Source: a virus
Lineage: Duplodnaviria > Heunggongvirae > Uroviricota > Caudoviricetes
Virus record (IMG/VR): IMGVR_UViG_3300013126_000009
DNA: 64,000 bases
Reading direction: 5' to 3' (one strand)
Part shown: piece after piece, positions 1 through 64,000 of the stretch
Layout of the letters: every line of letters begins with the position of its first letter
Position numbering within the stretch: the first letter of the stretch is position 1
The notes under the pieces: generated by a model
What the model was told of the DNA's origin: nothing
Database searches by the model: none
What the model saw: the letters and a program-made list of their open reading frames with translations, nothing else
Made by a program: the position numbers and the translations under genes

Positions 1-10
1 TCCACTTAAT

Positions 11-439
11 TTGGGAGAGTTTGATAATCTATTGCAGATAACACAATTATACTTACCAAAGGATGAGAATGGTTATACTGTAAGATACAGATATATCACA
101 GACACTAATGACAAAGTAACTTATGTTAAAACGCTTAAAAAATATGTAAGTGATATGGTCTGTGAGGAGATAGAGTGTGAGGTTAACAAAGAAGAGTATG
201 AATTGGCTGAGAGTAAAGCTGTAAGTCAGATTGTTAAGTTACGTTATGAATTTAAAAATGATGATTTAATTTGGCAAATTGATAATTTTGTGAATATTAA
301 GATGGTATTGGCTGAGGTTGAATTGCCAAGCGAAAACCACGCATTTCAAATACCAGAGATACTAGAAGAGGCTATTGTAGCTGAAGTAACAGGCATCAAT
401 GGTTTTAGTAATGAAAGTTTAGCAATGTTTTTAGAGTGA
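11..439 (+). CDS. hypothetical protein (5' end may lie upstream of window)
   Basis: 142-aa ORF, same strand as neighbours, stop overlaps next start (ATGA). Confidence 0.4.
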   Translation: MGEFDNLLQITQLYLPKDENGYTVRYRYITDTNDKVTYVKTLKKYVSDMVCEEIECEVNKEEYELAESKAVSQIVKLRYEFKNDDLIWQIDNFVNIKMVLAEVELPSENHAFQIPEILEEAIVAEVTGINGFSNESLAMFLE

Positions 440-1110
440 TGTTTATATTAGGTGATATACATGGTAATTTTAACTATCTAAGGTATTTGATTAAAACCAT
501 AGGTAATAAAGGCCCTATTATCCAAGTTGGTGATTTTGGTATGAATAATAATATCAAAAACATGGAAACCATCTTGGAGGGTCTAAATAACTTATTGGGT
601 GAGAACAATAATAAACTATATGTGATTCGTGGTAATCATGATAACCCTTATTTTTGGCAAGGGAATCACATATATGATAATATCGAATTATTACCAGATT
701 ATACAATAAAAGAAATCGAAGGTAAAAGGATGTTCTTTGTTGGTGGTGCTATTAGCATCGATAGAAAGGTTAATCCATATTATTGGCATGATGAGGTTTT
801 CGTATATGATAAAGAAAAAACTTTCGAAGCCCGTAATATAGACATCGTGGTTACTCATACTGCACCGAATTACGTATTTCCATTGGGTATAAATGATTTG
901 GTTAGACATTTTGCACAAGATGACCCTAATCTTATAACTGAACTATATATTGAAAGGGAACAAATGGCTGAGATGTGTGATATGTTGATGTTCAATAATA
1001 ACATCACTCACCATTTTTATGGTCATTTCCATGCTGATGAGATAACACAATATAAAACATGTGAATTTAGATGCGTTGGAATTAATAATACATACGATTT
1101 AAGAGTTTAA
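436..1110 (+). CDS. calcineurin-like metallophosphoesterase
   Basis: GDIHG ... GNHDN ... GHFH metallophosphatase motifs. Confidence 0.65.
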   Translation: MMFILGDIHGNFNYLRYLIKTIGNKGPIIQVGDFGMNNNIKNMETILEGLNNLLGENNNKLYVIRGNHDNPYFWQGNHIYDNIELLPDYTIKEIEGKRMFFVGGAISIDRKVNPYYWHDEVFVYDKEKTFEARNIDIVVTHTAPNYVFPLGINDLVRHFAQDDPNLITELYIEREQMAEMCDMLMFNNNITHHFYGHFHADEITQYKTCEFRCVGINNTYDLRV

Positions 1111-1132
1111 AAGAATATTTAAATATAAAAAT

Positions 1133-1741
1133 ATGATGAACTCAACAATCAAAAAAAACTTAAGAAAAATGTTATTGGAAGATGTAACAGGTCCAACTAA
1201 ATTATATGTGTTTGATTTTGACGCTACTCTTGTGGATACACCATTACCAGAAGTTGGTAGACGTATCTGGAAAGAAAAGTATGGATTTGATTTCCCATCA
1301 AAATCAGCTGATGAAGTTGAAAAAAACAAAAAAATAACTGGTTGGTGGGGTAGAAAAGAAAGTTTGGATATGGATACCTTTGACATGCCAATGATTCCAG
1401 AGGTAAAAAGTGCTTATGATTCAGTAAAAAATAACCCTGATGTCATGAAAGTAATGTTAACTGGTAGACGTGGAAACTTATCAGATGAGGTTAAAAAAAT
1501 ATTGGATGATAAAGGTTTAAAGTTTGATATGTATCTTTTTAATAATAAAAGTGATACTTTAACAGCAAAATTGGATTATCTGAACGATATTTTAACCAAT
1601 AATCCTAATATTAAAGACGTAACTCTTTTTGATGATAGAACTGAACATATACCAACGTTTCAAAAATGGGGTGATGATTTGGTTGCGAATGGTCGGTTGA
1701 ATGATTTCGTTATGAACCACATCCAATCAAATCATCATTAA
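1133..1741 (+). CDS. polynucleotide-kinase-type 3'-phosphatase (HAD) domain protein
   Basis: VFDFDATLV (DxDxT), LTGRRG and FDDRTE motifs that I align to the T4 Pnk phosphatase domain motifs (IFDVDGTLA, VSGRES, IDDRTQ). No P-loop kinase domain. Confidence 0.6.
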   Translation: MMNSTIKKNLRKMLLEDVTGPTKLYVFDFDATLVDTPLPEVGRRIWKEKYGFDFPSKSADEVEKNKKITGWWGRKESLDMDTFDMPMIPEVKSAYDSVKNNPDVMKVMLTGRRGNLSDEVKKILDDKGLKFDMYLFNNKSDTLTAKLDYLNDILTNNPNIKDVTLFDDRTEHIPTFQKWGDDLVANGRLNDFVMNHIQSNHH

Positions 1742-1770
1742 TATTTGTAAGTTCAATTTTTTTCGTATAT

Positions 1771-2925
1771 TTGTATCCTAAATTAAAAGATACAATGGAA
1801 TTAGCTATAGTTAAATACATAAAAGAACACGGATTAAGTAAAGCGTTAAACGACTTCAAACTTAAGATTCGTGTGTATGATAAAAAAATATGTATTAAAT
1901 ATGACCAGATTGAATCTCCATTTGGTAATAGAGAGGTTGAAGAGTGTAGAGGTATTGTATTAGAAAAAGATACATGGAAGGTCATGTGTCTTGGTCTAAC
2001 CAAGTTTTATAATTCAGCTGAAGGTCATGCCGCTACAATAGATTGGTCAACGGCCAGAATCCAAACTAAGTTGGATGGTACCTGCATTAACTTATATTAT
2101 GATTGGCATAAAAATCGTTGGTTTGCTGCCACTACTGGTACCGCTGAAGGTGAAGGTGAGGTTAATAATAGACTTAACACATCATTCAACGATTTGTTTT
2201 GGGAAACCATTTATAACTTTACAGATTATGATAATTTCACTGAAGCGTTAGATGTCGATAATACCTATGTGTTTGAGTTAACAACACCGTATAACATAGT
2301 AGTAACACCACATGCAACTTCTAGTGTTACGTTGTTAACTGTTAGGGATTTAAAAACGTTAGATGAATACTCAAAGAATGATGTGATTCAAATAGCTGAT
2401 TGGTTAGGTGTTCCATATGTTGAAGAACATGAACTTAATAAAGGTAATTTTGATTATCTTATAAAGACATTCGAACAGATGCCCTATGATAATGAAGGTT
2501 ATGTTGTTGTTGATGGTAATTTTAACAGAGTTAAGGTTAAAAATCCAGCATATGTCGCTGTACACCATTTAAAAAATGGGACAGAAGCCCACCATATCAT
2601 GGAAGTCATAAAAACTAATGAGATTGAAGAATATGTTGCGACATTCCGTGAAAGAGAAGACGAGGTTAGGTCATTACATCAAAATTATAATGAATTAACT
2701 GATAAGTTATACTCATCATGGGAAGCTTTAAACCAATTTAGACCAAAAGATATAACCAAAGAAGAAAGAAAATTATTTGCTAATAAGGTTTTTGATATAG
2801 CAGATTCAAATGATTTAAAATCTTTCACTGGTTTATTCTTCGGATTAAACGATGGTAAAGTTAAAACCATACCAGATTATCTACGTCAAATGGATAACAA
2901 AAAACTATATGCCCTACTAACATAG
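1771..2925 (+). CDS. ATP-dependent RNA ligase, Rnl1-like
   Basis: Nucleotidyltransferase motif I TKLDGT (KxDG lysine) preceded by an RGIV...KFYN block as in T4 Rnl1; sits directly after the phosphatase gene. Confidence 0.55.
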   Translation: MYPKLKDTMELAIVKYIKEHGLSKALNDFKLKIRVYDKKICIKYDQIESPFGNREVEECRGIVLEKDTWKVMCLGLTKFYNSAEGHAATIDWSTARIQTKLDGTCINLYYDWHKNRWFAATTGTAEGEGEVNNRLNTSFNDLFWETIYNFTDYDNFTEALDVDNTYVFELTTPYNIVVTPHATSSVTLLTVRDLKTLDEYSKNDVIQIADWLGVPYVEEHELNKGNFDYLIKTFEQMPYDNEGYVVVDGNFNRVKVKNPAYVAVHHLKNGTEAHHIMEVIKTNEIEEYVATFREREDEVRSLHQNYNELTDKLYSSWEALNQFRPKDITKEERKLFANKVFDIADSNDLKSFTGLFFGLNDGKVKTIPDYLRQMDNKKLYALLT

Positions 2926-2940
2926 GGCATATTCTTTTTT
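2909..2940 (+). terminator. rho-independent terminator
   Basis: ATGCCCTACTAACATAGGGCAT hairpin followed by a T-run. Confidence 0.6.
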
Positions 2941-2943
2941 TTA

Positions 2944-3633
2944 GTGATATTTATTATTATGAATAGAATTAAAACTCGTTTATCCGAAGAGTTAACTTTT
3001 GACTTAATTGAACAAATGATTGGTGAGGATTACCCATCAACATTTGATATGGGTGAATTCAAAACATTAAACTCATTTAAAAAACGTATTGACTATTGTA
3101 ATAAACATCTGAAAAGAATCAGCTCTGGTTCATCTAGAGTTGTTTTCATGATTGACAATGAAAAGGTTTTGAAGTTAGCCAAGAACCAAAAAGGTTTAGC
3201 TCAAAACGAAGTTGAAATACAATATGGTAATGAAGGTTATTTAGAGAATATTGTTGCCAAAGTCTATGATTATGATGAGAATAATTTGTGGTTGGAAATG
3301 CAATTGGCTAAGAAACTAACAAAATCTAATTTTAAACAGATAACTGGGTTTAATTTCGATGATTTTGCCACTGCTGTACATAACTATGGGGTTGAATCTG
3401 GAAACGCTGGTAGATACGCTCAAAAGAGACAGATAGACTCAAAAATCGTTGAAGCTATGTGGGAAGATGAATTCGTTTACGGTATTTTTGATTTCATAGG
3501 AAACTACAGTATACCTGCTGGCGATTTGACTAGGTTAAATTCTTATGGTGTTGTCACCGAGAATGGCGTGGATAGAGTTGTTATTATTGATTATGGTTTA
3601 ACACATGACGTGTACCAATCATTCTATTCTTGA
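2944..3633 (+). CDS. hypothetical protein
   Basis: 229-aa ORF. Confidence 0.4.
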   Translation: MIFIIMNRIKTRLSEELTFDLIEQMIGEDYPSTFDMGEFKTLNSFKKRIDYCNKHLKRISSGSSRVVFMIDNEKVLKLAKNQKGLAQNEVEIQYGNEGYLENIVAKVYDYDENNLWLEMQLAKKLTKSNFKQITGFNFDDFATAVHNYGVESGNAGRYAQKRQIDSKIVEAMWEDEFVYGIFDFIGNYSIPAGDLTRLNSYGVVTENGVDRVVIIDYGLTHDVYQSFYS

Positions 3634-3841
3634 TTTCACCGACCTTGACCAACGTATTTTTTCTTATAATTCTTCGAGGATTTAAGATTAGAACTTTTCT
3701 TTTTTGAATGAACATTTGGTCGTTTAACTTTTGGTTTTTCCAAAAGTTGCGAAGTATTGGTATTAGAACTTTTTTTTGCCATTTTATAATTTTTTTTAAT
3801 AAATAGTTGATTTTCCAAAAAAAATATGTTTAATTTGTATT

Positions 3842-4087
3842 ATGGAAAAGAACAGTGATAATTATTGGGTGAACGTTTCTAATGATTTAGGTTTAGAAAC
3901 CAGTTCGGGGTACAGGAAATTATTCTTACACCAAAAACATTATAGTAACAAACCTGAAAAAAGAGGTCAATTTTTTGAAGGGGATATATATGTCCATATC
4001 GAAAAAGCGATTGAGGCTATTAAATTAGCGGAACAAGAAATAAAAGAAAAATATAATATTAAAGATGATAATAGCGAAAGTTTTTAA
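3842..4087 (+). CDS. hypothetical protein
   Basis: 81-aa ORF after a TAnnTTTG-like box. Confidence 0.35.
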   Translation: MEKNSDNYWVNVSNDLGLETSSGYRKLFLHQKHYSNKPEKRGQFFEGDIYVHIEKAIEAIKLAEQEIKEKYNIKDDNSESF

Positions 4088-4268
4088 ATTAACGCAAGAC
4101 GCGAAACCTAGAAAAGACTTTGATTTTAAAAAGGGTCAAGAGTTTGAAATTGTTATGAACGTTGTTTATATGAATGGATTTCCAGTACCTAGAGAATTGC
4201 AAAGTCTATTTTACAATTGGATAATTACTAACGAAAATCTATTCAAAGATGATACACGCCAGTGGTAG
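4065..4268 (+). CDS. hypothetical small protein (paralog of 5697..5864)
   Basis: KKGQEFEIVMNVVYM resembles KNQKEFEMVMSVGLM of the small ORF at 5697. Confidence 0.3.
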   Translation: MIIAKVFKLTQDAKPRKDFDFKKGQEFEIVMNVVYMNGFPVPRELQSLFYNWIITNENLFKDDTRQW

Positions 4269-4986
4269 TACATGGACAGCTAAAACAGCTTACGATTGGT
4301 GCTTGGAAGATAATATTAGAATCCTAAACATCGATGATTGGTTTGATTCATCTGATGATGAATTAACAAACATATATGATTATCATGTTAGGCCATATAC
4401 ACGTAAAGAGTTTGATGAGCGAATTAAACGTTGTAAGGTTAAACGAAATTCTAGGGCTAGAAAAATGGAAGAATTTCTGGAACTTAGAATGTATGGCTTC
4501 GTTATATACCAACTAAGCGGCATCCAAAAGGGTATTCAATTTCAACATGCTGTTACAGAATATGAACGGCATGTACCAGAAGATTTAAGACCACAATATG
4601 AACGTTGGGCTGATAAATGGAAAACCAGCATAGTATTGAATGGTGGAACAACAAATGATTGTTATATTGATTCTGGTACGATGCAGAAATATTATAATGA
4701 GTTATTGGATAATGGTATCTTTGTTCAAGAATTTAATGAACCTGATTTGAACGATTCAATGACAGCGTTTTGTTTCATAACGGACGAAAGGGTATTTGAT
4801 AGAAATACATATGAGGATTTTCAGCCAACACCATTCACATGGAAAGAAAACCATAAACCAAACGAGGCAACTTATATGGAATGGGAGAAGATGGAAAGAG
4901 AAAATTATGAAAAATGGATTGAAAAAGTTGGTGGACAACAAAATGCGTTTTTAAGGTCATTTTTAAAAGATAAAAAACTTGCATAG
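4249..4986 (+). CDS. hypothetical protein
   Basis: 245-aa ORF. Confidence 0.45.
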   Translation: MIHASGSTWTAKTAYDWCLEDNIRILNIDDWFDSSDDELTNIYDYHVRPYTRKEFDERIKRCKVKRNSRARKMEEFLELRMYGFVIYQLSGIQKGIQFQHAVTEYERHVPEDLRPQYERWADKWKTSIVLNGGTTNDCYIDSGTMQKYYNELLDNGIFVQEFNEPDLNDSMTAFCFITDERVFDRNTYEDFQPTPFTWKENHKPNEATYMEWEKMERENYEKWIEKVGGQQNAFLRSFLKDKKLA

Positions 4987-5014
4987 TTAAAAGATAATTT
5001 ATATATTTGTATTG
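4981..5014 (+). promoter_or_regulatory. Bacteroidetes-type promoter (-33 TTGCA / -7 TATATTTG)
   Basis: TTGCATAGTTAAAAGATAATTTATATATTTGTA. The same architecture recurs at 11259, 12319, 13740 and many other gene starts. Confidence 0.5.
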
Positions 5015-5026
5015 TAATAATTAAAA

Positions 5027-5677
5027 GGTGAGGTAGCTCAGTGGTAGAGCACGTAATTTGGTTAATCTGATTGAAAAGATTACATTCAGCAAATTTAATA
5101 TTAGCCTCTTAAGCACTTTACTAATTCTTAACATATTTATTATAAAAGGATAAATATGAAAAAGAAATGTACTGTATGTAAAGAAGAAAAAAAATTAACG
5201 GATTTTAATAAAAATGCTGGTAGAAAAGATGGTTTACAAAGTGAGTGTCGAGAATGTGGTAAAGTTCGCTCAAAAAAACATTATGAAAAAAACAAAACTA
5301 AAATAATAGAGCAGGTTAATTTGGCTAGAGACAAGAGAGTAAACGAACATCGGGAGAAATTTTATAACATCTTATGTGAGTCCTCTTGTATTGATTGTGG
5401 AAACACGAATCCACTGGTTTTAGAATTTGACCACGTAGATACTGATGGTAAAATACATGGGTTAAGTAAAATGGTTCATGATGGTTATTCTTGGGAAAAT
5501 ATATTAAAAGAAATTGATAAGTGTGAATGTCGATGTGCTAATTGTCATAGAATTAAAACAGCAACCGAACAAAATTGGTATAAATACAAGTTTTTAAAAT
5601 TACAAAATAATGATTGTACTAATCTTTAATAGTTATGTTAACTTCGTGGTCGCAGCGTTCGAATCCTGCCCTCACCG
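5027..5677 (+). tRNA. interrupted tRNA gene: 5' half (5027-~5056) and 3' half (~5644-5677) separated by ~590 bp that encodes an HNH endonuclease
   Basis: 5' part GGTGAGG-TA-GCTCAGTGGTAGAGC (acceptor strand plus canonical D-arm). 3' part ends GCAG(C)G-TTCGAAT-CCTGC-CCTCACC-G. CCTCACC is the exact complement of GGTGAGG. The T-stem needs one bulged C. Confidence 0.45.
5156..5629 (+). CDS. HNH homing endonuclease (inside the tRNA-interrupting insertion)
   Basis: Cys-rich; ...EFDHVDTDG...NCH motif, CxxC pairs. Confidence 0.7.
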   Translation: MKKKCTVCKEEKKLTDFNKNAGRKDGLQSECRECGKVRSKKHYEKNKTKIIEQVNLARDKRVNEHREKFYNILCESSCIDCGNTNPLVLEFDHVDTDGKIHGLSKMVHDGYSWENILKEIDKCECRCANCHRIKTATEQNWYKYKFLKLQNNDCTNL

Positions 5678-5696
5678 CATTTAAAGAAATATAATA

Positions 5697-5864
5697 TGTT
5701 AAAATCTATATTACAATTCACGGCTGATTACATCATCTCTACTTTAGAGATGATTAACAAAGAAGGTGCTGACAAAAACCAAAAAGAGTTTGAAATGGTT
5801 ATGTCCGTTGGTTTAATGTTAGACTTCTATAGTCAAACATTGTTTAATATTGAATTAGATTAAT
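5697..5864 (+). CDS. hypothetical small protein (55 aa; below ORF-track cutoff)
   Basis: ATG at 5697 to TAA at 5862-5864; similar to ORF 4065..4268. Confidence 0.3.
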
Positions 5865-6176
5865 TTGAAATCCATTAATCAAATATTCCGATATAATACC
5901 GCCTTATTGGATGAACCAGAGGTTCAAGAATTGGTTGATTATTGCAAAGAACTTGAAGATGAGGTTGTTGAACTAAGACAATCTGACGTTAGCACTATGG
6001 AAAACAAATTAGCTGAAGTCGTTCGTGATATATATCACAGCATTAACAAAACAATTCAAGAGGACGAAGAAGCTATAAGATTCAAAGAAACCGATAGGGT
6101 AGATTTTAATGAAGCGGTTTTGAATCTTAGAAAATTTTTGATTAAATTTGCAACCGATAACCAATTCAATTTTTAA
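5865..6176 (+). CDS. hypothetical protein
   Basis: 103-aa acidic ORF. Confidence 0.35.
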   Translation: MKSINQIFRYNTALLDEPEVQELVDYCKELEDEVVELRQSDVSTMENKLAEVVRDIYHSINKTIQEDEEAIRFKETDRVDFNEAVLNLRKFLIKFATDNQFNF

Positions 6177-6178
6177 AA

Positions 6179-7192
6179 ATGGGTGGCAGAGCAATAAAGA
6201 CAGCGTATACAAGACGTTACCAAAAGGAAGAGTATATCAAACTCACTTCTGAGGTTCTTAGGAAAATCCGAAGGTTTTTTTACAAAGCCGAAATACCAAG
6301 ATATTATCATACAAAAGAAAGTTTTGGTGATATGGATATTTTGGTTTCAATGAAAGGTTATTCTGGTAATATAAGAGAATTGATAACCGAACAGTTTAAA
6401 CCAAATGAGATATATCACAATGGTAACTGTTGGTCATTTGATTATAAAGAATTTCAGATTGACCTTATAACCACTTCTGAAGACCATTTTGATTCATACT
6501 TAAGCTACCTTTCATTCAACGACCTCGGCAATTATCTGGGAAGATTGGCTCATCATATGGGTGGTAGATATGGTGCTGAAGGTTTTTGGATAACATATTA
6601 CTATAAGGACACCAAACATAAGATAATGGTCAGCAAAGACCAAGAAAAGATTTATGAGTTCTTAGGGTTGGATTTTAACAGATGGTTAAAAGGTTTTGAA
6701 ACTTTGGATGAGATATTTCAATTCATTTCTGAATCACCATATTTCAATTGGACCAAATTCCAGTTGGATGAACTTAATCGAATTAATCGCGAAAGAAACC
6801 TTAAAAGAGTATCCTATATGGCGTTTTTAGATTGGATTGATAAGAATGTTGCTGATGATAACCATAAGTACGAACATAATCTTTCTGATATTGAACTATA
6901 TAGAAGAATCGATTATTTCTTTCCAGACGCAAAAATCTTTGATGAAATCGCTAGAATTGAATATGAGGTGTCAAAAAGCAAATATGCATCCGTATTATTC
7001 AACGGTAAGCACATCATCGATAAATTTGGTCTTGAAGGTAAAGAATTGGGTCAGGCAATTGGTGGTTTTAAAGACTATATTAATGACCAATTTGGCGATT
7101 TCACAGAAATCACAATAAAGTTTGGTACTGATAATATGTTAGAAGAGTTTGACTATTATTATAACGGAACTTGCGTGGTTAACAAAGATTAG
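6179..7192 (+). CDS. hypothetical protein (possible nucleotidyltransferase fold)
   Basis: 337 aa; FGDMDILVS motif only weakly NTase-like. Confidence 0.35.
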   Translation: MGGRAIKTAYTRRYQKEEYIKLTSEVLRKIRRFFYKAEIPRYYHTKESFGDMDILVSMKGYSGNIRELITEQFKPNEIYHNGNCWSFDYKEFQIDLITTSEDHFDSYLSYLSFNDLGNYLGRLAHHMGGRYGAEGFWITYYYKDTKHKIMVSKDQEKIYEFLGLDFNRWLKGFETLDEIFQFISESPYFNWTKFQLDELNRINRERNLKRVSYMAFLDWIDKNVADDNHKYEHNLSDIELYRRIDYFFPDAKIFDEIARIEYEVSKSKYASVLFNGKHIIDKFGLEGKELGQAIGGFKDYINDQFGDFTEITIKFGTDNMLEEFDYYYNGTCVVNKD

Positions 7193-7503
7193 TCGTAGAA
7201 ACAATTGTTCTCCTTTAAAAAGCTGATGAGTTCATCAGCTTTTTTTGCTTCATCAAGAAACGAAAAAACTTGTTCATTGGTTAAATCAAACCATTCACCT
7301 TTAGCTCGATTCATAAAGAATTTTCTATGTAGCATCCCCTCAATCTTTCTATAATTCTCAGATTCGTATTGGTTAATTAGGATTATTTCATTTGGATTAC
7401 CTGTTTGCAATTCCTTCAAACGGGAATTAACATTGTTTTTTGTTATTCCAATTTTGTATCTCGGATTATCCACAAACTCACCTAAAAGATATACTGTTCC
7501 CAT
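7189..7503 (-). CDS. GIY-YIG-like (T5orf172/MUG113-type) domain protein
   Basis: VYLLGE...YKIGITKN...NSRLKELQTGNP pattern typical of T5orf172 GIY-YIG-like domains. Confidence 0.5.
   Translation of the reverse strand: MGTVYLLGEFVDNPRYKIGITKNNVNSRLKELQTGNPNEIILINQYESENYRKIEGMLHRKFFMNRAKGEWFDLTNEQVFSFLDEAKKADELISFLKENNCFYD
7219..7250. terminator. bidirectional terminator between convergent genes
   Basis: AAAAAGCTGATGAGTTCATCAGCTTTTTTT, a perfect hairpin with A/T runs on both sides. Confidence 0.65.
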
Positions 7504-7535
7504 ATATCAATTATAATTACAGCTGATTAAAAGTG

Positions 7536-7597
7536 AATTTTTTTTCAAAAAGACTTGCATTATTAGAAAACATGTTATATATTTGTACTGTAAATGA
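7536..7597 (+). repeat. 60-bp promoter-region repeat, copy 1 (copy 2 at 19810-19872)
   Basis: TTTTTCAAAAAGACTTGCATTATTAGAAAACATGTTATATATTTGT(A/T)CTGTAAATGA, near-identical in both copies. Confidence 0.8.
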
Positions 7598-7780
7598 ATA
7601 AAGATTCGTTACAGCAACAAATTTTTATTTATGAAAGGAGAGATTTGGGGTGTGCCAGTCACACTGACCAAATCAAAGAGTGATAACCTGAAGTTATCAG
7701 AATCTGTTTCATTTACATTTTTAATATAAAGAATAACTTTTTGTAAATTAACAACTATTTAATTAATAATAGAAAAAACT

Positions 7781-7864
7781 ATGAATACAGTAGTAAACAC
7801 TTTAGTCTTAAACCTATGTCTCTTGGTCGTGGAACCGAGATGGTCGGACTATTGTGTTAACTGA
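7781..7864 (+). CDS. leader micro-ORF (27 aa) upstream of tRNA cluster 1
   Basis: ATTTAATTAATAATAGAAAAAACTATG context conserved with micro-ORFs at 11322 and 19990; followed by a terminator. Confidence 0.3.
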   Translation: MNTVVNTLVLNLCLLVVEPRWSDYCVN

Positions 7865-7898
7865 TGAATTGTTAATAACACAAAAAGGGTAACCCGAC

Positions 7899-7930
7899 CA
7901 TAGCAATATGAGTCGGGTTTTTTGTTTTTT
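7899..7930 (+). terminator. rho-independent terminator
   Basis: AACCCGACCATAGCAATATGAGTCGGGTTTTTTGTTTTTT. Confidence 0.6.
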
Positions 7931-7955
7931 ATCGGTTCTTTGAAATAAAATAATT

Positions 7956-8030
7956 GAAGGTGTGGGTGAGTTGGAATTAGCCACATGACTGCAAATCATG
8001 TTTACGTCAGTTCGAATCTGACCATCTTCT
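7956..8030 (+). tRNA. tRNA-Cys (GCA)
   Basis: Acceptor GAAGGTG/CATCTTC; anticodon arm CATGA-CTGCAAA-TCATG; T-arm GTCAG-TTCGAAT-CTGAC; enlarged, imperfect D-arm. Confidence 0.6.
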
Positions 8031-8037
8031 CAAGTAA

Positions 8038-8109
8038 GCCCCAGTGGTGTAATGGTTAGCGCTCCGTTTTTACATGGCGGGAGAACTGGTTCGATTCCAG
8101 TCTGGGGTA
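8038..8109 (+). tRNA. tRNA-Val (UAC)
   Basis: Acceptor GCCCCAG/CTGGGGT; anticodon arm CCGTT-TTTACAT-GGCGG; T-arm CTGG-TTCGATT-CCAG. Confidence 0.6.
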
Positions 8110-8118
8110 CAAAAAAAT

Positions 8119-8196
8119 GCGGGTATGCGGAAAGTTTGGTGAAGCCGAGCAGTCTTAGGAACTGCTGATTTGGGGGTTCGACTCCCTCTACCCGTA
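8119..8196 (+). tRNA. tRNA-Leu (UAG), atypical short variable arm
   Basis: Acceptor GCGGGTA/TACCCGT, A73; anticodon arm GCAGT-CTTAGGA-ACTGC; T-arm GGGGG-TTCGACT-CCCTC; 3-bp D-stem with 14-nt loop. Confidence 0.5.
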
Positions 8197-8221
8197 CAGA
8201 TAATGAGTTAATAAATTAATT

Positions 8222-8461
8222 ATGCGTGAAATTAAAAAAGTTGCATGGGATAAGTTCATTGAAACAATGGATTATGATTCTGACGTAAACAACTTCAAGT
8301 ATGACTTCAAATACATGACCAAAAACCATGGTAATGCCTTTATAGAATACTGTAAAAGTATGTGGGAAGCGAACGAAGGTATTCAAACAGAAGAAGAGTT
8401 TATGACGATGAACGCTAATATGCCAAAAGGCTTTTTTGATAAGGTAGTTAAGGGGAAGTGA
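8222..8461 (+). CDS. hypothetical protein located between tRNAs
   Basis: 79-aa ORF; its stop overlaps the start of the next tRNA. Confidence 0.35.
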   Translation: MREIKKVAWDKFIETMDYDSDVNNFKYDFKYMTKNHGNAFIEYCKSMWEANEGIQTEEEFMTMNANMPKGFFDKVVKGK

Positions 8462-8529
8462 TGGAAAGCTGGTGAAGCCTCTTTGACTTAAAATCAAAGG
8501 ATATACGGGTTCGACTCCCGTCTTCCCTA
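8452..8529 (+). tRNA. tRNA-Leu (UAA), atypical
   Basis: Acceptor GGGGAAG/CTTCCCT, A73; anticodon arm CTTTGA-CTTAAAA-TCAAAG; T-arm ACGGG-TTCGACT-CCCGT; D region homologous to the 8119 and 8541 tRNAs. Confidence 0.5.
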
Positions 8530-8540
8530 CTAAAAATTTG

Positions 8541-8617
8541 GGCGAGTGATGGAAAGCTGGTGAAGCCTCTTTACCTCAAAAGTAAAGGATATACGGGTTC
8601 GATTCCCGTCTTGCCCA
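8541..8617 (+). tRNA. tRNA-Leu (CAA), atypical
   Basis: Acceptor GGGCGAG/CTTGCCC, A73; anticodon arm CTTTAC-CTCAAAA-GTAAAG; T-arm ACGGG-TTCGATT-CCCGT. Confidence 0.5.
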
Positions 8618-8677
8618 CATTAATTAAATTTTAGTACATTTGTAGAATTACTAAACTATTTATTATAAAGTTCGCAA

Positions 8678-9373
8678 ATGACCAAAGTTTCAATAGTGAT
8701 ACCATCATATAATGAGGAGAATTACATAGATGGTATTTTAGATTCAATATACAATTCCGACATCAAATATCCATTTGAGGTTATTGTTGCAGACTCATCA
8801 ACAGATAATACTAGACAGATAATCAAAAACCATTATCCTGATGTTAAGATTGTTAAAGGTGGTAATGTTTCTCAAGCTAGGAACAATGGTGCGAAAAAGG
8901 CAAAGGGTGATTATATTATATTCATTGATGCGGATATAACCTTTGATGATAAAAAATTGATTAACAAGGCTGTTAAGAAGTTAAAAAAAGGTTATCATAT
9001 GGTTACAACGAAACTTAAATGTCGTAATAACACAATTGCTCATAATATTTATAAAGTGTGTAATTTCATACAACTATTTTCGGTTGTTGAAGGTATGCCA
9101 TTTTCCACAGGTTGTTTTATGGCTGTGGATAAAAAGAAGTTCTTTGAGTTGGGTGGGTTTGATGAGACTTTGCATTTTGCCGAGGATTATCATTTATCAC
9201 GAAAGATTAAAAGACGCAAGTTTTGGATTCTAATTAAAACGGGTGTATATACTGATGATAGGCGTTTCCAAAAGATGGGTTATTTTGGTTTAATGAAAGA
9301 ATTCATTCGCATAATGCGAAACAGATATAAGAATGATGACGAGTTTAGAAAAGATATTGGTTATTGGTCATGA
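8678..9373 (+). CDS. family-2 glycosyltransferase
   Basis: VSIVIPSYNEE N-terminus and DAD motif. Confidence 0.7.
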   Translation: MTKVSIVIPSYNEENYIDGILDSIYNSDIKYPFEVIVADSSTDNTRQIIKNHYPDVKIVKGGNVSQARNNGAKKAKGDYIIFIDADITFDDKKLINKAVKKLKKGYHMVTTKLKCRNNTIAHNIYKVCNFIQLFSVVEGMPFSTGCFMAVDKKKFFELGGFDETLHFAEDYHLSRKIKRRKFWILIKTGVYTDDRRFQKMGYFGLMKEFIRIMRNRYKNDDEFRKDIGYWS

Positions 9374-10113
9374 GTAAAAAAACCACTGAATGGAGAACAA
9401 TAGTTTTAAGTGACATTCACTTAGGTATTAGAGAATCAAAAGCGGAAGAAGTTGTAAAATTTTTAAATCAAAATAAAGCTGAGACATTAATATTGAATGG
9501 CGATATAATCGATGGTTGGGCTTTAAAACGGGGAAGTAAATGGAAGGATAAGCACACCAAGTGCATTAAGAAGTTTTTCAGGTTAGCACAAAAAGAAAGT
9601 GAGGTTTATTGGGTTAGAGGTAACCATGATGACTTTTTAGATGATTTTTTACCGTTTGAGTCAAAAATCAATGGTATAACGGTTTTAAAGGAAATGGATT
9701 ATATCGGTGCAAACGGGAACCGCTATTTGATTACACATGGTGACATCTTTGATGTTTTCATAACTAAAATGGGTTGGTTAGCCAAAATAGGTTCAATAGG
9801 TTATGATTTGGCACTATGGTTCAACTATTGGTACAATGAATGGAGAAAGTGGAGAGGTTTGCCGTATTTGTCTGTGAGTAAAATGATTAAAGATAGTGTT
9901 AAGCAAGCAGTTAAATTTGTAACGGATTTTGAAAATTATATAACGTCAGTCGCTAAGAAAAAAGGTTATGATGGTGTTATCTGTGGACATATACATCAAC
10001 CAGAGAAAAAGAACATTAATGATATTGAATATCTGAATAGTGGTGATTGGGTGGAAAACCTTTCTTGTTTGGTTGAAGATTTTGATGGTAATTGGAATGT
10101 TGTCTACTTCTGA
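9364..10113 (+). CDS. metallophosphoesterase (LpxH/Icc-like)
   Basis: LSDIHLG ... GNHDD ... GHIH motifs. Confidence 0.6.
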   Translation: MVMSKKTTEWRTIVLSDIHLGIRESKAEEVVKFLNQNKAETLILNGDIIDGWALKRGSKWKDKHTKCIKKFFRLAQKESEVYWVRGNHDDFLDDFLPFESKINGITVLKEMDYIGANGNRYLITHGDIFDVFITKMGWLAKIGSIGYDLALWFNYWYNEWRKWRGLPYLSVSKMIKDSVKQAVKFVTDFENYITSVAKKKGYDGVICGHIHQPEKKNINDIEYLNSGDWVENLSCLVEDFDGNWNVVYF

Positions 10114-10127
10114 CCATATTTATTGTT

Positions 10128-11237
10128 ATGAGGCAAGATATTAGAAAATCTTTACGTGAACAACTTAACGAAACCATTAAAAAACAAAATGGTAAGTATG
10201 TTGTATATCCAAAAAAGGGTGGTAAACGATTAGGTACTCACGACACTAAAGAGAAAGCACTTAAACAGCTGGCCGCGATTGAAATCAATAAAGCTAAACA
10301 CTTAGAAGAAATATTGAATGAGGTTGACCTATCCACATTCAAAATGAACGACACCCTTAATTCTGAAATATGGGATGGTGGTAAAATTAAAGAAGACATA
10401 CGTAAAGTATTATTAAAAATCGCAAACGATTATTGGGATTCATTGGAACTTGGTTTCACATATGATGATGTAACAATGACTGGTAGTTTGGCGAATTATA
10501 ATTGGTCAAAGTATTCAGATATTGACCTACATATAGTATTTGATGTGAACCAACTTGAAGGTGACCCTGAATTGATTAAAGATTTATTGGATACCAAAAC
10601 CAGAAAATGGAATTCTGACCATGACATAACGGTTAAAGGTTTTGATGTCGAACTTTATCTACAGGATAAAGACGAACCACATCATTCAACAGGTGTCTAC
10701 TCAATTACTGATAATGCTTGGGTTAAAGAACCAATAAAAGACATAGTTGAATTGGATAGACCAACAATCGAGAAAAAATACGATACAATAATCAAACGTA
10801 TTGAAGACATCGAAAAGGATTTTAAAAAAGGTGATGACTTAGACGGTGTAATTGATGATATTACCAAACTGAAAGAACGAATCAGAAAAATGCGAAAATC
10901 TGGTTTAGAAACTGGTGGTGAGTTTTCACCAACAAACATTGTGTTTAAACTTTTAAGACGAAATGAATTTATGGGTAAATTGAATGATATACAAACTCAA
11001 GCATACGATAAATCAGTCACCATAACTGAAAACGATGAAAAGAAACGAATATCTGTTGGTTATCTAAAAGGTTTAAAAAAGAACACAACCAATAGAAGTG
11101 GTGAAAAGGTTTTAAGTGGTTGGATTAATAAAGCTGGTAAGGATGAGTTCATATTTCTAACGCAAAGACAATATCAGTTATTACAGGACATCAAATTAGG
11201 TGGTCCAAAACCATCTTTCTACGGGACAAAAAACTAA
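10128..11237 (+). CDS. nucleotidyltransferase-fold (Pol-beta-like) domain protein
   Basis: TGSLANYNWSKYSDIDLHIVFD matches hG[GS]x9-13Dh[DE]h; start chosen at the first ATG after the upstream stop. Confidence 0.45.
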   Translation: MRQDIRKSLREQLNETIKKQNGKYVVYPKKGGKRLGTHDTKEKALKQLAAIEINKAKHLEEILNEVDLSTFKMNDTLNSEIWDGGKIKEDIRKVLLKIANDYWDSLELGFTYDDVTMTGSLANYNWSKYSDIDLHIVFDVNQLEGDPELIKDLLDTKTRKWNSDHDITVKGFDVELYLQDKDEPHHSTGVYSITDNAWVKEPIKDIVELDRPTIEKKYDTIIKRIEDIEKDFKKGDDLDGVIDDITKLKERIRKMRKSGLETGGEFSPTNIVFKLLRRNEFMGKLNDIQTQAYDKSVTITENDEKKRISVGYLKGLKKNTTNRSGEKVLSGWINKAGKDEFIFLTQRQYQLLQDIKLGGPKPSFYGTKN

Positions 11238-11321
11238 TTTCATTTTTTTTTTGAAAAAACTTGCATAGTTAATAAGTCTTTTGTATATTTGCACCATATT
11301 TAATTAATAAGAGAAAAAACT

Positions 11322-11414
11322 ATGAAAACTTTTAACGACATATTTGCTTTCAACTTTGCCGCATTCGCAGCGGAGGAGGATGATTGTGTTTACAATCCGA
11401 AGGATTTGTCGTAA
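11322..11414 (+). CDS. leader micro-ORF (30 aa) upstream of tRNA cluster 2
   Basis: ATTTAATTAATAAGAGAAAAAACTATG; a terminator follows. Confidence 0.3.
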   Translation: MKTFNDIFAFNFAAFAAEEDDCVYNPKDLS

Positions 11415-11440
11415 CTAAAAGTCAAATAAAAAACGATAAG

Positions 11441-11472
11441 AAACCCTTCGGATATCCGAAGGGTTTTTTTTT
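11441..11472 (+). terminator. rho-independent terminator
   Basis: AAACCCTTCGGATATCCGAAGGGTTTTTTTTTT. Confidence 0.7.
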
Positions 11473-11480
11473 TGATGTAT

Positions 11481-11553
11481 GTGGTGGTTACCAAGTTGGT
11501 CAAGGTGTCGCTCTGAAAAAGCGATAATGTTGGTTCGATTCCAACCCATCACA
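11481..11553 (+). tRNA. tRNA-Phe (GAA)
   Basis: Acceptor GTGGTGG/CCATCAC; anticodon arm TCGCT-CTGAAAA-AGCGA; T-arm GTTGG-TTCGATT-CCAAC. Confidence 0.65.
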
Positions 11554-11559
11554 CAAAAC

Positions 11560-11632
11560 GGTCCGTTCGACAAGTGGTTTAAGTCACCGCTCTTTCACAG
11601 CGGAGTCATGGGTTCAAATCCCATACGGACTA
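11560..11632 (+). tRNA. tRNA-Glu (UUC)
   Basis: Acceptor GGTCCGT/ACGGACT; anticodon arm CCGCT-CTTTCAC-AGCGG; T-arm ATGGG-TTCAAAT-CCCAT. Confidence 0.65.
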
Positions 11633-11686
11633 CTGAAAATATAGAGTTTTAAAGCCTTTTGACAATCTGGAAAGACGGATATTAAC

Positions 11687-11759
11687 GGACGCGAGGTGTT
11701 GTTGGTAACATACGGCCCTGTCACGGCTGAGATTGCGGGTTCAACCCCCGTGGCGTCCG
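11687..11759 (+). tRNA. tRNA-Asp (GUC)
   Basis: Acceptor GGACGCG/GGCGTCC (one mismatch); anticodon arm CGGCC-CTGTCAC-GGCTG; T-arm GCGGG-TTCAACC-CCCGT. Confidence 0.55.
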
Positions 11760-11784
11760 CCTAGACATATTTTTGGCACTTATT

Positions 11785-11857
11785 GTGGTGTTAGTTAAGC
11801 TGGCTATAATACTGCCCTTGCAAGGCGGAGTCATCGGTTCGAGGCCGATACGCTACA
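11785..11857 (+). tRNA. tRNA-Ala (UGC)
   Basis: Acceptor GTGGTGT/ACGCTAC including a G3:U70 pair (Ala identity element); anticodon arm CTGCC-CTTGCAA-GGCGG; T-arm ATCGG-TTCGAGG-CCGAT. Confidence 0.6.
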
Positions 11858-11876
11858 CTTTAAAATATTTATTATT

Positions 11877-12317
11877 GTGGCGAACAATAATAAAAAATAT
11901 CATTATATATACAAAACAACCTGTCAGGTAACTGGTAAATATTATATTGGTATACATTCAACCAGTGACCTTAACGATGGGTATATTGGTTCAGGTGTTT
12001 TGTTGAAACATTCGGTGAAGAAATATGGTGTTGAAAATCATGTCAATGAAATATTAGCTTTTGCTGATAATCGAAAAATATTATCTGAAATCGAAAAAAC
12101 TATTGTAACTGGTGATATATTAAAAGATTCCAAATGTTTAAACCTCAAAGAAGGTGGTGATGGTGGTTACATGTCAAGCAAAGAATCAAGAACATTAGCT
12201 AAATCAAAGAAACGAAAAAATCGATATAGAATTAAGAACCATAAGTCTAAAAACAAAAGTAAATCTAACAAGATTAAGAAAAAAACATCTAGGAAAAATA
12301 AACGTAAAAGAAAATAG
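11877..12317 (+). CDS. GIY-YIG homing-endonuclease-like protein (Seg/I-TevI-like) with basic C-tail
   Basis: YIYKTTCQVTGKYYIGIHST...DGYIGSG motif; lies immediately 3' of the tRNA cluster. Confidence 0.6.
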   Translation: MANNNKKYHYIYKTTCQVTGKYYIGIHSTSDLNDGYIGSGVLLKHSVKKYGVENHVNEILAFADNRKILSEIEKTIVTGDILKDSKCLNLKEGGDGGYMSSKESRTLAKSKKRKNRYRIKNHKSKNKSKSNKIKKKTSRKNKRKRK

Positions 12318-12353
12318 ATTTGCATAGTTAAAAATATTTTGTATATTTGTACC

Positions 12354-13121
12354 ATGCAAAATGAGACAATCAATAAAGAGTTGATAATAGGTTCAACAGC
12401 AATGAGGTATCATTTCCCTGACTTTAATAGGGAACCAAAAGATATCGACATTGCTGTTGAATCAACTGAAGGTCTTAAAACCACCAGAGAGGTTGAGTAT
12501 TTGGAAAATCCAATTTTATTCAAGCATATCTCAGATGGTCAGAAGTATATTGACCCGAATATGTTATTGACACTTAAGATGTCTCATTTATTTTTCAACA
12601 TCAATTGGGATAAACATATGTGGGATGTGCAGTTCTTATTGAAAAAGGGTTGTCAATATGATTATAATCTGTTATTGGAGTTATATGATTATTGGAAAGA
12701 TTTTCACCCAAGACATAGAAGGAGCAATCTTAATATGACAAAGGATGAATTTTTCACTAACGCTATCAATTATGATGAACATGAGCATGACCATTTACAT
12801 ACATTAATCAATCCAGAACCAACATATCAAAAAATATTGGTTGACGGTAAGGACGTTGAAATATCTGAAGATAAATTCAATGGGTTATCATTAAATGAGA
12901 AACTTGATGTTATTAGGGAAGAAGTGTATGTTATGGCTTATGAACGGTATAAGAATAAACATTATTTGATTGCATATTCAAAGATGTTAAAGAAGTTCAT
13001 CATGCAACATGCGCCAATATGGATGTTCCCATTTGTTGTTGAAAATTATTTAAAAATCAATAGAGCCGAAATCAATTTTATTAACTTAATTAAAAATCAA
13101 TTAAACTATGAACTTAACTGA
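12354..13121 (+). CDS. hypothetical protein
   Basis: ORF; start placed at the ATG just after the TATATTTGTACC -7 box. Confidence 0.45.
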   Translation: MQNETINKELIIGSTAMRYHFPDFNREPKDIDIAVESTEGLKTTREVEYLENPILFKHISDGQKYIDPNMLLTLKMSHLFFNINWDKHMWDVQFLLKKGCQYDYNLLLELYDYWKDFHPRHRRSNLNMTKDEFFTNAINYDEHEHDHLHTLINPEPTYQKILVDGKDVEISEDKFNGLSLNEKLDVIREEVYVMAYERYKNKHYLIAYSKMLKKFIMQHAPIWMFPFVVENYLKINRAEINFINLIKNQLNYELN

Positions 13122-13344
13122 AATTAACAAATTATTACATAATGTTAACGGACTCGAAATAGCTGAGTCCAGAACACCTTATGATTATGACGATGACCAA
13201 TCATGTTATGAGGTTAAAAAATTATCTGATAAATTATATATTAAATTAGACTACTACAGAGATTCCTATGGATATAAGGAATTGATTGGTATACAGTTCG
13301 TTGAACCAACGGAAGTTAAAATAACAAAATTTGAATCACTTTAA
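13108..13344 (+). CDS. hypothetical protein
   Basis: 78-aa ORF. Confidence 0.35.
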   Translation: MNLTEINKLLHNVNGLEIAESRTPYDYDDDQSCYEVKKLSDKLYIKLDYYRDSYGYKELIGIQFVEPTEVKITKFESL

Positions 13345-13738
13345 AATTAGAAAAAAAATGGAAAAATTAACATTCTCAGAATTAATGACGGAAATTGAAG
13401 CTACCTTTGGTGACGTTTCAGAATTTGCTCATGATGGTTTTTACTACATCACGGTACCAAATGATTTCATGCCAGAACTTGATAGTGACTATGAGTCTAG
13501 AAAGCAACGAAGAGAGGAATATCTTAAAACGACTAAATTTGGTACCGTAAATGTTGTTGACCAACACGGTGGTGAAGGTGAAGGTGAAGAATGGTACATT
13601 GTATACCATTTTGTTGACCATGATGTTTATGTCAGAGTTGATGGTTGGTATCAATCATACCATGGTACTGAATTTGACGGTTGGGGTTCTTGCCGTGAAG
13701 TTAGACCGCAACAAAGAATGGTAACTTTTTATGAATAA
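13331..13738 (+). CDS. hypothetical protein
   Basis: 135-aa ORF. Confidence 0.4.
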   Translation: MNHFKIRKKMEKLTFSELMTEIEATFGDVSEFAHDGFYYITVPNDFMPELDSDYESRKQRREEYLKTTKFGTVNVVDQHGGEGEGEEWYIVYHFVDHDVYVRVDGWYQSYHGTEFDGWGSCREVRPQQRMVTFYE

Positions 13739-13759
13739 ATTTGCACAATTAAAATATAA

Positions 13760-15245
13760 TTTGTATATTTGTATTGTTCTTTGAAATTAAAACATTAAAG
13801 GTTCATTTCAGCAAATTCGTATTAACATCAAATTTTTTCTTTGAAGCAGTTAGAAACGTGAACCTGAAACTTACATAGAAAGTGGGTGGGATGAAAGCGA
13901 CAATAACAACATTAATTCAATAAATGTAAATAAATTTTATATTTTCTTTAAACTTTTTAATTTTTCTACATATTTATATATGATGTTGAAAGCTTTTAAA
14001 TATAGACTTAATCCGACTGAAGAACAAAAAGTTCTTCTGAATAAGCATATTGGTGCTTCTAGGTTTATATATAATTTAGCGTTGGAAACCAAACAAATAG
14101 CTTATGCTGGCAATAAACATAATCTTTCTTGTTTTGAACTGCATTCACAACTAAAAGAATTGAAAGAAGAATTGTCTTGGTTAAAGGAAATTAATTCACA
14201 ATCATTACAGCAAAGTATAACTAATTTAGATAAAGCATATACCGCTTTTTTTAAAGGTCAAAATTCATTTCCTAAGTATAAAAAGAAATCTAATGGTGGT
14301 AGTTTTAACATACCACAAAGAGTAAAAGTAGAAAATAATAAATTAATTATACCTAAATTCACAAAGAAAAATGGGTTAGATATTATATTACATAGACCAC
14401 TTAAAGGTGAAATAAGACAAGCAACAATATCTAAAACACCCACAGGTAAGTATTTTGTTTCCATTCTTTGTGAAACTGGTGAACAATGTAAACCTAAATC
14501 TAAGATAAAAGAAGAAACTACTATTGGTATAGACTTAGGAATTAAAGATTTCGTAATAACATCAGATGGTGAAGTATTTGATAACCCTAAGCACTTACGT
14601 AAAGCACAATCTAAATTAAAATACATACAGAGTAAGTATAGTAAAAATAAAGGAAAAAGAACAAAACAAAAATTAGCAAAGTTACATGAAAAAGTAACAA
14701 ATAAAAGAAAAGATTATTTGCATAAAATATCTTCTAAACTGGTTCGTGAGAACCAAACAATCAGTTTAGAAAATCTTGCTGTAAGTAATATGATTAAAAA
14801 TCATAATTTAGCACAAGCAATATCAGATGTAAGTTGGTCAACTTTTGTTAATATGTTAGAATATAAGTCTGAATGGTATGGAACAAATATACTTAAGATA
14901 GGTAGATTTGAACCATCATCAAAGACATGTTCTAACTGTGGTTATATTAATAAAGAACTAACGTTAAAAGATAGAGAATGGACTTGTGTTAACTGTAATA
15001 CTGAACATGATAGGGATATAAATGCGGCAATTAATATTAAAAATTTTAGTTTAAGAAATATTTTGTCAGGAACTGACAGAAAAAATCATGACGAACTGCC
15101 CACGTTAGTGGGAGTGCTGACTCATGAAGCCCAACCCATCGCCTCTGGCGTGGGTGGGTAGTTCACCGACCTCTCGAAGACCGATTGTTATTGTGGTGAT
15201 TGCGCATTGAATCACAAGAAAGACCGTAATGGCTCCCCTTCTTTT
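13760..15245 (+). mobile_element. IS605-family (IS1341-like) element carrying tnpB only; boundaries approximate
   Basis: tnpB plus a GC-rich 3' segment GCCCACGTTAGTGGGAGTG...GGCGTGGGTGGGTAG...AATGGCTCCCCTTC (15100-15245) consistent with an RE/omega-RNA scaffold. Confidence 0.5.
13980..15161 (+). CDS. tnpB: IS200/IS605-family transposase accessory protein TnpB (OrfB)
   Basis: OrfB N-terminal helix-turn-helix region; C-terminal zinc finger CSNCGY...CVNCN; typical size; no tnpA adjacent. Confidence 0.8.
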   Translation: MMLKAFKYRLNPTEEQKVLLNKHIGASRFIYNLALETKQIAYAGNKHNLSCFELHSQLKELKEELSWLKEINSQSLQQSITNLDKAYTAFFKGQNSFPKYKKKSNGGSFNIPQRVKVENNKLIIPKFTKKNGLDIILHRPLKGEIRQATISKTPTGKYFVSILCETGEQCKPKSKIKEETTIGIDLGIKDFVITSDGEVFDNPKHLRKAQSKLKYIQSKYSKNKGKRTKQKLAKLHEKVTNKRKDYLHKISSKLVRENQTISLENLAVSNMIKNHNLAQAISDVSWSTFVNMLEYKSEWYGTNILKIGRFEPSSKTCSNCGYINKELTLKDREWTCVNCNTEHDRDINAAINIKNFSLRNILSGTDRKNHDELPTLVGVLTHEAQPIASGVGG

Positions 15246-15309
15246 TTTTTTAACATATTTATAATAAATAAGAATTCGATAGTATCATATATTAGATGAT
15301 TAAATCGAA

Positions 15310-15594
15310 TTGATATTAAATAATAATTCATGGAAAATACTGATGGTGACAGTAAACAGAAAGATAGCAACGATTTGTCTAATTCTAGCGACTTGGACAA
15401 ACCCATTCGGGTTCGATGTGGCGTTTGCATCGATAATGAGTTGGACAGGGGATTATTGGACTACAACTTTAATTTTCTATTGCCTATCGGCTCTGTTCTT
15501 TGGCTTATTTTTCTATTTCTCTAAAATAAACCCTTTATTATATTTTAGAGAAAAACTAAGAAATACTTTGAATACGATTAAAAAGATACTTTAA
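15310..15594 (+). CDS. hypothetical small membrane protein
   Basis: 94-aa hydrophobic ORF; an alternative overlapping frame (15330..15524) is less likely. Confidence 0.3.
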   Translation: MILNNNSWKILMVTVNRKIATICLILATWTNPFGFDVAFASIMSWTGDYWTTTLIFYCLSALFFGLFFYFSKINPLLYFREKLRNTLNTIKKIL

Positions 15595-15661
15595 ATGTCA
15601 ATTTGACAGGAAAACCTATATGGTTTAAAATTTGTGTATATTTGTAAAAAATAAAAATACT

Positions 15662-16192
15662 ATGAAAAAAAACGATGACGATTTCTTTGGTGATATGTTC
15701 GGTGACGGATTTGATGATGATTTTATAAGAGGTTTTGGTGGTTTCGGTTCATTCCTTAAAGGGTTTAGGGAACACCACTTCAACGACAAAGAAGATTTGG
15801 GTGAACCAGATTCAGTAAGGGAGTTTAAACAAGATGGTCACACTTTTATTGAAAAAATATGGAATACACCAACAGGTAAAGTTAAAATCATTGAGTCAAC
15901 CAACATTAACATTGAGAATGATGATTTTGATATTGAAAGTATAACAGATTATGATTCATTGGGTATTAATATGAATGATATTGAAGACTTCTTTTCATTT
16001 GTTAGCGGGATGGGTTCGGCTAATAGGAAACCTTTTAAAAATCGAGAAATAACCAAAGAAGAAAAACTTGACCTATTGACTACCAAGTTGCAGTATTGTG
16101 TTGATACCGAAAACTATGAAAGAGCTGCTAGACTTAGAGATATGATAGCTGAACTTAAAGAAGAAAAAAATTCAGAAAAAAGTGAAAAATAA
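15662..16192 (+). CDS. acidic protein with C-terminal UVR (UvrB/UvrC-like) motif
   Basis: ...ENYERAARLRDMIAELKE resembles the UVR-domain consensus; start taken at the ATG after the TTTGTGTATATTTGTA box. Confidence 0.4.
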   Translation: MKKNDDDFFGDMFGDGFDDDFIRGFGGFGSFLKGFREHHFNDKEDLGEPDSVREFKQDGHTFIEKIWNTPTGKVKIIESTNINIENDDFDIESITDYDSLGINMNDIEDFFSFVSGMGSANRKPFKNREITKEEKLDLLTTKLQYCVDTENYERAARLRDMIAELKEEKNSEKSEK

Positions 16193-16199
16193 TTTGGTG

Positions 16200-16688
16200 A
16201 TATGAAAAATAATCACTATATTTGTATCATCGTTCTTTGACAATATTATAAAGGTAGGCCGATAGCAGTTTAATGGCGAGGCAGCATCGTCCACATTTCA
16301 GGTTGCCACCATGCAACTGGTGCTGAGTGTGTAGGCCACCTATTTAGAATTATGGTTGTTTGGTACAAGTTAAGTTGAAATTGCTTTTATGAAAACTAAA
16401 AATTTCACCGAGGCCATCAACCGTAACATATTTTGACTCATCCAATTGGTTTTATAATATTAAAATTCATCTGTTTCAGCAGACAGTACTTTCAGTTATG
16501 AAGTTCCGAAAAGAGATGGTCTGGAGCTGCCATCAAAGTATAGCCCGACACCAAAGGGCGTTGTCTGTTTGAAAGTGTGGTTACCATTAACTCAAAATGG
16601 CATCTGGTACACCTAGTAATATGATTACTGTGAAAGGGATTCAGATTAACTGCATCCTCCTGTGGTGGGAGGCAGATGATAATTTCAT
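16200..16688 (+). ncRNA. candidate structured non-coding RNA (relatively GC-rich, ORF-free, hairpin-rich)
   Basis: Follows the promoter TATATTTGTATC at 16218. Local hairpins CCACC-ATGCAACT-GGTG, CTGT-TTCAGCAG-ACAG, CCTCC-TGTGGTG-GGAGG. No ORF of 60 aa or more on the plus strand. Confidence 0.35.
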
Positions 16689-16818
16689 AGTCAGGTGGCG
16701 GAATTGGTAGACGCTAAAAAAGATAATGGTGTAGATTACACAAGATTGAGGAATTAAGTTTCCAAAGGTATCGGGAAAATATAACTACACTGTACAGGTT
16801 CGAATCCTGTCCTGACTA
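16689..16818 (+). ncRNA. tRNA-like element A (130 nt; tRNA acceptor/D/T framework with long internal insertion)
   Basis: AGTCAGG-TG-GCGGAATTGGTAGACGC ... ACAGG-TTCGAAT-CCTGT-CCTGACT-A, perfect 7-bp acceptor pairing, about 78 nt between D-arm and T-arm. Confidence 0.5.
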
Positions 16819-16951
16819 CAATTCAATTGACGTTAAAACCATATACAATGGGAGTCACCGATGTGTCTAAGTTAGAGGTACACTAACACAAATCACATTG
16901 ACAACAGTTATCGGAGAGGAAATGGAAACCCTCATTGAATTTTTTAAACGG

Positions 16952-17075
16952 TCAGTCGGTGTATTGGCGAAACACAGATTGGTAACAAGTGTCGGTAATC
17001 AAGACGGGTGAGTAACGCGTAATAAGCCCTGAGAGAAAAACACACCTCATCTTATAAAGGTTCGAATCCTTTACT
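16952..17075 (+). ncRNA. tRNA-like element C (~124 nt) with long internal insertion; coordinates approximate (+/-2)
   Basis: GGTCAGT-CG-GTGT-ATTGGCGAA-ACAC ... AAAGG-TTCGAAT-CCTTT-ACTGACC-A; acceptor complement perfect. Confidence 0.45.
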
Positions 17076-17280
17076 GACCACAAGCCGTTTTTTAGTCCTC
17101 GTCCTATGAGACTATTGTTTAACGAGATGAAACAAATGTTGTATAAAGGGGTTTAGGTAAGTTTTCCAGAAAACTGTGGTCCTTTTCCTTACCGAAGGAG
17201 TTTTCAGACCTAAACTCAAAACTCAAACGACAGTAAAGAAGTAGGGACAAACGGGAGCGGCTTACTCCCGTCCCGAATAT

Positions 17281-17383
17281 AGTCAGGTGGCGGAATTGGT
17301 AGACGCATAATACCCTACATTGTGGGTAAAAGAATAAGGTCATTAGATGATACTTCATATAGGTTCGAATCCTGTCCTGACTA
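17281..17383 (+). ncRNA. tRNA-like element B (103 nt); ends identical to element A, interior different
   Basis: First 26 nt identical to element A, last ~24 nt near-identical. Interior has an anticodon-like arm ATAAT-ACCCTAC-ATTGT (CCU) and a 35-nt extra arm. Confidence 0.5.
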
Positions 17384-17387
17384 CGAG

Positions 17388-17490
17388 CTTAAAACTAAAA
17401 CTGAATGGTTGTCAGTTTTCGGTTCCGCTTTGTTTTACGGGGGTTCGAATCCTTCAAGATTGGTTGGCATAGGTGGGTTCGACTCCCACC
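17388..17490 (+). ncRNA. two degenerate or truncated tRNA-like sequences (D-armless; acceptor+T-arm minihelix)
   Basis: GGGGG-TTCGAAT-CCTTC and GTGGG-TTCGACT-CCCAC T-arms with partially paired acceptor strands (GATTGGT/CCCAATC). Confidence 0.3.
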
Positions 17491-17536
17491 CCAATCTAAA
17501 TTTAATTTTAAAATTTAAAAACATAAAAAAGATAAT

Positions 17537-17923
17537 ATGACATTAACCGTAGTTTTTTTAGTTCTTATAACCCATTGGTTTGCTGATTTTGTGTTACAAA
17601 CTGATAAACAAGCTAAAGGTAAAAGTAATAATTGGCGTGACTTATTAGCGCATACCAGTACATATAGTTCGGTATGGTTACTTGTTAGTTGTATACTTTT
17701 TGGTTTAATGTCAGGTGGACACACAACTAATTGGTACGTATTGAATTCAATAATGTTCACCTTAATCACATTTATATCACATACAGTTACTGATTATTTT
17801 ACTAGCAGACTAAACTCAAGGTTGTGGGCAAAAGGTGACGTGCATAATTTTTTTGTTAGCGTTGGTTTTGACCAAGTATTACATTATGTACAATTGTTTT
17901 TAACCTTAATGCTACTGTTGTGA
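17537..17923 (+). CDS. hypothetical membrane protein
   Basis: 128 aa with about 4 hydrophobic segments. Confidence 0.4.
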   Translation: MTLTVVFLVLITHWFADFVLQTDKQAKGKSNNWRDLLAHTSTYSSVWLLVSCILFGLMSGGHTTNWYVLNSIMFTLITFISHTVTDYFTSRLNSRLWAKGDVHNFFVSVGFDQVLHYVQLFLTLMLLL

Positions 17924-17978
17924 AATCAAAAAAATTACTATATTTGTAAGGTGATTAAAGAAAAAATGTTCGATAGGA

Positions 17979-18026
17979 GTACCTGTCCTAGCGGTTCGTA
18001 ACCGCCCTATTGAATTATAAAAACCA
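17979..18026 (+). ncRNA. minihelix-like tRNA fragment (acceptor stem + T-arm only)
   Basis: CGATAGG ... GCGG-TTCGTAA-CCGC-CCTATTG-A. Confidence 0.3.
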
Positions 18027-18116
18027 AATTAGGAAAGTTACTTGTGGAAAGGACGGACAGGAGGGTGGCCAATACGTAAGGCCTTTGGGGTTCGAATCCC
18101 ACGGTTTGGTTTTTAA
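18023..18116 (+). ncRNA. tRNA-like element D (~93 nt)
   Basis: Acceptor CCAAATT/GGTTTGG (2 G-U pairs), T-arm TGGGG-TTCGAAT-CCCAC, internal hairpins; anticodon not assignable. Confidence 0.3.
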
Positions 18117-18123
18117 TAATATT

Positions 18124-18211
18124 GGTTGTGCGGACGCAATGGGCCGTAAACGGTGCAAATCCGTTTAATCAGAGGTGAGAAGCCTCAAGTGGTTCGTAGC
18201 CACCACAACCA
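18124..18211 (+). tRNA. type-II-like tRNA (anticodon loop TGCAAAT, CAA?, Leu-like), possibly a pseudogene
   Basis: Acceptor GGTTGTG/CACAACC perfect; anticodon arm AAACGG-TGCAAAT-CCGTTT; long variable-arm hairpin GAGG-TGAGAAG-CCTC; unusual T-loop TTCGTAG (no A58). Confidence 0.35.
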
Positions 18212-18276
18212 CAAAATTAATTTAATATGGGTTTTTTAGCCAAAGGTAAACGAACTGAAAAAAAAAAACATAATTA

Positions 18277-18567
18277 ATGAACAAACTATTAGCAAGATTA
18301 AAAATTGCATTTGATGCATTATTCAATCGTGACCGAATGATGGTCGTATACGTTACCGAAGAAGAATTGACAGGACTATTATCTGGTTCTGAGGATAGTT
18401 TTGAGATGGCAATAACCTACTTTGGGCTGACCGAAGAAATGACAAGATTAATTTTAAGTCACTTAGGTGATAATATCGATAGAGATAAGGAATGGGAACG
18501 GCTACATGAAAAATACGAGCAATATAAAATCGATAAAGATTTAGAAAAATTCGTTGGTAAATATTAA
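18277..18567 (+). CDS. hypothetical protein
   Basis: 96-aa ORF. Confidence 0.4.
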   Translation: MNKLLARLKIAFDALFNRDRMMVVYVTEEELTGLLSGSEDSFEMAITYFGLTEEMTRLILSHLGDNIDRDKEWERLHEKYEQYKIDKDLEKFVGKY

Positions 18568-19078
18568 CATGAGCTTCAATAATCCAAATCATAATGACAT
18601 AATTAGGTCTAAACCAAAAGACCCATTAAATATGTTAAAGTTTTATTCTAAATCTTACAATAATTTAGCAAAATACGCGGCCAGTCGTAAATTAAACCGA
18701 AAAGTTAATTTAGATGATTATCAAGTAATTTTTGATGAATTCGTAAAAGACTGGGCTTTCAATCTTATACATAAACCTAAATTAAGAATTATACATAAAA
18801 AATTAGCTAATCCCGTTTGGTCGTTTGGTTGTTCAATAGGTATCAACGTTCAAGACAGTAGCCGAGAATTTGTAAGAACGATAAACCCTAAATTTGAAAA
18901 GGTTTTTGAACATAATTATGCTGCATATATCATTAGATACAATCATTTTGATACATATAAAAAATATGCTAGAGAAAATCTAAAGCAATTTAAATATCGA
19001 AAAAGAAGACATTACTTAAGCCCATGGGAAGCTAATCCAGAAAGATGGGCAATTAATAATGTATCAGACAATTTTTAA
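18554..19078 (+). CDS. hypothetical protein
   Basis: 174-aa ORF. Confidence 0.4.
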   Translation: MVNINMSFNNPNHNDIIRSKPKDPLNMLKFYSKSYNNLAKYAASRKLNRKVNLDDYQVIFDEFVKDWAFNLIHKPKLRIIHKKLANPVWSFGCSIGINVQDSSREFVRTINPKFEKVFEHNYAAYIIRYNHFDTYKKYARENLKQFKYRKRRHYLSPWEANPERWAINNVSDNF

Positions 19079-19601
19079 AATTAAAAACATGAAAATAGAA
19101 GAATTAAGTTTTTATTTACCGTTTGGGTTATTAGTGGAGTGCCCTTATGATAGTTTTGAAAACATACAGCTATTAACTGGGTTAGCCAAATCAGAATTTG
19201 AAACTACATACATTGATGTATTAAATATTGATACATTTAAATCACCTGTTGGTAATTATTTTGCGTGGGACGGTGAGAATAATTACGCTAAGTTTGAGGT
19301 TAAACCATTACTATTACCAAAAAGTTATTTGTTGGATGAAATAACTGTTAATGGTGAGACTAATCATCGAATATATTTTATGGTTGAAGGAAATAGTAAT
19401 TGCTGTGATGCTCATCGTGAGTGGTTAGAAACCTTTATCGATAATCCAACTCATGGTACCATGTTATTTCATGCACCATTTTTTGTTTTCAGAGAACTAT
19501 TATCAGAAAAAATTGATATATTTGGTTTAATTGATTCAGGTGAAGCTATAGATGTAACTAAATTAGAACATAATCCATATGAGTACCAAAAACAAGTTTG
19601 A
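19059..19601 (+). CDS. hypothetical protein
   Basis: 180-aa ORF (the true start may be the ATG at 19089). Confidence 0.4.
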   Translation: MYQTIFKIKNMKIEELSFYLPFGLLVECPYDSFENIQLLTGLAKSEFETTYIDVLNIDTFKSPVGNYFAWDGENNYAKFEVKPLLLPKSYLLDEITVNGETNHRIYFMVEGNSNCCDAHREWLETFIDNPTHGTMLFHAPFFVFRELLSEKIDIFGLIDSGEAIDVTKLEHNPYEYQKQV

Positions 19602-19809
19602 CCATAAATATTTTGAAGATTATGACAGTCAACCAATCGGAACCGCACAAAAATGTGAGATATGTCAAAAAACACCATTCTACTTGTATTATACCAGTAG
19701 AGATATTTTTAACATAAATCATTGTTATAACTGTAATATAAGTGATTGGAAACCAAGAAGTTATTGGTCAAAATTGAAAAGATTAATATGGTTATGGTTA
19801 GAAAATTAA
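19579..19809 (+). CDS. hypothetical zinc-ribbon protein
   Basis: CEICQKT ... CYNCN cysteine pairs. Confidence 0.35.
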   Translation: MSTKNKFDHKYFEDYDSQPIGTAQKCEICQKTPFYLYYTSRDIFNINHCYNCNISDWKPRSYWSKLKRLIWLWLEN

Positions 19810-19872
19810 TTTTTTTTTTTCAAAAGACTTGCATTATTAGAAAACATGTTATATATTTGTTCTGTAAATGAT
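19810..19872 (+). repeat. 60-bp promoter-region repeat, copy 2
   Basis: Near-identical to 7536-7597. Confidence 0.8.
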
Positions 19873-19989
19873 TTGAAGATTCACTTCAGCAAATTTTAAA
19901 CTTTATATTTGGATAAAAGAAACTGAATCTGTTTTATTTACAAAAAAATAAACTTTTTAAAACTTAACCATATTTAATTAAAAGAAGTA

Positions 19990-20088
19990 ATGAAAACTTA
20001 TACGACATATCAAGGAAAACAGTATCCGCAAGGCACGAAGCCGAGCGAACTGGGCATGTCGTATCTAAACTCATTGTTCTTCTTATGA
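19990..20088 (+). CDS. leader micro-ORF (32 aa) upstream of tRNA cluster 3
   Basis: ATTTAATTAAAAGAAGTAATGAAAAC context; followed by a terminator. Confidence 0.3.
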   Translation: MKTYTTYQGKQYPQGTKPSELGMSYLNSLFFL

Positions 20089-20117
20089 TAGGATAAAAGT
20101 ATAATAACGATAAGGCA

Positions 20118-20152
20118 AGCCCAGAGGATTAAAAACCTTCTGGGCTTTTTTG
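20118..20152 (+). terminator. rho-independent terminator
   Basis: AAGCCCAGAGGATTAAAAACCTTCTGGGCTTTTTTG. Confidence 0.7.
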
Positions 20153-20285
20153 TTGCTTGAATTTTAACAACATAAAAAATAAAATTCGTGTTCTTTGACA
20201 TCGTGGTAATGAAAAAAAAATAAAACTAGGCGCGGGGGCATTGGAAGCCTCAGTCGGCTGCTGGGAAAAATAATGGGATAGTATA

Positions 20286-20360
20286 ACGGGAGGTTATGCA
20301 GATGGCTATACAACGGTACCTTGGACGTATCGGTTCGTGGGTTCGAATCCCACTCTCCCG
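20286..20360 (+). tRNA. tRNA-Pro (UGG)
   Basis: Acceptor CGGGAGG/TCTCCCG; anticodon arm GGTAC-CTTGGAC-GTATC; T-arm GTGGG-TTCGAAT-CCCAC; odd D region. Confidence 0.5.
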
Positions 20361-20398
20361 ACATTAATCCCGACAAATTGTCGGGATAATAATTAAAT

Positions 20399-20471
20399 TG
20401 CCCTGTGGTGTAATTGGGAACACGTCTGTTTTTGAAGCAGAAGAGTCTAGGTTCGAGACCTAGCGGGGCAA
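20399..20471 (+). tRNA. tRNA-Gln (UUG)
   Basis: Acceptor TGCCCTG/CGGGGCA; D-arm GTGT-AATTGGGA-ACAC; anticodon arm TCTGT-TTTTGAA-GCAGA; T-arm CTAGG-TTCGAGA-CCTAG. Confidence 0.65.
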
Positions 20472-20547
20472 CTTGACTTTAGAGATAAAGCGTGATGTCA
20501 TATTATAGATAACGCACAGGCTCTAATTATAAAAATAATACAAAATA

Positions 20548-20620
20548 GGGGAATCGCCCAGGGTTGGTCGGACGCTCTGTAAAAGCGAACCGCAATATAG
20601 TTCGAGTCTATTGTTCCCCA
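20548..20620 (+). tRNA. tRNA with anticodon GUA (Tyr?), type-I-like
   Basis: Acceptor GGGGAAT/GTTCCCC; anticodon arm (A)CGCT-CTGTAAA-AGCG(A); T-arm TATAG-TTCGAGT-CTATT; imperfect D-arm. Confidence 0.45.
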
Positions 20621-20628
20621 CAATTAAT

Positions 20629-20700
20629 GCACCCATAGTTTAGTTGGGAAAACGGTAGATTTGTAATCTTCAGTCCTCAGTTCAAGCCTGAGTGGGTGCT
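20629..20700 (+). tRNA. tRNA-Thr (UGU)
   Basis: Acceptor GCACCCA/TGGGTGC perfect; D-arm GTTT-AGTTGGGA-AAAC; anticodon arm GTAGA-TTTGTAA-TCTTC (one mismatch); T-arm CTCAG-TTCAAGC-CTGAG. Confidence 0.65.
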
Positions 20701-20715
20701 CAGTTGATTTTTTTT

Positions 20716-20789
20716 GCCGCATAGGTGTTACGGCAGCACATCTGACTTCCAATCAGAAGGCGAGAGTTCGACTCTCTCATGCGGCTCCA
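20716..20789 (+). tRNA. tRNA-Gly (UCC), CCA encoded
   Basis: Acceptor GCCGCAT/ATGCGGC perfect; anticodon arm TCTGA-CTTCCAA-TCAGA; T-arm GAGAG-TTCGACT-CTCTC; 3' T-CCA present. Confidence 0.7.
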
Positions 20790-20797
20790 TTTTAAAT

Positions 20798-20872
20798 TCC
20801 CTCATAGGTTCAATTGGTTTAGACTACTTAACTTTTAATTAAGGGGTGCTGGTTCGAGTCCAGCTGGGGGAA
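20798..20872 (+). tRNA. tRNA-Lys (UUU)
   Basis: Acceptor TCCCTCA/TGGGGGA; anticodon arm CTTAA-CTTTTAA-TTAAG; T-arm GCTGG-TTCGAGT-CCAGC. Confidence 0.65.
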
Positions 20873-20914
20873 CAAAAATTTGTTTATTAATAAAATAATT
20901 TATATATTTGCTCT

Positions 20915-21325
20915 ATGAAAGATTTAATTAACATTCAATTACAATATAGTGCCGATGTCGCGGAGACAATACAAAAGATACAAGAATTCACTTATCGTTG
21001 CCAATCCTTTTTCTATGGTCGTAAAATGACTAAGGAACGGAAAATGGAATTCATGACCAATTGGTTAAACAGTATCTTTCACGACAGAGAGGCCCGAATT
21101 ATTTTCAGTGAAGAAGTTTGGCAACCTACCGACCCATCCAGCATAGCAAACATTGTACTGTTAGATGCTGGGACTAGAAATATAGGAATTAATGGCGTAT
21201 TTCATGTTTTAATAGATTTTAGGGAAGAAGAAGTCGGTGTAATAAGATTCGGGGGAACTAACCAACCCTTAGACAAAATTAATATTTTTAATGTTACTTA
21301 CAAATATATCAGACCAAAAGATTAA
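20915..21325 (+). CDS. hypothetical protein
   Basis: 136-aa ORF after a TATATTTGCTC box. Confidence 0.4.
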   Translation: MKDLINIQLQYSADVAETIQKIQEFTYRCQSFFYGRKMTKERKMEFMTNWLNSIFHDREARIIFSEEVWQPTDPSSIANIVLLDAGTRNIGINGVFHVLIDFREEEVGVIRFGGTNQPLDKINIFNVTYKYIRPKD

Positions 21326-21371
21326 CTGAATTTAACTGTCACGTAGTCAAAAAAAAAATGTTATTTTTGTA

Positions 21372-21593
21372 TTGTTAACTAAAACTACTTTTATGACAAA
21401 AACAGAATTGATACAGTACAAAAAGGCTACGGCACTAAACGCCATACGAAAACTATATCATCCAAAAACCAAACATTCGTTTACGTACTATGAAGGTGAG
21501 GGGAGTAAGATGGAACAGATAAGCTATGAAGTTGAGTTCATCGTTCAGCAACTTGAAAAGGATTTAGAAGAAATCAAAAACAATAATAAATAA
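21372..21593 (+). CDS. hypothetical protein
   Basis: 73-aa ORF. Confidence 0.3.
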   Translation: MLTKTTFMTKTELIQYKKATALNAIRKLYHPKTKHSFTYYEGEGSKMEQISYEVEFIVQQLEKDLEEIKNNNK

Positions 21594-21608
21594 TTAAACA
21601 ACAAACAA

Positions 21609-22190
21609 ATGAAAAATACTTATTTTATTTCAGACCCGCATTTCGGGCACAAAAATATTATTAAATACGCTAATAGACCATTTGAGTCTGTTGATAATAT
21701 GAATGAAACCATAATCAAAAACTGGAATAATCTTATTAAGCCGAATGATGAGGTATATATTCTTGGTGATGTCAGTTTGACAAATCAAGAAGAAACCAAT
21801 AAGATTCTTAACAGACTTAACGGTAGGTTATATCTGATTAAAGGTAACCATGAGAAGAGCGTTATGTCCAGCAAAGAAAATCGTGATAGATTTGAATGGA
21901 TTAAGGATTACTACGAGTTAAAGTATGAATACAATGGTAAACGTAATATGATTGTAATGTGTCATTATGCCATGAGAGTCTGGAATAAGTCACATCACGG
22001 TTCATACCACCTTTATGGACACTCACATGACTCATTGGAATATGAACAATGGGGGAAAAGCATGGACGTTGGTATTGATAGTGCTGCCAGAATATTAGGC
22101 GAATATAGACCATTCACTTTTGATGAGATTGATGGTATTCTCAGTCAAAGAGTCTCGAAGGAAATTGACCATCATGTAGCGGCAAGCTAA
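21609..22190 (+). CDS. metallophosphoesterase (calcineurin-like)
   Basis: FISDPHFGH ... GDV ... GNHE ... GHSH motifs. Confidence 0.65.
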   Translation: MKNTYFISDPHFGHKNIIKYANRPFESVDNMNETIIKNWNNLIKPNDEVYILGDVSLTNQEETNKILNRLNGRLYLIKGNHEKSVMSSKENRDRFEWIKDYYELKYEYNGKRNMIVMCHYAMRVWNKSHHGSYHLYGHSHDSLEYEQWGKSMDVGIDSAARILGEYRPFTFDEIDGILSQRVSKEIDHHVAAS

Positions 22191-22253
22191 AATTAATTTA
22201 ATGGTTGCCGTTACAAACGAATAATTATTAATAACGGTAAATGTTAAATTAAA

Positions 22254-22853
22254 ATGGAAAGAGTTTTTAAAACAAAGCAAGGTGAAATTGTTGACGTTAT
22301 TCAACACACAAAGGACATTTTAGCTGGTCAAAAAGCTATTGGTAACAAAGTTAAAATTTTCATCGGTACAGACTCACAGGACAAGGGCAGTAAATCAACT
22401 TACGCGACCTGTATTTGTTATTGGTACGGTAATGACGTTGAGGTTAAAAAAGGTGAATTTGAATTTAATGGTTATGGTGTTCATTATATATATACCAAAG
22501 AAAACATCGCAAGATTAAGGGATACATTTTCAAGGTTATATAAGGAAACCGAATATACCATGGAAATTGCTGAATGGTTTCAAAAAGAATTCCCTTTATG
22601 TGATATAACAATAGATTTGGATTATAATGTTAAACCTAATGCAAAAAGCAACATGCTTGTTGCGGCAACCAAAGGTTGGGCTGAATCAATGGGTTTGAAA
22701 GCGAATATTAAACTTGATTGGGAAGACGACAATACTAAATACATGGTTCAAGTGGCAACCAAAGCCGCTGATAGAGAATGTAGAGGTGGTGGTAGTAAAT
22801 CCAGTAATAGAAAAAAATATAGGAAAGAAAAAAAAACCACCAAAAGAACATAA
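22254..22853 (+). CDS. hypothetical protein with basic C-terminus
   Basis: 199-aa ORF; a terminator follows. Confidence 0.4.
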   Translation: MERVFKTKQGEIVDVIQHTKDILAGQKAIGNKVKIFIGTDSQDKGSKSTYATCICYWYGNDVEVKKGEFEFNGYGVHYIYTKENIARLRDTFSRLYKETEYTMEIAEWFQKEFPLCDITIDLDYNVKPNAKSNMLVAATKGWAESMGLKANIKLDWEDDNTKYMVQVATKAADRECRGGGSKSSNRKKYRKEKKTTKRT

Positions 22854-22856
22854 CAA

Positions 22857-22890
22857 AAAAGATTGGAAAATCCAATCTTTTTTTTTTGCA
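22857..22890 (+). terminator. rho-independent terminator
   Basis: AAAAGATTGGAAAATCCAATCTTTTTTTTTT. Confidence 0.7.
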
Positions 22891-22944
22891 ACATAATTTA
22901 CTTTTAATCGTTTTGTATTACACTGTATTACAAAAATAAAGATT

Positions 22945-23769
22945 ATGAAGTTAAAAGAATTCGCAAAAAAGGTTAATGGTGTTGGTTTTATTGATAAGTC
23001 AAATAAAGTTTATGAAGCGCATAATGATGTTTATGACATTTTGGAAGCTCATCGTTTTGTTCAGATAGTTAGTAGTAGGCATGTTGGTGCTACGAATATA
23101 TTGAGTAACTATTGTGTTAATTTTTTGGTTAACAATAATTCAAGTCGTAATGTACTATATATTGCACATCCAAATATGATTGCGTCTAAATTTTTTTTTA
23201 AAGGTATAAGCGAAAAGCTCAAAAAATATTATGGTGAACAGGTTTATGGCGATTTTGTAACCACGGATAAGTTATCGGAAATTATTGTTAATGGTAATTC
23301 GTTAAGATTATATTCTGATGTTGGTGTCAAAAGAGACTCTCTTTATGGTATTATTTTTGACAATTTTGAATTCATTAAGGGTGCTGATAAACATTATCAT
23401 GATATTATCGGTTTAATTTCAAACGTTCCAGAATCCAGAGTGATAATATGTGGTAAAACACCAGAATATCTGGGGGTTTTTAAATTAAAGACCATACATT
23501 GGTCTGAGATTGAATTTTTTGATTCTAAGTGGCGTAAAGATAGGATTAAAAGTATAGGTGAGGACGCTTTTGACGCGGAATTTAATAATCTATCGCCAAC
23601 ATATGGGGGTACTAAAGTTAAACAAGTTAATAAGTCAACAAAAGACAAAACACTTCAAGTTAGGGTCGATGCTGATATGTATACTTCGATTGCCGTTCAT
23701 TTAATGAATAACGATTTAACATTATCGGATTATATCAGAGGCTTAATCGAATCTGATTTGAAAAAATAG
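22945..23769 (+). CDS. hypothetical protein
   Basis: 274-aa ORF. Confidence 0.4.
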   Translation: MKLKEFAKKVNGVGFIDKSNKVYEAHNDVYDILEAHRFVQIVSSRHVGATNILSNYCVNFLVNNNSSRNVLYIAHPNMIASKFFFKGISEKLKKYYGEQVYGDFVTTDKLSEIIVNGNSLRLYSDVGVKRDSLYGIIFDNFEFIKGADKHYHDIIGLISNVPESRVIICGKTPEYLGVFKLKTIHWSEIEFFDSKWRKDRIKSIGEDAFDAEFNNLSPTYGGTKVKQVNKSTKDKTLQVRVDADMYTSIAVHLMNNDLTLSDYIRGLIESDLKK

Positions 23770-23804
23770 TTGTATTATTCAAATTTGATTTATATATTTG
23801 TGAC

Positions 23805-24059
23805 ATGAAAAATATAGTAGTAGTAGATATTGATACGGATAGAAAGGATAAACCATTGATTGTTGGTAAGACGGAGGATTTTGTTTTATCAGAGGATGTT
23901 AATGAGCGCAAGGCACAATTATTTGAGGATATTAAGACTTTAACCGAAGGTTTGGCTCAGTTGATTAGGTTATCAGATTTGAATGGTTTTCATAAGAAAG
24001 AAATCTTGATTGATGCTGTAATCAAACACTTAAATCTCGACCCAAATGCCGATAAATAA
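23805..24059 (+). CDS. hypothetical protein
   Basis: 84-aa ORF. Confidence 0.35.
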   Translation: MKNIVVVDIDTDRKDKPLIVGKTEDFVLSEDVNERKAQLFEDIKTLTEGLAQLIRLSDLNGFHKKEILIDAVIKHLNLDPNADK

Positions 24060-24336
24060 TTGTGAACTTTGTGATAGGGAAAGGGAACTAACCTTTCATC
24101 ACTTGATTCCCAAGAAAGTACATTCCAGAAAATCGGTGAAAAAAATGCATAGCAAAGAAGTTATGCATAATTCTGGTATATTTGTTTGTGATGATTGTCA
24201 TAGGGCGATTCACAAGTTTTTTGACCACATCACTTTAGCTAGAGAATATTATTCGAAAGAATTGTTGCAACTAAGCAAAAAAATTGCTACATTTGTATCA
24301 TGGTTGAAAAAACAAGACAAAAGGGTGAAACTATGA
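24046..24336 (+). CDS. HNH nuclease
   Basis: CELCDRE...TFHHLIPK...CDDCHRAIH (HNH with zinc-binding cysteines). Confidence 0.55.
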   Translation: MPINNCELCDRERELTFHHLIPKKVHSRKSVKKMHSKEVMHNSGIFVCDDCHRAIHKFFDHITLAREYYSKELLQLSKKIATFVSWLKKQDKRVKL

Positions 24337-24704
24337 AATTAATAGCAACGCATGTTGTTAAGAATTTTAATTTGGGTGTTCATGGAAATCTATTCGGTGG
24401 TACAATTTTGTCATGGATAGATGAGGCTGGTGCTGTATATGCATCTGAAGAGGCATGTTCCACTAACATGGTAACTGTTGCGATGGATAAGGTTGAATTC
24501 ATCAAACCAGTGAAGTTAGGTAGAATGGTTAAGATATATGGTGATACAGTTAAATTAGGTAACACGTCAATAACGGTGGCAATTGAAGCTAGGGTTTACA
24601 ATCCCCATAATGATAAAGAATCATTGGTTTGCAAAACAAATATTACGTTTGTTAGAATCGATGCTGATGGTTCACCAATTCCAATCGTAAAAATTAATAA
24701 ATAA
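24333..24704 (+). CDS. hotdog-fold acyl-CoA thioesterase (YbgC/4HBT-like)
   Basis: GVHGNLFGGTILSWIDEAGAVYA motif; ~124 aa. Confidence 0.6.
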   Translation: MKLIATHVVKNFNLGVHGNLFGGTILSWIDEAGAVYASEEACSTNMVTVAMDKVEFIKPVKLGRMVKIYGDTVKLGNTSITVAIEARVYNPHNDKESLVCKTNITFVRIDADGSPIPIVKINK

Positions 24705-24907
24705 TGTCAGATAAAATAGAAATAACAAGAGAGTTTTTTGTGAAAATTTTAGTTGAAAAACTAACTAATATAAACGAAAATCTTTGTGAGGTTGACGAAA
24801 TACTCTATAACGAAACACATAATAATAGCGGTGATTTATTTGATGAGTGGCAAAAAATACGTGAAGCAACCTTAGAAATTGAAGAATTAATTGATGCACT
24901 TAAATAA
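24704..24907 (+). CDS. hypothetical protein
   Basis: 67-aa ORF, ATGA-coupled. Confidence 0.35.
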   Translation: MSDKIEITREFFVKILVEKLTNINENLCEVDEILYNETHNNSGDLFDEWQKIREATLEIEELIDALK

Positions 24908-24915
24908 TAATTGAT

Positions 24916-25329
24916 ATGAAAGAAGAAAAATTTTATTCACAGGAAGAGATTGATGAAACAATCGCTAAGTTAAGAGATATTAGAAACACGTCAGATTTCA
25001 CACATAAACAATATTGGGATTTACATGATGTGATTCAAGATTCATATCATTTCTCAGAAGAAGACTTTATTGAGTATGACTATATTCGTGATAATATGTC
25101 ATATTCGGATGTCACTGATTATTTAGATTATATGTCTGAAAGTAACTTACGTAATTTATTTGCTGAATATGGTTTTGAAGAGGGTTTTAAAGGTGAATCT
25201 ATTAAGACTTTGGATGATGAATATAGGGTAAAGCTATTAACAAAGCTATTTAAGTACTTTACATCAACCAGAGAATTGGAGTCTTTTCTTGGTGATAAGA
25301 TGGTTCAACGCTTAAATTTGATGCCATGA
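24916..25329 (+). CDS. hypothetical acidic protein
   Basis: 137-aa ORF. Confidence 0.4.
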   Translation: MKEEKFYSQEEIDETIAKLRDIRNTSDFTHKQYWDLHDVIQDSYHFSEEDFIEYDYIRDNMSYSDVTDYLDYMSESNLRNLFAEYGFEEGFKGESIKTLDDEYRVKLLTKLFKYFTSTRELESFLGDKMVQRLNLMP

Positions 25330-25553
25330 CAACTAATTTCGATGAGTCAGTTAATGTTAATAATGACAAAAATTGTGGTTTAAGAACCATTGTTAATAAT
25401 TTCCCAAAAGAAGTATTAAGTTGTGCGGAGAGAAATAATTTTAAAGGTGATAATCAATGGATTGGTGGGAATACTTATGGTGATTTTTTTATCGTGACAT
25501 GTGGGTGTGGGAAAATATCTAAACCATTTTTTAAAAGAAAGGAAGTTGTCTAA
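25326..25553 (+). CDS. hypothetical protein
   Basis: 75-aa ORF. Confidence 0.35.
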   Translation: MTTNFDESVNVNNDKNCGLRTIVNNFPKEVLSCAERNNFKGDNQWIGGNTYGDFFIVTCGCGKISKPFFKRKEVV

Positions 25554-25572
25554 TTTTAAGTTTAATATACAT

Positions 25573-25704
25573 ATGTTGCCGATGTTTATTACTGGCATAT
25601 TTTGTTTGATAACTTTAGTTTCAGCACTACCATTCTTAATTTCTTTATTATTATTTGCGTTATCGTTCTATTATTATTCACAAAAAAGAAAAAAAATATA
25701 TTAA
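25573..25704 (+). CDS. small hydrophobic peptide (43 aa)
   Basis: MLPMFITGIFCLITLVSALPFLISLLLFALSFYYY; overlaps neighbouring genes. Confidence 0.2.
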   Translation: MLPMFITGIFCLITLVSALPFLISLLLFALSFYYYSQKRKKIY

Positions 25705-25705
25705 A

Positions 25706-26113
25706 ATGACATTAAAAAATAAAATTAATGGTGATATAAAAAATGCCATGAAAAACAAAGAATCTCAAAAGTTGGGGGTACTTCGAGTATTGAAAGGTGA
25801 GATTGAACGTAATGAACAAACATCTAAGGGTAAGGTTGAATTATCAGATAATGATATTGTTGCATTGGTTAAGAAATCGATTCAAGGCGTTAAAGAGACC
25901 ACTAATGATGAGTTTGAAATTACGGTTTTGGAAGGATATCTACCCAAACAATTATCAAATTTTGAGTTGATTGAAATAGTAAAGGAATTTGTGTTATCTG
26001 AAGAAAGTGCTGGTAACGTAAACATTGGTGCAATAATGAATTATTTTAAAGTGAATTATGCTGGTCAATATGACGGTAAGGAATTAAGTTTAATTATTAA
26101 AAGTTTAATGTGA
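25706..26113 (+). CDS. GatB/YqeY domain protein
   Basis: MTLKNKINGDIKNAMKNKESQKLGVLRVLKGEIERNEQ matches the YqeY N-terminal pattern. Confidence 0.55.
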   Translation: MTLKNKINGDIKNAMKNKESQKLGVLRVLKGEIERNEQTSKGKVELSDNDIVALVKKSIQGVKETTNDEFEITVLEGYLPKQLSNFELIEIVKEFVLSEESAGNVNIGAIMNYFKVNYAGQYDGKELSLIIKSLM

Positions 26114-27453
26114 TGAGTTTAGAAAAAGAAAATGAATTAAGCGTGGAAGGTGCTGCCATTTTATTGAAACGGTTAGACGGAATTAAAAGTGAAATTGAAA
26201 ATTACGAGTTGGATGAATTTGATGAATATCCTGAAGATTATCCTGATATGATATATGATTTGGATAATTTTATGGAGAGGGTTATAAGTCCAGTTGAGTT
26301 GGGCATTATTAATCAATACCTTTTTGACACATATAAGAATGGGCCAAATAACGGGGTAACGGTTGAAGCTTATGGTGGGCTTTATAATAAAAAATTCTTC
26401 ATGAACGGAACTTTTGATAATAGTAGAGGCTGGTGGTTTCAAGTTAAGCTTGATTCCGAACCAGATAACCAGATGTATTTTCAAACAGGCGCTTATTTCG
26501 ACCGAAATGACCGATATATAACTGAAATTTCATTTACATGTAAAAAAACCATACCAATTAACAAATTGGAAGATATGGTTGAGAATATAAAGAAAGTCGC
26601 CTTTAATAATTCAAGATTCAAGGGTAAGTGTTTGGAGGTTGAAATTCGCAACGGCATGTTTGAGGGTGTAAAGATTGTAGAGGTTAAAGATGTCGTTAAC
26701 GAATTGATTTTAAGTGAAGCCCAAGAAACCTTTATGAAGCATTTTATTAAACGACTAAAACGTGGTCGTAACATGCGGATTCTATTAAATGGTGTGCCAG
26801 GTACTGGTAAAACTGAATTGATTAGAAAGGTAATATCAGAATTGACACCTCAAGTGACCTTTGTTATACCAAGATTCAATAATATCGATGACCTTAGAAC
26901 CATATTGACGTCTTGTGAAATTTTTGATAATGGTACGATTATCATGGATGACATTGATTTATTCATTGGTTCACGACAAAAGGGCAATTACACCAACGTA
27001 CTTGGTGAATTTCTAAACTTCTTTGATGGTGTAAAGAAACGACAGATAAGTATTCTTGCCTCAACAAATGACAAGTCATTAGTTGATGAGGCGGCTGAGA
27101 GACCAGGTAGATTTAATGCCATAATTGATTTTGATTATCTTTCCGATGAAGCGGTTATAAAGGTCTGCAAGATACATTTGAATGAAAGATGGCAAGTAAA
27201 AGAAGTTTTTGATGCTCTTACAGGTAATATTGATGGTAAAAAGGCTAAGATAACTGGTGCATTTATAGCTAATTTAGCTAACAACCTAAATGAAATGTAT
27301 TTGGATGCTGAAGAGGATGGTGAAGAGTGGACAATGGCACATACATTAGGTTTAATTAGGTCTTCATATAAGGGATTCTATTCGAGTCAGGTTAATCGAG
27401 CAAAAAGAATTGGATTTGTTCAAAATCACAATGATGATGGTTTGCCCTTGTGA
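26110..27453 (+). CDS. AAA+ ATPase
   Basis: Walker A LLNGVPGTGKTEL; Walker B IIMDDIDLF. Confidence 0.65.
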   Translation: MMSLEKENELSVEGAAILLKRLDGIKSEIENYELDEFDEYPEDYPDMIYDLDNFMERVISPVELGIINQYLFDTYKNGPNNGVTVEAYGGLYNKKFFMNGTFDNSRGWWFQVKLDSEPDNQMYFQTGAYFDRNDRYITEISFTCKKTIPINKLEDMVENIKKVAFNNSRFKGKCLEVEIRNGMFEGVKIVEVKDVVNELILSEAQETFMKHFIKRLKRGRNMRILLNGVPGTGKTELIRKVISELTPQVTFVIPRFNNIDDLRTILTSCEIFDNGTIIMDDIDLFIGSRQKGNYTNVLGEFLNFFDGVKKRQISILASTNDKSLVDEAAERPGRFNAIIDFDYLSDEAVIKVCKIHLNERWQVKEVFDALTGNIDGKKAKITGAFIANLANNLNEMYLDAEEDGEEWTMAHTLGLIRSSYKGFYSSQVNRAKRIGFVQNHNDDGLPL

Positions 27454-27495
27454 GTTAAAGAAAAAATTACTATATTTGTAAAAAAAAATAAAAAT

Positions 27496-28437
27496 ATGCA
27501 AATAAAAACTGTAGTCAATCCAGAAGAATATACCTGTGGCGTTTTAGTTGGTAGATTTCAAGTTGCGAAGCTTCATGACGGTCATAGAGCCTTAATTGAT
27601 AAGGTTGTTAGTCATCATAAAAAAGTGGTTATCTTTCTTGGTGTACCTAGAAAATCTGGTTCAAAAAGCAATCCATTACCGTTTGCTGCAAGGAAGTTGA
27701 TGATTCAAGAAGAATATCCTAATATTGTAATACTGCCATTACAGGATATGCGAAGTGATTCCGATTGGAGTAAGCAACTTGACAATCTAGTTACACAACC
27801 ATACGGTAATCAAAAGTTCCTTCTTTATGGTTCAAGAGACTCATTTATAAGTCATTATTCTGGTAGATTTGACACCACAGAATTAATTACTGATATATTT
27901 TACTCAGGTACTCAAGCAAGGAAATTAATTTCTGAAGAGATTGGGGCTTCTGAGGATTGGAGGGCTGGCGTGATTCATGCCACTTATGATAGATATCCAG
28001 TGACTTACCCTACAGTTGACATTATACCATATCAAATTAACCCCGAAGGCGGTGGTAAAATCTTATTGGCGCAAAAACCAAACGAAACCAAATGGCGAAT
28101 GGTGGGTGGTTTTGTTGACCGAACAGATAGTAATTGGGAAGCTGCGGCTAAAAGGGAATTGTTTGAAGAGGTTGGTCAAATTGAAGTTGGTAACATGGAA
28201 TATGTCACCAGTGGTCAAGTTGACGATTGGAGATATAATGGGTGTGAGGATGGAATTATGACCACGGTATTCAAATGCAAATATGTATTCGGCACACCAA
28301 AACCAAATGACGATATTCATGCTGTTAAATGGTTCACAACCGATGAATTAACTTATGATTATCGTAGAGATATAATTGTACCAGAACATATTAAATTTTT
28401 GGATGCGTTTTTCACATCAACTAGATTTCACAATTAA
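27496..28437 (+). CDS. nadM: bifunctional NMN adenylyltransferase / Nudix hydrolase (NadM-Nudix)
   Basis: Cytidylyltransferase motif GVLVGRFQVAKLHDGH plus Nudix box GGFVDR...REL(F)EEVG. Confidence 0.8.
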   Translation: MQIKTVVNPEEYTCGVLVGRFQVAKLHDGHRALIDKVVSHHKKVVIFLGVPRKSGSKSNPLPFAARKLMIQEEYPNIVILPLQDMRSDSDWSKQLDNLVTQPYGNQKFLLYGSRDSFISHYSGRFDTTELITDIFYSGTQARKLISEEIGASEDWRAGVIHATYDRYPVTYPTVDIIPYQINPEGGGKILLAQKPNETKWRMVGGFVDRTDSNWEAAAKRELFEEVGQIEVGNMEYVTSGQVDDWRYNGCEDGIMTTVFKCKYVFGTPKPNDDIHAVKWFTTDELTYDYRRDIIVPEHIKFLDAFFTSTRFHN

Positions 28438-28450
28438 AAAAAAATACATT

Positions 28451-30034
28451 ATGAGTTTAAAAAGAGAAATTAAAAGACAGCTTAAACAAGCGTTAAAATC
28501 AGGTAATTATGGTGACATGTTGGAACTTAATGACATGTTACAGAAATATTTAGATAAACCACATAATTTAGTATTATTGGGTGATGCTTATAAATATTCA
28601 CACCATAAGTTTTATCCAGATGGTATGACAAAAATGGGTTCATATCTGGAATCAAGGGGTGGTAAATTCAATGAAACGGTATTCTACGGACTCCAATGGT
28701 TTATGAAACAATATCTTGAGGGTGTTGCGATAACAAGAGAAGATGTCGATGAGGCTTATGATTATTTGGGTACTGTACATGGTGTGTTTGGTAGAGAAGA
28801 TGTTTTTGATAGAACCAAATTTGATTATATTGTTGAACATCATGGTGGTAGATTACCAATTAAAATAAAGGCAGTTCCCGAAGGTTCAGTTGTTGGGGTT
28901 AAGAATGTGCTTTTATATATTGAGAATACTGACCCAAAATGTTCATGGTTAACAAATTTCTTGGAGACTTTGATTTTGCAGGTTTGGTATCCAATTACAG
29001 TCGCAACTTTATCAAGGGAAGTTAAAAAGATTGTTAATAATGCTTGGGATGAAACAACGGATTTTGATTCCGAAACCAAAGAATTCTTAATGGAATATGT
29101 ACTGAATGACTTTGGTTTTAGAGGTGTTTCAAGCGTACAGTCAGCAGAAATTGGTGGGTCCGCACACCTTGTTAACTTTAGGGGTTCAGATACTACGGCA
29201 GCATCTAGATTAATATGCGAGTATTATGATACGGATACTGTTTATGGGCAATCAGTTCCAGCCACAGAGCATTCTATTATGACGTTGCTTGGTAAAGAAG
29301 GTGAAGTCGATATGATGCGAAGAGTGTTAGAAAAATACCCAACTGGTATTGTTGCTTGTGTCTCTGATACCTTTGGTATTATGAATGCTGTTAAGAATCT
29401 ATGGGGTAAAGAGCTAAAAGCTGAAATTTTGAGTAGACCAAATGAACCAGCTAATCAATTGGTTATAAGACCTGATAGTGGTCATGTAATTAACACATTG
29501 ATTATGGTGTTCGATTCGTTATTTGAAACTTTCGGATATACAACAAACAGTAAAGGATTTAAGGTGTTACCACCACAAGTGCGAATAATTCAAGGGGATG
29601 GTGTTAATATTGATAGCATTGCTGGTGTATATGAAATGATGAAAGAAAGGAAAATTTCAGCGGAAAATATTGTATTTGGGATGGGTGGTAAACTGCTGCA
29701 AGCTGGTATAGACCGAGATACTCAAAATTTCGCCACGAAATGTTGTTTTAGTATTATTGATGGTAAGGAAATTGATGTTGCAAAAAGTCCTATCGAGATT
29801 GACGAAAACTTCAACGAAGTACAATCGTTTAAGAAATCTAAGTCTGGACAATTGAAGTTGGTTAAAGACCAAGACGGTTCTTACTATACCCTAACATCAA
29901 ATGATGAGGGTTTTGAAGAAGCCACCGATGAATTGGTGCCAGTTTTCGAAAATGGTAAAATACTTAAAAATTATACTTTTGAACAAGTGCGTGAAAACGC
30001 TAAATTAGTTGTTAGTGAGTTTGAACTGTCATGA
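28451..30034 (+). CDS. nadV: nicotinamide phosphoribosyltransferase (NAMPT/NadV)
   Basis: Homologous to the NAMPT/PBEF family across its full length (LLGDAYKYSHHKFYP, GDG...); start set at ATG 28451 after the nadM stop. Confidence 0.85.
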   Translation: MSLKREIKRQLKQALKSGNYGDMLELNDMLQKYLDKPHNLVLLGDAYKYSHHKFYPDGMTKMGSYLESRGGKFNETVFYGLQWFMKQYLEGVAITREDVDEAYDYLGTVHGVFGREDVFDRTKFDYIVEHHGGRLPIKIKAVPEGSVVGVKNVLLYIENTDPKCSWLTNFLETLILQVWYPITVATLSREVKKIVNNAWDETTDFDSETKEFLMEYVLNDFGFRGVSSVQSAEIGGSAHLVNFRGSDTTAASRLICEYYDTDTVYGQSVPATEHSIMTLLGKEGEVDMMRRVLEKYPTGIVACVSDTFGIMNAVKNLWGKELKAEILSRPNEPANQLVIRPDSGHVINTLIMVFDSLFETFGYTTNSKGFKVLPPQVRIIQGDGVNIDSIAGVYEMMKERKISAENIVFGMGGKLLQAGIDRDTQNFATKCCFSIIDGKEIDVAKSPIEIDENFNEVQSFKKSKSGQLKLVKDQDGSYYTLTSNDEGFEEATDELVPVFENGKILKNYTFEQVRENAKLVVSEFELS

Positions 30035-30201
30035 GTGATAATCGGTTAGTCCAACAATACAAAGACCTAATTAAAGAAGTTAAGGCTGAACATTTAATTG
30101 AACATATGTCGGATAATGACATAGCAGAAGCTCTTCGTTCAATGTCTAAAAAGATTAACGATGAACTTGAATCAAAGGTAACAAAAAACCATAATGATTA
30201 A
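30031..30201 (+). CDS. hypothetical small protein (56 aa, below track cutoff)
   Basis: ATGA-coupled to the nadV stop; its end overlaps the next start. Confidence 0.25.
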   Translation: MSDNRLVQQYKDLIKEVKAEHLIEHMSDNDIAEALRSMSKKINDELESKVTKNHND

Positions 30202-30523
30202 TGTAGTTAACAAGTACAAACATCAACCGACTGATAACGATGTATACATTGGTAGAGGTTCACCTTTAGGTAATCCATTCACAGGTTCTAAAAAACTTGA
30301 AGCGACAAAGGCTGAATTTCAATGCGCTTCTCGTGAAGAAGCTATCGAAAGTTACGAAAATTATTTAAGGCTTGCAATTTCAAATAAAAATAACTATATT
30401 TGTCAAGAATTGAATAAGATTCACAAAATGGCTAAACTTGGTGATGTTAATTTGGTTTGTTTTTGCAAGCCAAAAGATTGTCATGGTGATGTTATTAAAA
30501 AGGTAATAGAAGAGAAATTATGA
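30194..30523 (+). CDS. hypothetical protein
   Basis: 109-aa ORF. Confidence 0.4.
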   Translation: MINVVNKYKHQPTDNDVYIGRGSPLGNPFTGSKKLEATKAEFQCASREEAIESYENYLRLAISNKNNYICQELNKIHKMAKLGDVNLVCFCKPKDCHGDVIKKVIEEKL

Positions 30524-30954
30524 TAGCAGTCGTTAAAGCATTTATTAATGCGTTCAAAGAAATGGAACGCAAACAATGGCCATATATTTATGTGTTTATT
30601 GACCTACATTCAACGTTAATTAAACCAAACTACCAATATGGTAACATACCAACAGAAATGTATGATGGTGCGTTAGAGGGGCTTAAAATGCTTCAAGAAG
30701 CTAAGGATGTTAAAATAATAATGTATACCTGTAGTCATCCACATGAGATTGATGAATACATTAGGTTTTTTGATGGTTTGGGAATTAAATGGGACTATAT
30801 AAACGAAAATTCTGAAGTAACGACCAATCTAAATGGTTATGGTTGTTATGATAAGAAACCATATTATAATGTCCTGATGGATGATAAAGCTGGTTTTGAT
30901 GCTGAAACTGATTGGACTGAATTAAATAATTTTTTAAAAAAACGATTAATATGA
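30520..30954 (+). CDS. hypothetical protein
   Basis: 144-aa ORF. Confidence 0.4.
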   Translation: MIAVVKAFINAFKEMERKQWPYIYVFIDLHSTLIKPNYQYGNIPTEMYDGALEGLKMLQEAKDVKIIMYTCSHPHEIDEYIRFFDGLGIKWDYINENSEVTTNLNGYGCYDKKPYYNVLMDDKAGFDAETDWTELNNFLKKRLI

Positions 30955-31310
30955 GTGTAATAAAATTTGAATTGAAGGATGAGCATATAAAGCTTATGAA
31001 AGCTTTGAGGTTTAGAATGGATAGGGATTATAATATTACTGTAACGGATGAATATGGTTTTAATTCACCGTTTGGTGGTAGTAATCTTTATGAGGATATC
31101 GATATAATTTTAAACGGTAAGCCAGAAGATTTTGACCCAATGGGCGAATATAAACCATTGAGTGAAGCTAAGGAAGAAGAATACTTTGAGTTATTCAAAG
31201 AGTTACCTAATGCTCTGGAGATTGTATTATCTTTAGGTACTTTTGAAACTGGACACTATAAGAGAAAGTATCACGATAGATTAGGTTGGAAACCTTATAG
31301 TCCGAAGTAA
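30951..31310 (+). CDS. hypothetical protein
   Basis: 119-aa ORF. Confidence 0.4.
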   Translation: MSVIKFELKDEHIKLMKALRFRMDRDYNITVTDEYGFNSPFGGSNLYEDIDIILNGKPEDFDPMGEYKPLSEAKEEEYFELFKELPNALEIVLSLGTFETGHYKRKYHDRLGWKPYSPK

Positions 31311-31660
31311 TGTTTAAAGTTATTATTGCTGGTGGTAGAGATTTCGATAATTACGAATTACTCTGCAAAACCTGTGACCATATGTTATCGCAACAATCAG
31401 AGATTGAGATTGTCTCTGGTTTAGCCAAAGGTGCGGATTCGTTAGGTCTTAGATATGCTAAGGAACGAGGATACCCAGTTAAAGAGTTTGCGGCACAATG
31501 GGATAAATTCGGTAAAAGTGCAGGTTATAAGCGGAATGCTGAAATGGCTGATTATGCTGATGCACTGATAGCGTTCTGGGATGAAAAATCAAAGGGAACA
31601 AACCATATGATTAATTTAGCCAGCGAAAAAAATATTAAGGTAACAGTTGTAAACTATTAA
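31310..31660 (+). CDS. SLOG-type Rossmann protein (DprA/LOG/DUF2493-like)
   Basis: VIIAGGRDF ... VSGLAKGADSLGLRYA matches the GxAxGxDxxA SLOG signature. Confidence 0.45.
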   Translation: MFKVIIAGGRDFDNYELLCKTCDHMLSQQSEIEIVSGLAKGADSLGLRYAKERGYPVKEFAAQWDKFGKSAGYKRNAEMADYADALIAFWDEKSKGTNHMINLASEKNIKVTVVNY

Positions 31661-31666
31661 AATAAT

Positions 31667-31879
31667 TTGTTAATTTGTAGGATGAAGGAAAGTTATATTA
31701 TTATCAAGAACACTAAGAATCAATTTGGCGTTACAGTACCAATTATCTTATTGGATGGTTTAAGTGAAGTGATGGAGTTCGATGATTATGAATCAGCCAA
31801 TAAGATGGCTCAATTATTCGAAGTCAATTCGGACTCTGGTTGGAAATATACTGTTAAAAAAATACATGGAAAAGACTAA
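31667..31879 (+). CDS. hypothetical protein
   Basis: 70-aa ORF. Confidence 0.35.
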   Translation: MLICRMKESYIIIKNTKNQFGVTVPIILLDGLSEVMEFDDYESANKMAQLFEVNSDSGWKYTVKKIHGKD

Positions 31880-32840
31880 TTCTATTATATTCTCTGTCGA
31901 TGGTAGGCTTGACCTATTGAGAGAAATTGTTGACTTTACTGGTAATGGTTTCACAGAACCGATTTCTGTTGGTGAAATGACCAATAGAAAATTCTCTGAT
32001 GGGGAATTGAACGTTGATTTTAATAAGTCAATACGAGGTAAAAAGGTTTATCTATTAACAACACCGATTAATTCTGATGAAATAATTAAGTTGGAGTTTG
32101 CCATTGATGCTGCAAGACGAGCATCAGCGCATGAGATTATACCGATATTACCGTATTTTCCATACTCACGTCAAGATAAAAGAGACCAACACAGAGGTTC
32201 AATTGGTGCTAAGGTATTGGCTAAGAAATTAGAGATGTTGGGTGCAACAGGTATAATTACGATGGAGTTACATGCCGACCAGATTGAAGGTTTTTTTGAT
32301 ATTCCAGTTACAAACATCAAGGGTCAATATTTGTTTACTGAATTCATTCATAATGAACACGCCAGATTAGGTGATGTTGTATTGGCTGCTACTGATGCTG
32401 GTGGTGGTAAACGTGTTGTTAAAATGCAGAATCGCATTAGGGATAAATACGGTGTTAATTTACCATTTGTATTCGCGCATAAGAACAGAGTTGAGGACAA
32501 TAAAGTTGATGAGGTTATAATAATTGGTGATGTTAAGGATAAAAATGTAATCTTATTGGATGATATGTGTGATACGGCTGGAACCTTATGTGCCAACGCT
32601 GACAAAATGATTGAATTGGGCGCGAAAAGCGTATCCGCTGTGACAACTCATTTGATTTTAAGTGGTAATGCCGTTGATAGAATTGAAAAATCTTCATTAA
32701 CGTATGTGATGGGTTCAAATTCATTGAATGTGGTAAAGCATAATAAATTAAGGACAATAAGTGTTGCGTCAGAAATTGGTAAAGCGATACTTGCAAACGA
32801 TTACGGAATTAGTTTAAGCCGTATTCAAAATAACAAATAA
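31866..32840 (+). CDS. prs: ribose-phosphate pyrophosphokinase (PRPP synthetase)
   Basis: PRPP-binding loop and Prs N-domain motifs (...HADQIEGFFDIPV..., DDMCDTAGTL); start at internal ATG 31866. Confidence 0.85.
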   Translation: MEKTNSIIFSVDGRLDLLREIVDFTGNGFTEPISVGEMTNRKFSDGELNVDFNKSIRGKKVYLLTTPINSDEIIKLEFAIDAARRASAHEIIPILPYFPYSRQDKRDQHRGSIGAKVLAKKLEMLGATGIITMELHADQIEGFFDIPVTNIKGQYLFTEFIHNEHARLGDVVLAATDAGGGKRVVKMQNRIRDKYGVNLPFVFAHKNRVEDNKVDEVIIIGDVKDKNVILLDDMCDTAGTLCANADKMIELGAKSVSAVTTHLILSGNAVDRIEKSSLTYVMGSNSLNVVKHNKLRTISVASEIGKAILANDYGISLSRIQNNK

Positions 32841-32854
32841 GGAAAAAAAATTGC

Positions 32855-34435
32855 ATGAAATTTAAAGACTTAACAGATAATGATATCGATAACATCAAAG
32901 ACATTTTTCTCAATAAAGACATGTCGTGGGATGATAGAATTGATAAGATTAAGACTTTTGCTGGTATAAGTGAAAGAACCACTAGAAAATGGTTAATTAA
33001 ATTAGGTTTATCCAAAACACCAACGGTTGTTGAACCTGAAGTACTTTCGATGGCCAAAAAGCGTGAACATGACCAATCAAAAAAGATATTTCTAATTACT
33101 TCGGCACAAAACGCTACAAAGGTTCATAGACAATTCTTAACCAATATGGAATCGTATGCTGAATTTTTAGATGCTGAAATTTTAGTTATACCGTTTAGAT
33201 ATAAGAATCCGACCAGCGTATTCACAATTAATCAAGAGGCTGATGATTGGTGGGATTCATCAATAACTAAATATTTAACGTTAAATCGACACGATTTAAA
33301 TAATAGGGTTTCGGTATTATCAGATGTTAAGATTCAACCCACAGCTTCACAACCACTTCAAGGGCTTGAGGGTATGACAGGTGACCATTCTTGTGTTGTT
33401 GGACATCCGAGATTGGAACTAAAAACTGTTCCAGTAATGGATACGACCAAACCAAAAATAATGTTTACAACTGGTGCTGTAACGAAACCAAACTATACTG
33501 ATTCAAAAGCTGGTAAGAAGGGTGAATTTCATCACACATATGGTTTTGCCATTGTTGAAATAAAGGATGATAACACTTTCTTTTTTAGACAAGTTTCAGC
33601 AAATGATAGAACTGGTGAATTCATTGATTTGTTTTATGGAGTTAAAGACGGTGTGGTATCAGCGGAAAGTGGTGTTGAGGCAATAGCTTTGGGTGACATT
33701 CATGTTAGAAATTGTGACCCTAATGTTACAAATATAACGTTTAATGACATTTTTAAAAAACTACCACCTAAGAAGGTTTTTATTCATGATATAATAGATA
33801 GTGAAAGTATTTCACACCATAATCTTAAAGACCCGTTTTTACAGCATGAACTTGAAGCTTCTGGTAGAAATGATTTATCTGAAGAGATTAATGAAATGAT
33901 TGAATGGTTAAAACCATTGGAACCTTTTGATACATATATTGTTCGTTCTAATCATGATGAACATATTGATAAATTCCTCAACGAAACTGATTGGCGTAAA
34001 ATGAATACATTTAAAAATGCGATTCCATATATGGAGTATTCATTGGCTAAGTTGAATGGTAAAGCTAAAAATGGTATCGTACCATACATCATCAATTTAA
34101 ATTACCCTAAAATGAAATGTTTAGGTTATGACGATAATATTTCAGTTAAAGGTTATTTGATGTCAAATCATGGTCATTTGGGTGCTTCTGGTAGCAGAGG
34201 TAGTATAAATCAATTCAGTAAATTGGCTACAAAGACTGTTACTGGACATTCACACACTATTGGTAGGGTTGGTGGTGCTGTAAGTGTTGGTACAAGCACA
34301 TATTTGAATTTAAGATATGTGCGCGGAGCGTCAACATGGGTACAAGCTCATGGTATTGTTAATAGGTTGGGAAAGTTTCAACACATCGTATTATTTCAGA
34401 CAGACAATGGTTTGGAATATACAACGCTAAAATAA
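32855..34435 (+). CDS. hypothetical protein with possible metallophosphoesterase-like core
   Basis: 526 aa; GDIHVRN ... SNHDEHID motifs are suggestive only. Confidence 0.35.
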   Translation: MKFKDLTDNDIDNIKDIFLNKDMSWDDRIDKIKTFAGISERTTRKWLIKLGLSKTPTVVEPEVLSMAKKREHDQSKKIFLITSAQNATKVHRQFLTNMESYAEFLDAEILVIPFRYKNPTSVFTINQEADDWWDSSITKYLTLNRHDLNNRVSVLSDVKIQPTASQPLQGLEGMTGDHSCVVGHPRLELKTVPVMDTTKPKIMFTTGAVTKPNYTDSKAGKKGEFHHTYGFAIVEIKDDNTFFFRQVSANDRTGEFIDLFYGVKDGVVSAESGVEAIALGDIHVRNCDPNVTNITFNDIFKKLPPKKVFIHDIIDSESISHHNLKDPFLQHELEASGRNDLSEEINEMIEWLKPLEPFDTYIVRSNHDEHIDKFLNETDWRKMNTFKNAIPYMEYSLAKLNGKAKNGIVPYIINLNYPKMKCLGYDDNISVKGYLMSNHGHLGASGSRGSINQFSKLATKTVTGHSHTIGRVGGAVSVGTSTYLNLRYVRGASTWVQAHGIVNRLGKFQHIVLFQTDNGLEYTTLK

Positions 34436-34489
34436 TTTTGTCAGTTAATATTTTTTTCTTAAATTTGTATCGAACAAAAAAATCAAATA

Positions 34490-34990
34490 ATGTCTAATAA
34501 GATAAACGAAGAAATTAAATTTAAAACCGTTAGGTTGGTCGGTGACAATGTTGATAGTACTAAAGATGGTATAATGACAATTGAATCGGCAATGCAATTA
34601 GCTGAAGATATGGGTATGGACCTTGTACTTATGAGTGATAGTACAAAACCCGTTATCTGTAAGATTATGGATTACAGCAAATTCCAATATAATAAGGAAA
34701 AGAATAAACCAAAGAGTAAACCTAAACCTATAAAGGAAATGCGGTATACACCAAATACTGATGAGAATGACCTTAAATTTAAGTTAAATCATGTCATAAA
34801 GTTTCTCGAAAAAGGTCATAAAGTTAAAGCCTATGTAACCTTTAAGGGTCGGGAAATGAATTATCAAGAACAGGGTCAAAAAATACTATTGGATTTGCTC
34901 GTTCAGGTTGAAGAGTATGGTATTGCTGAAAATGTACCTAATTTTGAAGGTAATAAATATATAGTAGTAATTAAACCAAAAAATAAATAA
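34490..34990 (+). CDS. infC: translation initiation factor IF-3
   Basis: VRLVGDN...GIMTIESAMQLAEDMGMDLVLMSDSTKPVICKIMDY and a C-domain typical of InfC. Confidence 0.75.
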   Translation: MSNKINEEIKFKTVRLVGDNVDSTKDGIMTIESAMQLAEDMGMDLVLMSDSTKPVICKIMDYSKFQYNKEKNKPKSKPKPIKEMRYTPNTDENDLKFKLNHVIKFLEKGHKVKAYVTFKGREMNYQEQGQKILLDLLVQVEEYGIAENVPNFEGNKYIVVIKPKNK

Positions 34991-35487
34991 TGAACAAACT
35001 ATTATTAGTACCTAATTCAATTAGGACATCATCTGGGAAATATTTCAATTTCATCGATACTGATGTCGATATGATTGATATTGAGGATATTGCACATTCA
35101 TTGAGTATGCAATGTAGATTTGGCGGTCATCTACCAAGATTCTACAGTATTGCACAACATTCGGTTTTATGTTCTCAGATTATTGAACCTAAATATGCGT
35201 TGGAAGCTTTGTTGCACGATGCTTCTGAGGCGTATCTTATGGATATACCAACACCATTGAAGAATCTATTACCAGAATATAAGGTTATGGAGGATAGGTT
35301 AATGAAAACCATAAGTGAAAAATATGGTTTTGAGTACCCATTGAATAACTCGGTCAAAGAGGTTGATTCAAAGATGTTAAATATTGAGTTCAATGGCGTC
35401 ATGTTGGGTAATGATAATTTTGATTGTTGGACACAAAAACAATCAAAAGAAATATTCTTGGAAACCTTCCATAACTTAAAACGTTAA
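34990..35487 (+). CDS. HD-domain phosphohydrolase (YfbR-like)
   Basis: H...ALLHDASEAYLMDIP HD motif. Confidence 0.5.
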   Translation: MNKLLLVPNSIRTSSGKYFNFIDTDVDMIDIEDIAHSLSMQCRFGGHLPRFYSIAQHSVLCSQIIEPKYALEALLHDASEAYLMDIPTPLKNLLPEYKVMEDRLMKTISEKYGFEYPLNNSVKEVDSKMLNIEFNGVMLGNDNFDCWTQKQSKEIFLETFHNLKR

Positions 35488-35512
35488 CAATAAGTTCACC
35501 ATATTTATTGAT

Positions 35513-35875
35513 ATGGTGAAGCGTTTTAAATCCAGAAGGTCAAAGTTACAAGATTCATTGACTGAATTACTTTCTGGAGATACAAAAAATATAGCTGATA
35601 TATTGTCCTTTGTTGATGAATATGAAAAGGATAATTTAGATACGATTGATAAACTTAAAAGAGTACGACAATTAGAGTTAAAAAAAATCAATGGGGCGTT
35701 GCGGCAAACTATTGACGCTCATGGTGATATTAACAAAGTACTCATTGGGAGTGCCAGCAAAAGAATCTGGGGAGCGTTATTAGTTTCTGGTGAGTTTAAA
35801 GACAAGAAGAAGTTTTCGATAAAAACCTTCGTAATTGGCTTGCTTTTCGGGCTTATTTTTTGTATATTTGCATAA
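35513..35875 (+). CDS. hypothetical protein with C-terminal transmembrane anchor
   Basis: 120 aa; hydrophobic tail FVIGLLFGLIFCIF. Confidence 0.35.
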   Translation: MVKRFKSRRSKLQDSLTELLSGDTKNIADILSFVDEYEKDNLDTIDKLKRVRQLELKKINGALRQTIDAHGDINKVLIGSASKRIWGALLVSGEFKDKKKFSIKTFVIGLLFGLIFCIFA

Positions 35876-35919
35876 TCAAACTTAGTTTTATAATTTAAAA
35901 ATCAATTAACGTAATTAAT

Positions 35920-36792
35920 ATGGCGAACCTGTATACAACAGAAAAACGCATCACTAATCGTGATGGTGTACTTAAACAATATCTTTCAGATATATATAAC
36001 ATTAAACTTTTCGAAAGTGCTGATGCTGAAGCTGAATGTGCATATAAAGCATATGCTGGTGATGTAGATGCTAAAAATGAGTTAATACGTAGAAATCTAC
36101 GATTTGTTATAACTGTGGCTAAATCATATATGACCGAAGGTGTTTACATTGAGGATTTGATTAATGAGGGTAATATTGGTTTGATTGAGGCTGCTGAAAA
36201 ATTTGACCCTACGATGGGTAATAAGTTTTTTACTTATGCGGTATATTGGATTGTTCGTAATATACGACAATTCATATCTAATAATTCAAGAACAGTAAGA
36301 TTACCAATCAATAAGGTTGATAATATTAGAAATGTCAAACGACAACTATCTGATTTGGAACAGGAATTGGGTAGACCTGTAACGGTATATGACCTAATTG
36401 AGTCCGCATCAACAGATAAGGAAATTGAAAATCTAAAAATAATGATTGATTTGGTTGAACTTGGCTTCACTTCCATGGATTCACCAATTAGTAATGATGA
36501 AGATAGCTCGACTTATCATGATATATTATTTGATTCGGATGAATTGACACCAGAAGATTATTTGGATAATTCGGATAATGGTGATTATTTGATGGGTTTA
36601 TTGGAAAACATGAAACCAATCGAAAAGACGATTATTGTTAGACGGTATGGTCTTGATGGTAACATACCTATGACACTTAAAGAGGTGAGTGAGTGTGATG
36701 ATATGTCATTAACAAGGGAGAGAATCAGACAGATTGAGAAAGGTGTGTTGAAAAAATTAAAAGCTATTACATCTAAAGAATTAATTTGTTAA
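35920..36792 (+). CDS. RNA polymerase sigma-70 family factor
   Basis: Region 2 (LIEAAEKFDPTMGNKFFTYAVYWIVRNI) and region 4 helix-turn-helix (MTLKEVSECDDMSLTRERIRQIEKGVLKKLK). Confidence 0.8.
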   Translation: MANLYTTEKRITNRDGVLKQYLSDIYNIKLFESADAEAECAYKAYAGDVDAKNELIRRNLRFVITVAKSYMTEGVYIEDLINEGNIGLIEAAEKFDPTMGNKFFTYAVYWIVRNIRQFISNNSRTVRLPINKVDNIRNVKRQLSDLEQELGRPVTVYDLIESASTDKEIENLKIMIDLVELGFTSMDSPISNDEDSSTYHDILFDSDELTPEDYLDNSDNGDYLMGLLENMKPIEKTIIVRRYGLDGNIPMTLKEVSECDDMSLTRERIRQIEKGVLKKLKAITSKELIC

Positions 36793-36796
36793 TCTT

Positions 36797-37003
36797 ATGC
36801 GAAAAACTATTTTAATAACATTCCCAAACGAGTCATATCCGATATTGGCAAATGTGAATATCGATGAATTAGTTGTTAGCAAAGTCTTTAAAAACAAATA
36901 TTTTGGCGATACAATATTCTGTTGGTACGGGGATGTTTATATTAATTTAAACTCAAAAAATCTAGATGATGAAACATTAGCCAAAATAATGAGCAATAAC
37001 TAA
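36797..37003 (+). CDS. hypothetical protein
   Basis: 68-aa ORF. Confidence 0.3.
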   Translation: MRKTILITFPNESYPILANVNIDELVVSKVFKNKYFGDTIFCWYGDVYINLNSKNLDDETLAKIMSNN

Positions 37004-37038
37004 GAACTCAACATATTTATATGTAAAGGTATATTATT

Positions 37039-37464
37039 ATGGAAGATAAGAAGTTTATTGCTCAAATTTTAAAAGAGGGGTTACGACCTATTAATGTTAA
37101 TTGTGACGTTGAAATCAGTCACCTTTACGAATCTTTAAAAAAGAACCTTAAAACGCCAATAAGGGATTTAATAGGTGAAGATGAAAAAAAAGATATCGGT
37201 GAGAAGGACACTAAAAAATTCAGTAAATGGTATACTGATGTTCAAAACGATTTAAATAAAGAAAAGAAACCAACAGCCCCATCTCAAGCTGGTGTTATTA
37301 GAATTTTAAACCCAAATTACGATAATCTATCACCTAGTGAACAAGCGACTGAACGTTCTTTGTTTAGAAAAAAATTAAATAAAGAAACTAATGACGAGGG
37401 TGGTCAATATCTTTTTAGTATTGAAGAATTGGCTAAGATACGCTCTATATTGGGAATTGGTTAA
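37039..37464 (+). CDS. hypothetical protein
   Basis: 141-aa ORF. Confidence 0.35.
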   Translation: MEDKKFIAQILKEGLRPINVNCDVEISHLYESLKKNLKTPIRDLIGEDEKKDIGEKDTKKFSKWYTDVQNDLNKEKKPTAPSQAGVIRILNPNYDNLSPSEQATERSLFRKKLNKETNDEGGQYLFSIEELAKIRSILGIG

Positions 37465-37513
37465 TATCGATTTTTTTTTCTTATATTTGTATCATAACTT
37501 TAAAACGTGAACT

Positions 37514-38038
37514 ATGGATTCAGTAAAAGAAAATATCGTTGAGTTTGATTTAAATAAAGTTTTATTTATTATCGAATCTAATGAATTATTAAAAAATTCA
37601 TTTACAAAGTCACATGATTTGGTAATGGTTAAGTCCATGATTGGGTCAAAGACCTTACCAGAAAATATTTTACAATCTATTAATCAAGTATTTGATTTAA
37701 TAATTCTTAACGATGATTACTTATTAAATGCATATAATAATTTGTCAATCGACAATGATAACACCAAACCAAAAGCTAAAGCAAAAAGACAATCTAAGTG
37801 GTTTGGCAAGACGAAAATCGAGTCATTGATTGCTGAAAACAATGGGGTTAAGACCGAATTACATTCAGCGATGTTGGCGCTTAATGATATTAAGAATGCT
37901 TGGGCTAGAGTTAACCGTTTTTTAATTAAAGCGCAACGTGACGGTACTGAAGTTGATAGTGTTAAACTTAGGGAAATAATTGCTTTGGCAAAAACATTTA
38001 ATAAGCACTTAGACAGTGCAATGTACGGAAAAAAATAA
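37514..38038 (+). CDS. hypothetical protein
   Basis: 174-aa ORF after a TATATTTGTATC box. Confidence 0.4.
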   Translation: MDSVKENIVEFDLNKVLFIIESNELLKNSFTKSHDLVMVKSMIGSKTLPENILQSINQVFDLIILNDDYLLNAYNNLSIDNDNTKPKAKAKRQSKWFGKTKIESLIAENNGVKTELHSAMLALNDIKNAWARVNRFLIKAQRDGTEVDSVKLREIIALAKTFNKHLDSAMYGKK

Positions 38039-38266
38039 TTGATTATGAAAAACGAACTACTTTCAATATTAACAAATCACATTCAAGATGATAATTTAGC
38101 AAACACCATTGCTGACGAAATTATTGTTCTATTAACAGAAAAAGCCAAATTACCAACAGATAAGGAAGTTTCAATGGCTCAAATATTTGGCGGGTTAAAT
38201 CTAAAAGAATCGGCAATCTTTGAACGTGGGGTTAACTGGAGCAGAGACAAAATATTGGGAAAATAA
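38039..38266 (+). CDS. hypothetical protein
   Basis: 75-aa ORF. Confidence 0.35.
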   Translation: MIMKNELLSILTNHIQDDNLANTIADEIIVLLTEKAKLPTDKEVSMAQIFGGLNLKESAIFERGVNWSRDKILGK

Positions 38267-38323
38267 TTTGGTTGTTTAAAATATTATTCTTATTTTTGTT
38301 TAACTAACTAAAAAAAAATAAGC

Positions 38324-38794
38324 ATGAATATTTTTGTATTGGATTTGGATACAACCAAATGTGCGCAATATCACAATGACAAACATTGCGTAAAAATGAT
38401 ATTGGAAACAAGCCAAATTTTGTGTGGTGTCCATTGGATGACTGGCGGTGCGGCACCATATGGTTTATCGCATAAGAATCATCCATGTAGTATATGGGCA
38501 AGAACCTGTATTGAAAATTATGTTTGGCTTTGTGATTTAGGACTTGCTCTTTGTAAAGAGTACACATATCGATATGGTAAAAGACACAAAAGCCAAGACA
38601 TTCTTGAATGGTGCATGATTAATTTACCTGAGTTACCTGAATATGGTAATATCACGCCATTTGCTTTGGCTATGCCAGACGAATGCAAAATTGGTGATGC
38701 AGTTTCTTCATATCGTGAATATTATCGAATTCACAAAAAATCCTTTTGTGATTGGAAAAATCGCGAAACACCTGAATGGTTTTTGCCAGTTTAA
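38324..38794 (+). CDS. hypothetical Cys/His-rich protein
   Basis: 156-aa ORF. Confidence 0.4.
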   Translation: MNIFVLDLDTTKCAQYHNDKHCVKMILETSQILCGVHWMTGGAAPYGLSHKNHPCSIWARTCIENYVWLCDLGLALCKEYTYRYGKRHKSQDILEWCMINLPELPEYGNITPFALAMPDECKIGDAVSSYREYYRIHKKSFCDWKNRETPEWFLPV

Positions 38795-38830
38795 AAATTT
38801 ATTTGTATATTTGTTTCATTAAAAAAAACT

Positions 38831-39046
38831 ATGAATAGTCAGTTTAAAAATCAGGCATTGAATAATTTCGTAATGGAATCAAAAGAAATTAATCTCGAAG
38901 AGCGACCATATAAGGGTAAAGTTGGTGGGTATTCGATAGAGATGGTTATTAGCAAGACAGATAATGTATATGATTCTTTCATATATAAAAAAGAATCTGA
39001 CAGAGATGAAGACCTTAAAATCTTGATAGAACTTTTGTACAACTAA
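38831..39046 (+). CDS. hypothetical protein
   Basis: 71-aa ORF after a TATATTTGTTTC box. Confidence 0.3.
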   Translation: MNSQFKNQALNNFVMESKEINLEERPYKGKVGGYSIEMVISKTDNVYDSFIYKKESDRDEDLKILIELLYN

Positions 39047-39057
39047 AAAGATTAATC

Positions 39058-40104
39058 ATGATGACTGAAAAAGTTTATAAATTCCCTTCAATTGAACAGC
39101 TCAGAACTGTAATTAAGGAGGTTAATCATCGTATTAGATTTAGAGGTACAACTGAGAGTGGTGAACCAATATATGATGAGACTGAAGGCATTCTACCAAC
39201 GTTAAAATTTCGTGGCAGTATCAAATTACATGGTACGAATGCGTCAATAATTCGATTGAAAAATGAGCATGGTAACATCAAAACTCAAGTTCAATCCAGA
39301 ACAAATATAATAACGCCATTAAAAGATAATGCTGGGTTTGCTACATTTGTTACAACCATCGATGTTAATAAAATATTCGATTTAATTAAACGGAACGGTA
39401 GCGTTTCTGATTATAAGATTATTCAAGTCTATGGTGAATGGTGTGGCGGTAATATTCAAAAAGGTGTTGCCCTGAACGAGCTTGAAAAAATGTTTGTTAT
39501 TTTTGCGATTAAGATTGATGGTTTATGGATGAAAGACTCTGAATTAAAAAATATTAAAATTCCTGAGCAAAAGATATATAACATTTTAGATTACCCAACT
39601 TTCGTTATTGACATTGATTTTAATAATGTTAGTGAATCGGCTGAACTGATTTCTGACTACGTTGATAGTGTTGAGAATGAATGCCCAGTTGGTAAATCTT
39701 TTGGGGTATCTGGTACTGGTGAGGGTTTGGTATTTGTTTGTGTTACTGAAGGTTGGGGTGATTCTAGGTTTTGGTTTAAATCTAAAGGTGAGAAACACCA
39801 AAGCAGTAAGACCAAAACCAAAGTACCAATTGACATTGAACGAGTTAGCAATATAGATTCACTGGTTGATAATTTTTTGACTGAATCAAGGTTAAATCAA
39901 GGGCTTGATTATCTTAGGGAAAACCATATGGATATATCACGAAAGAGTACTGGTAATTATCTTCGTTGGATATTTGAAGATGTTGTTAAAGAAGAACTTG
40001 ATACAATAACTGGCAACGGTTTTGAACCAAAGGACATTAGTTCAGCATTATCAACCAAAGCCAGATTGTGGTTTTTTGAAAAAACGGATAATGTTTTTTT
40101 GTAA
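39058..40104 (+). CDS. RNA ligase, Rnl2-like
   Basis: Motif I KLHGTN (compare T4 Rnl2 KIHGTN) and VYGEWCGGNIQKGV (compare VFGEFAGPGIQKNV). Confidence 0.7.
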   Translation: MMTEKVYKFPSIEQLRTVIKEVNHRIRFRGTTESGEPIYDETEGILPTLKFRGSIKLHGTNASIIRLKNEHGNIKTQVQSRTNIITPLKDNAGFATFVTTIDVNKIFDLIKRNGSVSDYKIIQVYGEWCGGNIQKGVALNELEKMFVIFAIKIDGLWMKDSELKNIKIPEQKIYNILDYPTFVIDIDFNNVSESAELISDYVDSVENECPVGKSFGVSGTGEGLVFVCVTEGWGDSRFWFKSKGEKHQSSKTKTKVPIDIERVSNIDSLVDNFLTESRLNQGLDYLRENHMDISRKSTGNYLRWIFEDVVKEELDTITGNGFEPKDISSALSTKARLWFFEKTDNVFL

Positions 40105-40452
40105 TTAAAAAAGCGACAGTTTTAAAATTAGAAGTGTAGAAACTGTTGTTGATGGAGTGAAAAATGATAACGGAGTAAAATTTACGGTGAAAACTCAAAA
40201 TAGTACTGTAGAGTTTGAAATTAGTGATAAACAAGCAGAGTTGTTAGCGAAGTGGTTAAATTGTCGCTAACGGTTGCAAATATGGGAAGTAAATTTTTTA
40301 TTTCAAAATTTATTTCTTATATTTGTTGTTATAAATTAGTTAAAATAAAAAGATATGAGAGCATTTACCTAACCAAATACGTATAATAGAAAGACAAGGA
40401 AATTACATATACACCTTGTTATAAGTAGTTACAAACAATTAAAAAATTCATT

Positions 40453-40632
40453 ATGGAAACTTATTTTGAAACAAATGGAAAGAAAGGTGTTGTTCAAATT
40501 GGAGCGCACGTATTAAATGTATTATATTATTTCACAGAAGATGACACAATTTATTGTAAAGTTGTTGGTGGGGATAACGACTTTAATGATGGGTATGAAT
40601 TTTTTACACATTACAAATCATTACTCGTGTAA
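40453..40632 (+). CDS. hypothetical small protein (59 aa, below track cutoff)
   Basis: METYFETNGKKGVVQIG...; ATG 40453 to TAA 40630-40632. Confidence 0.25.
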   Translation: METYFETNGKKGVVQIGAHVLNVLYYFTEDDTIYCKVVGGDNDFNDGYEFFTHYKSLLV

Positions 40633-40677
40633 TTACTTATAATATTTGTTATAAAACGTTTCATAAATTAAAATAAT

Positions 40678-40950
40678 ATGAGTAAAAAAAAAGAAAGAGT
40701 AAAACAAAGATGGGATTTACTCCAAACCGAAATTAATAATTTAATTGATTCGATTATTTTTGAGTCATTTACAGAATGGAAAGATATTATTGAAAGTGAA
40801 ATCATACGAATCATTAAGAAATATAATGTCCTATCTTGGTATGGTAGAGAATGGAAGGTAATTACATCAATACATCCAATTTATAACGAATATACTTTTG
40901 ATGTTAGAACAATTAAGGGACATTGGAGGGTTATGAAAATTGTTAAATGA
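40678..40950 (+). CDS. hypothetical protein
   Basis: 90-aa ORF. Confidence 0.35.
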   Translation: MSKKKERVKQRWDLLQTEINNLIDSIIFESFTEWKDIIESEIIRIIKKYNVLSWYGREWKVITSIHPIYNEYTFDVRTIKGHWRVMKIVK

Positions 40951-40969
40951 AATGTTTTATAACGGTTGA

Positions 40970-41000
40970 GTGTAAAAAATCGTTTTAATGTTTTTTACAC
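40970..41000. repeat. L-module hairpin, copy 1 (copy 2 at 41736-41770)
   Basis: GTGTAAAAAA-TCGTTTTAATG-TTTTTTACAC inverted repeat. Confidence 0.6.
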
Positions 41001-41003
41001 TTT

Positions 41004-41017
41004 GTTATAAGTATGTG
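41004..41017 (+). repeat. bracket repeat L1 (GTTATAAGTATGTG)
   Basis: Inverted partner at 41424-41436 (CATTACTTATAAC). Confidence 0.6.
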
Positions 41018-41042
41018 TTTAAATTTTTATACCTTATAAAAA

Positions 41043-41405
41043 ATGATTAATATGATAAATAGAACTACAAAAAGATTGTTGAGTGCATCTCGACTTGGAG
41101 TTAACTTTGATTACGGTGATGGTCATCGTTGGATTAATTTTTACGAAGATGAAGTTACTGATAACGAAACAATGTATCAAAAACTTCAACGAAACAATAT
41201 TCATCCTAATACAAAAGTTTATGGGAATATTATTGACTGCTTAAACTTTGTTGATTTCCTATTGAAAAAAATGAATGAACCAACATTAGAAGAAAGGTTT
41301 GATGGATTTAATGATTGGGGATTTGATGATGAATTTGTAGGGAATCATACACCTTGGGAAGATAGTGGAAGTGAAACGGATGAATATTTTGAGGAACGAA
41401 TATAA
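41043..41405 (+). CDS. hypothetical acidic protein (bracketed cassette 1)
   Basis: 120-aa ORF lying between bracket repeats L1 and R1. Confidence 0.35.
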   Translation: MINMINRTTKRLLSASRLGVNFDYGDGHRWINFYEDEVTDNETMYQKLQRNNIHPNTKVYGNIIDCLNFVDFLLKKMNEPTLEERFDGFNDWGFDDEFVGNHTPWEDSGSETDEYFEERI

Positions 41406-41423
41406 AATTCATAAAAATTTAAA

Positions 41424-41436
41424 CATTACTTATAAC
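41424..41436 (-). repeat. bracket repeat R1
   Basis: Reverse complement GTTATAAGTAATG matches L1. Confidence 0.6.
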
Positions 41437-41506
41437 GTTTTCGGGCTTTGCGTTCGGCAGGGCTTAGAAGCACTAAACTTGATTTGAAAAACTAAAATTT
41501 CATAAT

Positions 41507-41710
41507 ATGACAAAAGTAAATTTAAACAACCAAACCCCTGCTGATGCAAAGCCCGTGTTAGCAGATAGTAAAATTGCCGTTGGTGATAAAGTAAGAATTG
41601 ATAAAGGAACTAAGCCTATCTTAACAGTACAGCACATTATTGGTAAGGTAGTTTGGTTTGAAGAAACGAATGATAATTGCTTCCTTGATGAGTGTACAAA
41701 GGTTGGGTAG
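41507..41710 (+). CDS. hypothetical protein (between brackets)
   Basis: 67-aa ORF. Confidence 0.3.
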   Translation: MTKVNLNNQTPADAKPVLADSKIAVGDKVRIDKGTKPILTVQHIIGKVVWFEETNDNCFLDECTKVG

Positions 41711-41735
41711 GCAATTTTATTTCTGCTAACGTTTT

Positions 41736-41770
41736 GTGTATAAAAAATCGTTTTAATGTTTTTTATACGC
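41736..41770. repeat. L-module hairpin, copy 2
   Basis: GTGTATAAAAAA-TCGTTTTAATG-TTTTTTATAC(GC). Confidence 0.6.
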
Positions 41771-41771
41771 T

Positions 41772-41785
41772 GTTATAAGTATGTA
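41772..41785 (+). repeat. bracket repeat L2 (GTTATAAGTATGTA)
   Basis: Inverted partner at 41997-42010. Confidence 0.6.
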
Positions 41786-41818
41786 AAATAAAAATTATAC
41801 AAATTAAAAAATAAAAAT

Positions 41819-41989
41819 ATGGACGAAGAACAAAAAAAATCGGAAGAAATGTTTATACTGATGAAAATTGGTAAAATGACAATAACTGAAATAAATACAT
41901 TGACAGATAAGGAAAGATTTTTTTTATCTAAATGGTTTAAAGAAAGTTTAGAAACAGAACAACGCATTATGAAAGAAAGATATAGATAA
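41819..41989 (+). CDS. hypothetical small protein (56 aa; bracketed cassette 2)
   Basis: MDEEQKKSEEMFILMKIGKMTITEINTLTDKERFFLSKWFKESLETEQRIMKERYR; preferred over the minus-strand ORF 41773..41967. Confidence 0.3.
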   Translation: MDEEQKKSEEMFILMKIGKMTITEINTLTDKERFFLSKWFKESLETEQRIMKERYR

Positions 41990-41996
41990 TTTTTAT

Positions 41997-42010
41997 TTTA
42001 TTACTTATAA
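41997..42010 (-). repeat. bracket repeat R2
   Basis: Reverse complement GTTATAAGTAATAA. Confidence 0.6.
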
Positions 42011-42126
42011 CGTTATTTGGCTTTACGTAGGTGGGGCTAAATAGCACAAAACTTTCAACCTGCACAAAAGATTATTAAAAGCACGTAAGCTGGGTTTAAA
42101 CGCTAACCCCCACTTGCGTAAAACCA

Positions 42127-42351
42127 ATGTTAGCACCAGTTTTTATTATGGAAAATCAACCAGTTCAAGAAAAAGTAAAAGTAGGCACAGAATCGCTAAA
42201 ATCATTAGCCATCTATCTTTCGGGATTAAAAGATGGTAAAGGTAATTTGTTACCATTAGGCACTATTGTTTTAGAAGACCTTTGGAATGCTATCAGTTAT
42301 TTAGATGGTGATGTACGGTTCACGGCTAAACGTGATGATAAGGTTCGCTAA
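42127..42351 (+). CDS. hypothetical protein (between brackets)
   Basis: 74-aa ORF. Confidence 0.35.
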   Translation: MLAPVFIMENQPVQEKVKVGTESLKSLAIYLSGLKDGKGNLLPLGTIVLEDLWNAISYLDGDVRFTAKRDDKVR

Positions 42352-42481
42352 AATTGGTGCTAACGTTAAATGTATGAAATGTAGGCGGATAGGAACTACT
42401 GCCTTATCAACCTACACAAAATTAAATAGAAAGTAGAAAAGTATAAACCTGCACTAAAACAGCCTATATTTTATACATATT

Positions 42482-42496
42482 GTTAGGCGTATGTGC
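42482..42496 (+). repeat. bracket repeat L3 (GTTAGGCGTATGTGC)
   Basis: Inverted partner at 42691-42703; its core differs from L1/L2 but complementarity is preserved. Confidence 0.6.
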
Positions 42497-42690
42497 TTTT
42501 AAATCAAAAAAATATGATACAAATTAGATGGTATGAAAGATTAACAATTAGTGTAATACTTTGCTCTGTGGCATTTTTAGTATGGCACTTCGGGTTCAAA
42601 ACAAATGATTGGATTAGTTTTTCAATCGGTTCATTTGGTTGGCAACTAATTGACCAAATAGTTTACACGATTAGATTCAGGCGTTTGTAG
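42493..42690 (+). CDS. hypothetical small membrane protein (bracketed cassette 3)
   Basis: 65 aa, two hydrophobic segments. Confidence 0.35.
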   Translation: MLLNQKNMIQIRWYERLTISVILCSVAFLVWHFGFKTNDWISFSIGSFGWQLIDQIVYTIRFRRL

Positions 42691-42703
42691 CATTACGCCT
42701 AAC
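42691..42703 (-). repeat. bracket repeat R3 (CATTACGCCTAAC)
   Basis: Reverse complement GTTAGGCGTAATG. Confidence 0.6.
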
Positions 42704-42752
42704 TAGTATATATATGTAATAATTTATAATCAATTAATTATCAATAAGTTAT

Positions 42753-43352
42753 ATGGCTAAAAACCAAAAAATTATAAAGATTTGCACTGAAAAGTTTATA
42801 TTTTTGAATTACTCGAAAAGAACTAGTGATATATATCTATGCTATATCAAGCAATTTTTAGATAGTTTAAACGATATACAAATAATCCATTGTAATTCAA
42901 AACATTTCCAATATTTCATTGATAATTATAAATTCACGTCTATATCACAACAAAACCAAGTTATCAACGCAATCAGGTTCTTATATAAGTACGGTTTGAA
43001 CAAAAAATATGATAAAGTAAGTTTCAAACGTCCTAAAAAAGAAAAGAAACTACCTCGTGTTATTGACGGTGATGTTCTAAAACAAAAAATTGAAACAATC
43101 ACAAATATTAAACATAGAACAATCCTCACATTAGCATATTCAGTAGGTTCTTGTCAAAGAATATTTAAAAAATATATTGATAATGATAAGTCATTCCATA
43201 GCCTGAGACATTCATGTTTTACTAATTTGTTGGAGAACGGAACAAACCTTCGGACAATTCAAGTGATAGCAGGGCACTCATCATCAAAAACTACAGAAAT
43301 ATACACACACATTTCAAAAAAAGCGTTAGAAAACGTTGTATTACCTATTTAA
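42753..43352 (+). CDS. compact tyrosine recombinase (phage-integrase family), possibly truncated
   Basis: N-terminal SAM-like core-binding region; C-terminal HSLRHSCFTNLLENGTNLRTIQVIAGHSSSKTTEIYTHI (H-x-x-R ... H ... Y catalytic motif). Only 199 aa; the segment between box I and box II is missing. Confidence 0.6.
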   Translation: MAKNQKIIKICTEKFIFLNYSKRTSDIYLCYIKQFLDSLNDIQIIHCNSKHFQYFIDNYKFTSISQQNQVINAIRFLYKYGLNKKYDKVSFKRPKKEKKLPRVIDGDVLKQKIETITNIKHRTILTLAYSVGSCQRIFKKYIDNDKSFHSLRHSCFTNLLENGTNLRTIQVIAGHSSSKTTEIYTHISKKALENVVLPI

Positions 43353-43369
43353 TTTTGTATATTTGCATT

Positions 43370-43816
43370 ATGATAGAAGCCAATGATAATATAATCATAT
43401 CCTTTAAAAATAGGTCAATAGATATCGATAAGCCAATTAAAGTTTATCGAAACCTACATAAAAAAGGTAAATGGTACTCAATTAAACAAGATAATCTGGT
43501 CGTTGCTCACGCACAAAGATTATGTTTGTCAAAACCTAGATTTTTAATTAACCAATCTGGTAAAAAGAGAGCCATCAAAGAACAACAAAGAAATGTTCAC
43601 GCCTTTATTGTTGGCTACTTGAGAAAATCTGGTATGGGTACAACGGCAATTGATAAACTACCAGCAAAAATTGAATATGACCCATTTAATAAACATGGTT
43701 TTTTTTGTGATAATTTAACAATTAATAGGTTGGAAGTCTTATCGGCAGAATTCTGTGTTATAAATGAAAATGGCGTAAGTGCCGCATATTTAGGAGAAAC
43801 AAAAATATTAAAGTAA
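43370..43816 (+). CDS. hypothetical protein
   Basis: ORF; start moved to the ATG after the TATATTTGCATT box. Confidence 0.4.
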   Translation: MIEANDNIIISFKNRSIDIDKPIKVYRNLHKKGKWYSIKQDNLVVAHAQRLCLSKPRFLINQSGKKRAIKEQQRNVHAFIVGYLRKSGMGTTAIDKLPAKIEYDPFNKHGFFCDNLTINRLEVLSAEFCVINENGVSAAYLGETKILK

Positions 43817-44004
43817 TGGAGTTTAAATTAGTCGAAGAACAAGAAGTCAAACTTAAAGAATGGCAAGAGAAAATAAAAGAAATATTTGGAAAATATGGCT
43901 TGTATGATTTCATATTTACACCAAACGGAATTGGAACGGCTGTAAAAGTGCGTTCACATTTAACTAAAACTGAATTGGACTTAACAGACGTTGACAAATG
44001 GTAG
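43816..44004 (+). CDS. hypothetical protein
   Basis: 62-aa ORF, ATGA-coupled. Confidence 0.3.
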   Translation: MEFKLVEEQEVKLKEWQEKIKEIFGKYGLYDFIFTPNGIGTAVKVRSHLTKTELDLTDVDKW

Positions 44005-44180
44005 AAAAAAAAATTAAAACTTGGCGAGTACATTTCTATAAGGACAAAGAAAGAACAACTCTAGACCATATGGATATTGAAGCTGAAAGACTATTTGAGT
44101 TAGATGATTTGTTACAAACAAAATATTTGTACCGATATCAATATGACTCAATAGTTAGGATTGATACACTTTTTGATTAA
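43998..44180 (+). CDS. hypothetical protein
   Basis: 60-aa ORF. Confidence 0.3.
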   Translation: MVEKKIKTWRVHFYKDKERTTLDHMDIEAERLFELDDLLQTKYLYRYQYDSIVRIDTLFD

Positions 44181-44196
44181 TTAATTATTTTAAAAT

Positions 44197-44748
44197 ATGA
44201 GAACAATTAGAATTAAAATTTATGGTTATGGGGGTGAATTAACTGCTGGTACATTATCAGATGATGCTTACATGAATATGTTGGATTATGATAGTGAAAA
44301 CGGTATCCAAAATTTAGAATGGTACGAAATGGACGATTTAGTACATGCTTATGGTGTACATCCAGATGGTGCTGTTATTGAAGTAATCGATGTTGATACT
44401 GATGAAGTGATATATGAAGGTGAATTAGGTGAGTTGAATGGAGACCCATTTGACTTGGATGAATTGTATTTTGAACCAACCGAAGATAATATAATAGTTT
44501 GTTTAAATAGTGAAAAGGGATTGTTTTTTGACGGTACAATTGAATTGGGTGACGATGACGAATTTGACATTGAAAATATTAAATTGACGTTAAAAGACAT
44601 TCTAATCGAAGATGAGGGACAAGACTTATCTGTCGGTCATGAAATTGTCAATGAGGTTACTTATAACGGTGAAGAAATAGATAATATGGGTGGTGAAACC
44701 AGAGGTAAATCATTCGATGTACATTTTTTTCCAAAATATGAGCAATGA
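44197..44748 (+). CDS. hypothetical highly acidic protein
   Basis: 183 aa, D/E-rich. Confidence 0.4.
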   Translation: MRTIRIKIYGYGGELTAGTLSDDAYMNMLDYDSENGIQNLEWYEMDDLVHAYGVHPDGAVIEVIDVDTDEVIYEGELGELNGDPFDLDELYFEPTEDNIIVCLNSEKGLFFDGTIELGDDDEFDIENIKLTLKDILIEDEGQDLSVGHEIVNEVTYNGEEIDNMGGETRGKSFDVHFFPKYEQ

Positions 44749-44969
44749 TGTTTCCAAAATTTGATAAGTGGCTGAAATTTAGAGGTGGTAAATTGAAAAA
44801 TTATTACTATGGGACAATGACAACAATATTTGGAATTTTAGCCTTACTATTTTCTGGCATTACGTACTCCGCGCTTTTCACCGCTAGAGTTGACATATTT
44901 GTAATATCTTTGGCAATGTCGATTGCATTTGCTATTAATCTATTTGAAAATTTTGATAATATTAACTGA
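44745..44969 (+). CDS. hypothetical membrane protein
   Basis: 74 aa, two TM-like segments. Confidence 0.3.
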   Translation: MMFPKFDKWLKFRGGKLKNYYYGTMTTIFGILALLFSGITYSALFTARVDIFVISLAMSIAFAINLFENFDNIN

Positions 44970-44971
44970 AA

Positions 44972-45172
44972 ATGGAAATAGAACGGAATATTAACGGTAT
45001 ACAATTAAAGTTTGAGGTCACTGATGACGAAATAATTCAATCTTTCACAAAAAGACCGATTGATGAAAGAGTTGTATTTTTTCGAAAATTGGCCAAAGCC
45101 GATTTAAAATCTTTTCTGGAGATATTGCAGATAATCGACATTTTTAACATTTTAAGACCACTAAAAAAATGA
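44972..45172 (+). CDS. hypothetical protein
   Basis: 66-aa ORF. Confidence 0.3.
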   Translation: MEIERNINGIQLKFEVTDDEIIQSFTKRPIDERVVFFRKLAKADLKSFLEILQIIDIFNILRPLKK

Positions 45173-45513
45173 AAATTAACAAAAATCATGTTGTTAAATG
45201 TGAAATTGAAAAAGAACATAACAACGAAGAATATTCTTGGTTTAAACCTATTAACATTTTTGGTTTAACAATTAAAGATGGTGCTTTTAGTAATGGTTAC
45301 AACTCTTATACTTTAGAGGAAGCCGAAAATCACAATAAGTTTACTGTTAAATATAGTGATGATGATAAACCATATTTAGTAAACAAGGCTAAATTAACCA
45401 TTTATTTGTCAAATCGGCACTATGAAATCAAATATTTTTTGAATGATTTCCAATTACGTCAATTCGTTGAACAAAACTTAATTGGTGATAATTGGTTTGA
45501 TTTTTTCGATTGA
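45169..45513 (+). CDS. hypothetical protein
   Basis: 114-aa ORF. Confidence 0.35.
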   Translation: MKINKNHVVKCEIEKEHNNEEYSWFKPINIFGLTIKDGAFSNGYNSYTLEEAENHNKFTVKYSDDDKPYLVNKAKLTIYLSNRHYEIKYFLNDFQLRQFVEQNLIGDNWFDFFD

Positions 45514-45918
45514 TTCAAATATATGTGGGTTATCCTGACCATAGGTTCTCATAATGATACCAGCAATAGCATTAGCTTCATTTTCGATGTCTGAACCAGT
45601 TTCACCATCAGTACCATCGTTTTTTAGCTTACCGTTTTGTTTTTGTTGATAATGAACCAACTCATGGGCAAGACTTCTCATAACATCGCCCAGACTACGA
45701 TTACCCATATAAACGACAATTTCATCATTAACAATGTCATTATGCGCATAAGTCTTAGTTTTAGACTTGTCTTTTGTTAATTCTATTTTAGGTAAATCAG
45801 TTAATTCTAAGTAATCTTTACAGTATTGAACAAAATCATTAAAAGATTCTGTTCGACCATAAGATTCAGTTTTTTTTAAATTTTCCTTTAATATATGTCT
45901 AATTCGGTTAACGCCCAT
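45478..45918 (-). CDS. HExxH zinc metallopeptidase-like protein (ImmA/IrrE- or anti-restriction-like)
   Basis: SLAHELVHYQQ (HExxH) motif; minus-strand gene convergent with its plus-strand neighbours. Confidence 0.5.
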   Translation of the reverse strand: MGVNRIRHILKENLKKTESYGRTESFNDFVQYCKDYLELTDLPKIELTKDKSKTKTYAHNDIVNDEIVVYMGNRSLGDVMRSLAHELVHYQQKQNGKLKNDGTDGETGSDIENEANAIAGIIMRTYGQDNPHIFESIEKIKPIITN

Positions 45919-45975
45919 AATAATAAATATGGGGAAAATTTTGTTTAATTAAAATATATTTTGTATATTTGTGCA

Positions 45976-46308
45976 ATGGATTGGTTTGAAAACATAAGAT
46001 ATGGACTTAGGCGTGATTTGGTTGGTAGAAAATTTCTATACAAATCCAAATATGGTGGTGAAACCATTGGTGAAATATCAGATGTTCATATTGAACATAC
46101 AGTACATTTTGATGCTGTAACAGGTTATAACATCCATAAATATCTATCTGATGTGTCGGTTAAGGTTGAACCACCAACATACGATAAACCCACGGTTAAT
46201 CATAAATGGGGAGGTTATAAGTTAAACTTTTATATCAAATCAACGAACAACATAATATATAATTTAAACGAAATTATAATATTAAAAACTGAAATTGAAA
46301 CAACATGA
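45976..46308 (+). CDS. hypothetical protein
   Basis: ORF; start moved to the ATG after the TATATTTGTGCA box. Confidence 0.35.
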   Translation: MDWFENIRYGLRRDLVGRKFLYKSKYGGETIGEISDVHIEHTVHFDAVTGYNIHKYLSDVSVKVEPPTYDKPTVNHKWGGYKLNFYIKSTNNIIYNLNEIIILKTEIETT

Positions 46309-46667
46309 ACCAAAAATGTACAGATATTGTTGAATTAGTTAGCATCTTGTTAGAGAACGGTTTAACTTGTTCTGGCGTTAATTTAACGTCAGACAACAAA
46401 TTAGGTTTTGTTTTTAATGGTTTCAGCAAGTCTGGTACCGCAACTTTGTTTGAAGATAATGGCAAAATATTTTGTCACACCAGATACAATACAGTTGACG
46501 AAATATTTTGTGGTGATGATTTAATCAGAGTTGCGTTTCACTGGTGGAATGACTATCGGGACCGAGAGCCATTTAACAATCCAGATTCTGATATGCTACC
46601 ACATTTTGAACGATTAGGTTTAATAACCAAAAAAATAAATATACAATATGTGCCAAAAGATTATTAA
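46305..46667 (+). CDS. hypothetical protein
   Basis: 120-aa ORF. Confidence 0.35.
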   Translation: MNQKCTDIVELVSILLENGLTCSGVNLTSDNKLGFVFNGFSKSGTATLFEDNGKIFCHTRYNTVDEIFCGDDLIRVAFHWWNDYRDREPFNNPDSDMLPHFERLGLITKKINIQYVPKDY

Positions 46668-46965
46668 ATTATTAACAGTATCTTTTTTACTACCAATTTT
46701 TGCTTTTGCTCAAAGCATGGATAAAGATACTAAGAAAGATATTATGACCAGTGGAATAGTTGTCACAACTGGTGGCGTTGCTTTGACAATCGGTTCCGTT
46801 TTCACAGCTTCAGAACTTCAAATGGTCAATGGTAGATGGCAAACAATGCCAATATATAAACAAGATGCTAGATTTGCTGGCGTAATAACTGGATGTACAA
46901 TAACAGCGTCTGGCGTACTGTCAATGATTTTGACTCACGAACCAAAAACCAAACGAAAACGATGA
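46648..46965 (+). CDS. hypothetical secreted/membrane protein
   Basis: N-terminal signal-like MCQKIIKLLTVSFLLPIFAFA. Confidence 0.35.
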   Translation: MCQKIIKLLTVSFLLPIFAFAQSMDKDTKKDIMTSGIVVTTGGVALTIGSVFTASELQMVNGRWQTMPIYKQDARFAGVITGCTITASGVLSMILTHEPKTKRKR

Positions 46966-47363
46966 GGAAATTATTTTTAGATGATATACGTGAACCTATT
47001 GGTGCCTTTCATTTGGTACCAAATGAAAGTAAACATCTATATTTGGAGGATAATTGGATTTTAGTTAGGTCTTATTTGGAATTTGTGGAATACATTAAAA
47101 ATAATGATTTTCCAGATTTAATATCTTTTGACCATGATTTGTCAACTGACCATTATCAAATCGATTTTGATGATTGGGAAAGTTTTTCTTCAGAGCAATT
47201 AGGCGTTGAAGAAACTGGTTTAGATTGTGCTAAATGGTTGGTGAATTATTGTGAAGAAAATAATTTGAAGTTGCCAGAATTTGTTGTACATTCGCAGAAT
47301 CCTGTTGGTAGAAAAAATATAGATATGTACCTAAAAAACGCTATTAAACATTTAAACCTTTAA
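46962..47363 (+). CDS. hypothetical protein
   Basis: ORF; start at internal ATG 46962 to avoid a 70-nt overlap. Confidence 0.35.
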   Translation: MRKLFLDDIREPIGAFHLVPNESKHLYLEDNWILVRSYLEFVEYIKNNDFPDLISFDHDLSTDHYQIDFDDWESFSSEQLGVEETGLDCAKWLVNYCEENNLKLPEFVVHSQNPVGRKNIDMYLKNAIKHLNL

Positions 47364-47368
47364 TTACT

Positions 47369-47698
47369 ATGGAAACTCCTGACCGATGGTGCGTTATTAG
47401 TATACCACAAGAAAATAATAATATATTATATAAAGTTTTTGGTAGTTGGTATGGTGGCTATTTAGGTGGTGATTATTGGCAAATGAATAGTGGTATTGTG
47501 GATGTGACAGAAGATGACACAAACTTTTATTTTCATGGCGAATCTGGTTCAATATATCAATGCCACAAAGAAACTTACGGTGCAACCAGTTATGGTTCGT
47601 CAGTTTTAAATGGGTTTATTAAAAATACCGAGAAACACGGTTATAATATAAAAATTTTGGAGGGTAACTTTAATTTCATATCTTTGAAAAATGATTAA
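47369..47698 (+). CDS. hypothetical protein
   Basis: 109-aa ORF. Confidence 0.35.
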   Translation: METPDRWCVISIPQENNNILYKVFGSWYGGYLGGDYWQMNSGIVDVTEDDTNFYFHGESGSIYQCHKETYGATSYGSSVLNGFIKNTEKHGYNIKILEGNFNFISLKND

Positions 47699-47984
47699 AA
47701 AAGAATTATTAAATTGTCAATGTAGCTCAGGGAATCATATTATCACGTTTAATTATGATTCTGATGATAACGAAGTTTATTGTAATGTTTATGTTGAACA
47801 AAACAAACCACTTCACAAAAGGATTTGGTATGCAATAAAATATATTTTTGGTTGGCAAAGTAACTACGGTGCGTATTCTGAAATAATCTTAAGGCCAGAA
47901 GATGCGGATGCTTTAAATGATATTGCGGCACATTTGGATAAGGTAACTGAAGAAAATTATCGTAGGGCCGCTGAACAATGGTAA
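47691..47984 (+). CDS. hypothetical protein
   Basis: 97-aa ORF. Confidence 0.35.
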   Translation: MIKKELLNCQCSSGNHIITFNYDSDDNEVYCNVYVEQNKPLHKRIWYAIKYIFGWQSNYGAYSEIILRPEDADALNDIAAHLDKVTEENYRRAAEQW

Positions 47985-48014
47985 TTATTTAAAAAATAAT
48001 TTGTATATTTGCAA

Positions 48015-48161
48015 TATGAAAGAATTAGCGGTAATTATAGGTTTTCTTGCATGGTTAGCCACAACACTAACCATTATTGCAACAATTATTGGCATAGTAC
48101 CATTAATTTTATTTTTTGACGAGTGGTTTAGTTTGGCTGTAATGTTACTTGACAAACTATG
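48015..48161 (+). CDS. small hydrophobic peptide (48 aa, below track cutoff)
   Basis: MKELAVIIGFLAWLATTLTIIATIIGIVPLILFFDEWFSLAVMLLDKL; follows the TATATTTGCAATATG promoter. Confidence 0.3.
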
Positions 48162-48392
48162 ACATACAAAGAAGCAAAAGAAAAAGCCAAAATAGTTAGG
48201 TGGAAAGTCGATACCTGTCATACAGGTGAGGACTGCTGGTGCCGAATAATTGTACCAGAAGAACCTATTGAATATGATTACCATAACGACAAAGAAACCT
48301 ATGAGATTGTCAGTGCTGGTGCAATAGATAGAGAATTTGCAGAACAAATTGTTTCAGAACATAATGCATTAATCGATTATATTAAAAGTTAA
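48159..48392 (+). CDS. hypothetical protein
   Basis: 77-aa ORF. Confidence 0.35.
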   Translation: MTYKEAKEKAKIVRWKVDTCHTGEDCWCRIIVPEEPIEYDYHNDKETYEIVSAGAIDREFAEQIVSEHNALIDYIKS

Positions 48393-48638
48393 ATGGAAAA
48401 AGAAACATACACAATTCATCCAGCGATAGCTGCCATCTATCAAGCGACAAACGACTTGGGATTCTCATGTAATGAAAGTGATGCACATGATATATGGAAT
48501 GCTGTTAAAAAAGCTATTAATCATTATGAGGTTAGGAATTCTGCCGAAAAAGTTGTAAGTTTGCGGTTTGAAGGTACAAATGACCAAACAGAACTATATA
48601 ATGCGATTTGTGAATTAGAACGTCAGCTAAAGAAATAA
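48393..48638 (+). CDS. hypothetical protein
   Basis: 81-aa ORF. Confidence 0.35.
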   Translation: MEKETYTIHPAIAAIYQATNDLGFSCNESDAHDIWNAVKKAINHYEVRNSAEKVVSLRFEGTNDQTELYNAICELERQLKK

Positions 48639-48866
48639 ATGATTTATTGCTCACCAAAAAATAAGAAAGACTGGAAGTTGCTTAGAAGTAATTTAAGCGT
48701 AAGAAATTATATACGTTTAAGAAATAGAGGTAATTTATGTATATTCACAGCGTTTCCTTTTCCGCATATTATAGATGATACGGATAGTAACGTTGACATT
48801 ACCAATATGAAACACTGTTCAGTTAAAGAGTTTTTGAATACTATAGATAATTTTCATAATACATGA
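48639..48866 (+). CDS. hypothetical protein
   Basis: 75-aa ORF. Confidence 0.3.
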   Translation: MIYCSPKNKKDWKLLRSNLSVRNYIRLRNRGNLCIFTAFPFPHIIDDTDSNVDITNMKHCSVKEFLNTIDNFHNT

Positions 48867-49045
48867 CAAAACAATATATATTAACAGTTACTGTTTTGAC
48901 AGACGATGAACCACTTAGTGATATTGAGCTTAAAGCTCTTGATAGTCACATAATTCCGTCATCGGTTGTTATATTTGGTGAAGATGACGAACAACATTTC
49001 TTCATAGAAAATATTAAAATTGAATCAAAATTGTTAGAATTATGA
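48863..49045 (+). CDS. hypothetical protein
   Basis: 60-aa ORF. Confidence 0.3.
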   Translation: MTKQYILTVTVLTDDEPLSDIELKALDSHIIPSSVVIFGEDDEQHFFIENIKIESKLLEL

Positions 49046-49117
49046 TAGAAAATCAATTTCAGAAATTGGTCTCGGTAATTGACAAATTTATCGAAATTAT
49101 AAATAAATAACAAAAAA

Positions 49118-49324
49118 ATGAAATCAGCGTATTACATCATGCAGTTATGGCAAACAGGCAATGTTGGTAGTCATAATATAACCAAATCTCACGTAAACCC
49201 AGAAGAAGGTTTTGAAACCTATGAAGAAGCTGAAGAATATATGATTAATTGTTCTGAAAAATGGTTATACGAATATTGCCATTCGTGGGATACATTCTGC
49301 ATCATGAAAATTTATGAGAAATAA
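49118..49324 (+). CDS. hypothetical protein
   Basis: 68-aa ORF. Confidence 0.3.
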   Translation: MKSAYYIMQLWQTGNVGSHNITKSHVNPEEGFETYEEAEEYMINCSEKWLYEYCHSWDTFCIMKIYEK

Positions 49325-49743
49325 TGGTACCGAACTCGCATATTAGACCAGAAGAAATTAGAATCGGAAATCTAATTAAATCAACAGTAGACGGCTCGAT
49401 AATAACAGTTACTGATATTTATCACGCATGTCTTGAGCCAGAAACAAATTGCGGCTGGATTATTGACGATAAAGGAACTTTCCTTAGAGATTGTGAACCA
49501 ATAACTTTAACTGAAGACTGGTTTAAAAAAGCTGGTTTTCATTATAATGATGAATTTAAATATTGGATAGATGGTACATGGGAACTTGCGTTTAAAAAAG
49601 ATGGTAAGTCATGGTGGGTCATGAGCCATAGTGAATACGATGGTTCAACATGGTTCCTTAAGAAAATAAAATATGTACATGAATTTCAAAACATTTATTA
49701 CCAAATAAATGGTTTCGACCCTTATGATAAAGAAAATGATTAA
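49324..49743 (+). CDS. hypothetical protein
   Basis: 139-aa ORF. Confidence 0.4.
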   Translation: MVPNSHIRPEEIRIGNLIKSTVDGSIITVTDIYHACLEPETNCGWIIDDKGTFLRDCEPITLTEDWFKKAGFHYNDEFKYWIDGTWELAFKKDGKSWWVMSHSEYDGSTWFLKKIKYVHEFQNIYYQINGFDPYDKEND

Positions 49744-49757
49744 AAAAATAAATTAAA

Positions 49758-50615
49758 ATGCGTCAAAATAACAATACCTATGGTCTAAAATCGTTCAATT
49801 ATTTGGAGGATGGTGAAATTGCTTACAATAACTTAGACACAATTAAAACAACAAATAAATTGGATGCTGGTGTCTATCATATAAATTATCTACCTTATCC
49901 AGATAGTCGTGTTTTAGTGAAATGTGATAAAAATACTGAAACCATTAAAAAACATGATTTCCCTGATGCTGATAAATTAGATGCATTGTTCAACGCCTTT
50001 TTTGATAACGATATTAAAAATAGAATTGAATCTTTAGGTTATTATCATAAAATCGGTATCTTATTGTATGGTATTGAAGGTACTGGTAAAAGCACAATCC
50101 TTAAGCGATATTATTGTGATGCTATCGAAAAACATGAAGCTATTGTTTTTTTTATAAACGATTACGAATTTCTTCAGAAATGTTGGCAGTTTGTTATGGA
50201 TGTCAGAGCAATACAAGACAATCCTTTCATTGTTATTTTTGAAGAAATGGATAGCATTTTCCCGTTTAACGGTAAGGAGTCATATCTGAAAATGGCTATG
50301 GATGGTAGTTTATCAATCAATAATTGTATTTATCTGGGCACCACTAACTATATTGACCGAATCCCCAGCGCAATTAAAGATAGACCATCAAGATTCAAAT
50401 ATAAGTTTAATATTGAAGGTATTCAAGAAGAAACAGCCGTTAAAAATATCATAACGGAACTAATTGGTGACATTATTACCGCAGATGAACTTGATTCAAT
50501 GGTACAAGACCTTAAAGGTCAAACCATCGATGTCATTAAACATAAATGTTTTGATAAAATAATGGACCTGAAAAATCACACTTACGGTAAACGAAAAATC
50601 GGTTTTAAAAAATAA
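49758..50615 (+). CDS. AAA+ ATPase
   Basis: Walker A LLYGIEGTGKSTIL; Walker B VIFEEMDSIF. Confidence 0.55.
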   Translation: MRQNNNTYGLKSFNYLEDGEIAYNNLDTIKTTNKLDAGVYHINYLPYPDSRVLVKCDKNTETIKKHDFPDADKLDALFNAFFDNDIKNRIESLGYYHKIGILLYGIEGTGKSTILKRYYCDAIEKHEAIVFFINDYEFLQKCWQFVMDVRAIQDNPFIVIFEEMDSIFPFNGKESYLKMAMDGSLSINNCIYLGTTNYIDRIPSAIKDRPSRFKYKFNIEGIQEETAVKNIITELIGDIITADELDSMVQDLKGQTIDVIKHKCFDKIMDLKNHTYGKRKIGFKK

Positions 50616-50616
50616 T

Positions 50617-50931
50617 ATGACTATGAAGAATATATTAATATGCTTGTTTTTAATTTCAATAGGTCTGTCCTCATGTTATATGCCACCAAAAAATGCCGAT
50701 GAAACCCCATGGACATTATATGATACTGTTATTGTTGTCAATAAGGAAATAATAATAACTGAAGGTTCATTTTTTGCGAGTGGAAAGGTTAGATATATGG
50801 TAGCATTTAATGATTCAGATTACGGATATTTTAATTTTGGTGAATATTCTTGCGTTGAAATTGGTGATACAATCCCAAAAAGCAAGTTGAATACCGATTA
50901 TTATTGGGATTTCCATATTGATTGTAACTGA
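50617..50931 (+). CDS. putative lipoprotein
   Basis: Signal peptide MTMKNILICLFLISIGLSSC with a lipobox-like LSSC. Confidence 0.4.
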   Translation: MTMKNILICLFLISIGLSSCYMPPKNADETPWTLYDTVIVVNKEIIITEGSFFASGKVRYMVAFNDSDYGYFNFGEYSCVEIGDTIPKSKLNTDYYWDFHIDCN

Positions 50932-50981
50932 GTTTGAAAAATAATTCGTATATTTGTACCATAAACTAAAAAAAACGTAAA

Positions 50982-51419
50982 ATGACAAGTAGAGAAATTT
51001 CAAATAATGTTGAATCAGAAATTGTTAATCTGTTAAAGAACCAACGGATTAATTATGTTATTCATGGTGGCGAAACCGATACTATCAATTATGAAATCTT
51101 TGTCGGTAGCAAAGCATGTTGGGTACAAATTGAAACGGATGATACTGACAATGAAGGTTATGTTGTAGTTCAATTATATGATACAACTGAAGATTCAACA
51201 TTTGAAGAATCCATAGAACTAAAGTCTGATGATAATATTGAAAACGTTTTAGCAATTCTAATTGAATTGATTGACTACACCAAAAATAAAATCAGTGTTG
51301 AAGCTAAGATTGAAACATTAATTCAAAAAATCATTGATTTATGTAATCAAAATCAGTTGAATATTGATAATTATATTGAAATTGTTAATTATGATATGGA
51401 TTTTGATGGTTTAGATTAA
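50982..51419 (+). CDS. hypothetical acidic protein
   Basis: 145-aa ORF after a TATATTTGTACC box. Confidence 0.4.
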   Translation: MTSREISNNVESEIVNLLKNQRINYVIHGGETDTINYEIFVGSKACWVQIETDDTDNEGYVVVQLYDTTEDSTFEESIELKSDDNIENVLAILIELIDYTKNKISVEAKIETLIQKIIDLCNQNQLNIDNYIEIVNYDMDFDGLD

Positions 51420-51441
51420 TTGACTATATTTGTAAGAAAAA

Positions 51442-51678
51442 ATGAAAATAACTACAAGACATACTGCTACGGTTAAATTAACAAAACAAGAACTTATTGA
51501 AAAATTAAATTCAATAGCACCATTGCTATTCGGTATTGAGTCTGAATTAAGAGACTATACCATAACCGATATCGAAGATGTTCAAAGAGTTGAATATGAG
51601 CAGTCAATTTATCCATCTGATGCTTATCAATATGAGATATTTGATGGTATCAAACTAATTTTAGAAAAAAAACAATAA
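51442..51678 (+). CDS. hypothetical protein
   Basis: 78-aa ORF. Confidence 0.35.
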   Translation: MKITTRHTATVKLTKQELIEKLNSIAPLLFGIESELRDYTITDIEDVQRVEYEQSIYPSDAYQYEIFDGIKLILEKKQ

Positions 51679-51688
51679 ATAAAAAAGA

Positions 51689-52141
51689 ATGGTAACAATT
51701 AAAGATTACATGAATGATGGTGCGCATCCATCAGCAAAAGCTGTGTTGGCTCTATTGAGTTGGTTTGATATTGAAGAATCTTGGGATTCTGAAAGACATG
51801 TTTATCGCGCTGAAATCAAAGTCGCTCGTTGGCATAACTGTAGAGAACAAGGTTATGTCTTATCACTTAAGTCTAAAGATTATAGCAGACAATTGAATGT
51901 TGCGTTTTTTGAACATCGTAATTCTGATTCAATTCATGCGGTTAAGTGGGAACAAAAAACATTGAACCCACCAACAATAGATACGGCTGATTTTGGTGAT
52001 GTTTATCAAACAAAATGGGACACATCACATAGCGTGTCATATAATCAGCATTATGATATGGCTGATTGGATTAAAGAACAATTCACTGACTTCTGGTTGG
52101 AAACTTCTGACGTGAAAGAAGAAAAAAACTTGGATGATTAA
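51689..52141 (+). CDS. hypothetical protein
   Basis: 150-aa ORF. Confidence 0.4.
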   Translation: MVTIKDYMNDGAHPSAKAVLALLSWFDIEESWDSERHVYRAEIKVARWHNCREQGYVLSLKSKDYSRQLNVAFFEHRNSDSIHAVKWEQKTLNPPTIDTADFGDVYQTKWDTSHSVSYNQHYDMADWIKEQFTDFWLETSDVKEEKNLDD

Positions 52142-52215
52142 AATATAATTCATATATTTGTATCCGAAATATAAATTACTAACTAAAATTAATTATTAAC
52201 TAAAAAAAAAGAAAA

Positions 52216-53610
52216 ATGATTCTATTAACAATTTTGGGATTTATTATGGTTGCGTTCGCTATTGCGATGTCAGTGATGCATCCCACACTGAGACTTCAAC
52301 CTGAAACAAAAAAAGGTAAAAACCGATGGGGTGATAATGTCACTGAAGAACTACCAGCATCACCAACATTCTTAACCATGTGGACAAAGAAACCTAGAAC
52401 GATTCTATTAGGCGTTGGCGCATTGCTTATTGTATTACCAAGCTTTTTATTCTATGCCACACCAGGCCATCAGTATTATGTTGTATCACCATTCGGTACT
52501 AAGAGTGCTGTAACAACAAAATCTGGATATGTATTCAAGATTCCATTTTCTAGGATTCAAGAATGGGAGAAATTCGTTGACGTAAAAGTTATTGACGAAG
52601 GTGACCCAACTGAGGGTATTGAAGGTATTATTAAAGGTGGTATTCCAATTAGATTTATTGACCAAGTAAAAGCTGCTGTAAAGGTATCTGTACGAGTTCA
52701 AATACCTTCAGACCCAGAAAGTTTTATGGTTTTGGCTGAAGAGTTCAGACACCCACAGAACTTTGTTAACAATACATTGGTGCCAACAGTTCGTGAACAA
52801 GTAATTAATACTGGCTATATGTTTGCAGCCCAAGATTATATCTCTGGTGCCGCATCAGATTTCAGACAAACTTTGGATGACCAGTTAAAGAATGGTGGGT
52901 TCTCAGTTGAAAAGAAAGAATATTTTGATACCACATATGTTAATACTGGTATTCAAGAAGATGGTGAACGAAAAATCCGTGAAATATCAACACGCTATGA
53001 GGTTGAAAAACGAATCGGTACCGATGGATTTCCAACAAGAATCCCACACGATATTACCAAGAATAACGTTATCGTTTCACAAGTAATCGTTGACCAATTG
53101 GTACTTGAAGAAGCATTCCAAAAACGTCTTGAAAAACAAAGAGACATTGCCTCTCAGAAGAGAATTGAAATGGAAGCTGTTGAAGCCGCAAAAATTGCAC
53201 AACAAAAGATTCTTGCAGAAGGTGAGCGTGATAAAGCTGCTGAACGTGTAGCACAAGAACGAGAGCAGGTTAAAACACTTATCGCAATTGAAACCAAAGT
53301 TAAGCAAGAGGAATCTAAACGTGAATTGGCTGAAATTGCTCTTAAGACTGCCGAACTTGAAGCTAAAGCACAAAAAGTTAAAGCCGATGCTGAATCGTAT
53401 CAGAACGCTAGATTGGTTAGTGCTGGACTTACACCACAAGAAAAAGCCCAAATTCAAAAAGAAACAGCAATCGGTGTTGCTGCTGAGTTGGCAAAACTTA
53501 ATCTACCTGAAGTGTATGTTGCTGGTTCAAGTGGTAAAGGTAATAACGGCATACTAACAGACCTATTAGGTGCGGAATTTGCAAAAACAATGATTCCGAA
53601 AACAAAATAA
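52216..53610 (+). CDS. SPFH/band-7 (flotillin/YqiK-like) membrane protein with long coiled coil
   Basis: N-terminal TM, SPFH-like core, then an E/K/A-rich heptad region (EAVEAAKIAQQKILAEGERDKAAERVAQ...). Confidence 0.5.
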   Translation: MILLTILGFIMVAFAIAMSVMHPTLRLQPETKKGKNRWGDNVTEELPASPTFLTMWTKKPRTILLGVGALLIVLPSFLFYATPGHQYYVVSPFGTKSAVTTKSGYVFKIPFSRIQEWEKFVDVKVIDEGDPTEGIEGIIKGGIPIRFIDQVKAAVKVSVRVQIPSDPESFMVLAEEFRHPQNFVNNTLVPTVREQVINTGYMFAAQDYISGAASDFRQTLDDQLKNGGFSVEKKEYFDTTYVNTGIQEDGERKIREISTRYEVEKRIGTDGFPTRIPHDITKNNVIVSQVIVDQLVLEEAFQKRLEKQRDIASQKRIEMEAVEAAKIAQQKILAEGERDKAAERVAQEREQVKTLIAIETKVKQEESKRELAEIALKTAELEAKAQKVKADAESYQNARLVSAGLTPQEKAQIQKETAIGVAAELAKLNLPEVYVAGSSGKGNNGILTDLLGAEFAKTMIPKTK

Positions 53611-53636
53611 TCAAAATAGTTAGTTAGTAATTCTAA

Positions 53637-53667
53637 AAAGGTGAGAAATATTTCTCACCTTTTTTTG
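53637..53667 (+). terminator. rho-independent terminator
   Basis: AAAAAGGTGAGAAATATTTCTCACCTTTTTTTG. Confidence 0.75.
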
Positions 53668-53721
53668 TTTATATCATTAATAATTCATATATTTGTATCA
53701 TAAACCAAAAAAAAAACAATA

Positions 53722-54441
53722 ATGGGAAATAAAAAAGATTCATTGGGTGACCGTATGAAGGAATTCTATGAGAATAGAACAAGAACCTTTCTACCTAGAA
53801 GGACTTATACGATAATACGCATTGACGGAAAAGCTTTTCACACATACACTAGAGGTCTTGAAAGACCATTTGATTGGAAATTGGTGAATGATATGGATGA
53901 AACCGCAAAGTACCTATGTGAAAATATTCAAGGTGCCAAATTTGCATTTGTTCAAAGTGATGAGATTTCAATTCTTTTAACTGACTTCAATGAACTAACA
54001 ACCTCAGCTTGGTTTGATGGTAATGTTCAAAAAATGGCGAGTATTTCAGCTAGTTTGGCAACAGCTAAGTTTAACCAACTTAGACCAAAAAAATTGGCAA
54101 TGTTTGATAGTCGCGTATTTACCATTCCGACAGCAGTTGAAGTTGAGAATTACATGATTTGGAGACAACAAGATACTGTTAGAAATAGTATCTCGTCAGT
54201 TGCACAATCTTTATACAGTCATAAAGAACTTAATGGTAAAAACACCAATCAAATGCAAGAAATGTGTTTTCAAAAGGGCGTTAATTGGAATGATTTTGAC
54301 CCAAAACTTAAAAGAGGTCGATTAATCGTTAAAGAAAACTACGATAAAAATGGGTCAACGAGAAGTCGATGGGTTAGTATAGCACCACCAGTTTTTACCC
54401 AAGAACGAGAATATTTTAATAATTTAATACCAAAACAATAA
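53722..54441 (+). CDS. Thg1-like protein (tRNA-His guanylyltransferase / 3'-5' nucleotidyl polymerase family)
   Basis: YTIIRIDGKAFHTYTRGLERPFD...AKFAFVQSDEISILL parallels the Thg1 motifs VVRIDGRNFHKF...FGESDEYSFIL. Confidence 0.7.
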   Translation: MGNKKDSLGDRMKEFYENRTRTFLPRRTYTIIRIDGKAFHTYTRGLERPFDWKLVNDMDETAKYLCENIQGAKFAFVQSDEISILLTDFNELTTSAWFDGNVQKMASISASLATAKFNQLRPKKLAMFDSRVFTIPTAVEVENYMIWRQQDTVRNSISSVAQSLYSHKELNGKNTNQMQEMCFQKGVNWNDFDPKLKRGRLIVKENYDKNGSTRSRWVSIAPPVFTQEREYFNNLIPKQ

Positions 54442-54830
54442 TGGAAGATAGAATACAAGTTAATGGTATTTGGTATGTAAGAGAAGACCAAACAGAGAAA
54501 AATGAGCCATTACTAATTAATGATGAAGATTTGACATTTTCAAGAAAATGTACTTTTGAAAACGATAATTGTTTGTTTGAGTTTGAGGTATTGGAAAACG
54601 ATTACGATGAATTAATAATGCCGTCATTACAGTATTGTAACAAGAGAGTGAAAGATTCCAAAGTAATACACATAGCAGATAACGAGAATTGGTTCATCAG
54701 AATAATAAATAATGAGCCATTAGCGTTTGATGATTTGGATGGTGAAATTGACTTAACAGAGGATAGACAATTACTTAGACAGTTTTTAATTAAATTACAA
54801 AAAAAAGGTTGGGTTAACGATGAACTATAA
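54441..54830 (+). CDS. hypothetical protein
   Basis: 129-aa ORF, ATGA-coupled. Confidence 0.35.
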   Translation: MEDRIQVNGIWYVREDQTEKNEPLLINDEDLTFSRKCTFENDNCLFEFEVLENDYDELIMPSLQYCNKRVKDSKVIHIADNENWFIRIINNEPLAFDDLDGEIDLTEDRQLLRQFLIKLQKKGWVNDEL

Positions 54831-55347
54831 CGATTTTGAAAAATTTAGAGAGTTTGCAGTGAATCAACATGACGTTGTTTGCAACCAAAAATATGGTGAC
54901 ATTCATCCATATTCATTCCATCTAGATTTGGTAGTTAACCAAGTCAAAAAATTCTATAATGAAGTTGGTTTTAATCGCGATGAACAGATTAAGGTGCTTT
55001 GCGGTGCCATAGGTCATGACCTTATCGAAGACGCCAGAGTAACCTACAACGATATTAAACATAAGGTTGGTGATGGCGTTGCTGATATAATCTACTGTTG
55101 TACTGAAGAAAAAGGTAAGAATCGTGATGAACGTCATTCAGAAAAATACTTTAACGAACTTAAAGAAAATGAATTGGCGGTATTTGTTAAGTTGTGTGAT
55201 ATAATAGCTAATGTTAAATATTCACTATTAACAAACTCATCAATGTTCAATAAGTACAAAAAAGAATATCCGAAAGTAAAAGAACGATTATATCTTGAAA
55301 GATATCAAGAATTATTCGTATATTTGGAGAAACTTTTAGAATGTTAA
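54820..55347 (+). CDS. HD-domain protein
   Basis: H...AIGHDLIED...D motif. Confidence 0.5.
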   Translation: MNYNDFEKFREFAVNQHDVVCNQKYGDIHPYSFHLDLVVNQVKKFYNEVGFNRDEQIKVLCGAIGHDLIEDARVTYNDIKHKVGDGVADIIYCCTEEKGKNRDERHSEKYFNELKENELAVFVKLCDIIANVKYSLLTNSSMFNKYKKEYPKVKERLYLERYQELFVYLEKLLEC

Positions 55348-55970
55348 AAACAATGGAAACAAAACGATGTAAAGTAGTGATGCTACCTACGAATAAAGCA
55401 TCACAGATTGCTTTGTGTAAGTATAACGAACGTAAGGGTATTTTTTATGGAGAAGTTCCCACAATAGAAGAGTCTCTTCAAAATCAAAACCTCTACATCA
55501 TAGATGATTCAGAGATAAAGGAAGGCGATTGGTATTACATATCAGGTGGAATAGGTCAATCGGTAGGCATTTATCAAGCTGAAAAAGACGCTGTAAACAA
55601 CGATTGGAGACATAAAATCATAGCAACCACTGATGATAAATTATGGCATTCTGCTTCTGATAAATACGGACAAGGGTGCGCATTGATTCCAAAATCATTC
55701 ATCAAAGAATATTGTAGAAAGGGTGGTGTTGATGAAGTTGATGTGGAGTATATTGTGACAGTTCCTAAATATGAACTTGAACTTAAAGTCAACCCACGCC
55801 ACGAAATCACCATTCATCCGATTGAAGCGAAATTGTATACAAGAGAAGAGGTCGAACAGATGTTGCATGACATTGTTAACGATTCACATTGTAAACCTGA
55901 ACGAATTGTTCAACCTAACAGCAACAAATGTGCTGAATTTGTGTTAAATTGGATAAAAAAGAGATTATGA
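55341..55970 (+). CDS. hypothetical protein
   Basis: 209-aa ORF. Confidence 0.4.
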   Translation: MLKTMETKRCKVVMLPTNKASQIALCKYNERKGIFYGEVPTIEESLQNQNLYIIDDSEIKEGDWYYISGGIGQSVGIYQAEKDAVNNDWRHKIIATTDDKLWHSASDKYGQGCALIPKSFIKEYCRKGGVDEVDVEYIVTVPKYELELKVNPRHEITIHPIEAKLYTREEVEQMLHDIVNDSHCKPERIVQPNSNKCAEFVLNWIKKRL

Positions 55971-56362
55971 AAGAACAACTTATATCGTTCAAAACGGCTA
56001 AGCTCGCTAAAGAGAAGGGTTTTGACCCCGAATGTAATTTAAGCGATTATGCTTTCGGTACATTTGATGGTGTATTTAAACAAAAAACATTAGCATGCCG
56101 ACACGCAATGATTTTTTCTCGATGGATTAATGACCAAGAAAAAATATCAGCACCAACTCAATCCTTACTCCAAAAATGGTTGAGAGAGGAACATGGCGTC
56201 CACGTCTGTTCAATTTCCCAATATAATACGAACAGATGGTTTCAACATTACTATGTTACCATTAACGGTAAAACTCTTGATGAATTGGAATTTGAGACAT
56301 ACGAAGAAGCTCTTGAAGCTGGATTATACCAATCAATGGAATTGATACAAAAAAATTTTTGA
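55949..56362 (+). CDS. hypothetical protein
   Basis: 137-aa ORF. Confidence 0.35.
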   Translation: MDKKEIMKEQLISFKTAKLAKEKGFDPECNLSDYAFGTFDGVFKQKTLACRHAMIFSRWINDQEKISAPTQSLLQKWLREEHGVHVCSISQYNTNRWFQHYYVTINGKTLDELEFETYEEALEAGLYQSMELIQKNF

Positions 56363-56378
56363 ACAATCAACAACAACA

Positions 56379-64000: not shown

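Follow-up and report, generated by a model that had tools for sequence, protein, structure and literature searches.

The locus at positions 5027-5677 of the window (the whole 64,000-nt stretch of phage DNA analysed here) is a phage tRNA-Lys(CUU) gene with two unrelated insertions, both in the anticodon stem. The first, a 49-nt element, is best read as a putative new kind of short tRNA intervening sequence. The second, a 529-bp cassette, is best read as a candidate free-standing HNH homing-endonuclease gene, a mobile DNA-level insertion with its own predicted translation leader. Taken whole, this explanation, in which the small element would be removed from RNA and the cassette would be an inactivating DNA insertion, has in our judgement a probability of about 0.6. 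An earlier sequence-only reading had proposed a tRNA gene split by one HNH-bearing insertion. The split is real, but two separate insertions are present; disruption by a mobile HNH element holds for the cassette, which is present or absent among relatives, and leaves the 49-nt insertion as a separate matter.

A tRNA-Lys(CUU) gene in three exons

Comparison with two close relatives, L208 and L212, resolved three exons separated by the two insertions. The features of the locus are as follows.

4979-5009, + strand: promoter TTG-N20-TATATTTG, ~17 nt upstream of the tRNA (pattern scan)
5027-5053, + strand: exon 1; acceptor 5' strand, D arm, position 26, anticodon-stem positions 27-28 (…GAGC A CG)
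5027-5033, + strand: acceptor 5' strand GGTGAGG
5036-5050, + strand: D arm GCTC-AGTGGTA-GAGC
5054-5102, + strand: 49-nt intervening element, M-type (hairpin-CAGCA), between tRNA positions 28 and 29
5063-5068 / 5077-5082, + strand: element hairpin (TAATCT/AGATTA), loop 5069-5076
5087-5091, + strand: conserved CAGCA of the element, 3' of the hairpin
5103-5114, + strand: exon 2, the 12-nt anticodon arm (AGC CTCTTAA GC); stem 29-31, loop CTCTTAA, stem 39-40
5108-5110, + strand: anticodon CTT, within the exon 2 loop CTCTTAA
5115-5643, + strand: HNH endonuclease cassette, 529 bp, between anticodon-stem positions 40 and 41
5156-5629, + strand: HNH endonuclease ORF, 157 aa; N-terminal CxxC…CxxC, EFDH and CANCH motifs
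5644-5677, + strand: exon 3; stem 41-43 (TCG), variable loop TGGTC, T arm with an extra C, acceptor 3' strand, discriminator
5658-5664, + strand: T loop TTCGAAT
5670-5676, + strand: acceptor 3' strand CCTCACC, with discriminator G at 5677
Joint expected on removal of the small element: GGTAGAGCACG to AGCCTCTTAAGC
Joint expected on removal of the HNH cassette: CTCTTAAGC to TCGTGGTCGCAG

The joined exons form an ordinary tRNA. Fused in silico, they give a standard 74-nt tRNA-Lys(CUU) at ARAGORN's default thresholds, and once the 49-nt element is deleted the cloverleaf is canonical, its anticodon loop having 7 nt. No CCA is encoded at the end of exon 3. The junction sequence GAGCACG/AGCCT..TAAGC/TCG also occurs in uninterrupted phage tRNAs, and cultured jumbo phages have annotated tRNA-Lys/Phe genes that match the first 29 nt from the start of exon 1. 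Since the joined exons pass default thresholds and HNH-less orthologues lie at the same place in L208 and L212, the two halves are not unrelated fragments. ARAGORN's intron mode made no call for the interrupted gene at default thresholds; its low-threshold tRNA-Pro(UGG) with a 569-nt intron is an artefact, the anticodon arm being the separate piece 5103-5114.

The sequence features listed by the sequence-only reading all stand. Its 5' features (GGTGAGG and the D arm, 5027-5033 and 5036-5050) and 3' features (T loop, CCTCACC and discriminator G, 5658-5677) are where it placed them, and the acceptor strands at 5027-5033 and 5670-5676 are exactly complementary. The bulged C that it saw in the T stem (GCAG-C-G ... 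CCTGC) is real; orthologue L212 has the extra C too, so it is not damage particular to the window gene. The register needs correction: ACGTAATTTGG does not form the anticodon arm, only CG is tRNA, and TAATTTGG... opens the 49-nt insertion.

The gene keeps its place and promoter in related phages. The comparison with relatives that the same reading had suggested found a cassette-free tRNA-Lys(CUU) at the same position in L208 and L212, preceded by the same promoter; with 5115-5643 taken out, the window is colinear with both (column identity 86%). We take TTG-N20-TATATTTG to be a Bacteroidota-type promoter consensus, and its pattern occurs at more than 40 sites on the + strand of the window. The host of such phages is probably a member of the Flavobacteriia or Bacteroidia. 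Where acceptor stems diverge among the three orthologues, the changes are paired and compensatory (GGTGAGG/CCTCACC, GACGAGG/CCTCGTC and GAGGAGG/CCTCCTC). The same phage also retains a separate tRNA-Lys(UUU). Exact matching of the 5' half of the tRNA returned one unrelated tRNA-Phe only, and a viral-contig search with the upstream protein returned no relatives. Among cultured phages, megablast of the 2.8-kb region gave no match, and in a distant search exon 1 together with the element aligned to ordinary tRNAs over their first 29 nt and no further.

The HNH cassette

The cassette comprises a 41-nt leader with CTTAACATATTTATTATAAAAG, the HNH ORF, which is its only ORF, and a 14-nt tail. The encoded 157-aa protein, already recognised as an HNH endonuclease in the sequence-only reading, matches PHROG 2255 'HNH endonuclease' (E 8e-32). 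It has no Pfam match above threshold (PF01844 is recorded for the homologue P0031), and sequence searches found no solved relative. Homologues occur in 309 phage records by tblastn; the closest of 154 homologues is 85% identical, and the EFDH…CANCH motifs are kept among them. The same leader stands upstream of homologues in L002, L010 and L279. One further candidate inside the ORF, AGAATTAAAACAGCAA at ~5553, was considered as a second hairpin-CAGCA module and rejected: it encodes a conserved HRIKTA motif, and its DNA is unconserved in homologues.

Presence and absence among relatives mark the cassette as an addition. Positions 5115-5643 are missing from L208, L212 and L229, which are otherwise colinear, and the flanking proteins are 85-92% identical to those of cassette-free relatives. 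As to the marks of an insertion sequence or transposon, the junctions show no target duplication, and a sub-terminal inverted repeat (13/15) is of marginal significance.

Both insertions might instead be removed from the RNA as twin intervening sequences, leaving tRNA-Lys(CUU) functional and the HNH gene borne by an intron of non-group I type. The exons flanking the cassette are indeed undamaged, with no base lost or duplicated at its junctions, and in L002, L279 and L282 HNH homologues recur immediately 3' of the anticodon arm. A homologous cassette has nevertheless destroyed the 5' strand of the T stem in L276 and L278, where it is plainly destructive, and close relatives do without one. Leader positions 5128-5142 and post-stop positions 5627-5641 are 13/15 complementary and could close the ORF into a loop, with a duplex energy that beats 96% of shuffles; the corresponding pairing is not significant in L002, L278, L279, L276 or L003. 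A trim-to-helix-and-seal mechanism would require no specific motif, but the hairpin-CAGCA module that marks the small element is absent from the cassette ends by covariance model. We regard twin removal as unlikely. On the preferred reading the cassette probably disables this copy of the gene: no splicing signal is evident for it, so inactivation is the most likely outcome.

A family of hairpin-CAGCA elements in phage tRNA genes

The small element is a member of a conserved family of putative tRNA intervening sequences in many large phages, a family apparently undescribed so far. We define the family here by a 6-7-bp hairpin, (T)TAATCT-loop-AGATTA(A), followed by NNN-T-N-CAGCA in tRNA orientation. 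A loose 14-base motif scan gave nearly only chance matches in coding DNA, so the pattern was tightened. Scanning with it found the module inside tRNA genes on contigs from IMG/VR and metagenomes, the longest of 425 kb, in elements of ~45-54 nt. In a scan of the genome collection, 16 of 16 matches were chance matches in coding sequence or mis-binned phage contigs.

Deleting the element in silico yields default-threshold tRNAs in ~20 distinct genes (ARAGORN scores 103-124). The interrupted genes span at least eight isotypes, with insertion points at 26/27, 28/29, 31/32 and 37/38; in a AATGCAAAAAG-type subgroup it is ambiguous where the anticodon lies with respect to the element. L208 and L212, the HNH-less orthologues, carry the element as well. 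Positions 5060-5095 score 47.8 bits (E 2e-11) against a covariance model of 20 homologues that includes the window sequence, which makes the score partly circular; the other 19 members score 38-54 bits. The model also recovered divergent copies, and it identifies 5054-5102 as the only full copy in the window.

Base-pair variation supports the hairpin and, across it, the tRNA. The outer hairpin pair is always paired among the 20 homologues (UA16/AU2/CG1/GC1); the five inner pairs were fixed by the search pattern and carry no weight as covariation evidence. Ten interrupted genes that form a second group have 98.8% of their cloverleaf cells paired, compared with 91.1±0.9 in shuffles (0/500), and they show two-sided pair changes in the acceptor stem (n=3) and in the anticodon stem spanning the insertion (n=3). 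Together with the compensatory acceptor pairs of the three orthologues, this covariation across the insertion indicates that selection maintains tRNA structure in the interrupted genes. Our one ground for inferring RNA-level excision of the 49-nt element is that the tRNA parts are conserved.

The element itself has little structure beyond the hairpin. In isolation it folds into one small hairpin only, at -4 to -8 kcal/mol (minimum free energy -6.1), and a search for a helix closing the element, or for pairing between linkers and exons, gave nothing consistent. Its linkers are A/U-rich and variable in length, and no nucleotides are conserved at the junctions, which counts against our preferred explanation. 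Four self-cleaving ribozymes were considered: pistol, twister, hatchet and a hammerhead, whose CUGAU…GAAA would be in the hairpin loop. All were rejected, as the loop sequence is unconserved and Rfam gave no match.

Permuted genes and tRNA-less copies of the module

Some relatives have a circularly permuted form of the tRNA gene, opened exactly at the hairpin. In L282, L002 and L279 the 3' half precedes the 5' half; the window gene itself is colinear. In L282 and L002 the order runs 3' arm-CAGCAA-exon 2/3-spacer-exon 1-linker-5' arm, and un-permuting them in silico gives scores of 128.3 and 120.3, respectively.

Some promoters, in the window and in unrelated phages alike, are followed directly by the 3' part of the module and no tRNA. 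The window holds two such copies.

7601-7616, + strand: 3' part of the module (AAGATTCGTTACAGCA) without a tRNA half, directly after a promoter
19876-19891, + strand: second promoter-proximal copy of the module 3' part (18.8 bits, covariance model)

A 5'-arm-like sequence, AATCTGTTT, lies ~85 nt downstream of the first copy, and AATCTGTTT recurs 33 nt after the CAGCAA of the second. These tRNA-less copies count against our preferred explanation; the role of the module may be more general, or different.

They also feed a reading in which the module acts on DNA, as a target of recombination or of an endonuclease or in promoter-proximal regulation, and the interrupted, permuted and orphan pieces are rearrangement products, mostly non-functional. 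An inverted repeat with a 6-8-bp spacer does resemble a recombinase core site, but the hairpin loop varies from 6 to 9 nt and reaches ~45 nt in L133 and L216, more variation than a recombinase spacer would allow. Module copies adjoin orphan halves and permuted orders, and HNH and GIY-YIG nuclease genes cluster alongside; yet every tRNA-embedded copy recovered shares the orientation of its tRNA gene, and element ends are unconserved and without target-site duplication. Compensatory changes in the outer stem pairs, and the covariation of tRNA stems spanning the element, further argue for selection on RNA structure. We consider the DNA-level reading decidedly improbable.

We give still less credence to a reading in which the RNAs of these loci stay unspliced and tRNA-like, with an enlarged anticodon arm that presents the hairpin and CAGCA for another function, as in bacterial Y-RNA-like RNAs with a tRNA-like domain. 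Conserved acceptor, D and T arms, and a module that is the most conserved part of the insertion, would fit such RNAs. Removal of the element, however, yields 7-nt loops with U33 and a purine at 37 for at least eight anticodons, which a non-decoding RNA would not need, and the insertion point shifts around the anticodon arm. This reading is very unlikely.

Known intron classes

Neither insertion is a group I intron. A gathering-threshold Rfam scan of the whole window found tRNAs only, and cmscan of the 901-nt slice 4900-5800, the model scan suggested by the sequence-only reading, matched neither insertion. The boundary bases are wrong: exon 1 ends in G5053, not U, and the element and cassette end in T5102 and T5643, not G. 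The non-coding RNA (49 nt, plus 41 nt and 14 nt flanking the ORF) falls far short of a P3-P9 core; the smallest natural group I introns are ~200 nt. The single group I intron with an HNH homing-endonuclease ORF that had been proposed, on a layout like that of phage group I introns with HNH ORFs and with the intervening DNA in the anticodon arm, is thus next to untenable: there is no group I match at E<=10, a 12-nt exon bearing the anticodon parts the two insertions, the ORF-less form is just 49 nt with nearly no predicted structure, and neither the final U of the 5' exon nor the terminal G is present.

The archaeal type of tRNA intron fits no better. Inspection at 5053/5054 and 5102/5103 found no bulge-helix-bulge geometry; the would-be 4-bp helix, AGCA (5048-5051) with AATA (5097-5100), is unpaired. 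No EndA-like protein was found among the ~35 window ORFs scanned.

A proposed route of processing

The preferred reading suggests a protein-dependent route from precursor to tRNA. The tRNA-Lys(CUU) gene would be transcribed from its presumed Bacteroidota-type promoter, and the 49-nt element would be cut out of the precursor RNA to give a normal tRNA, by neither group I self-splicing nor the archaeal bulge-helix-bulge route; removal would probably be carried out by proteins. The hairpin may be the signal that brings the two linkers together, a role suggested by the opening of the same hairpin in the circularly permuted tRNA genes of related phages. An endonuclease might then cut or trim the linkers, which are single-stranded, as far as the folded body of the tRNA. 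Phage RNA ligases could seal the ends, speculatively an Rnl2-type enzyme for a stem nick and an Rnl1-type enzyme for a loop break. The window encodes candidate ligation and repair proteins, and metallophosphatases as well.

1133-1741: HAD_SAK_1 domain protein
1771-2925: Rnl1-like RNA ligase
39058-40104: Rnl2-like RNA ligase
46893-47363: cREC_REC

A candidate splicing endonuclease was not found; the sole protein co-occurring with the module proved to be a GIY-YIG homing endonuclease. This protein (11877-12317), which lies beside many module-bearing tRNAs, was considered as the splicing nuclease and set aside on that identity.

More broadly, large phages of Bacteroidota and related hosts may share an unrecognised tRNA splicing system, in which the short hairpin-CAGCA module marks inserts at many anticodon-arm positions and, with its loop opened, links the ends of permuted and possibly split genes, served by Rnl1 and Rnl2, end-healing domains and a further nuclease. 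We put this forward tentatively, at somewhat less than even odds. The signature, its many members, their variable sites and the permuted versions would point to a dedicated phage RNA cutting-and-joining pathway and offer a handle on its enzymes. Standard tRNA finders overlook such genes, which would bias phage tRNA counts and analyses of codon supplementation.

Comparison with known systems

Group I introns with homing-endonuclease ORFs are the obvious point of reference. They include the bacterial tRNA-Leu, fMet, Ile and Arg introns, the T4 td, nrdB and sunY introns and that of SPO1 I-HmuI. Like the group I tRNA introns, the insertions here lie in the anticodon region and have ORF-less and nuclease-associated versions in related genomes. 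Unlike them, the small element lacks a core, has 49 nt instead of at least ~200 nt and sits in the stem, not the loop, and the HNH ORF lies outside it with the anticodon exon between.

Free-standing homing genes are a closer match for the cassette. The T5 tRNA region carries HNH nicking endonucleases. T4 SegB is a free-standing homing endonuclease gene in a phage tRNA cluster (PMC13096335). Here too a nuclease gene with its own expression signals is variably present among close relatives in a tRNA region, but the window HNH gene sits inside a tRNA gene, between stem positions 40 and 41, and not in an intergenic space. A Seg-type GIY-YIG gene also occurs in the window, at 11877-12317. The cassette shows homing nucleases invading such tRNA genes, possibly an early stage of nuclease-intron association.

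To our knowledge, every tRNA intron described to date from bacteria or phages is a self-splicing group I intron, apart from those of Lak megaphages, the one exception we found. Those 'enigmatic' tRNA introns are 79-114 nt long, all at 37/38, and contain a T-arm-like segment (Devoto et al. 2019, PMC6784885, Supplementary Table 6). Like them, the 49-nt element is short, is not of group I, has no Rfam match and occurs in tRNA genes of large Bacteroidota phages. Its position, length and sequence all differ from the published ones, and no hairpin-CAGCA module, variable insertion position or permuted gene was reported for the Lak introns (PMC6784885). If true, the broader proposal of a tRNA splicing system shared by large phages would bring both protein-dependent tRNA splicing and permuted tRNA genes to the bacterial and phage world for the first time.

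Archaea and algae offer an architectural parallel, with bulge-helix-bulge introns at non-canonical positions, split tRNA genes (Nanoarchaeum) and permuted ones (Cyanidioschyzon merolae, Thermofilum pendens) (PMC4090602). The phage elements resemble these in being short, in occupying several anticodon-arm positions and in having permuted genes with the intron helix opened and the tRNA ends joined by a spacer. They differ in the lack of a bulge-helix-bulge at the junctions and in their setting, phages of bacteria.

Ligation would have precedents in the Pnkp/Rnl1 tRNA repair of T4 and in the heal-and-seal tRNA ligation of yeast Trl1 (PMC3400036). The window likewise has Rnl1- and Rnl2-family ligases and end-healing domains near tRNA genes, which could seal the exons. 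In T4, Pnkp and Rnl1 mend host-inflicted damage; we infer for their counterparts here a role in removing encoded insertions. This suggests that the RNA ligase and repair genes of large phages may process the phage's own RNAs besides mending damage inflicted by the host.

A tRNA-Lys gene in three pieces

Alignment with relatives, in silico joining and the junctions of uninterrupted tRNAs together indicate that the gene at 5027-5677 is a tRNA-Lys(CUU) gene in three pieces with two insertions:

5027-5053: first exon
5054-5102: 49-nt element, between tRNA positions 28 and 29
5103-5114: second exon
5115-5643: 529-bp HNH cassette, between tRNA positions 40 and 41
5644-5677: third exon

The sequence-only reading had described a tRNA gene split by an HNH insertion, and the parts it named are present: acceptor GGTGAGG and D arm GCTC-AGTGGTA-GAGC in the 5' part, T loop TTCGAAT, acceptor CCTCACC and discriminator G in the 3' part, and a 157-aa ORF at 5156-5629 encoding an HNH endonuclease (PHROG 2255, E 8e-32). 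Neither ARAGORN nor Rfam calls this tRNA at normal thresholds. Joined in silico, the three exons give a 74-nt tRNA-Lys(CUU) at ARAGORN defaults, with a 5-bp anticodon stem free of mismatches (CGAGC/GCTCG) and the loop CTCTTAA; the GAGCACG-AGCCT..TAAGC-TCG junction is identical in uninterrupted tRNAs of other phages. ARAGORN's intron mode, at lowered thresholds only, returns tRNA-Pro(UGG) interrupted by a 569-nt intron; this model is in the wrong register, its T stem mispairs and its variable region measures 14 nt. The extra unpaired T-stem C noted earlier lies between positions 52 and 53 (GCAG-C-G TTCGAAT C-CTGC, 5652-5669) and is a lineage feature, since the related locus L212 shares it. The T arm of locus L279 has a similar irregularity (ATTG-CG-G…). 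The phage also has a separate tRNA-Lys(UUU) at 20798-20873.

Comparison with orthologous tRNA genes, a check that reading had proposed, distinguishes the two insertions. The phage is AT-rich, has no close cultured relative by megablast and carries, by pattern scan, >40 promoters of the type TTG-N19/20-TAnnTTTG, which we take to be the Bacteroidota consensus. A pattern search of metagenomes recovered three relatives (L208, L212 and L229). Their proteins around the locus share 85-92% identity with those of the window, and the promoter, the tRNA gene, its position and the small ORF that follows (MLK..ILQF) are the same. The HNH gene is absent at this locus in all three, yet 49 non-tRNA nucleotides remain; deleting these too yields canonical tRNAs (for L208, tRNA-Lys(CUU) with an ARAGORN score of 124.5). 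Without 5115-5643 the window is colinear with its relatives at 86% column identity, and the cassette's 5' breakpoint is also seen when the undeleted window is aligned. The acceptor stems of three orthologues differ by compensatory pairs (GGTGAGG/CCTCACC, GACGAGG/CCTCGTC and GAGGAGG/CCTCCTC).

A mobile HNH cassette

Judged by where its relatives lie, the cassette behaves like a free-standing homing-endonuclease gene able to spread between paralogous tRNA genes, at times destructively. The HNH ORF matches 309 phage records by tblastn and 154 homologues in a large protein collection; it has no match above threshold in Pfam, NCBIfam or PDB sequences. The cassette brings its own leader, CTTAACATATTTATTATAAAAG…ATG, which also precedes the closest HNH homologues at L002 (85% identity), L010 and L279, and two small ORFs elsewhere in the window carry similar leaders. 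In relatives, the cassette directly adjoins the 3' side of an AGC-loop-GCT anticodon arm: that of Asn GUU at L002, of Thr GGU at L279 and of Arg CCU at L282. At L276 and L278 the cassette replaces the 5' strand of the T stem, and at L003 it sits between intact tRNA genes. The alignment of window and relatives reveals no target-site duplication at its junctions. In the RNA, pairing of one sub-terminal inverted repeat (5128-5142 with 5627-5641, 13/15) would enclose the ORF in a loop; the repeat is of marginal significance and not conserved in homologues. Because the locus shows no signal for removing the cassette from RNA, the window's tRNA-Lys(CUU) copy is probably inactive.

A family of short tRNA insertions

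The 49-nt element is built on a core, (T)TAATCT-loop-AGATTA(A)-NNN-T-N-CAGCA, which we call the module. The window has three occurrences of its sub-motif AAGANTNNNTNCAGCA, where 0.02 would be expected. A tighter pattern including the hairpin found the module within tRNA genes on IMG/VR contigs of 23-425 kb and on metagenome contigs; what matched in bacterial genome assemblies proved to be noise in coding sequences or phage contigs binned wrongly. For each tRNA-embedded copy, all possible segments around the module were removed in turn and the products scored with ARAGORN; about 20 distinct genes yielded tRNAs at default thresholds (scores 103-124). The elements are 43-54 nt long, every tRNA-embedded copy is oriented as its tRNA, and the position varies by gene:

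26/27: Ser UGA
28/29: Lys CUU, Asn GUU, Arg CCU, Asp GUC, Glu UUC
31/32: Tyr GUA
37/38: Tyr GUA, Ala UGC

Covariation supports the hairpin at the pair that the search pattern left free. The collecting pattern fixes the hairpin core, making inner pairs uninformative and under-sampling family diversity; the pair flanking that core is UA in 16 copies, AU in two, CG in one and GC in one, and never unpaired. A covariance model found a changed inner pair at L176 (CAATCT/AGATTG) and copies with a 45-nt loop insertion at L133, L216 and L010.

One subgroup, with the 5' end AATGCAAAAAG, has two competing readings: Cys/Ala on the 5' side of the element, or a UUA suppressor on its 3' side. Members include L181 (~60-190) and L214 (~5170-5300), and also L062, L173 and L255. 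Their top in silico product has anticodon UUA, which would read the UAA stop, scores 123 and has a 6-bp anticodon stem with the loop CTTTAGG; the Cys/Ala reading has A33. Some relatives would have 8-nt loops.

Other kinds of insertion may exist. At L276 (~200-960) the tRNA 5' part, ending …GAGCACG, leads into another insertion, 55 nt long and lacking the module. The anticodon arm of Asn(GUU) comes after it, and then an HNH gene that at its 3' end reads into the T loop and 3' acceptor (…TCCCTACCA). The 28/29 site may therefore also receive small insertions of a second kind. The window itself has a 2-kb stretch without a long ORF (16190-18200) holding several over-long tRNA-like genes missed by ARAGORN, and also orphan T arms:

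16691-16818: 128 nt, acceptor AGTCAGG/CCTGACT
16950-17080: 131 nt, Rfam tRNA 32 bits
17281-17383: 103 nt, Rfam tRNA 37 bits
17443, 17477, 18090: orphan T arms

None of these over-long genes contains the module, which is why further kinds of tRNA insertion may exist. A GC-richer segment of ~440 nt (16250-16690) follows a promoter in the same stretch.

Permuted genes and promoter-proximal half-modules

Some relatives carry the tRNA in permuted order: 3' part, a 3-14-nt spacer, then 5' part, with the hairpin arms at the outer ends. Locus L282 (1939-2100) reads AAAGATTAA-TACAGCAA-linker, tRNA positions 29-73, a 14-nt spacer, tRNA positions 1-28 and TATGAAAAA-TTAATCT. By its sequence order this corresponds to the colinear precursor, only opened within the hairpin loop and linked through the tRNA ends; put back in normal order in silico, it gives tRNA-Lys(CUU) at 128.3, the top score of all. 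L002 (213-900), a permuted Asn GUU gene, scores 120.3 when un-permuted and has an HNH cassette inside, and L278-L281 have the order of L282, again with an HNH cassette inside. Two of the three permuted entries thus hold the cassette.

The module's 3' half (second hairpin arm and CAGCA) also stands directly after promoters at 7601 and 19876, and after sigma-70-type promoters in the unrelated phages L041, L044, L058 and L108; a 5'-arm-like AATCTGTTT lies 33-85 nt downstream. Hairpin opening as in the permuted genes may explain these halves. The two window units (7555-7800 and 19829-20100) have near-identical promoters, and each runs through the 3' half (AAGATT…CAGCAA) and a 33-75-nt segment, which at 7640-7680 is the GC-rich hairpin GATTTGG…CCAAATC, to AATCTGTTTyATTTAC. 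A leader resembling the HNH one, an ORF of 27-33 aa and a terminator complete each unit, and both look like 'permuted' units holding non-tRNA content. Locus L114 (4576-4770) has three modules in tandem with 20-nt loops, ~77 nt apart and with no tRNA parts between them. A promoter and the motif variant AAAGGTTCATTTCAGCAAATT (13795-13817) precede a TnpB (IS605 OrfB / Cas12f-like) gene at 13980-15161 (Pfam E 1e-24) in the region 13741-15161.

Removal of the element from RNA

The interrupted genes are under selection to keep tRNA structure, because their helices stay paired through changes on both sides. Across ten homologous interrupted genes, pairing in the cloverleaf helices reaches 98.8%, compared with 91.1±0.9 for shuffles (0/500), with both-side changes at three acceptor, three T-stem and three anticodon-stem pairs; the covarying anticodon stem spans the insertion. 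This selection, seen by sequence comparison as is everything reported here, is the main argument from which we infer that the 49-nt element is removed from RNA. Orphan or mismatched halves occur at several related loci (L002, L133, L010) and may reflect decay, pieces that act in trans or chimeric assembly.

Bulge-helix-bulge splicing is rejected: AGCA faces AATA where four pairs are needed, and the junctions cannot form the motif. Nor was the suggested group I intron borne out. An Rfam 15 scan of 4900-5800 returned no group I match and only a chance match; at 49 nt the element cannot accommodate a group I core, it has neither the U nor the G expected at the splice sites, and beyond its hairpin no structure is predicted (-4 to -8 kcal/mol). 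Across the family we found no conserved bases at the junctions, and a search for a consistent closing helix or guide-like pairing found neither.

We infer instead a protein-dependent pathway of four steps: the tRNA body would fold, the hairpin would hold two A/U-rich linkers together, a nuclease would cut or trim the linkers, and a ligase would seal the exons. By annotation, the window is rich in the activities needed:

436-1110: metallophosphatase
1133-1741: HAD_SAK_1 domain of RNA repair proteins, adjoining the Rnl1-family ligase
1771-2925: Rnl1-family ligase
9364-11237: second metallophosphatase and nucleotidyltransferase
39058-40104: Rnl2-family ligase
46893-47363: cREC domain, cyclic-phosphate-processing

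The first three lie ≤4 kb upstream of the tRNA. Rnl2-type ligases such as the T4 enzyme seal nicks in duplex RNA; Rnl1-type ligases, again as in T4, seal anticodon-loop breaks. We hypothesize that each would act at different sites: excision at 28/29 would leave a duplex nick suited to an Rnl2-type enzyme, and excision at 31/32 or 37/38 a loop break suited to an Rnl1-type enzyme. The window proteins scanned include no nuclease candidate. The sole protein found to accompany the module is a GIY-YIG homing endonuclease, which is not a candidate splicing nuclease. Its Seg-like gene (11877-12317) directly follows the tRNA cluster at 11481-11858, and at L132, L147, L143 and L185 homologues with 43-51% identity lie no more than a few hundred bases from tRNA genes that carry the module.

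The window's set of RNA repair and tRNA-related genes, which also includes YqeY (25655-26113), is unusually full. It also encodes an NAD+ salvage module (27496-32840: NUDIX 27496-28437, nicotinamide phosphoribosyltransferase 28376-30034, ribose-phosphate pyrophosphokinase 31782-32840) and a sigma-70 family factor (35920-36792). Two tRNA-Leu genes (8452-8530 and 8540-8618) are 69 nt by ARAGORN and 78 nt by Rfam, with ARAGORN starting 10 nt later, and their 5' ends are provisional.

Comparison with known systems

In openly searchable full-text literature, the module, short anticodon-stem introns of phage tRNAs and phage permuted tRNA genes are undescribed. The nearest report is of 'enigmatic' introns in Lak megaphage tRNAs (PMC6784885), which like the window element had no Rfam match; they are 79-114 nt long, all at 37/38, with a T-arm-like segment, and differ from the module in sequence. 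Group I introns occupy new tRNA sites in Patescibacteria (PMC13011429), homing endonucleases are known from phage tRNA clusters (SegB, PMC13096335), and permuted tRNA genes have been reviewed (PMC4090602, PMC3400036). The phage permuted genes follow the same helix-from-ends logic as those of Cyanidioschyzon merolae. In that organism, the ends of the permuted transcript form a helix at the intron site.

Follow-up and report, generated by a model that had tools for sequence, protein, structure and literature searches.

The RNAs described below have several partial counterparts among known systems. Bacteriophage T4 encodes, inside its tRNA cluster, the species 1 RNA (rnaC) and the species 2 RNA (rnaD), which are stable RNAs of about 120–140 nt and do not decode, and rnaC combines a canonical T-arm (CCGGG-TTCGAAT-CCCGG) with an acceptor-like stem around a large structured interior. 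In all of these respects, the T4 RNAs resemble the family reported here. In tmRNA, likewise, the two ends of the molecule form the acceptor stem and the T-arm around a large functional insert; the likeness would extend to maturation by tRNA enzymes and to charging by a synthetase that ignores the anticodon. The bacterial Y RNA-like YrlA and other tRNA mimics are non-coding RNAs that copy the tRNA elbow (T-arm and D-arm) for tRNA enzymes, and they occur in phages. In engineered tRNA scaffolds and in the tRNA–miRNA units of the gammaherpesvirus MHV68, a tRNA-like shell gets an unrelated RNA processed by tRNA enzymes and stabilized.

How does the present locus compare with these systems? The window, by which we mean the whole 64,000-nt stretch of Caudoviricetes DNA that was analysed, contains two segments, 16193–17536 and 17924–18276, in which the ORF list holds only short frames (79 aa or less) overlapping the RNA elements and in which the source assembly calls no genes. 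This agrees with the first-pass annotation, which had seen no credible ORF in 16.2–17.53 and 17.93–18.25 kb. The sole protein gene within the region, already noted there as a membrane protein, was identified as a DUF3307 gene; its product is about 40% identical to KVP40-like Vibrio phage proteins, and its relatives elsewhere show no linkage to RNA islands. The GC content is 0.35–0.45 over 16.2–17.5 kb and 0.385–0.455 in the 200-nt windows spanning 17.9–18.2 kb, as compared to 0.22–0.33 in most of the flanking coding DNA. The window contains 17 copies of the T-loop motif GGTTCGANTCC, where 1.24 would be expected, and six of them lie in 16.7–18.1 kb, outside the called tRNAs. ARAGORN places tRNA clusters on either side (7956–8618, 11481–11858, and 20287–20873) and finds three Leu tRNAs in the window. 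We read the gene-free stretch as an island of genes for small structured RNAs: besides three elements, A, B, and C, it holds a conserved hairpin, minihelix-like units, an RNA that we call F-G, and an orphan tRNA-like RNA, H (Table 1).

Table 1. Features of the RNA island, in order of position
Feature	Coordinates	Strand	Basis
Putative Bacteroidota-type −7 promoter box CTATATTTGTA, matching TAnnTTTG	16216–16226	+	Motif
ORF-free, GC-richer leader	16240–16688	+	GC 0.35–0.445
Element A, 130 nt, tRNA-Leu chassis with 78-nt cargo	16689–16818	+	Exact family ends
Spacer between A and C	16819–16949	+	Motif comparison; z = −1.0
Element C, 131 nt, same architecture, covarying frame	16950–17080	+	Rfam tRNA model; generic acceptor/T-arm scan
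Hairpin just upstream of B, GGGAC..CGGGAG-loop-CTCCCG.TCCC, then GAATAT	17244–17274	+	z = −2.22
Element B, 103 nt, chassis as in A with unrelated 51-nt cargo	17281–17383	+	Exact family ends
Hairpin (17397–17419), then overlapping minihelix-like units (17413–17463 and 17457–17498)	17397–17498	+	Inspection, fold
DUF3307 membrane protein gene, 128 aa	17537–17923	+	Pfam PF11750, E = 2.3e-9
Second exact copy of the putative promoter box	17938–17948	+	Exact 11-mer
F-G RNA, about 145 nt	17969–18112	+	Conservation in IMG/VR loci, RNAalifold
Element H, orphan tRNA-like RNA	18124–18210	+	z = −3.50; 1 of 200 shuffles folds as well

Elements A and B start with 28 identical bases (16687–16714 = 17279–17306) and agree at 26 of the last 27, while BLAST detects no similarity between their interiors, so that the combination of same ends and unrelated interiors reported in the first-pass annotation holds. 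Element A matches the family exactly at both ends (5′ end AGTCAGGTGGCGGAATTGGTAGACGC, 22-nt 3′ end), and both of its halves are among the top matches of our chassis model R1. In its minimum-free-energy (MFE) fold (z = −2.35), a long interior stem is enclosed by the acceptor stem, part of the D-arm, and the T-arm; the element is missed by ARAGORN and by the Rfam tRNA model. The cargo of B consists of a hairpin with an 8-nt loop and a long bulged hairpin; the Rfam tRNA model scores this element at 37.4 bits, with 33 interior nucleotides skipped. The frame of C reads GGTCAGT...ACTGACC-A, with the D-stem GTG/CAC and the T-stem AAAGG/CCTTT; its covarying acceptor stem is in accord with the earlier description of the same layout with different ends. 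The model reaches 32.1 bits on C (E = 3.6e-4) only by skipping 69 interior nucleotides. Neither B nor C is called by ARAGORN in the default mode. Of the Rfam models proposed for comparison in the first-pass annotation, the tRNA model passed its threshold on B and C with the interior skipped, and the tmRNA and group I intron models were not matched. A, B, and C are not ordinary tRNAs or tmRNAs.

At least 120 viral metagenome contigs contain the exact 22-nt 3′ end of A and B, with up to seven copies per locus, as do only 18 of 185,579 species genomes, all 18 of which are MAGs and about half Bacteroidota; among 50,697 phage records, no exact family member was found. Depending on the extraction rule, we obtained 142–213 distinct members with lengths continuous over 54–196 nt; because exact-match seeds were used to collect them, part of the apparent constancy of the 3′ end follows from the sampling. 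Retained in the shell are the acceptor stem AGUCAGG/CCUGACU, U8, the bacterial tRNA-Leu D-arm GCGGAAUUGGUAGACGC, U48 (158 of 184 representatives), the T-arm ACAGG-UUCGAAU-CCUGU, and the discriminator A73, with G18G19, A14, A15, and the T-loop nearly invariant across the family. Covariation across related phages, suggested earlier as a check, was found at 14 of the 15 chassis pairs, which show double, compensatory changes, and whole frames covary between lineages (GCTTTGG, GGACAGG, GGTCAGT). The chassis cells are paired in 99.6% of cases versus 31–43% with slid partners, a fraction partly guaranteed by the way in which the sequences were gathered. These patterns indicate that the RNA fold of the chassis is under selection.

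The family elements sit on the coding strand, between genes or in arrays with real tRNAs, and in 59 of 222 cases a canonical tRNA is no more than 500 nt away. A C stands at position 74 in 208 of 213 elements versus 263 of 290 canonical tRNAs of the same loci, CAA/CTA trailers and AT/TT leaders (positions −2/−1) are common to both, and CCA is not encoded. No protein family is consistently linked to the elements, the best-linked one being present in only 14 of 149 loci. A, B, and, with its compensated frame, probably C belong to a large family that appears to be confined to phages; a phage RNA family with a tRNA-Leu-like shell and a changing interior is apparently undescribed.

The cargo replaces the anticodon and variable arms, is 20–130 nt long, and varies between copies. 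The 273 distinct elements yield 236 unrelated interior types, 206 of them singletons, and no motif common to the cargos was found. The median interior measures about 53 nt, as compared to 30–40 nt for the arms replaced, in compact genomes. Compared with random genomic segments of the same length, the interiors show a modest excess of structure (mean z of −0.62 versus −0.15, p = 3e-6), and a search in cis and within the window found no target complementarity. The same cargo is 77–97% identical across contigs whose flanks are at the background identity of 52–65%, with one exception at 77%. Conversely, at one orthologous site in eight loci, with flanks 83–96% identical, the family chassis (with minor D-arm differences) encloses six unrelated cargos (16–58% “identity”) in elements of 90–160 nt. 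Of these cargos, one is met again in different surroundings (L222 versus L028); elsewhere, a single cargo occupies two different acceptor frames (L040 versus L119). The interior behaves as an exchangeable cassette. For the cargos of A, B, and C themselves, no homologue turned up in the sample.

What else does the island contain? The 11-mer at its start also occurs exactly at 17938, 27470, and 51424, with one-mismatch copies upstream of many plus-strand genes; matches number 89 against 58.6 expected, and none of 100 shuffles attains 89. From its match to the known Bacteroides consensus, we take the box to be a probable promoter. The copy at 16216 probably starts a transcription unit with A, C, B, and the DUF3307 gene, and that at 17938 would probably start a second unit with the F-G RNA and H. 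The first-pass annotation had described 16200–16688 as hairpin-rich and comparatively GC-rich. The GC part stands (0.35–0.445), but the structured part does not: the stretch folds no better than shuffled sequence (MFE z = −0.83 as a whole; −0.64, −0.01, −1.43, and −0.92 in sub-windows). For the leader, no Rfam match rose above noise, and neither the phage records nor about 330 fetched loci contained similar DNA. The spacer between A and C might conceivably be a diverged copy of a recurrent RNA that lies beside family elements in other phages, with which it has the CTAAGTTAGA core in common. In L118, a B-like element is likewise preceded by a homologue of the hairpin upstream of B, and the stems differ by compensatory changes (GGGAA/TTCCC, GGGAG/CTCCC).

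The minihelix pieces downstream of B exist as first described. Each unit joins an acceptor-type stem to a T-arm, without a D-arm or anticodon arm; 17413–17463 was recovered by the generic scan, 17458–17497 scores 23.2 bits with the model R1, and no homologue of the units in 17397–17498 was found. By contrast, the supposed separate fragments at 17970–18013 and 18023–18113 turned out to be one conserved RNA, F-G, in which a 5′ hairpin domain and an A-rich linker precede a tRNA-like 3′ domain, which comprises a T-loop and closing stem. This RNA is present in eight IMG/VR loci (five distinct sequences, counting the window), and RNAalifold gives 35 pairs, nine of them with compensatory changes; as read from the alignment, CCTGT(C/T)C also pairs over a long range with G(G/A)ACAGG, the window and the remaining sequences differing by covarying changes. 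In other loci, AGTCAGG-frame elements flank it. The last element, H, is indeed the type-II-like tRNA with an abnormal T-loop noted earlier, with the acceptor stem GGTTGTG/CACAACC, a hairpin with the loop UGCAAAU, a long extra arm, and the aberrant T-loop TTCGTAG. It stays below the Rfam tRNA model even at E ≤ 10, and an exact 18-mer scan found no relative in viral contigs.

We lean towards the view that A, B, and C are genes for non-decoding, tRNA-shaped small RNAs, which would be matured like tRNAs and would combine a tRNA-Leu chassis with a variable functional cargo. The large phage family, the conserved, covarying tRNA shell, and the non-decoding interior support this reading, which was among those first raised (tRNA-derived ncRNAs or decoys). 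ARAGORN calls only 37 of 222 family elements, with scattered anticodons, and the shortest members have 3–4-nt loops in place of the anticodon loop. The boundary with true tRNAs is not sharp, because a few same-frame members look like ordinary tRNAs (for example, Lys-UUU in L028).

We propose that the elements share transcripts with their neighbours; in the window, such a transcript would start at the putative Bacteroidota-type promoter at 16216. RNase P would free the 5′ end, the tRNA 3′ pathway would trim the other end, CCA would be completed, and the L-shaped top half with its elbow would confer stability on the matured RNA. In E. coli, the leucine determinants are A73, A15:U48, G18G19, and A20a, and tRNA-Leu remains chargeable without the anticodon and variable arms (PMC9976931). 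By these E. coli LeuRS rules, from which those of Bacteroidota may differ, the elements may be leucylated, because all known leucine identity elements are kept and none lies in the replaced part. The function would be carried by the cargo, with host-interaction or anti-defence RNAs as the leading guess. This guess fits a phage with an unusually rich tRNA-repair kit (a Thg1-like protein, NTase, Rnl1, HAD_SAK phosphatase, and cREC in the window; the phage also encodes a second RNA ligase and phosphoesterase and phosphatase domains), and these genes are a plausible context of the elements. The near-identical chassis halves could double as portable homology arms, by which cargos would be swapped between elements and between phages.

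Might the interior instead be a tolerated spacer, and the elements processing or stability signals at which RNase P and the tRNA 3′ pathway cut, thereby separating and stabilizing adjacent mRNAs or spacer RNAs, in the manner of mitochondrial tRNA punctuation? Many elements do fill intergenic gaps (55 of 213 lie 0–20 nt from the upstream stop codon, and 56 of 213 lie 10–30 nt from the downstream ATG), their flanks equal those of real tRNAs, and the units at 17413–17498 lack cargo; the cargos are mostly singletons without a common motif or detectable targets. We nevertheless consider this unlikely: a neutral spacer should shrink in compact phage genomes, whereas the interiors exceed the arms replaced, fold better than random DNA, and, where alike, are conserved between background flanks. 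Moreover, any tRNA would do as a signal, which leaves the near-invariant, dedicated chassis without explanation. The chassis itself could be the active part, as a decoy or sponge whose acceptor stem, elbow, and CCA end absorb a host factor or a tRNA-targeting defence toxin, with a cargo that varies because it is not recognised. Candidates are nucleotidyltransferase, acetyltransferase, or pyrophosphokinase toxins acting on acceptor ends, or LeuRS. Within the main family, the acceptor and T-arm sequence is indeed kept beyond pairing needs, genomes carry several copies, the window encodes the above menders of tRNA ends and breaks, and an element lies directly upstream of the TLP gene in four TLP loci. 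However, these four are the only ones among 64 in which an element adjoins the gene, a weak link to TLP and repair genes; the frames covary between lineages, no toxin or host is on record to go with the elements, and conserved cargos in unrelated contexts and interiors longer than those of a tRNA are not accounted for. We judge this reading to be distinctly unlikely.

The remaining readings are far less probable. Inserts removed by self-splicing, or by an endonuclease and the phage heal-and-seal ligases, would make the elements intron-containing genes for tRNA-Leu or other tRNAs, as the first-pass annotation had suggested. B and C pass the Rfam tRNA threshold, the phage encodes the ligases, phosphoesterase, and phosphatase domains listed above, and the ARAGORN intron mode gives B as Leu(aag) with a 21-nt intron and, at a relaxed threshold, A as Ser(gga) with a 52-nt intron. 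These models are forced, however, with A.A or A.C mismatches in the anticodon stems and the variable arm almost absent. Group I intron and ribozyme models have no match here or in 17 related loci, inserts of 20–130 nt are too short for group I, the 54–72-nt members have no intron space, tRNA calls across the family are few with random anticodons, and the phage already has Leu tRNAs; we find introns very improbable. Just as little credence is due to DNA recombination sites, in which the inverted-repeat ends and symmetric T-arm would act as attC-like or tRNA-gene att-like sites, or as mere homology arms, with the RNA fold a relic. This would suit the cassette-like behaviour (the same context with different interiors, the same interior in different contexts), the element-ORF-element-ORF arrays in L245, L065, and L157, the 54–190 bp lengths with conserved inverted ends, which resemble attC, and the small tyrosine recombinase encoded at 42753–43352. 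However, three helices kept paired by compensatory changes and the conserved tertiary-contact bases (U8, A14, G18G19, U48, T-loop) are RNA constraints, the elements invariably lie on the transcribed strand, they have no linked recombinase, and the interior moves independently of both flanks, so the swapped unit is not a gene cassette. Least credible of all is the decay of tRNA-Leu pseudogenes in a tRNA-rich phage genome, although the region sits between tRNA clusters and some units have a degenerate appearance (the minihelices, H, and the B-like L118 copy with its broken acceptor stem). Neutral decay cannot hold more than 50 end positions identical in hundreds of contigs with unrelated interiors, every helix covaries, and cargos are conserved across unrelated contexts. 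Decay is rejected at the family level, and the initial argument against it, from identical ends and divergent interiors, was right and is much strengthened by the hundreds of same-end members.

Returning to the known systems, T4 rnaC differs from the family in having no recognisable D-arm and no AGUCAGG-frame similarity, and Rfam tRNA-type models stay below threshold on it; the T4 RNAs are single copies, whereas the family has one multi-copy chassis with many cargos, and rnaC and rnaD are not known to undergo cassette exchange. The family frame is Leu-like (A73, full tRNA-Leu D-arm), as compared to the Ala-like tmRNA (G3:U70), and its interior, unlike that of tmRNA, can be as short as 20 nt and is not conserved; ARAGORN found no tag reading frame or tmRNA, and the Rfam tmRNA model hit only T-arm-sized fragments (11–15 bits against a threshold of 47). 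YrlA ends in a Ro-binding stem with the tRNA-like part apical, a permuted topology, and the Rfam YrlA model had no match in the region at E ≤ 10 nor, at the gathering threshold, anywhere in the window or in 17 related loci. As in class II bacterial tRNA-Leu, A73, U48, and the T-loop are retained in A and B, and positions 8–25 are identical to the D-arm region of E. coli tRNA-Leu; tRNA-Leu genes of cultured phages match this D-arm part. In contrast to tRNA-Leu, A, B, and C lack a 5-bp anticodon stem with a 7-nt loop, and are 103–131 nt long instead of about 85–89 nt; in A and B, the first pair is A1-U72. Integron attC sites and gene cassettes share with the family the conserved inverted ends, a variable centre of about 50–140 bp, many variants per site, and the same variant in different contexts; integrons exchange a gene with its site, whereas the family exchanges the interior of an RNA gene under RNA-fold constraints, and no integron integrase is linked to the elements. 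We found no natural bacterial or phage example of tRNA-scaffold expression in the literature; the engineered scaffolds are artificial, and MHV68 is a virus of eukaryotes that relies on RNA polymerase III. Its cargo comes after the tRNA-like unit, whereas the family cargo takes the place of the anticodon arm. By analogy, the family appears to work like tRNA-scaffold expression.

Most of what the first-pass annotation had noticed at 16.2-18.25 kb is real. No credible ORF lies between the end of the UVR-motif gene at 16192 and the DUF3307 gene, the sole protein gene inside the island (17537-17923), or from there to the gene at 18277; the short ORFs that are present (<=79 aa) overlap the RNA-like elements, and both stretches are also empty in the gene calls of the source assembly. 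The GC content of the region (0.35-0.45 versus 0.22-0.33 in most of the adjoining coding DNA) is elevated, as claimed. The tRNA-like elements A and B have common ends, with 28 identical bases on the 5′ side and 26 of 27 on the 3′ side, and a BLAST comparison detected nothing shared between their interiors. The third element, C, has the same layout, with the acceptor stem changed on both strands in step (GGTCAGT/ACTGACC versus AGTCAGG/CCTGACT). The window contains 17 copies of the T-loop word GGTTCGANTCC versus 1.24 expected, and six of these are located in this region, outside any called tRNA. The stretch 16200-16688, described as hairpin-rich, folds only at the level of shuffled sequence (z = -0.83 overall, and -0.01 to -1.43 in sub-windows), and a search for its relatives detected none. 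The pieces 17970-18013 and 18023-18113, formerly regarded as separate fragments, both belong to one RNA, hereafter called the F-G RNA.

Which known class of RNA could accommodate A, B, and C? All three possess the outer parts of a canonical tRNA (a 7-bp acceptor stem, a D-arm with G18G19, and a T-arm with a UUCRANY loop). Their lengths, 130, 103, and 131 nt for A, B, and C, respectively, exceed the canonical ~70-95 nt, and none has a regular anticodon arm (5-bp stem, 7-nt loop containing U33); the best interior hairpin of B has an 8-nt loop. The Rfam tRNA model exceeds its threshold for B (37.4 bits) and, when the search is restricted to the region, for C (32.1 bits), and these RF00005 alignments cover model positions 1-71 at both ends while skipping 33 interior nt of B and 69 of C; the model does not report A. 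Of the 14 tRNAs that ARAGORN calls across the window in its default mode, none is located in the region, leaving A, B, and C uncalled. The elements were thus rejected as ordinary tRNAs, since the ARAGORN and Rfam gathering searches fail, or pass only when the interior is skipped. Run in intron mode, ARAGORN yields forced models: Leu(aag) with a 21-nt intron for B and, at a relaxed threshold, Ser(gga) with a 52-nt intron for A. A short protein-spliced intron was rejected because these models of A and B have anticodon stems with A·A or A·C mismatches and appear at relaxed thresholds only. Since the models either skip the interiors or carry mismatched anticodon stems, neither ARAGORN nor Rfam resolves A, B, and C as ordinary tRNAs with standard short introns, the resolution that would have counted against the first-pass annotation. 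A group I intron in a tRNA gene would need ~200 nt or more with a core, while the inserts are 20-130 nt and have no core match; Intron_gpI and the other ribozyme models gave no match in the window and 17 related loci at the gathering threshold, or in the region at E <= 10. ARAGORN in tmRNA mode finds no tmRNA even at 90% thresholds, and the Rfam tmRNA model reaches 11-15 bits against a threshold of 47, on T-arm fragments only. No intron, ribozyme, tmRNA, Y-RNA, or other Rfam family was matched in the region or in the 17 related loci.

Two observations concern tRNAs elsewhere in the window. A 73-nt tRNA-like sequence with a T-arm (GGGGAAT...TTCCCC-A; 20548-20620, in the third tRNA cluster) is missed by ARAGORN and the Rfam gathering search. 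The Leu tRNAs at 8452-8529 (UAA) and 8540-8617 (CAA) are 78 nt each, lack a long variable arm, and may be type-I-like tRNA-Leu; ARAGORN and Rfam differ by 10 nt in the 5′ ends of both.

A, B, and C belong to a family of RNAs that we define by the AGUCAGG frame on a tRNA-Leu chassis. The 5′ half, AGTCAGG-TG-GCGGAATTGGTAGACGC, is exact in A and B, and compensated in C (GGTCAGT, with the D-stem GTG/CAC). The 3′ half, U48-(A/G)CAGG-TTCGAAT-CCTGT-CCTGACT-A followed by C74 without an encoded CCA, is found in all three: A and B both contain the exact 22-mer GGTTCGAATCCTGTCCTGACTA, B has one U·G pair in the T-stem, and C has AAAGG/CCTTT and ACTGACC-A. Base 74 is C in each case (CAA after A, and CGA after B). 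Beyond the frames, the interior of A has no match in that of B, and both are dissimilar to the interiors of other members. The three elements are located on the + strand inside the ORF-free island, in a window with all genes on that strand and a GC content of ~30%.

How widely is this family distributed? The first viral scan, with the tRNA-Leu D-arm word alone, was too generic and mostly returned true tRNA-Leu genes; it also surfaced other frames with the same architecture, and a locus (L065) with three elements that have the A/B ends and different interiors. The 22-nt 3′ end GGTTCGAATCCTGTCCTGACTA occurs in at least 120 viral contigs, and as many as 6-7 copies can be clustered in a few kb. 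The distinct members number 142-213 among the matches listed, depending on the extraction rule, and their lengths are continuous from 54 to 196 nt. Since the members were gathered from these matches by exact-word seeds, the family size is a lower bound, and the invariance of the seed regions arises partly by construction. The covariance model of the chassis (R1) cannot span long inserts and splits A and B into halves, and was left out of the counting. Among 185,579 species genomes (one genome each), GGTTCGAATCCTGTCCTGACTA is present in 18 contigs, all 18 from metagenome bins, about half of which are assigned to Bacteroidota (Chitinophagia/Chitinophagaceae, Sediminibacterium, Flavobacterium, Saprospirales/Saprospiraceae, and Bacteroidia). 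The abundance in viral contigs and these few occurrences in species genomes therefore identify the frame as phage-associated, rather than a host tRNA. The 50,697 deposited phage records contain no exact family member.

Relatives of the DUF3307 gene were followed in 80 viral and 80 metagenome loci, and these do not contain the island; viral contigs yielded no relatives of the upstream UVR-motif gene, and the exact-protein look-up retrieved only the window's own contig, one identical fragment, and one 97.6% identical fragment. Therefore, A, B, C, and the stretch at 16.2-16.69 kb have no orthologue at intermediate divergence in these searches. In a 97.6% identical locus from another sample (L329, logan SRR20819203), ~400 bp with a 150-aa ORF are inserted precisely at window position 18262, a short distance upstream of the gene at 18277.

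The chassis is constrained at the RNA level. The first-pass annotation had proposed a covariation analysis across related phages; in an alignment of 50 sequences with the end halves joined, 14 of the 15 chassis pairs have changes on both sides that keep the pairing, and the covariation score is 0.51 versus 0.17 in shuffles. The paired fraction of the chassis cells, 99.6% versus 31-43% with slid partners, is partly guaranteed by the collection method, while the count of compensated pairs is not. U8, A14, A15, G18, G19, and the T-loop are near-invariant, and a U precedes the T-stem in 158 of 184 representatives. Chassis positions 8-25 equal the bacterial tRNA-Leu D-arm, and it is precisely this stretch that tRNA-Leu genes of cultured phages match. 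E. coli LeuRS requires A73, the A15:U48 pair, G18G19, A20a, and the D/T-loop contacts, and can dispense with the anticodon and the variable arm, as a truncated tRNA-Leu without both is still charged (PMC9976931). All of these identity elements are inside the conserved shell, and none is in the replaced part. Because the shell retains every one of them, leucylation of the elements may be possible, by analogy with the rules of the E. coli enzyme. In other lineages, the same architecture is built on other acceptor stems (GCTTTGG, GGACAGG, GGATAGG, and TGTCAGG), and one cargo, as we call the variable interior, is found in two frames (L040 and L119; cargo identity 97%). The minus strand of a 359-kb jumbo-phage contig (L067, IMGVR_UViG_3300015606_001334) carries several non-Leu tRNA frames with GCTCAGTGGTAGAGC-type D-arms and 50-100-nt insertions after the D-arm; these may represent interrupted or expanded tRNAs as a separate case.

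The cargos are extremely diverse. The interiors of 273 distinct elements form 236 clusters, and 206 of these, including the cargos of A, B, and C, are singletons. The cargos have no k-mer motif in common, the enrichment being weak, and in the consensus fold of two mixed cargo sub-families only the chassis remains. The complementarity between the cargos and their own 60-nt flanks is no higher than for shuffled cargos, the reverse-complement matches of elements A, B, C, E, F, G, and H in the window are no longer than those of shuffles, and the cargos have no match in the non-element DNA of the fetched loci. As compared with length-matched random genomic segments, the interiors fold somewhat better (mean z of -0.62 versus -0.15, p = 3e-6). 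Because their median length (~53 nt) exceeds the 30-40 nt that they replace, in compact genomes, this is not the behavior of a neutral spacer.

Five cargo groups are 77-97% identical between contigs, while their 150-nt flanks are 52-65% identical, equal to the background, with one exception at 77%. The reverse arrangement is found at a hypervariable orthologous site, where the 200-nt flanks are 83-96% identical across eight loci. All eight have the family chassis with minor D-arm differences, and it holds six unrelated cargos (16-58% nominal identity) in elements of 90, 93, 97, 110, 133, and ~160 nt; L178 has a second element in tandem. The order at this site is a stop codon, the promoter box TAGTATATTTGCATT, the tRNA-chassis element, ~30 nt, and a conserved 215-aa gene (phrog_29822). 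The cargo of L222 reappears in a different context in L028, and the pairs L006/L076 and L018/L040 behave in the same manner. Because the same cargo occurs in different contexts and the same context contains different cargos, the interior is exchanged much faster than the surrounding genome diverges, and independently of either flank. The simplest mechanism would be recombination within the two near-identical chassis halves. This two-sided cassette behavior is the most telling result of the analysis.

The family elements are located on the gene strand, starting within 20 nt of the upstream stop codon in 55 of 213 cases and ending 10-30 nt before the downstream ATG in 56 of 213; a canonical tRNA is present within 500 nt of 59 of the 222 elements. 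Position 74 is C in 208 of 213 elements, as compared to 263 of 290 tRNAs of the same loci, and the elements and these tRNA genes alike have A or T after C74, an unencoded CCA, and AT or TT at positions -2/-1. Because the flanks match those of real tRNA genes in the same loci, they point to maturation in the manner of tRNA genes, which would involve RNase P, 3′ trimming, and CCA completion. Exact copies of CTATATTTGTA are located at 16216 and 17938, directly after the two flanking genes. This word is found at many + strand gene starts, and it matches TAnnTTTG, the -7 box of Bacteroides. The boxes at these positions suggest that the region is transcribed as two units (16.24-17.92 kb, and from 17.96 kb on) and that the host belongs to the Bacteroidota.

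The region contains further RNA-like features (see the table). Both pieces of the F-G RNA occur in the same order in eight viral loci. Its consensus fold has 35 pairs, nine with compensatory changes, and in the alignment CCTGT(C/T)C and G(G/A)ACAGG form a long-range pairing, with covariation between the window sequence and the rest. In other phages, AGTCAGG-frame elements are located on both sides of this RNA, which has no Rfam family. In Element H, a hairpin whose loop reads UGCAAAU is accompanied by a long extra arm and by an aberrant T-loop (TTCGTAG); no relatives turned up in a scan with exact words, leaving this element an orphan. A ~100-nt RNA-like unit recurs after or between family elements in L091, L111, L127 (~736, - strand), L129, L070, and L206, with the pattern ..AAGTACCCATAC..GGGCTAAGT(T/A)AGATACAATTCC..GGGAGTAGAATGCTTAAGAG.. 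and the closing pair ACTTAAG/CTTAAG; the spacer between A and C in the window has only the CTAAGTTAGA core in common with it. Immediately 5′ of family elements in L144, L152, L133, L092, L233, and L151 is the short conserved hairpin TGAC(A/G)-GCTCG-GAAAGA-CGAGC-AA(C/A)AT, with compensated variants including GCACG/CGTGC and GCCGG/CGGC.

Coordinates of the features, in the window unless a fetched locus (L-number, mostly viral metagenome contigs) is named
Feature	Location	Remarks
Element A	16689-16818	
Element C	16950-17080	
Hairpin before B	17244-17274	z = -2.2; kept with compensatory changes in L118
Element B	17281-17383	
Minihelix-like units	17413-17498	No relatives
F-G RNA	17969-18112; L118 6597-6746 (-); L330, L331, L335	Conserved structured RNA of ~145 nt; tRNA-like 3′ domain
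Element H	18124-18210	Strongest fold of the region, z = -3.5; tRNA-like closing stem
Hypervariable orthologous site	L188, L215, L178, L212, L222, L204, L165, L139 (e.g. L222 4006-4138, L204 4249-4345)	
HAD_SAK_1	1133-1741	
Rnl1	1771-2925	
IF3	34490-34990	Full-length homologue
cREC_REC	46893-47363	
Thg1-like protein	53722-54441	3′-5′ polymerase homologue

The RNA-repair and translation set of this phage is unusually full, comprising an Rnl1-type ligase, a second RNA ligase, a HAD "Swiss-army-knife" phosphatase, three metallophosphoesterases, a nucleotidyltransferase, a cyclic-phosphate-processing receiver domain, a Thg1-like protein, IF3, and a YqeY-like protein. This set makes a role of the elements in conflicts over tRNA attractive. 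The one direct link detected is weak: of the 64 loci retrieved for Thg1-like genes, which viral contigs commonly contain, four have an element directly upstream of the gene. A TnpB/IS605 OrfB-type gene (13980-15161, +), with HTH_OrfB_IS605, OrfB_IS605, and Cas12f1-like TNB domains, lies ~1 kb upstream of the island; at 15000-15300 the GC content jumps to 0.42 across the 3′ end of this gene and ~150 nt beyond it, the expected place of a guide (omega) RNA.

The evidence best supports a reading in which A, B, and C are small RNAs that do not decode; built on a tRNA-Leu chassis, they would mature like tRNAs and carry their function in the exchangeable cargo. On the same sequence evidence, the elements would be transcribed, processed, and stable, and might be charged. 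Intron-containing tRNA genes are not supported as an explanation: ARAGORN calls just 37 of the 222 family elements, with scattered anticodons. The short members have GNRA-type or 3-4-nt loops in place of the anticodon loop. If the elements were DNA recombination sites, similar to integron attC, the paired ends and the exchange of interiors would be at home in them, but the covariation is of the RNA type and no protein family is linked near the elements (among 1,907 clustered ORFs of 148 loci, each family is present in 14 loci at most); the small tyrosine recombinase of the window is 25 kb away. Decaying pseudogenes were also weighed, and rejected at the family level. The elements could instead act as punctuation only, or the chassis itself as a decoy, and either role could coexist with a function of the cargo.

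A broader version of the small-RNA reading, tentative and in our estimate rather unlikely as a whole, is a natural "tRNA-chassis display" in phages, probably of freshwater Bacteroidota. The near-invariant, LeuRS-compatible shell would express, process, and stabilize a huge, rapidly swapped repertoire of structured RNA cargos, and the chassis halves would be recombination handles that let cargos pass between elements and co-infecting phages. The cargos would be arms-race effectors, such as decoys, aptamers, or sponges that counter defence systems or systems that damage tRNA, and the mature RNAs may bear leucine.

The main reading, with its exchangeable cargo on a constant chassis, predicts non-decoding RNAs that are leucylated or, failing that, CCA-tipped, a connection to the tRNA-repair genes that can be tested, and a compact chassis reusable for RNA expression in Bacteroidota. 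If expressed, the family would be among the largest and most diverse phage small-RNA families so far, and would demonstrate that RNA, and not just protein, can form the part of the accessory content of phages that evolves at arms-race speed. Current annotation hides such elements, which ARAGORN and Rfam either overlook or report as weak tRNAs or "tRNA-Undet", and ORF-free, GC-richer stretches of AT-rich phage genomes can be dense small-RNA islands.

A full-text search of the literature found no description of such a family, and a 2023 survey of viral structured RNAs contains generic tRNA-like candidates only. The closest known objects are the T4 species 1 and 2 RNAs, stable RNAs of a tRNA cluster, and the family offers a handle on the purpose of such phage RNAs. 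T4 rnaC has a T-arm and a closing stem, but the generic T-arm is all that it shares with the family, as rnaC has neither a D-arm nor identity to the frame. The tmRNA has the same topology, but every specific tmRNA test failed here, and the YrlA-type tRNA mimics have a permuted topology and no Rfam match here. A cultured relative of the phenomenon is found in the Tenacibaculum phage pT24, a Bacteroidota jumbo phage (NC_049383, 191.4-192.5 kb; L401). Its ~1.1-kb ORF-free island behind a TATATATTTGCA box contains a suppressor tRNA and two near-identical "tRNA-Undet" genes (GGTTGTA...TACAACC-A), with a 3-nt loop on the central hairpin that takes the place of the anticodon arm; pT24 is a possible experimental model. 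In the way it works, the family resembles the engineered tRNA scaffold, of which a constant tRNA shell with exchangeable interiors would be the natural counterpart. We rate the elements as a known kind, tRNA-like non-coding RNAs, with a new property: one chassis with many rapidly exchanged cargos.

Follow-up and report, generated by a model that had tools for sequence, protein, structure and literature searches.

The locus examined here raises the question of why, in a 64,000-nt stretch of viral DNA (referred to as the window), a run of small ORFs flanked by inverted repeats lies directly upstream of the gene for a compact tyrosine recombinase. The explanation that best fits the evidence set out below, and to which we give a probability of about 0.7, is that the region represents a phage-borne, integron-like site-specific array of mobile gene cassettes.

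Seven small ORFs occur in succession at 40418-42703, every one bracketed in the form T-GTTA-N5…N5'-TAAC-G, with complementary cores private to each cassette and hairpin spacers between cassettes (Table 1). An earlier note on this DNA had described three such cassettes; their inverted repeats are real (c1, c2, and c3), but the two ORFs that it had placed between the brackets are themselves bracketed (cA and cB), and two more cassettes occur upstream (c0 and c0b). The repeats are also longer than first described, consisting of an outer stem of 10 bp and, past an asymmetric TG/T interruption that is conserved, cassette-specific pairing, which is perfect over 15 bp in c1 and c2 and over 4 bp in c3. 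The left motif had been given as GTTA-NNNN-GTATGTG, a spacing that matches none of the three sites; GTTA-NNN-GTATGT matches exactly these three, with no fourth exact match in 64 kb. The reported covariation of the cores is genuine but concerns three positions (TAA vs GGC), not four.

Table 1. Features of the cassette array and adjoining recombinase gene, with window positions (L and R, left and right cassette ends)
Feature	Position	Strand	Basis and remarks
Array left edge: mini-hairpin GTTAGCGA-13 nt-TCGCTAAC giving the first TAAC-G	40254..40273	+	Sequence reading; GTTA/TAAC grammar as in other brackets; overlaps 3' end of ORF 40157..40270
Spacer hairpin, 22-bp stem with G·T wobbles, frame TAAC-GGTT-stem…stem'-T-GTTA	40274..40327	+	Fold -19.8 kcal/mol
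Degenerate remnant, L-like GTTATAAATT	40328..40417	+	No complementary R within plausible cassette distance, no ORF
Cassette c0: L GTTATAAGTAGT, ORF 40453..40632 (59 aa), R ATTACTTATAAT	40418..40643	+	Sequence reading
Cassette c0b: L GTTATAAAAC, ORF 40678..40950 (90 aa), R GTTTTATAAC	40648..40963	+	10-bp exact pair and 10 further pairs
Type-1 spacer hairpin GGTT-GAGTGTAAAAAA-TCGTTTTAATG-TTTTTTACACTT-T	40964..41003	+	Fold, family covariation
Cassette c1: L 41004-41030, ORF 41043..41405 (120 aa), R 41411-41436	41004..41436	+	10-bp stem, TG/T interruption, 15 bp perfect
Long spacer hairpin (~117-nt class), arms about 41442-41463 and 41534-41555	41437..41556	+	Fold -37.9 kcal/mol; spacer class; loop includes ATG 41507
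Cassette cA: L GTTAGCAGA, ORF 41507 (or GTG 41555)..41710, R TCTGCTAAC	41557..41730	+	Pair and 17 further pairs; left end inside or at start of its ORF
Type-1 spacer hairpin GTTTT-GTGTATAAAAAA-TCGTTTTAATG-TTTTTTATACGC-T	41731..41771	+	Fold
Cassette c2: L 41772-41798, ORF 41819..41989 (56 aa), R 41986-42011	41772..42011	+	Pair and 16 further pairs
Long spacer hairpin GGCTTTACGTAGGTGGGG … CCCCCACTTGCGTAAAACC	42012..42128	+	Fold -36.4 kcal/mol
Cassette cB: L GTTAGCACCA, ORF 42127..42351 (74 aa), R TGGTGCTAAC	42129..42364	+	Inverted-repeat pair; left end overlaps start codon ATG 42127
Long spacer hairpin ATGTATGAAATGTAGGC … GCCTATATTTTATACAT, with G·T wobbles	42365..42481	+	Fold -27.9 kcal/mol
Cassette c3, nearest recombinase: L GTTAGGCGTA, ORF 42493/42514..42690, R TACGCCTAAC	42482..42703	+	Inverted-repeat pair
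Conserved recombinase leader, beginning right after TAAC: TAGTATATATATG…	42704..42752	+	Conservation across loci
Xer-like tyrosine recombinase gene, in-frame 67-residue deletion	42753..43352	+	Comparison with homologues

In the 64-kb window, eight GTTA…TAAC pairs of at least 10 bp were found against 1.06 expected (100 mononucleotide shuffles, with a maximum of four in any shuffle), and all eight are confined to 2.4 kb (40328-42703), the remainder containing none. The confinement of the left motif to this array speaks against a late promoter and its complement, one of three explanations offered in the earlier note. Sigma-70-like promoter sites and terminators were not enriched in a scan limited to sigma-70 types (Bacteroidota promoter types being outside its reach), and in a logo of viral brackets the sequence upstream of GTTA is, by eye, not in keeping with TAnnTTTG spacing.

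For comparison, 80 viral loci were fetched via homologues of the recombinase. The same bracket grammar was found upstream of the homologue in about 70 of these 80 unrelated contigs, with 319 brackets in 272 kb upstream (1.17/kb) and 17 in 368 kb downstream (0.05/kb), an enrichment of about 23-fold. Across the 282 distinct brackets, which have many different cores, the L and R cores agree at 5-6 of 6 positions when they belong to one cassette, and at about 2.2 of 6, the level of chance, when they come from neighbouring cassettes on either side of a spacer; L-R pairing often runs 14-20 bp past the conserved core. A conserved G(L)·T(R) is present at position 11 in 192 of the 282, and the ends are therefore directional. 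The most fitting interpretation of the covarying pair is a single site, split into two halves and belonging to one cassette, and not two mutually recombining sites. The latter is what a shufflon would entail, each inverted-repeat pair providing two sites between which the recombinase flips a single ORF on or off. Its geometry fits formally, given matched-core inverted repeats adjoining a tyrosine recombinase, but it is extremely improbable: L and R can be told apart, none of the 282 brackets is flipped, cassette ORFs are co-oriented in the inspected maps of recombinase-linked arrays, the orientation calls in such phage arrays include no antisense hairpin (sites are always sense to genes), and the rearrangements observed are translocations and replacements with no inversions. 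The earlier note had proposed integron-like and invertible arrays together, and only the integron-like part is supported.

By length the spacers form three discrete groups, of about 40, 80, and 117 nt, which share the frame TAAC-G(G/T)TT-stem…stem'-T-GTTA. The 31-bp hairpin noted previously ahead of the left repeat is present at 40968-41002 and 41736-41770, with the loop TCGTTTTAATG, and the GC-richer module of ~60 bp also exists, forming the 5' side of a ~117-nt spacer hairpin whose 3' side lies just before the next GTTA. Several of these elements recur elsewhere: region 40258-40354 is conserved (75-95%) at about 10 other loci, and the type-1 spacer at 40964..41003 has a 58/58 identical copy in locus L005. 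In the 12-bp hairpin, compensatory changes occur at 11 of 12 pairs with 91.9% of cells paired, a level reached in 0 of 500 shuffles, and the loop is invariant while the stems covary freely, apart from one invariant stem pair. Stem wobbles are G·T in 206 cases and A·C in 24, which indicates that the strand carrying TCGTTTTAATG is the folding strand; in antisense contexts the asymmetry is 12 vs 4, these being small numbers. The best reading of these data is that folded sense-strand sites are in use by a cassette platform.

Pairing of this kind could also reflect RNA architecture, as the earlier note had suggested, with one early polycistronic RNA in which L-R stems close cistrons into domains, stems and inter-cistronic hairpins act in RNA processing, stability or control of translation (e.g., as RNase III sites, like rRNA-bracketing stems), and the recombinase is incidental. 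Predicted RNA folds are dominated by long-range L-R stems (z-scores -5.1 and -4.5), the sense-strand wobbles are compatible with G·U, pairing past the core often reaches well past what a bound protein could plausibly cover, recombinase-linked phage arrays have sense sites throughout, and the loops of 117-nt spacers contain start codons. It is nevertheless unlikely to be the explanation of the array. In bacterial genome contigs about 40% of hairpins run antisense to the genes beside them, as do the brackets of rAID-type arrays; the invariant GTTA/TAAC, the non-Watson-Crick position 11 and the one fixed stem pair are needless for a plain helix; the termini coincide with DNA rearrangement breakpoints; the elements have a fixed placement relative to the recombinase gene; and an Rfam search of the region matched no family. 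RNA stems may have an extra effect in phages, but the antisense bacterial hairpins preclude an RNA role as their general function.

Comparison of related loci places the cassette limits at TAAC. Homology between L005 and L039 begins right after the preceding TAAC and stops at the cassette's own TAAC, and the limits of a cassette shared by L009 and L034 likewise fall at TAAC. Three loci (L049, L050, and L053) are 100% identical from the junction of TAAC and leader through the recombinase gene with unrelated sequence upstream, and the same pattern of identity from this junction is seen in L046 and L047. Loci L009, L033, and L034 belong to one lineage, with 97-99.6% identity over 3.8-6.7 kb from the recombinase gene onward, and L009 and L033 have 1.8 kb of array in common at 100%. 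The array of L009 has, in second place, a cassette of 960 bp with TAAC on both sides that is leader-adjacent in L033 and L034, a translocation between near-identical phages. Near-identical phages differ by whole cassettes with limits exactly at TAAC. Homologues of individual ORFs also occur in other settings, that of c1 without brackets in L003 and that of cB in L045 inside a cassette with different cores and a different spacer. Such arrays are a likely route for accessory-gene swapping among Bacteroidota phages and hosts.

An established precedent for modular exchange is provided by the PeSLs of T4-type phages, promoter-terminator composites moved by homology-driven recombination without a dedicated recombinase (PMC2839356, PMC4122927). 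As in those hyperplastic regions, small accessory ORFs are associated here with a repeated stem-loop-containing motif, and modules are gained, lost and shuffled among close relatives. If the hairpin and the sequence following it were a terminator/promoter module of this type, ordinary homologous recombination would account for the shuffling; near-identical hairpins do recur just 5' of small ORFs, and one hybrid hairpin, in L047, resembles the product of a crossover inside the repeat, so that some cassette shuffling could proceed in this way. As a general account it is quite improbable. Breakpoints share only 4-5 bases at a 4-nt TAAC core and include hairpin-free junctions (the leader junction and long unique spacers), and promoters and terminators are not enriched in the sigma-70-type scan. 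It also leaves unaccounted for why the two ends flanking an ORF are complementary in a way private to that cassette, why the loop stays invariant while the stems covary freely, and why the modules have a fixed place beside a tyrosine recombinase gene.

When loci were instead selected by the hairpin alone, 54 phage loci were evaluable, all having 4 kb or more of sequence downstream. The recombinase was present in 12, downstream and co-oriented in all 12, and 42 had none nearby; among bacterial contigs with the hairpin it was nearby in only 6 of 120. The recombinase thus does not as a rule act in cis. Cassettes distant from any recombinase would also be expected of IS200/IS605-like single-strand mini-elements, inserted 3' of a tetranucleotide, carrying a subterminal hairpin and moved in trans by an enzyme whose gene lies elsewhere; the tyrosine recombinase next to them would then be unrelated. 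The units are indeed TAAC-bounded on both sides with the hairpin first, and their folding is strand-specific. Such elements are very unlikely here, given the 12 of 12 linkage in this unbiased set, the conserved leader junction and the clustering of cassettes in arrays instead of scattering over the window; no HUH/Y1 transposase was found among the subset of window proteins examined.

The recombinase of the window retains HxxR…H…Y and lacks its central segment, as described previously, with 67 residues missing in frame. This loss takes out the catalytic Arg-I (LRVSE) and the Lys of KGRKDR, and judged by its sequence the enzyme is almost certainly catalytically dead. The array also bears marks of decay in c0, where the right end has changed from TAAC to TAAT and the spacer is lost, leaving the next L only 4 nt away. 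Taken together, these features indicate a decaying or frozen copy that is at most movable in trans, and the window array is probably frozen or served in trans. Full-length homologues are compact (about 267 aa) and Xer-like. The leader begins as TAAC followed by TAnnATATAT in nearly all loci, and the leader of L020 past TAAC resembles that of the window; in L020, L018, L021, and L043 an 'empty' GTTAn5-TCGTTTTAATG-n5TAAC hairpin lies directly 5' of it. By analogy with integrons, the leader start after the last TAAC is a candidate attI-like insertion junction, and the leader itself is a candidate promoter region for the recombinase.

In the integron-like mechanism that we propose, the mobile unit would be G-spacer hairpin-T-GTTA-N5-(A)GT … ORF … AT(T)-N5'-TAAC, exchanged at the tetranucleotide TAAC that is present on both sides of every unit, with the complementary 5-6 nt cores beside GTTA and TAAC being a property of one cassette. 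Excision as a circle would make the right end, spacer hairpin and left end contiguous, and on the TCGTTTTAATG strand these would fold into a single long imperfect hairpin of attC-like layout, with GTTA/TAAC as the 'R box', then a spacer left unpaired (4 nt/1 nt) and a variable stem of 12-21 bp, in which one T·A pair is invariant, ending in a loop. Folded single-stranded DNA would thus be the substrate, cleavage would fall at or about TAAC, and exchange would be catalysed by a dedicated recombinase (about 267 aa) of the type encoded just 3' of the array, new cassettes entering at the leader as the attI analogue.

Likenesses to integrons include arrays of mostly single-ORF, promoterless-looking cassettes adjoining a tyrosine recombinase, imperfect-hairpin sites with outer GTT…/…AAC boxes, unpaired spacer, variable stem and loop, strand-specific folding, pairing, in the circular form, between the opening bases of a cassette and the beginning of its own site, apparent insertion at a platform site beside the recombinase gene, many recombinase-less clusters (CALINs), and group II introns, found here in related bacterial arrays. 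Differences are also evident. The earlier note had suggested comparison with several recombinase families, of which the Xer-like affiliation holds and the IntI one does not, the score being below the IntI model cut-off and the IntI-specific insertion absent. In addition, the phage recombinase gene follows the cassettes in the same orientation instead of diverging from them, the hairpin is carried 5' of its ORF with the sense strand folding, and the loop TCGTTTTAATG is invariant on stems of 10-27 bp. The proposed integron-like system with GTTA…TAAC cassettes is widespread and has so far gone undescribed.

It is best regarded as related to the rAID-like arrays of Bacteroidota chromosomes, with a compact Xer-like recombinase and the opposite site-to-gene polarity. 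rAID-1 (recombinase-associated acquired interbacterial defence) of Bacteroidales (Ross et al., bioRxiv 10.1101/471110; PMC12247911) has a Bacteroidota host range in common with the phage arrays. The same GTTR…YAAC brackets, with polarity to genes reversed, occur in bacterial loci of rAID architecture, judging from a Crocinitomicaceae MAG contig (hairpin and brackets) and Algoriphagus isolate chromosomes (brackets only), whose recombinases share 38-42% identity with the phage enzyme. The rAID recombinase, however, occupies the 5' end and is a larger protein, having about 90 aa more as an additional N-terminal domain, whereas the compact phage enzyme is at the 3' end; rAID sites are antisense to their cargo and phage sites sense. 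Cargo also differs, rAID arrays carrying immunity/defence genes of 100-300 codons and phage cassettes ORFans, DNA methyltransferases, and ADP-ribosyltransferases, best read as counter-defence or ORFan genes.

The pdif modules of Acinetobacter plasmids are genes flanked by inverted XerC/XerD sites, 28-bp dif-like duplexes common to adjoining modules and served by host XerCD. They resemble the phage arrays as discrete gene modules between inverted sites for Xer-type tyrosine recombinases, but the phage cassettes have their own end pair with a private core, hairpin spacers and a dedicated recombinase.

A module of this family has already been met in Polaribacter phage P12002L, which matches the type-1 spacer at 41731..41771 at 89%. 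Its P12002L_attC1 is a type-1 module, TGCTAAC-GGCT-stem-TCGTTTTAATG-stem'-T-GTTAGGC, between methyltransferase cassettes. It was the one of six sites that did not recombine with IntI1, in the sole experimental test of such a module and with a foreign integrase (PMC9892861). That 'CALIN' (Qi et al. 2023) was read as a stray bacterial integron site, with no dedicated recombinase, bracket covariation or family recognised there, and for P12002L_attC1 an independent attC prediction had come from HattCI (PMC9892861).

Three inverted-repeat pairs around small ORFs that an earlier note had described in the window were all located (cassettes c1, c2 and c3 in the table), each with GTTA and a core on the left and the complementary core and TAAC on the right; such a pair of cassette ends is called a bracket here. 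The consensus proposed for the left member, GTTA-NNNN-GTATGT, has one N too many and matched no site. GTTA-NNN-GTATGT matches precisely the three sites, with no further exact match in the 64 kb searched, and a genome-wide promoter was rejected since the motif occurs only in the array. The cores do differ between c1 and c2 (TAA) and c3 (GGC), but over three positions rather than four. The repeats also extend further than first described, an outer stem of 10 bp being followed by a conserved asymmetric interruption (TG left, T right), inside which the ends pair perfectly and in a cassette-specific manner over 15 bp in c1 and c2 and 4 bp in c3. Two ORFs (in cA and cB) that had been placed between the brackets each have one of their own, and two more bracketed ORFs (in c0 and c0b) lie upstream. 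Eight GTTA…TAAC pairs of at least 10 bp were observed, all in 40328-42703, compared with 1.06 expected (maximum of 4 in 100 shuffles). Between cassettes lie hairpin spacers. The GC-richer module noted earlier is present but is the 5' arm of a ~117-nt hairpin spacer, the 3' arm of which ends just before the next GTTA, and the 31-bp hairpin was confirmed in two copies with the loop TCGTTTTAATG, no other copy being found in the window. An unrestricted inverted-repeat scan was too noisy for use. A 26-nt inverted repeat (81% complementary, 14 nt exact) encloses c3 and the recombinase gene, and may be due to chance in AT-rich DNA.

Table. Positions of cassettes, recombinase-related features and neighbouring features in the window and in related loci
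Feature	Locus	Position	Sequence or remark
Cassette c0, bracket ends	Window	40418/40643	
Cassette c0b, bracket ends	Window	40648/40963	
Cassette c1, bracket ends	Window	41004/41436	
Cassette cA, bracket ends	Window	41557/41730	GTTAGCAGA
Cassette c2, bracket ends	Window	41772/42011	
Cassette cB, bracket ends	Window	42129/42364	GTTAGCACCA
Cassette c3, bracket ends	Window	42482/42703	
Array remnants	Window	40274-40417	
Shared intergenic module	Window	40959-41016	
Recombinase leader	Window	42704-42752	Junction GCCTAAC/TAGTATATATATG
Recombinase gene	Window	42753-43352	
Recombinase break	Window	43149-43151	In-frame deletion
Recombinase break	L042	about 4280	N-terminal part only
Recombinase break	L044	about 5369	N-terminal part only
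Recombinase break	L014	about 5410	Frameshift
26-nt inverted repeat	Window	42413-42438 / 43336-43361	
Hybrid hairpin	L047	3468-3498	
Empty-bracket hairpin	L020	4917-4945	
c1 and its homologue, aligned	Window; L003	41029-41434; 3985-4388	
Group II intron reverse transcriptase	L204	13693-14913	
Group II intron reverse transcriptase	L206	12473-12799, 14943-15233, 19708-20499	
RNA ligase gene	Window	39058-40104	PF09414, phrog_548
Gene after recombinase	Window	43355-43816	PF25735, phrog_586
tRNA gene clusters	Window	7956-8618, 11481-11858, 20287-20873	+ strand
Rfam tRNA match	Window	17281-17383	103 nt, 37.4 bits
Short matches in L039	Window	16682-17384	
Dispersed repeat	Window	57760-57797, 58113-58145	

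Eighty viral loci were collected through homologues of the recombinase. Little DNA is common to these loci and the window beyond the recombinase gene and short intergenic modules, one of which recurs, with 58 of 58 positions identical, in a contig with a recombinase of only ~50% identity. Co-oriented small ORFs, each in a GTTA-N5/6…N5/6'-TAAC bracket, form arrays that lie upstream of the recombinase and not downstream, with 319 brackets in 272 kb upstream versus 17 in 368 kb downstream. The 282 distinct brackets have many different cores, and exact pairing between left and right ends stops sharply at 9-10 bp. At position 11 a conserved G on the left stands opposite T on the right (192 of 282), with Watson-Crick pairs being rare, and the two ends of a bracket are therefore distinguishable. 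Cores within one cassette agree at 5-6 of 6 positions, whereas those of neighbouring cassettes across a spacer agree at about 2.2 of 6, which is the level of chance.

The spacers fall into three discrete sizes (~40, ~80 and ~117 nt), all with the plan TAAC-G(G/T)TT-(12-21 bp stem)-loop-(stem')-T-GTTA. For the 12-bp hairpin, compensatory double changes were found at 11 of the 12 pairs and 91.9% of cells were paired, a level reached in none of 500 shuffles; the 11-nt loop does not vary, nor does the T·A pair at stem position 6. G·T wobbles in the stem greatly outnumber A·C mismatches (206 versus 24), and the folding strand is therefore the one carrying TCGTTTTAATG, the corresponding counts in antisense contexts (12 versus 4) being only suggestive. 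Crossover within the hairpin loop was rejected as a general mechanism, since the arms are diverse and nearly always match perfectly, which means that a hairpin is inherited as a unit. The one hybrid hairpin observed, in locus L047, has a 5' arm of the window's first hairpin type and a 3' arm of the second, and would fit a crossover that occasionally takes place within the conserved loop. Hairpins forming an 'empty bracket' (GTTAn5-TCGTTTTAATG-n5TAAC) are found directly before the recombinase leader in L018, L020, L021 and L043 and several hundred nt upstream of the recombinase start in L012, L042 and L063. They may be a platform site, a minimal cassette or a regulator. Unlike in the loci with an empty hairpin there, the leader-proximal bracket of the window is occupied by cassette c3.

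A second set of 120 viral loci was collected by the hairpin module alone, 54 of which were evaluable in having at least 4 kb of downstream sequence. As a recombinase homologue was present in 12 of the 54, most cassette-bearing phage loci lack a recombinase in cis, and in this they resemble the CALINs (cassette clusters without an integrase) found among integrons. Where present, the recombinase has a fixed position relative to the cassettes, downstream and co-oriented in 12 of 12.

The recombinase of the window (199 aa) matches an N-terminal SAM-like domain, and the catalytic-domain profile only over its last ~48 positions. Alignment with seven full-length relatives (~267 aa) shows an in-frame loss of 67 residues, among them the LRVSE Arg-I box and the Lys of the KGRKDR β-hairpin, and the protein is very probably inactive. 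The gene is broken at one spot, after residue ~132 (LxYSVG), in four independent contigs, which suggests a fragile or targeted spot. Judged by profile scores, the full-length relatives are Xer-like, with best NCBIfam scores of 171-186 bits for XerA, 155-161 for IntI and about 140-160 for XerC/D, all below the curated cut-offs. The match to the IntI profile (TIGR02249, cut-off 265) comprises two stretches with the middle of the profile skipped. In an alignment with VchIntIA (2a3v), 35 query residues stand opposite 83 residues of IntI, and the segment holding the IntI-specific insertion is absent from the full-length relatives. By definition the arrays are thus not integrons, because their recombinase is not an IntI-clade integrase with the IntI-specific additional domain. 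With at least 7,961 clusters at E<=1e-20, almost all of them from metagenomes, the recombinase family is very large, and no close homologue was found in isolated phages, the best having 39% identity.

In L005 and L039, which share a cassette, homology runs from just after the preceding TAAC to the cassette's own TAAC with unrelated flanks on both sides, the spacer stems being conserved and the spacer loop diverged. In three further loci (L049, L050 and L053) an identity of 100% begins at TAAC/TATCATATAT… and covers the recombinase gene, the sequences just upstream being unrelated, and L046 and L047 have the same pattern at the leader junction. The loci L009, L033 and L034 belong to one lineage, their identity being 97-99.6% over the 3.8-6.7 kb that start at the recombinase gene; L009 and L033 also have 1.8 kb of array in common at 100%. 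A 960-bp TAAC…TAAC unit is second in the array of L009 and adjoins the recombinase leader in L033 and L034. Breakpoints at TAAC, together with translocation of this unit between genomes that are 97-100% identical elsewhere, are comparative evidence that cassettes are discrete mobile units. The search for close relatives of the window with presence/absence variants found only L003, a contig that has nothing but the c1 ORF in common with it, and has this ORF without brackets. A conserved leader (TAnnATATAT…) directly follows the last TAAC, 40-55 nt ahead of the start codon of the recombinase, in nearly all loci. Since the leader starts exactly after the last TAAC and cassettes are replaced or arrive at that junction, it is a candidate attI-type insertion site, adjoined by the recombinase gene and with the array on that side.

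The integron-like reading offered in the earlier note is therefore supported by TAAC-bounded units, cassette translocation and linkage to a recombinase. An invertible segment or shufflon, the alternative also proposed there, is unsupported: none of the 282 distinct brackets was flipped, which argues against inversion, the ORFs in the inspected maps were co-oriented and no antisense orientation was called. The closest phage precedent for modular shuffling is that of the PeSL cassettes of T4-type phages, which is driven by homology (PMC2839356, PMC4122927). PeSL elements consist of a composite early promoter and a terminator stem-loop, and a scan, the models of which do not extend to Bacteroidota promoters, gave no enrichment of sigma-70-type promoters or intrinsic terminators. 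Homology-driven exchange is disfavoured because the breakpoints sit at a 4-nt core. A function of the repeats as RNA is secondary at best. The hairpins are antisense to flanking genes in about 40% of cases in bacterial assemblies versus none in recombinase-linked phage arrays, and because of this antisense arrangement an obligatory sense-RNA function is disfavoured. An RNA-level effect may possibly have been added in phages, where the sites are sense and left and right ends often pair over a long stretch (51 of 293 brackets with at least 14 extra pairs, versus 13 in the control). Among Rfam families only tRNAs reached the gathering threshold, and nothing meaningful was found at E<=5 in 39900-43500.

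For cassette capture by a recombinase, we propose that the Xer-like enzyme would exchange strands at or within TAAC on folded single-stranded sites. In an excised cassette circle the right end, spacer hairpin and left end would form one long hairpin, which would explain the need for matching cassette ends; re-insertion would take place at the leader junction, and resolution may be replicative by analogy with integrons. We put at slightly above one half the probability that phages of Bacteroidota, and their hosts via rAID-type arrays, have their own integron-analogue, derived from an Xer-like recombinase and not IntI, in which a private 5-6 nt 'address' pairing the cassette ends and an invariant-loop hairpin constitute a folded single-stranded site, with capture beside the recombinase gene. 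The array of the window is itself best regarded as a fossil, or as reliant on a recombinase supplied in trans, because its own recombinase is very probably dead, one right end reads TAAT, one spacer is missing and array remnants are present.

The phage brackets encode 258 distinct proteins (median 85 aa) that are hardly redundant, a bracket usually holding a single ORF. For about 90% there is no Pfam family; among the others are five DNA methyltransferases from three classes, exonucleases, two ADP-ribosyltransferase-like proteins and one PAPS-reductase-like protein. No family match was obtained for the seven cassette ORFs of the window. The homologue of cB in L045 lies in a cassette with different cores and a different spacer, and that of c1 in L003 (86% nt) is an ordinary gene without brackets. 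The inner right arm of c1 is partly homologous to the native 3' flank of this gene and the complementary inner left arm is not; judging from this alignment, the left arm was seemingly made to match, a possible clue to cassette genesis.

Genome assemblies of Bacteroidota, among them cultured isolates and complete chromosomes, contain the hairpin module in abundance, and the chromosomal cassette cargo is of immunity/defence type (Tdi1/GAD-like, SIR2, WGR-LRR-TPR). Bacterial loci with both the hairpin and a recombinase homologue mostly have the layout of rAID-1 (recombinase-associated acquired interbacterial defence clusters of Bacteroidales), in which the recombinase (347-375 aa) is at the 5' end and, in most of these loci, co-oriented genes follow it. 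Their brackets are the same ones, with reversed polarity relative to the genes. Arrays of Algoriphagus isolates lack the TCGTTTTAATG loop and have both GTTG…CAAC and GTTA…TAAC brackets with reversed polarity marks; the general grammar is therefore GTTR-N5…N5'-YAAC. Identity over the full length of the phage enzyme is 38-42% to array-linked recombinases from Algoriphagus and a Crocinitomicaceae MAG, which are longer at the N-terminus by one domain of about 90 aa. Recombinase-associated arrays of Algoriphagus (loci L204 and L206) also contain reverse-transcriptase genes of group II introns, or fragments of such genes, a parallel to the group IIC-attC introns of integrons.

Integrons, which serve as the model of modular gene capture, are tied to IntI and mostly to Proteobacteria. 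The layout of their attC sites (imperfect hairpins with RYYYAAC and GTTRRRY boxes, an unpaired spacer and an inner stem) is present here and covaries. GTTAGGC fits the integron GTTRRRY, but most cores here (GTTATAA, GTTAGCA) do not fit RRRY. The attC loop is variable whereas that of the phage hairpins is invariant, no extrahelical bases were identified in the phage hairpins, and the phage recombinase differs from the integron orientation in being co-oriented with the array and downstream. Ross et al. (bioRxiv 10.1101/471110) described an XerD-family recombinase in the rAID-1 clusters, along with repeats between the genes that are 'reminiscent of integrons', and the clusters are defined by an XerD-like recombinase at least 44% identical to BF9343_RS08045. 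This recombinase is 5' and followed by at least two co-directional low-GC genes, whereas in the window and all viral loci it lies at the 3' end of the array. The repeated conserved intergenic motifs of rAID-1 have a counterpart in the brackets and three spacer classes, a likeness drawn from the description of the published motifs. The rAID-1 cargo consists of orphan immunity genes and the phage cargo does not, immunity-type genes being found only in chromosomal cassettes. As the phage system has no IntI, and as its layout, polarity, enzyme size and cargo all depart from those of rAID-1, it is best classed among recombinase-associated cassette arrays, as a new variant borne by phages. Literature searches of incomplete coverage found no prior description of this grammar or of a phage version, and only unrelated primer matches to the loop sequence.

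A 'CALIN' was reported in Polaribacter phage P12002L by Qi et al. (2023; PMC9892861), and the P12002L_attC1 oligonucleotide is one of the present modules. This site was predicted by HattCI only, the covariance-model step not calling it, and was the sole one of six without verified IntI1 recombination, with no verified attI1 x attC recombinants; neither a dedicated recombinase nor the bracket structure was recognised in that study (PMC9892861). Under the integron-analogue reading this 'CALIN' would instead belong to a system native to phages, which has a recombinase of its own. If this reading is true, phages and bacteria would exchange accessory genes (counter-defence, immunity) by a major route that has gone unrecognised, with thousands of metagenomic recombinase variants and cassettes scattered through both; a cassette pool common to phages and hosts is also suggested. 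The grammar also extends the system to phages, with methyltransferases, ADP-ribosyltransferases and hundreds of ORFans that are likely counter-defence and host-takeover genes. The mechanism of rAID biogenesis and gene acquisition and the structure of the sites are still open according to a 2025 follow-up (PMC12247911). For this acquisition question the grammar (TAAC-bounded units, covarying ends, three spacer classes, invariant loop and stem pair, leader junction, folding strand) provides concrete testable substrates. Bracketed and unbracketed pairs, such as c1 and its L003 homologue, may give a handle on cassette genesis, a long-standing open problem for integrons.

Some features of the window lie around the array. 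An RNA ligase gene is located about 150 nt before the left edge of the array, with a 37-aa ORF between, and no functional link between this gene and the array was found. A protein like gp82 of mycobacteriophage L5 is encoded by the gene that follows the recombinase; as lineages differ in the DNA beyond the recombinase stop codon, this gene does not belong to the system. The fourteen tRNA genes of the window, grouped in three clusters, indicate a large phage genome, and the related contig L003 is 125 kb. A further Rfam tRNA match, with no ARAGORN call, is possibly a tRNA with an insertion or intron, and short 93-100% matches in L039 occur near it. Two sites with short 93-100% matches to several repeated sites in L079 and L080 represent another dispersed repeat, which is unrelated to the array.
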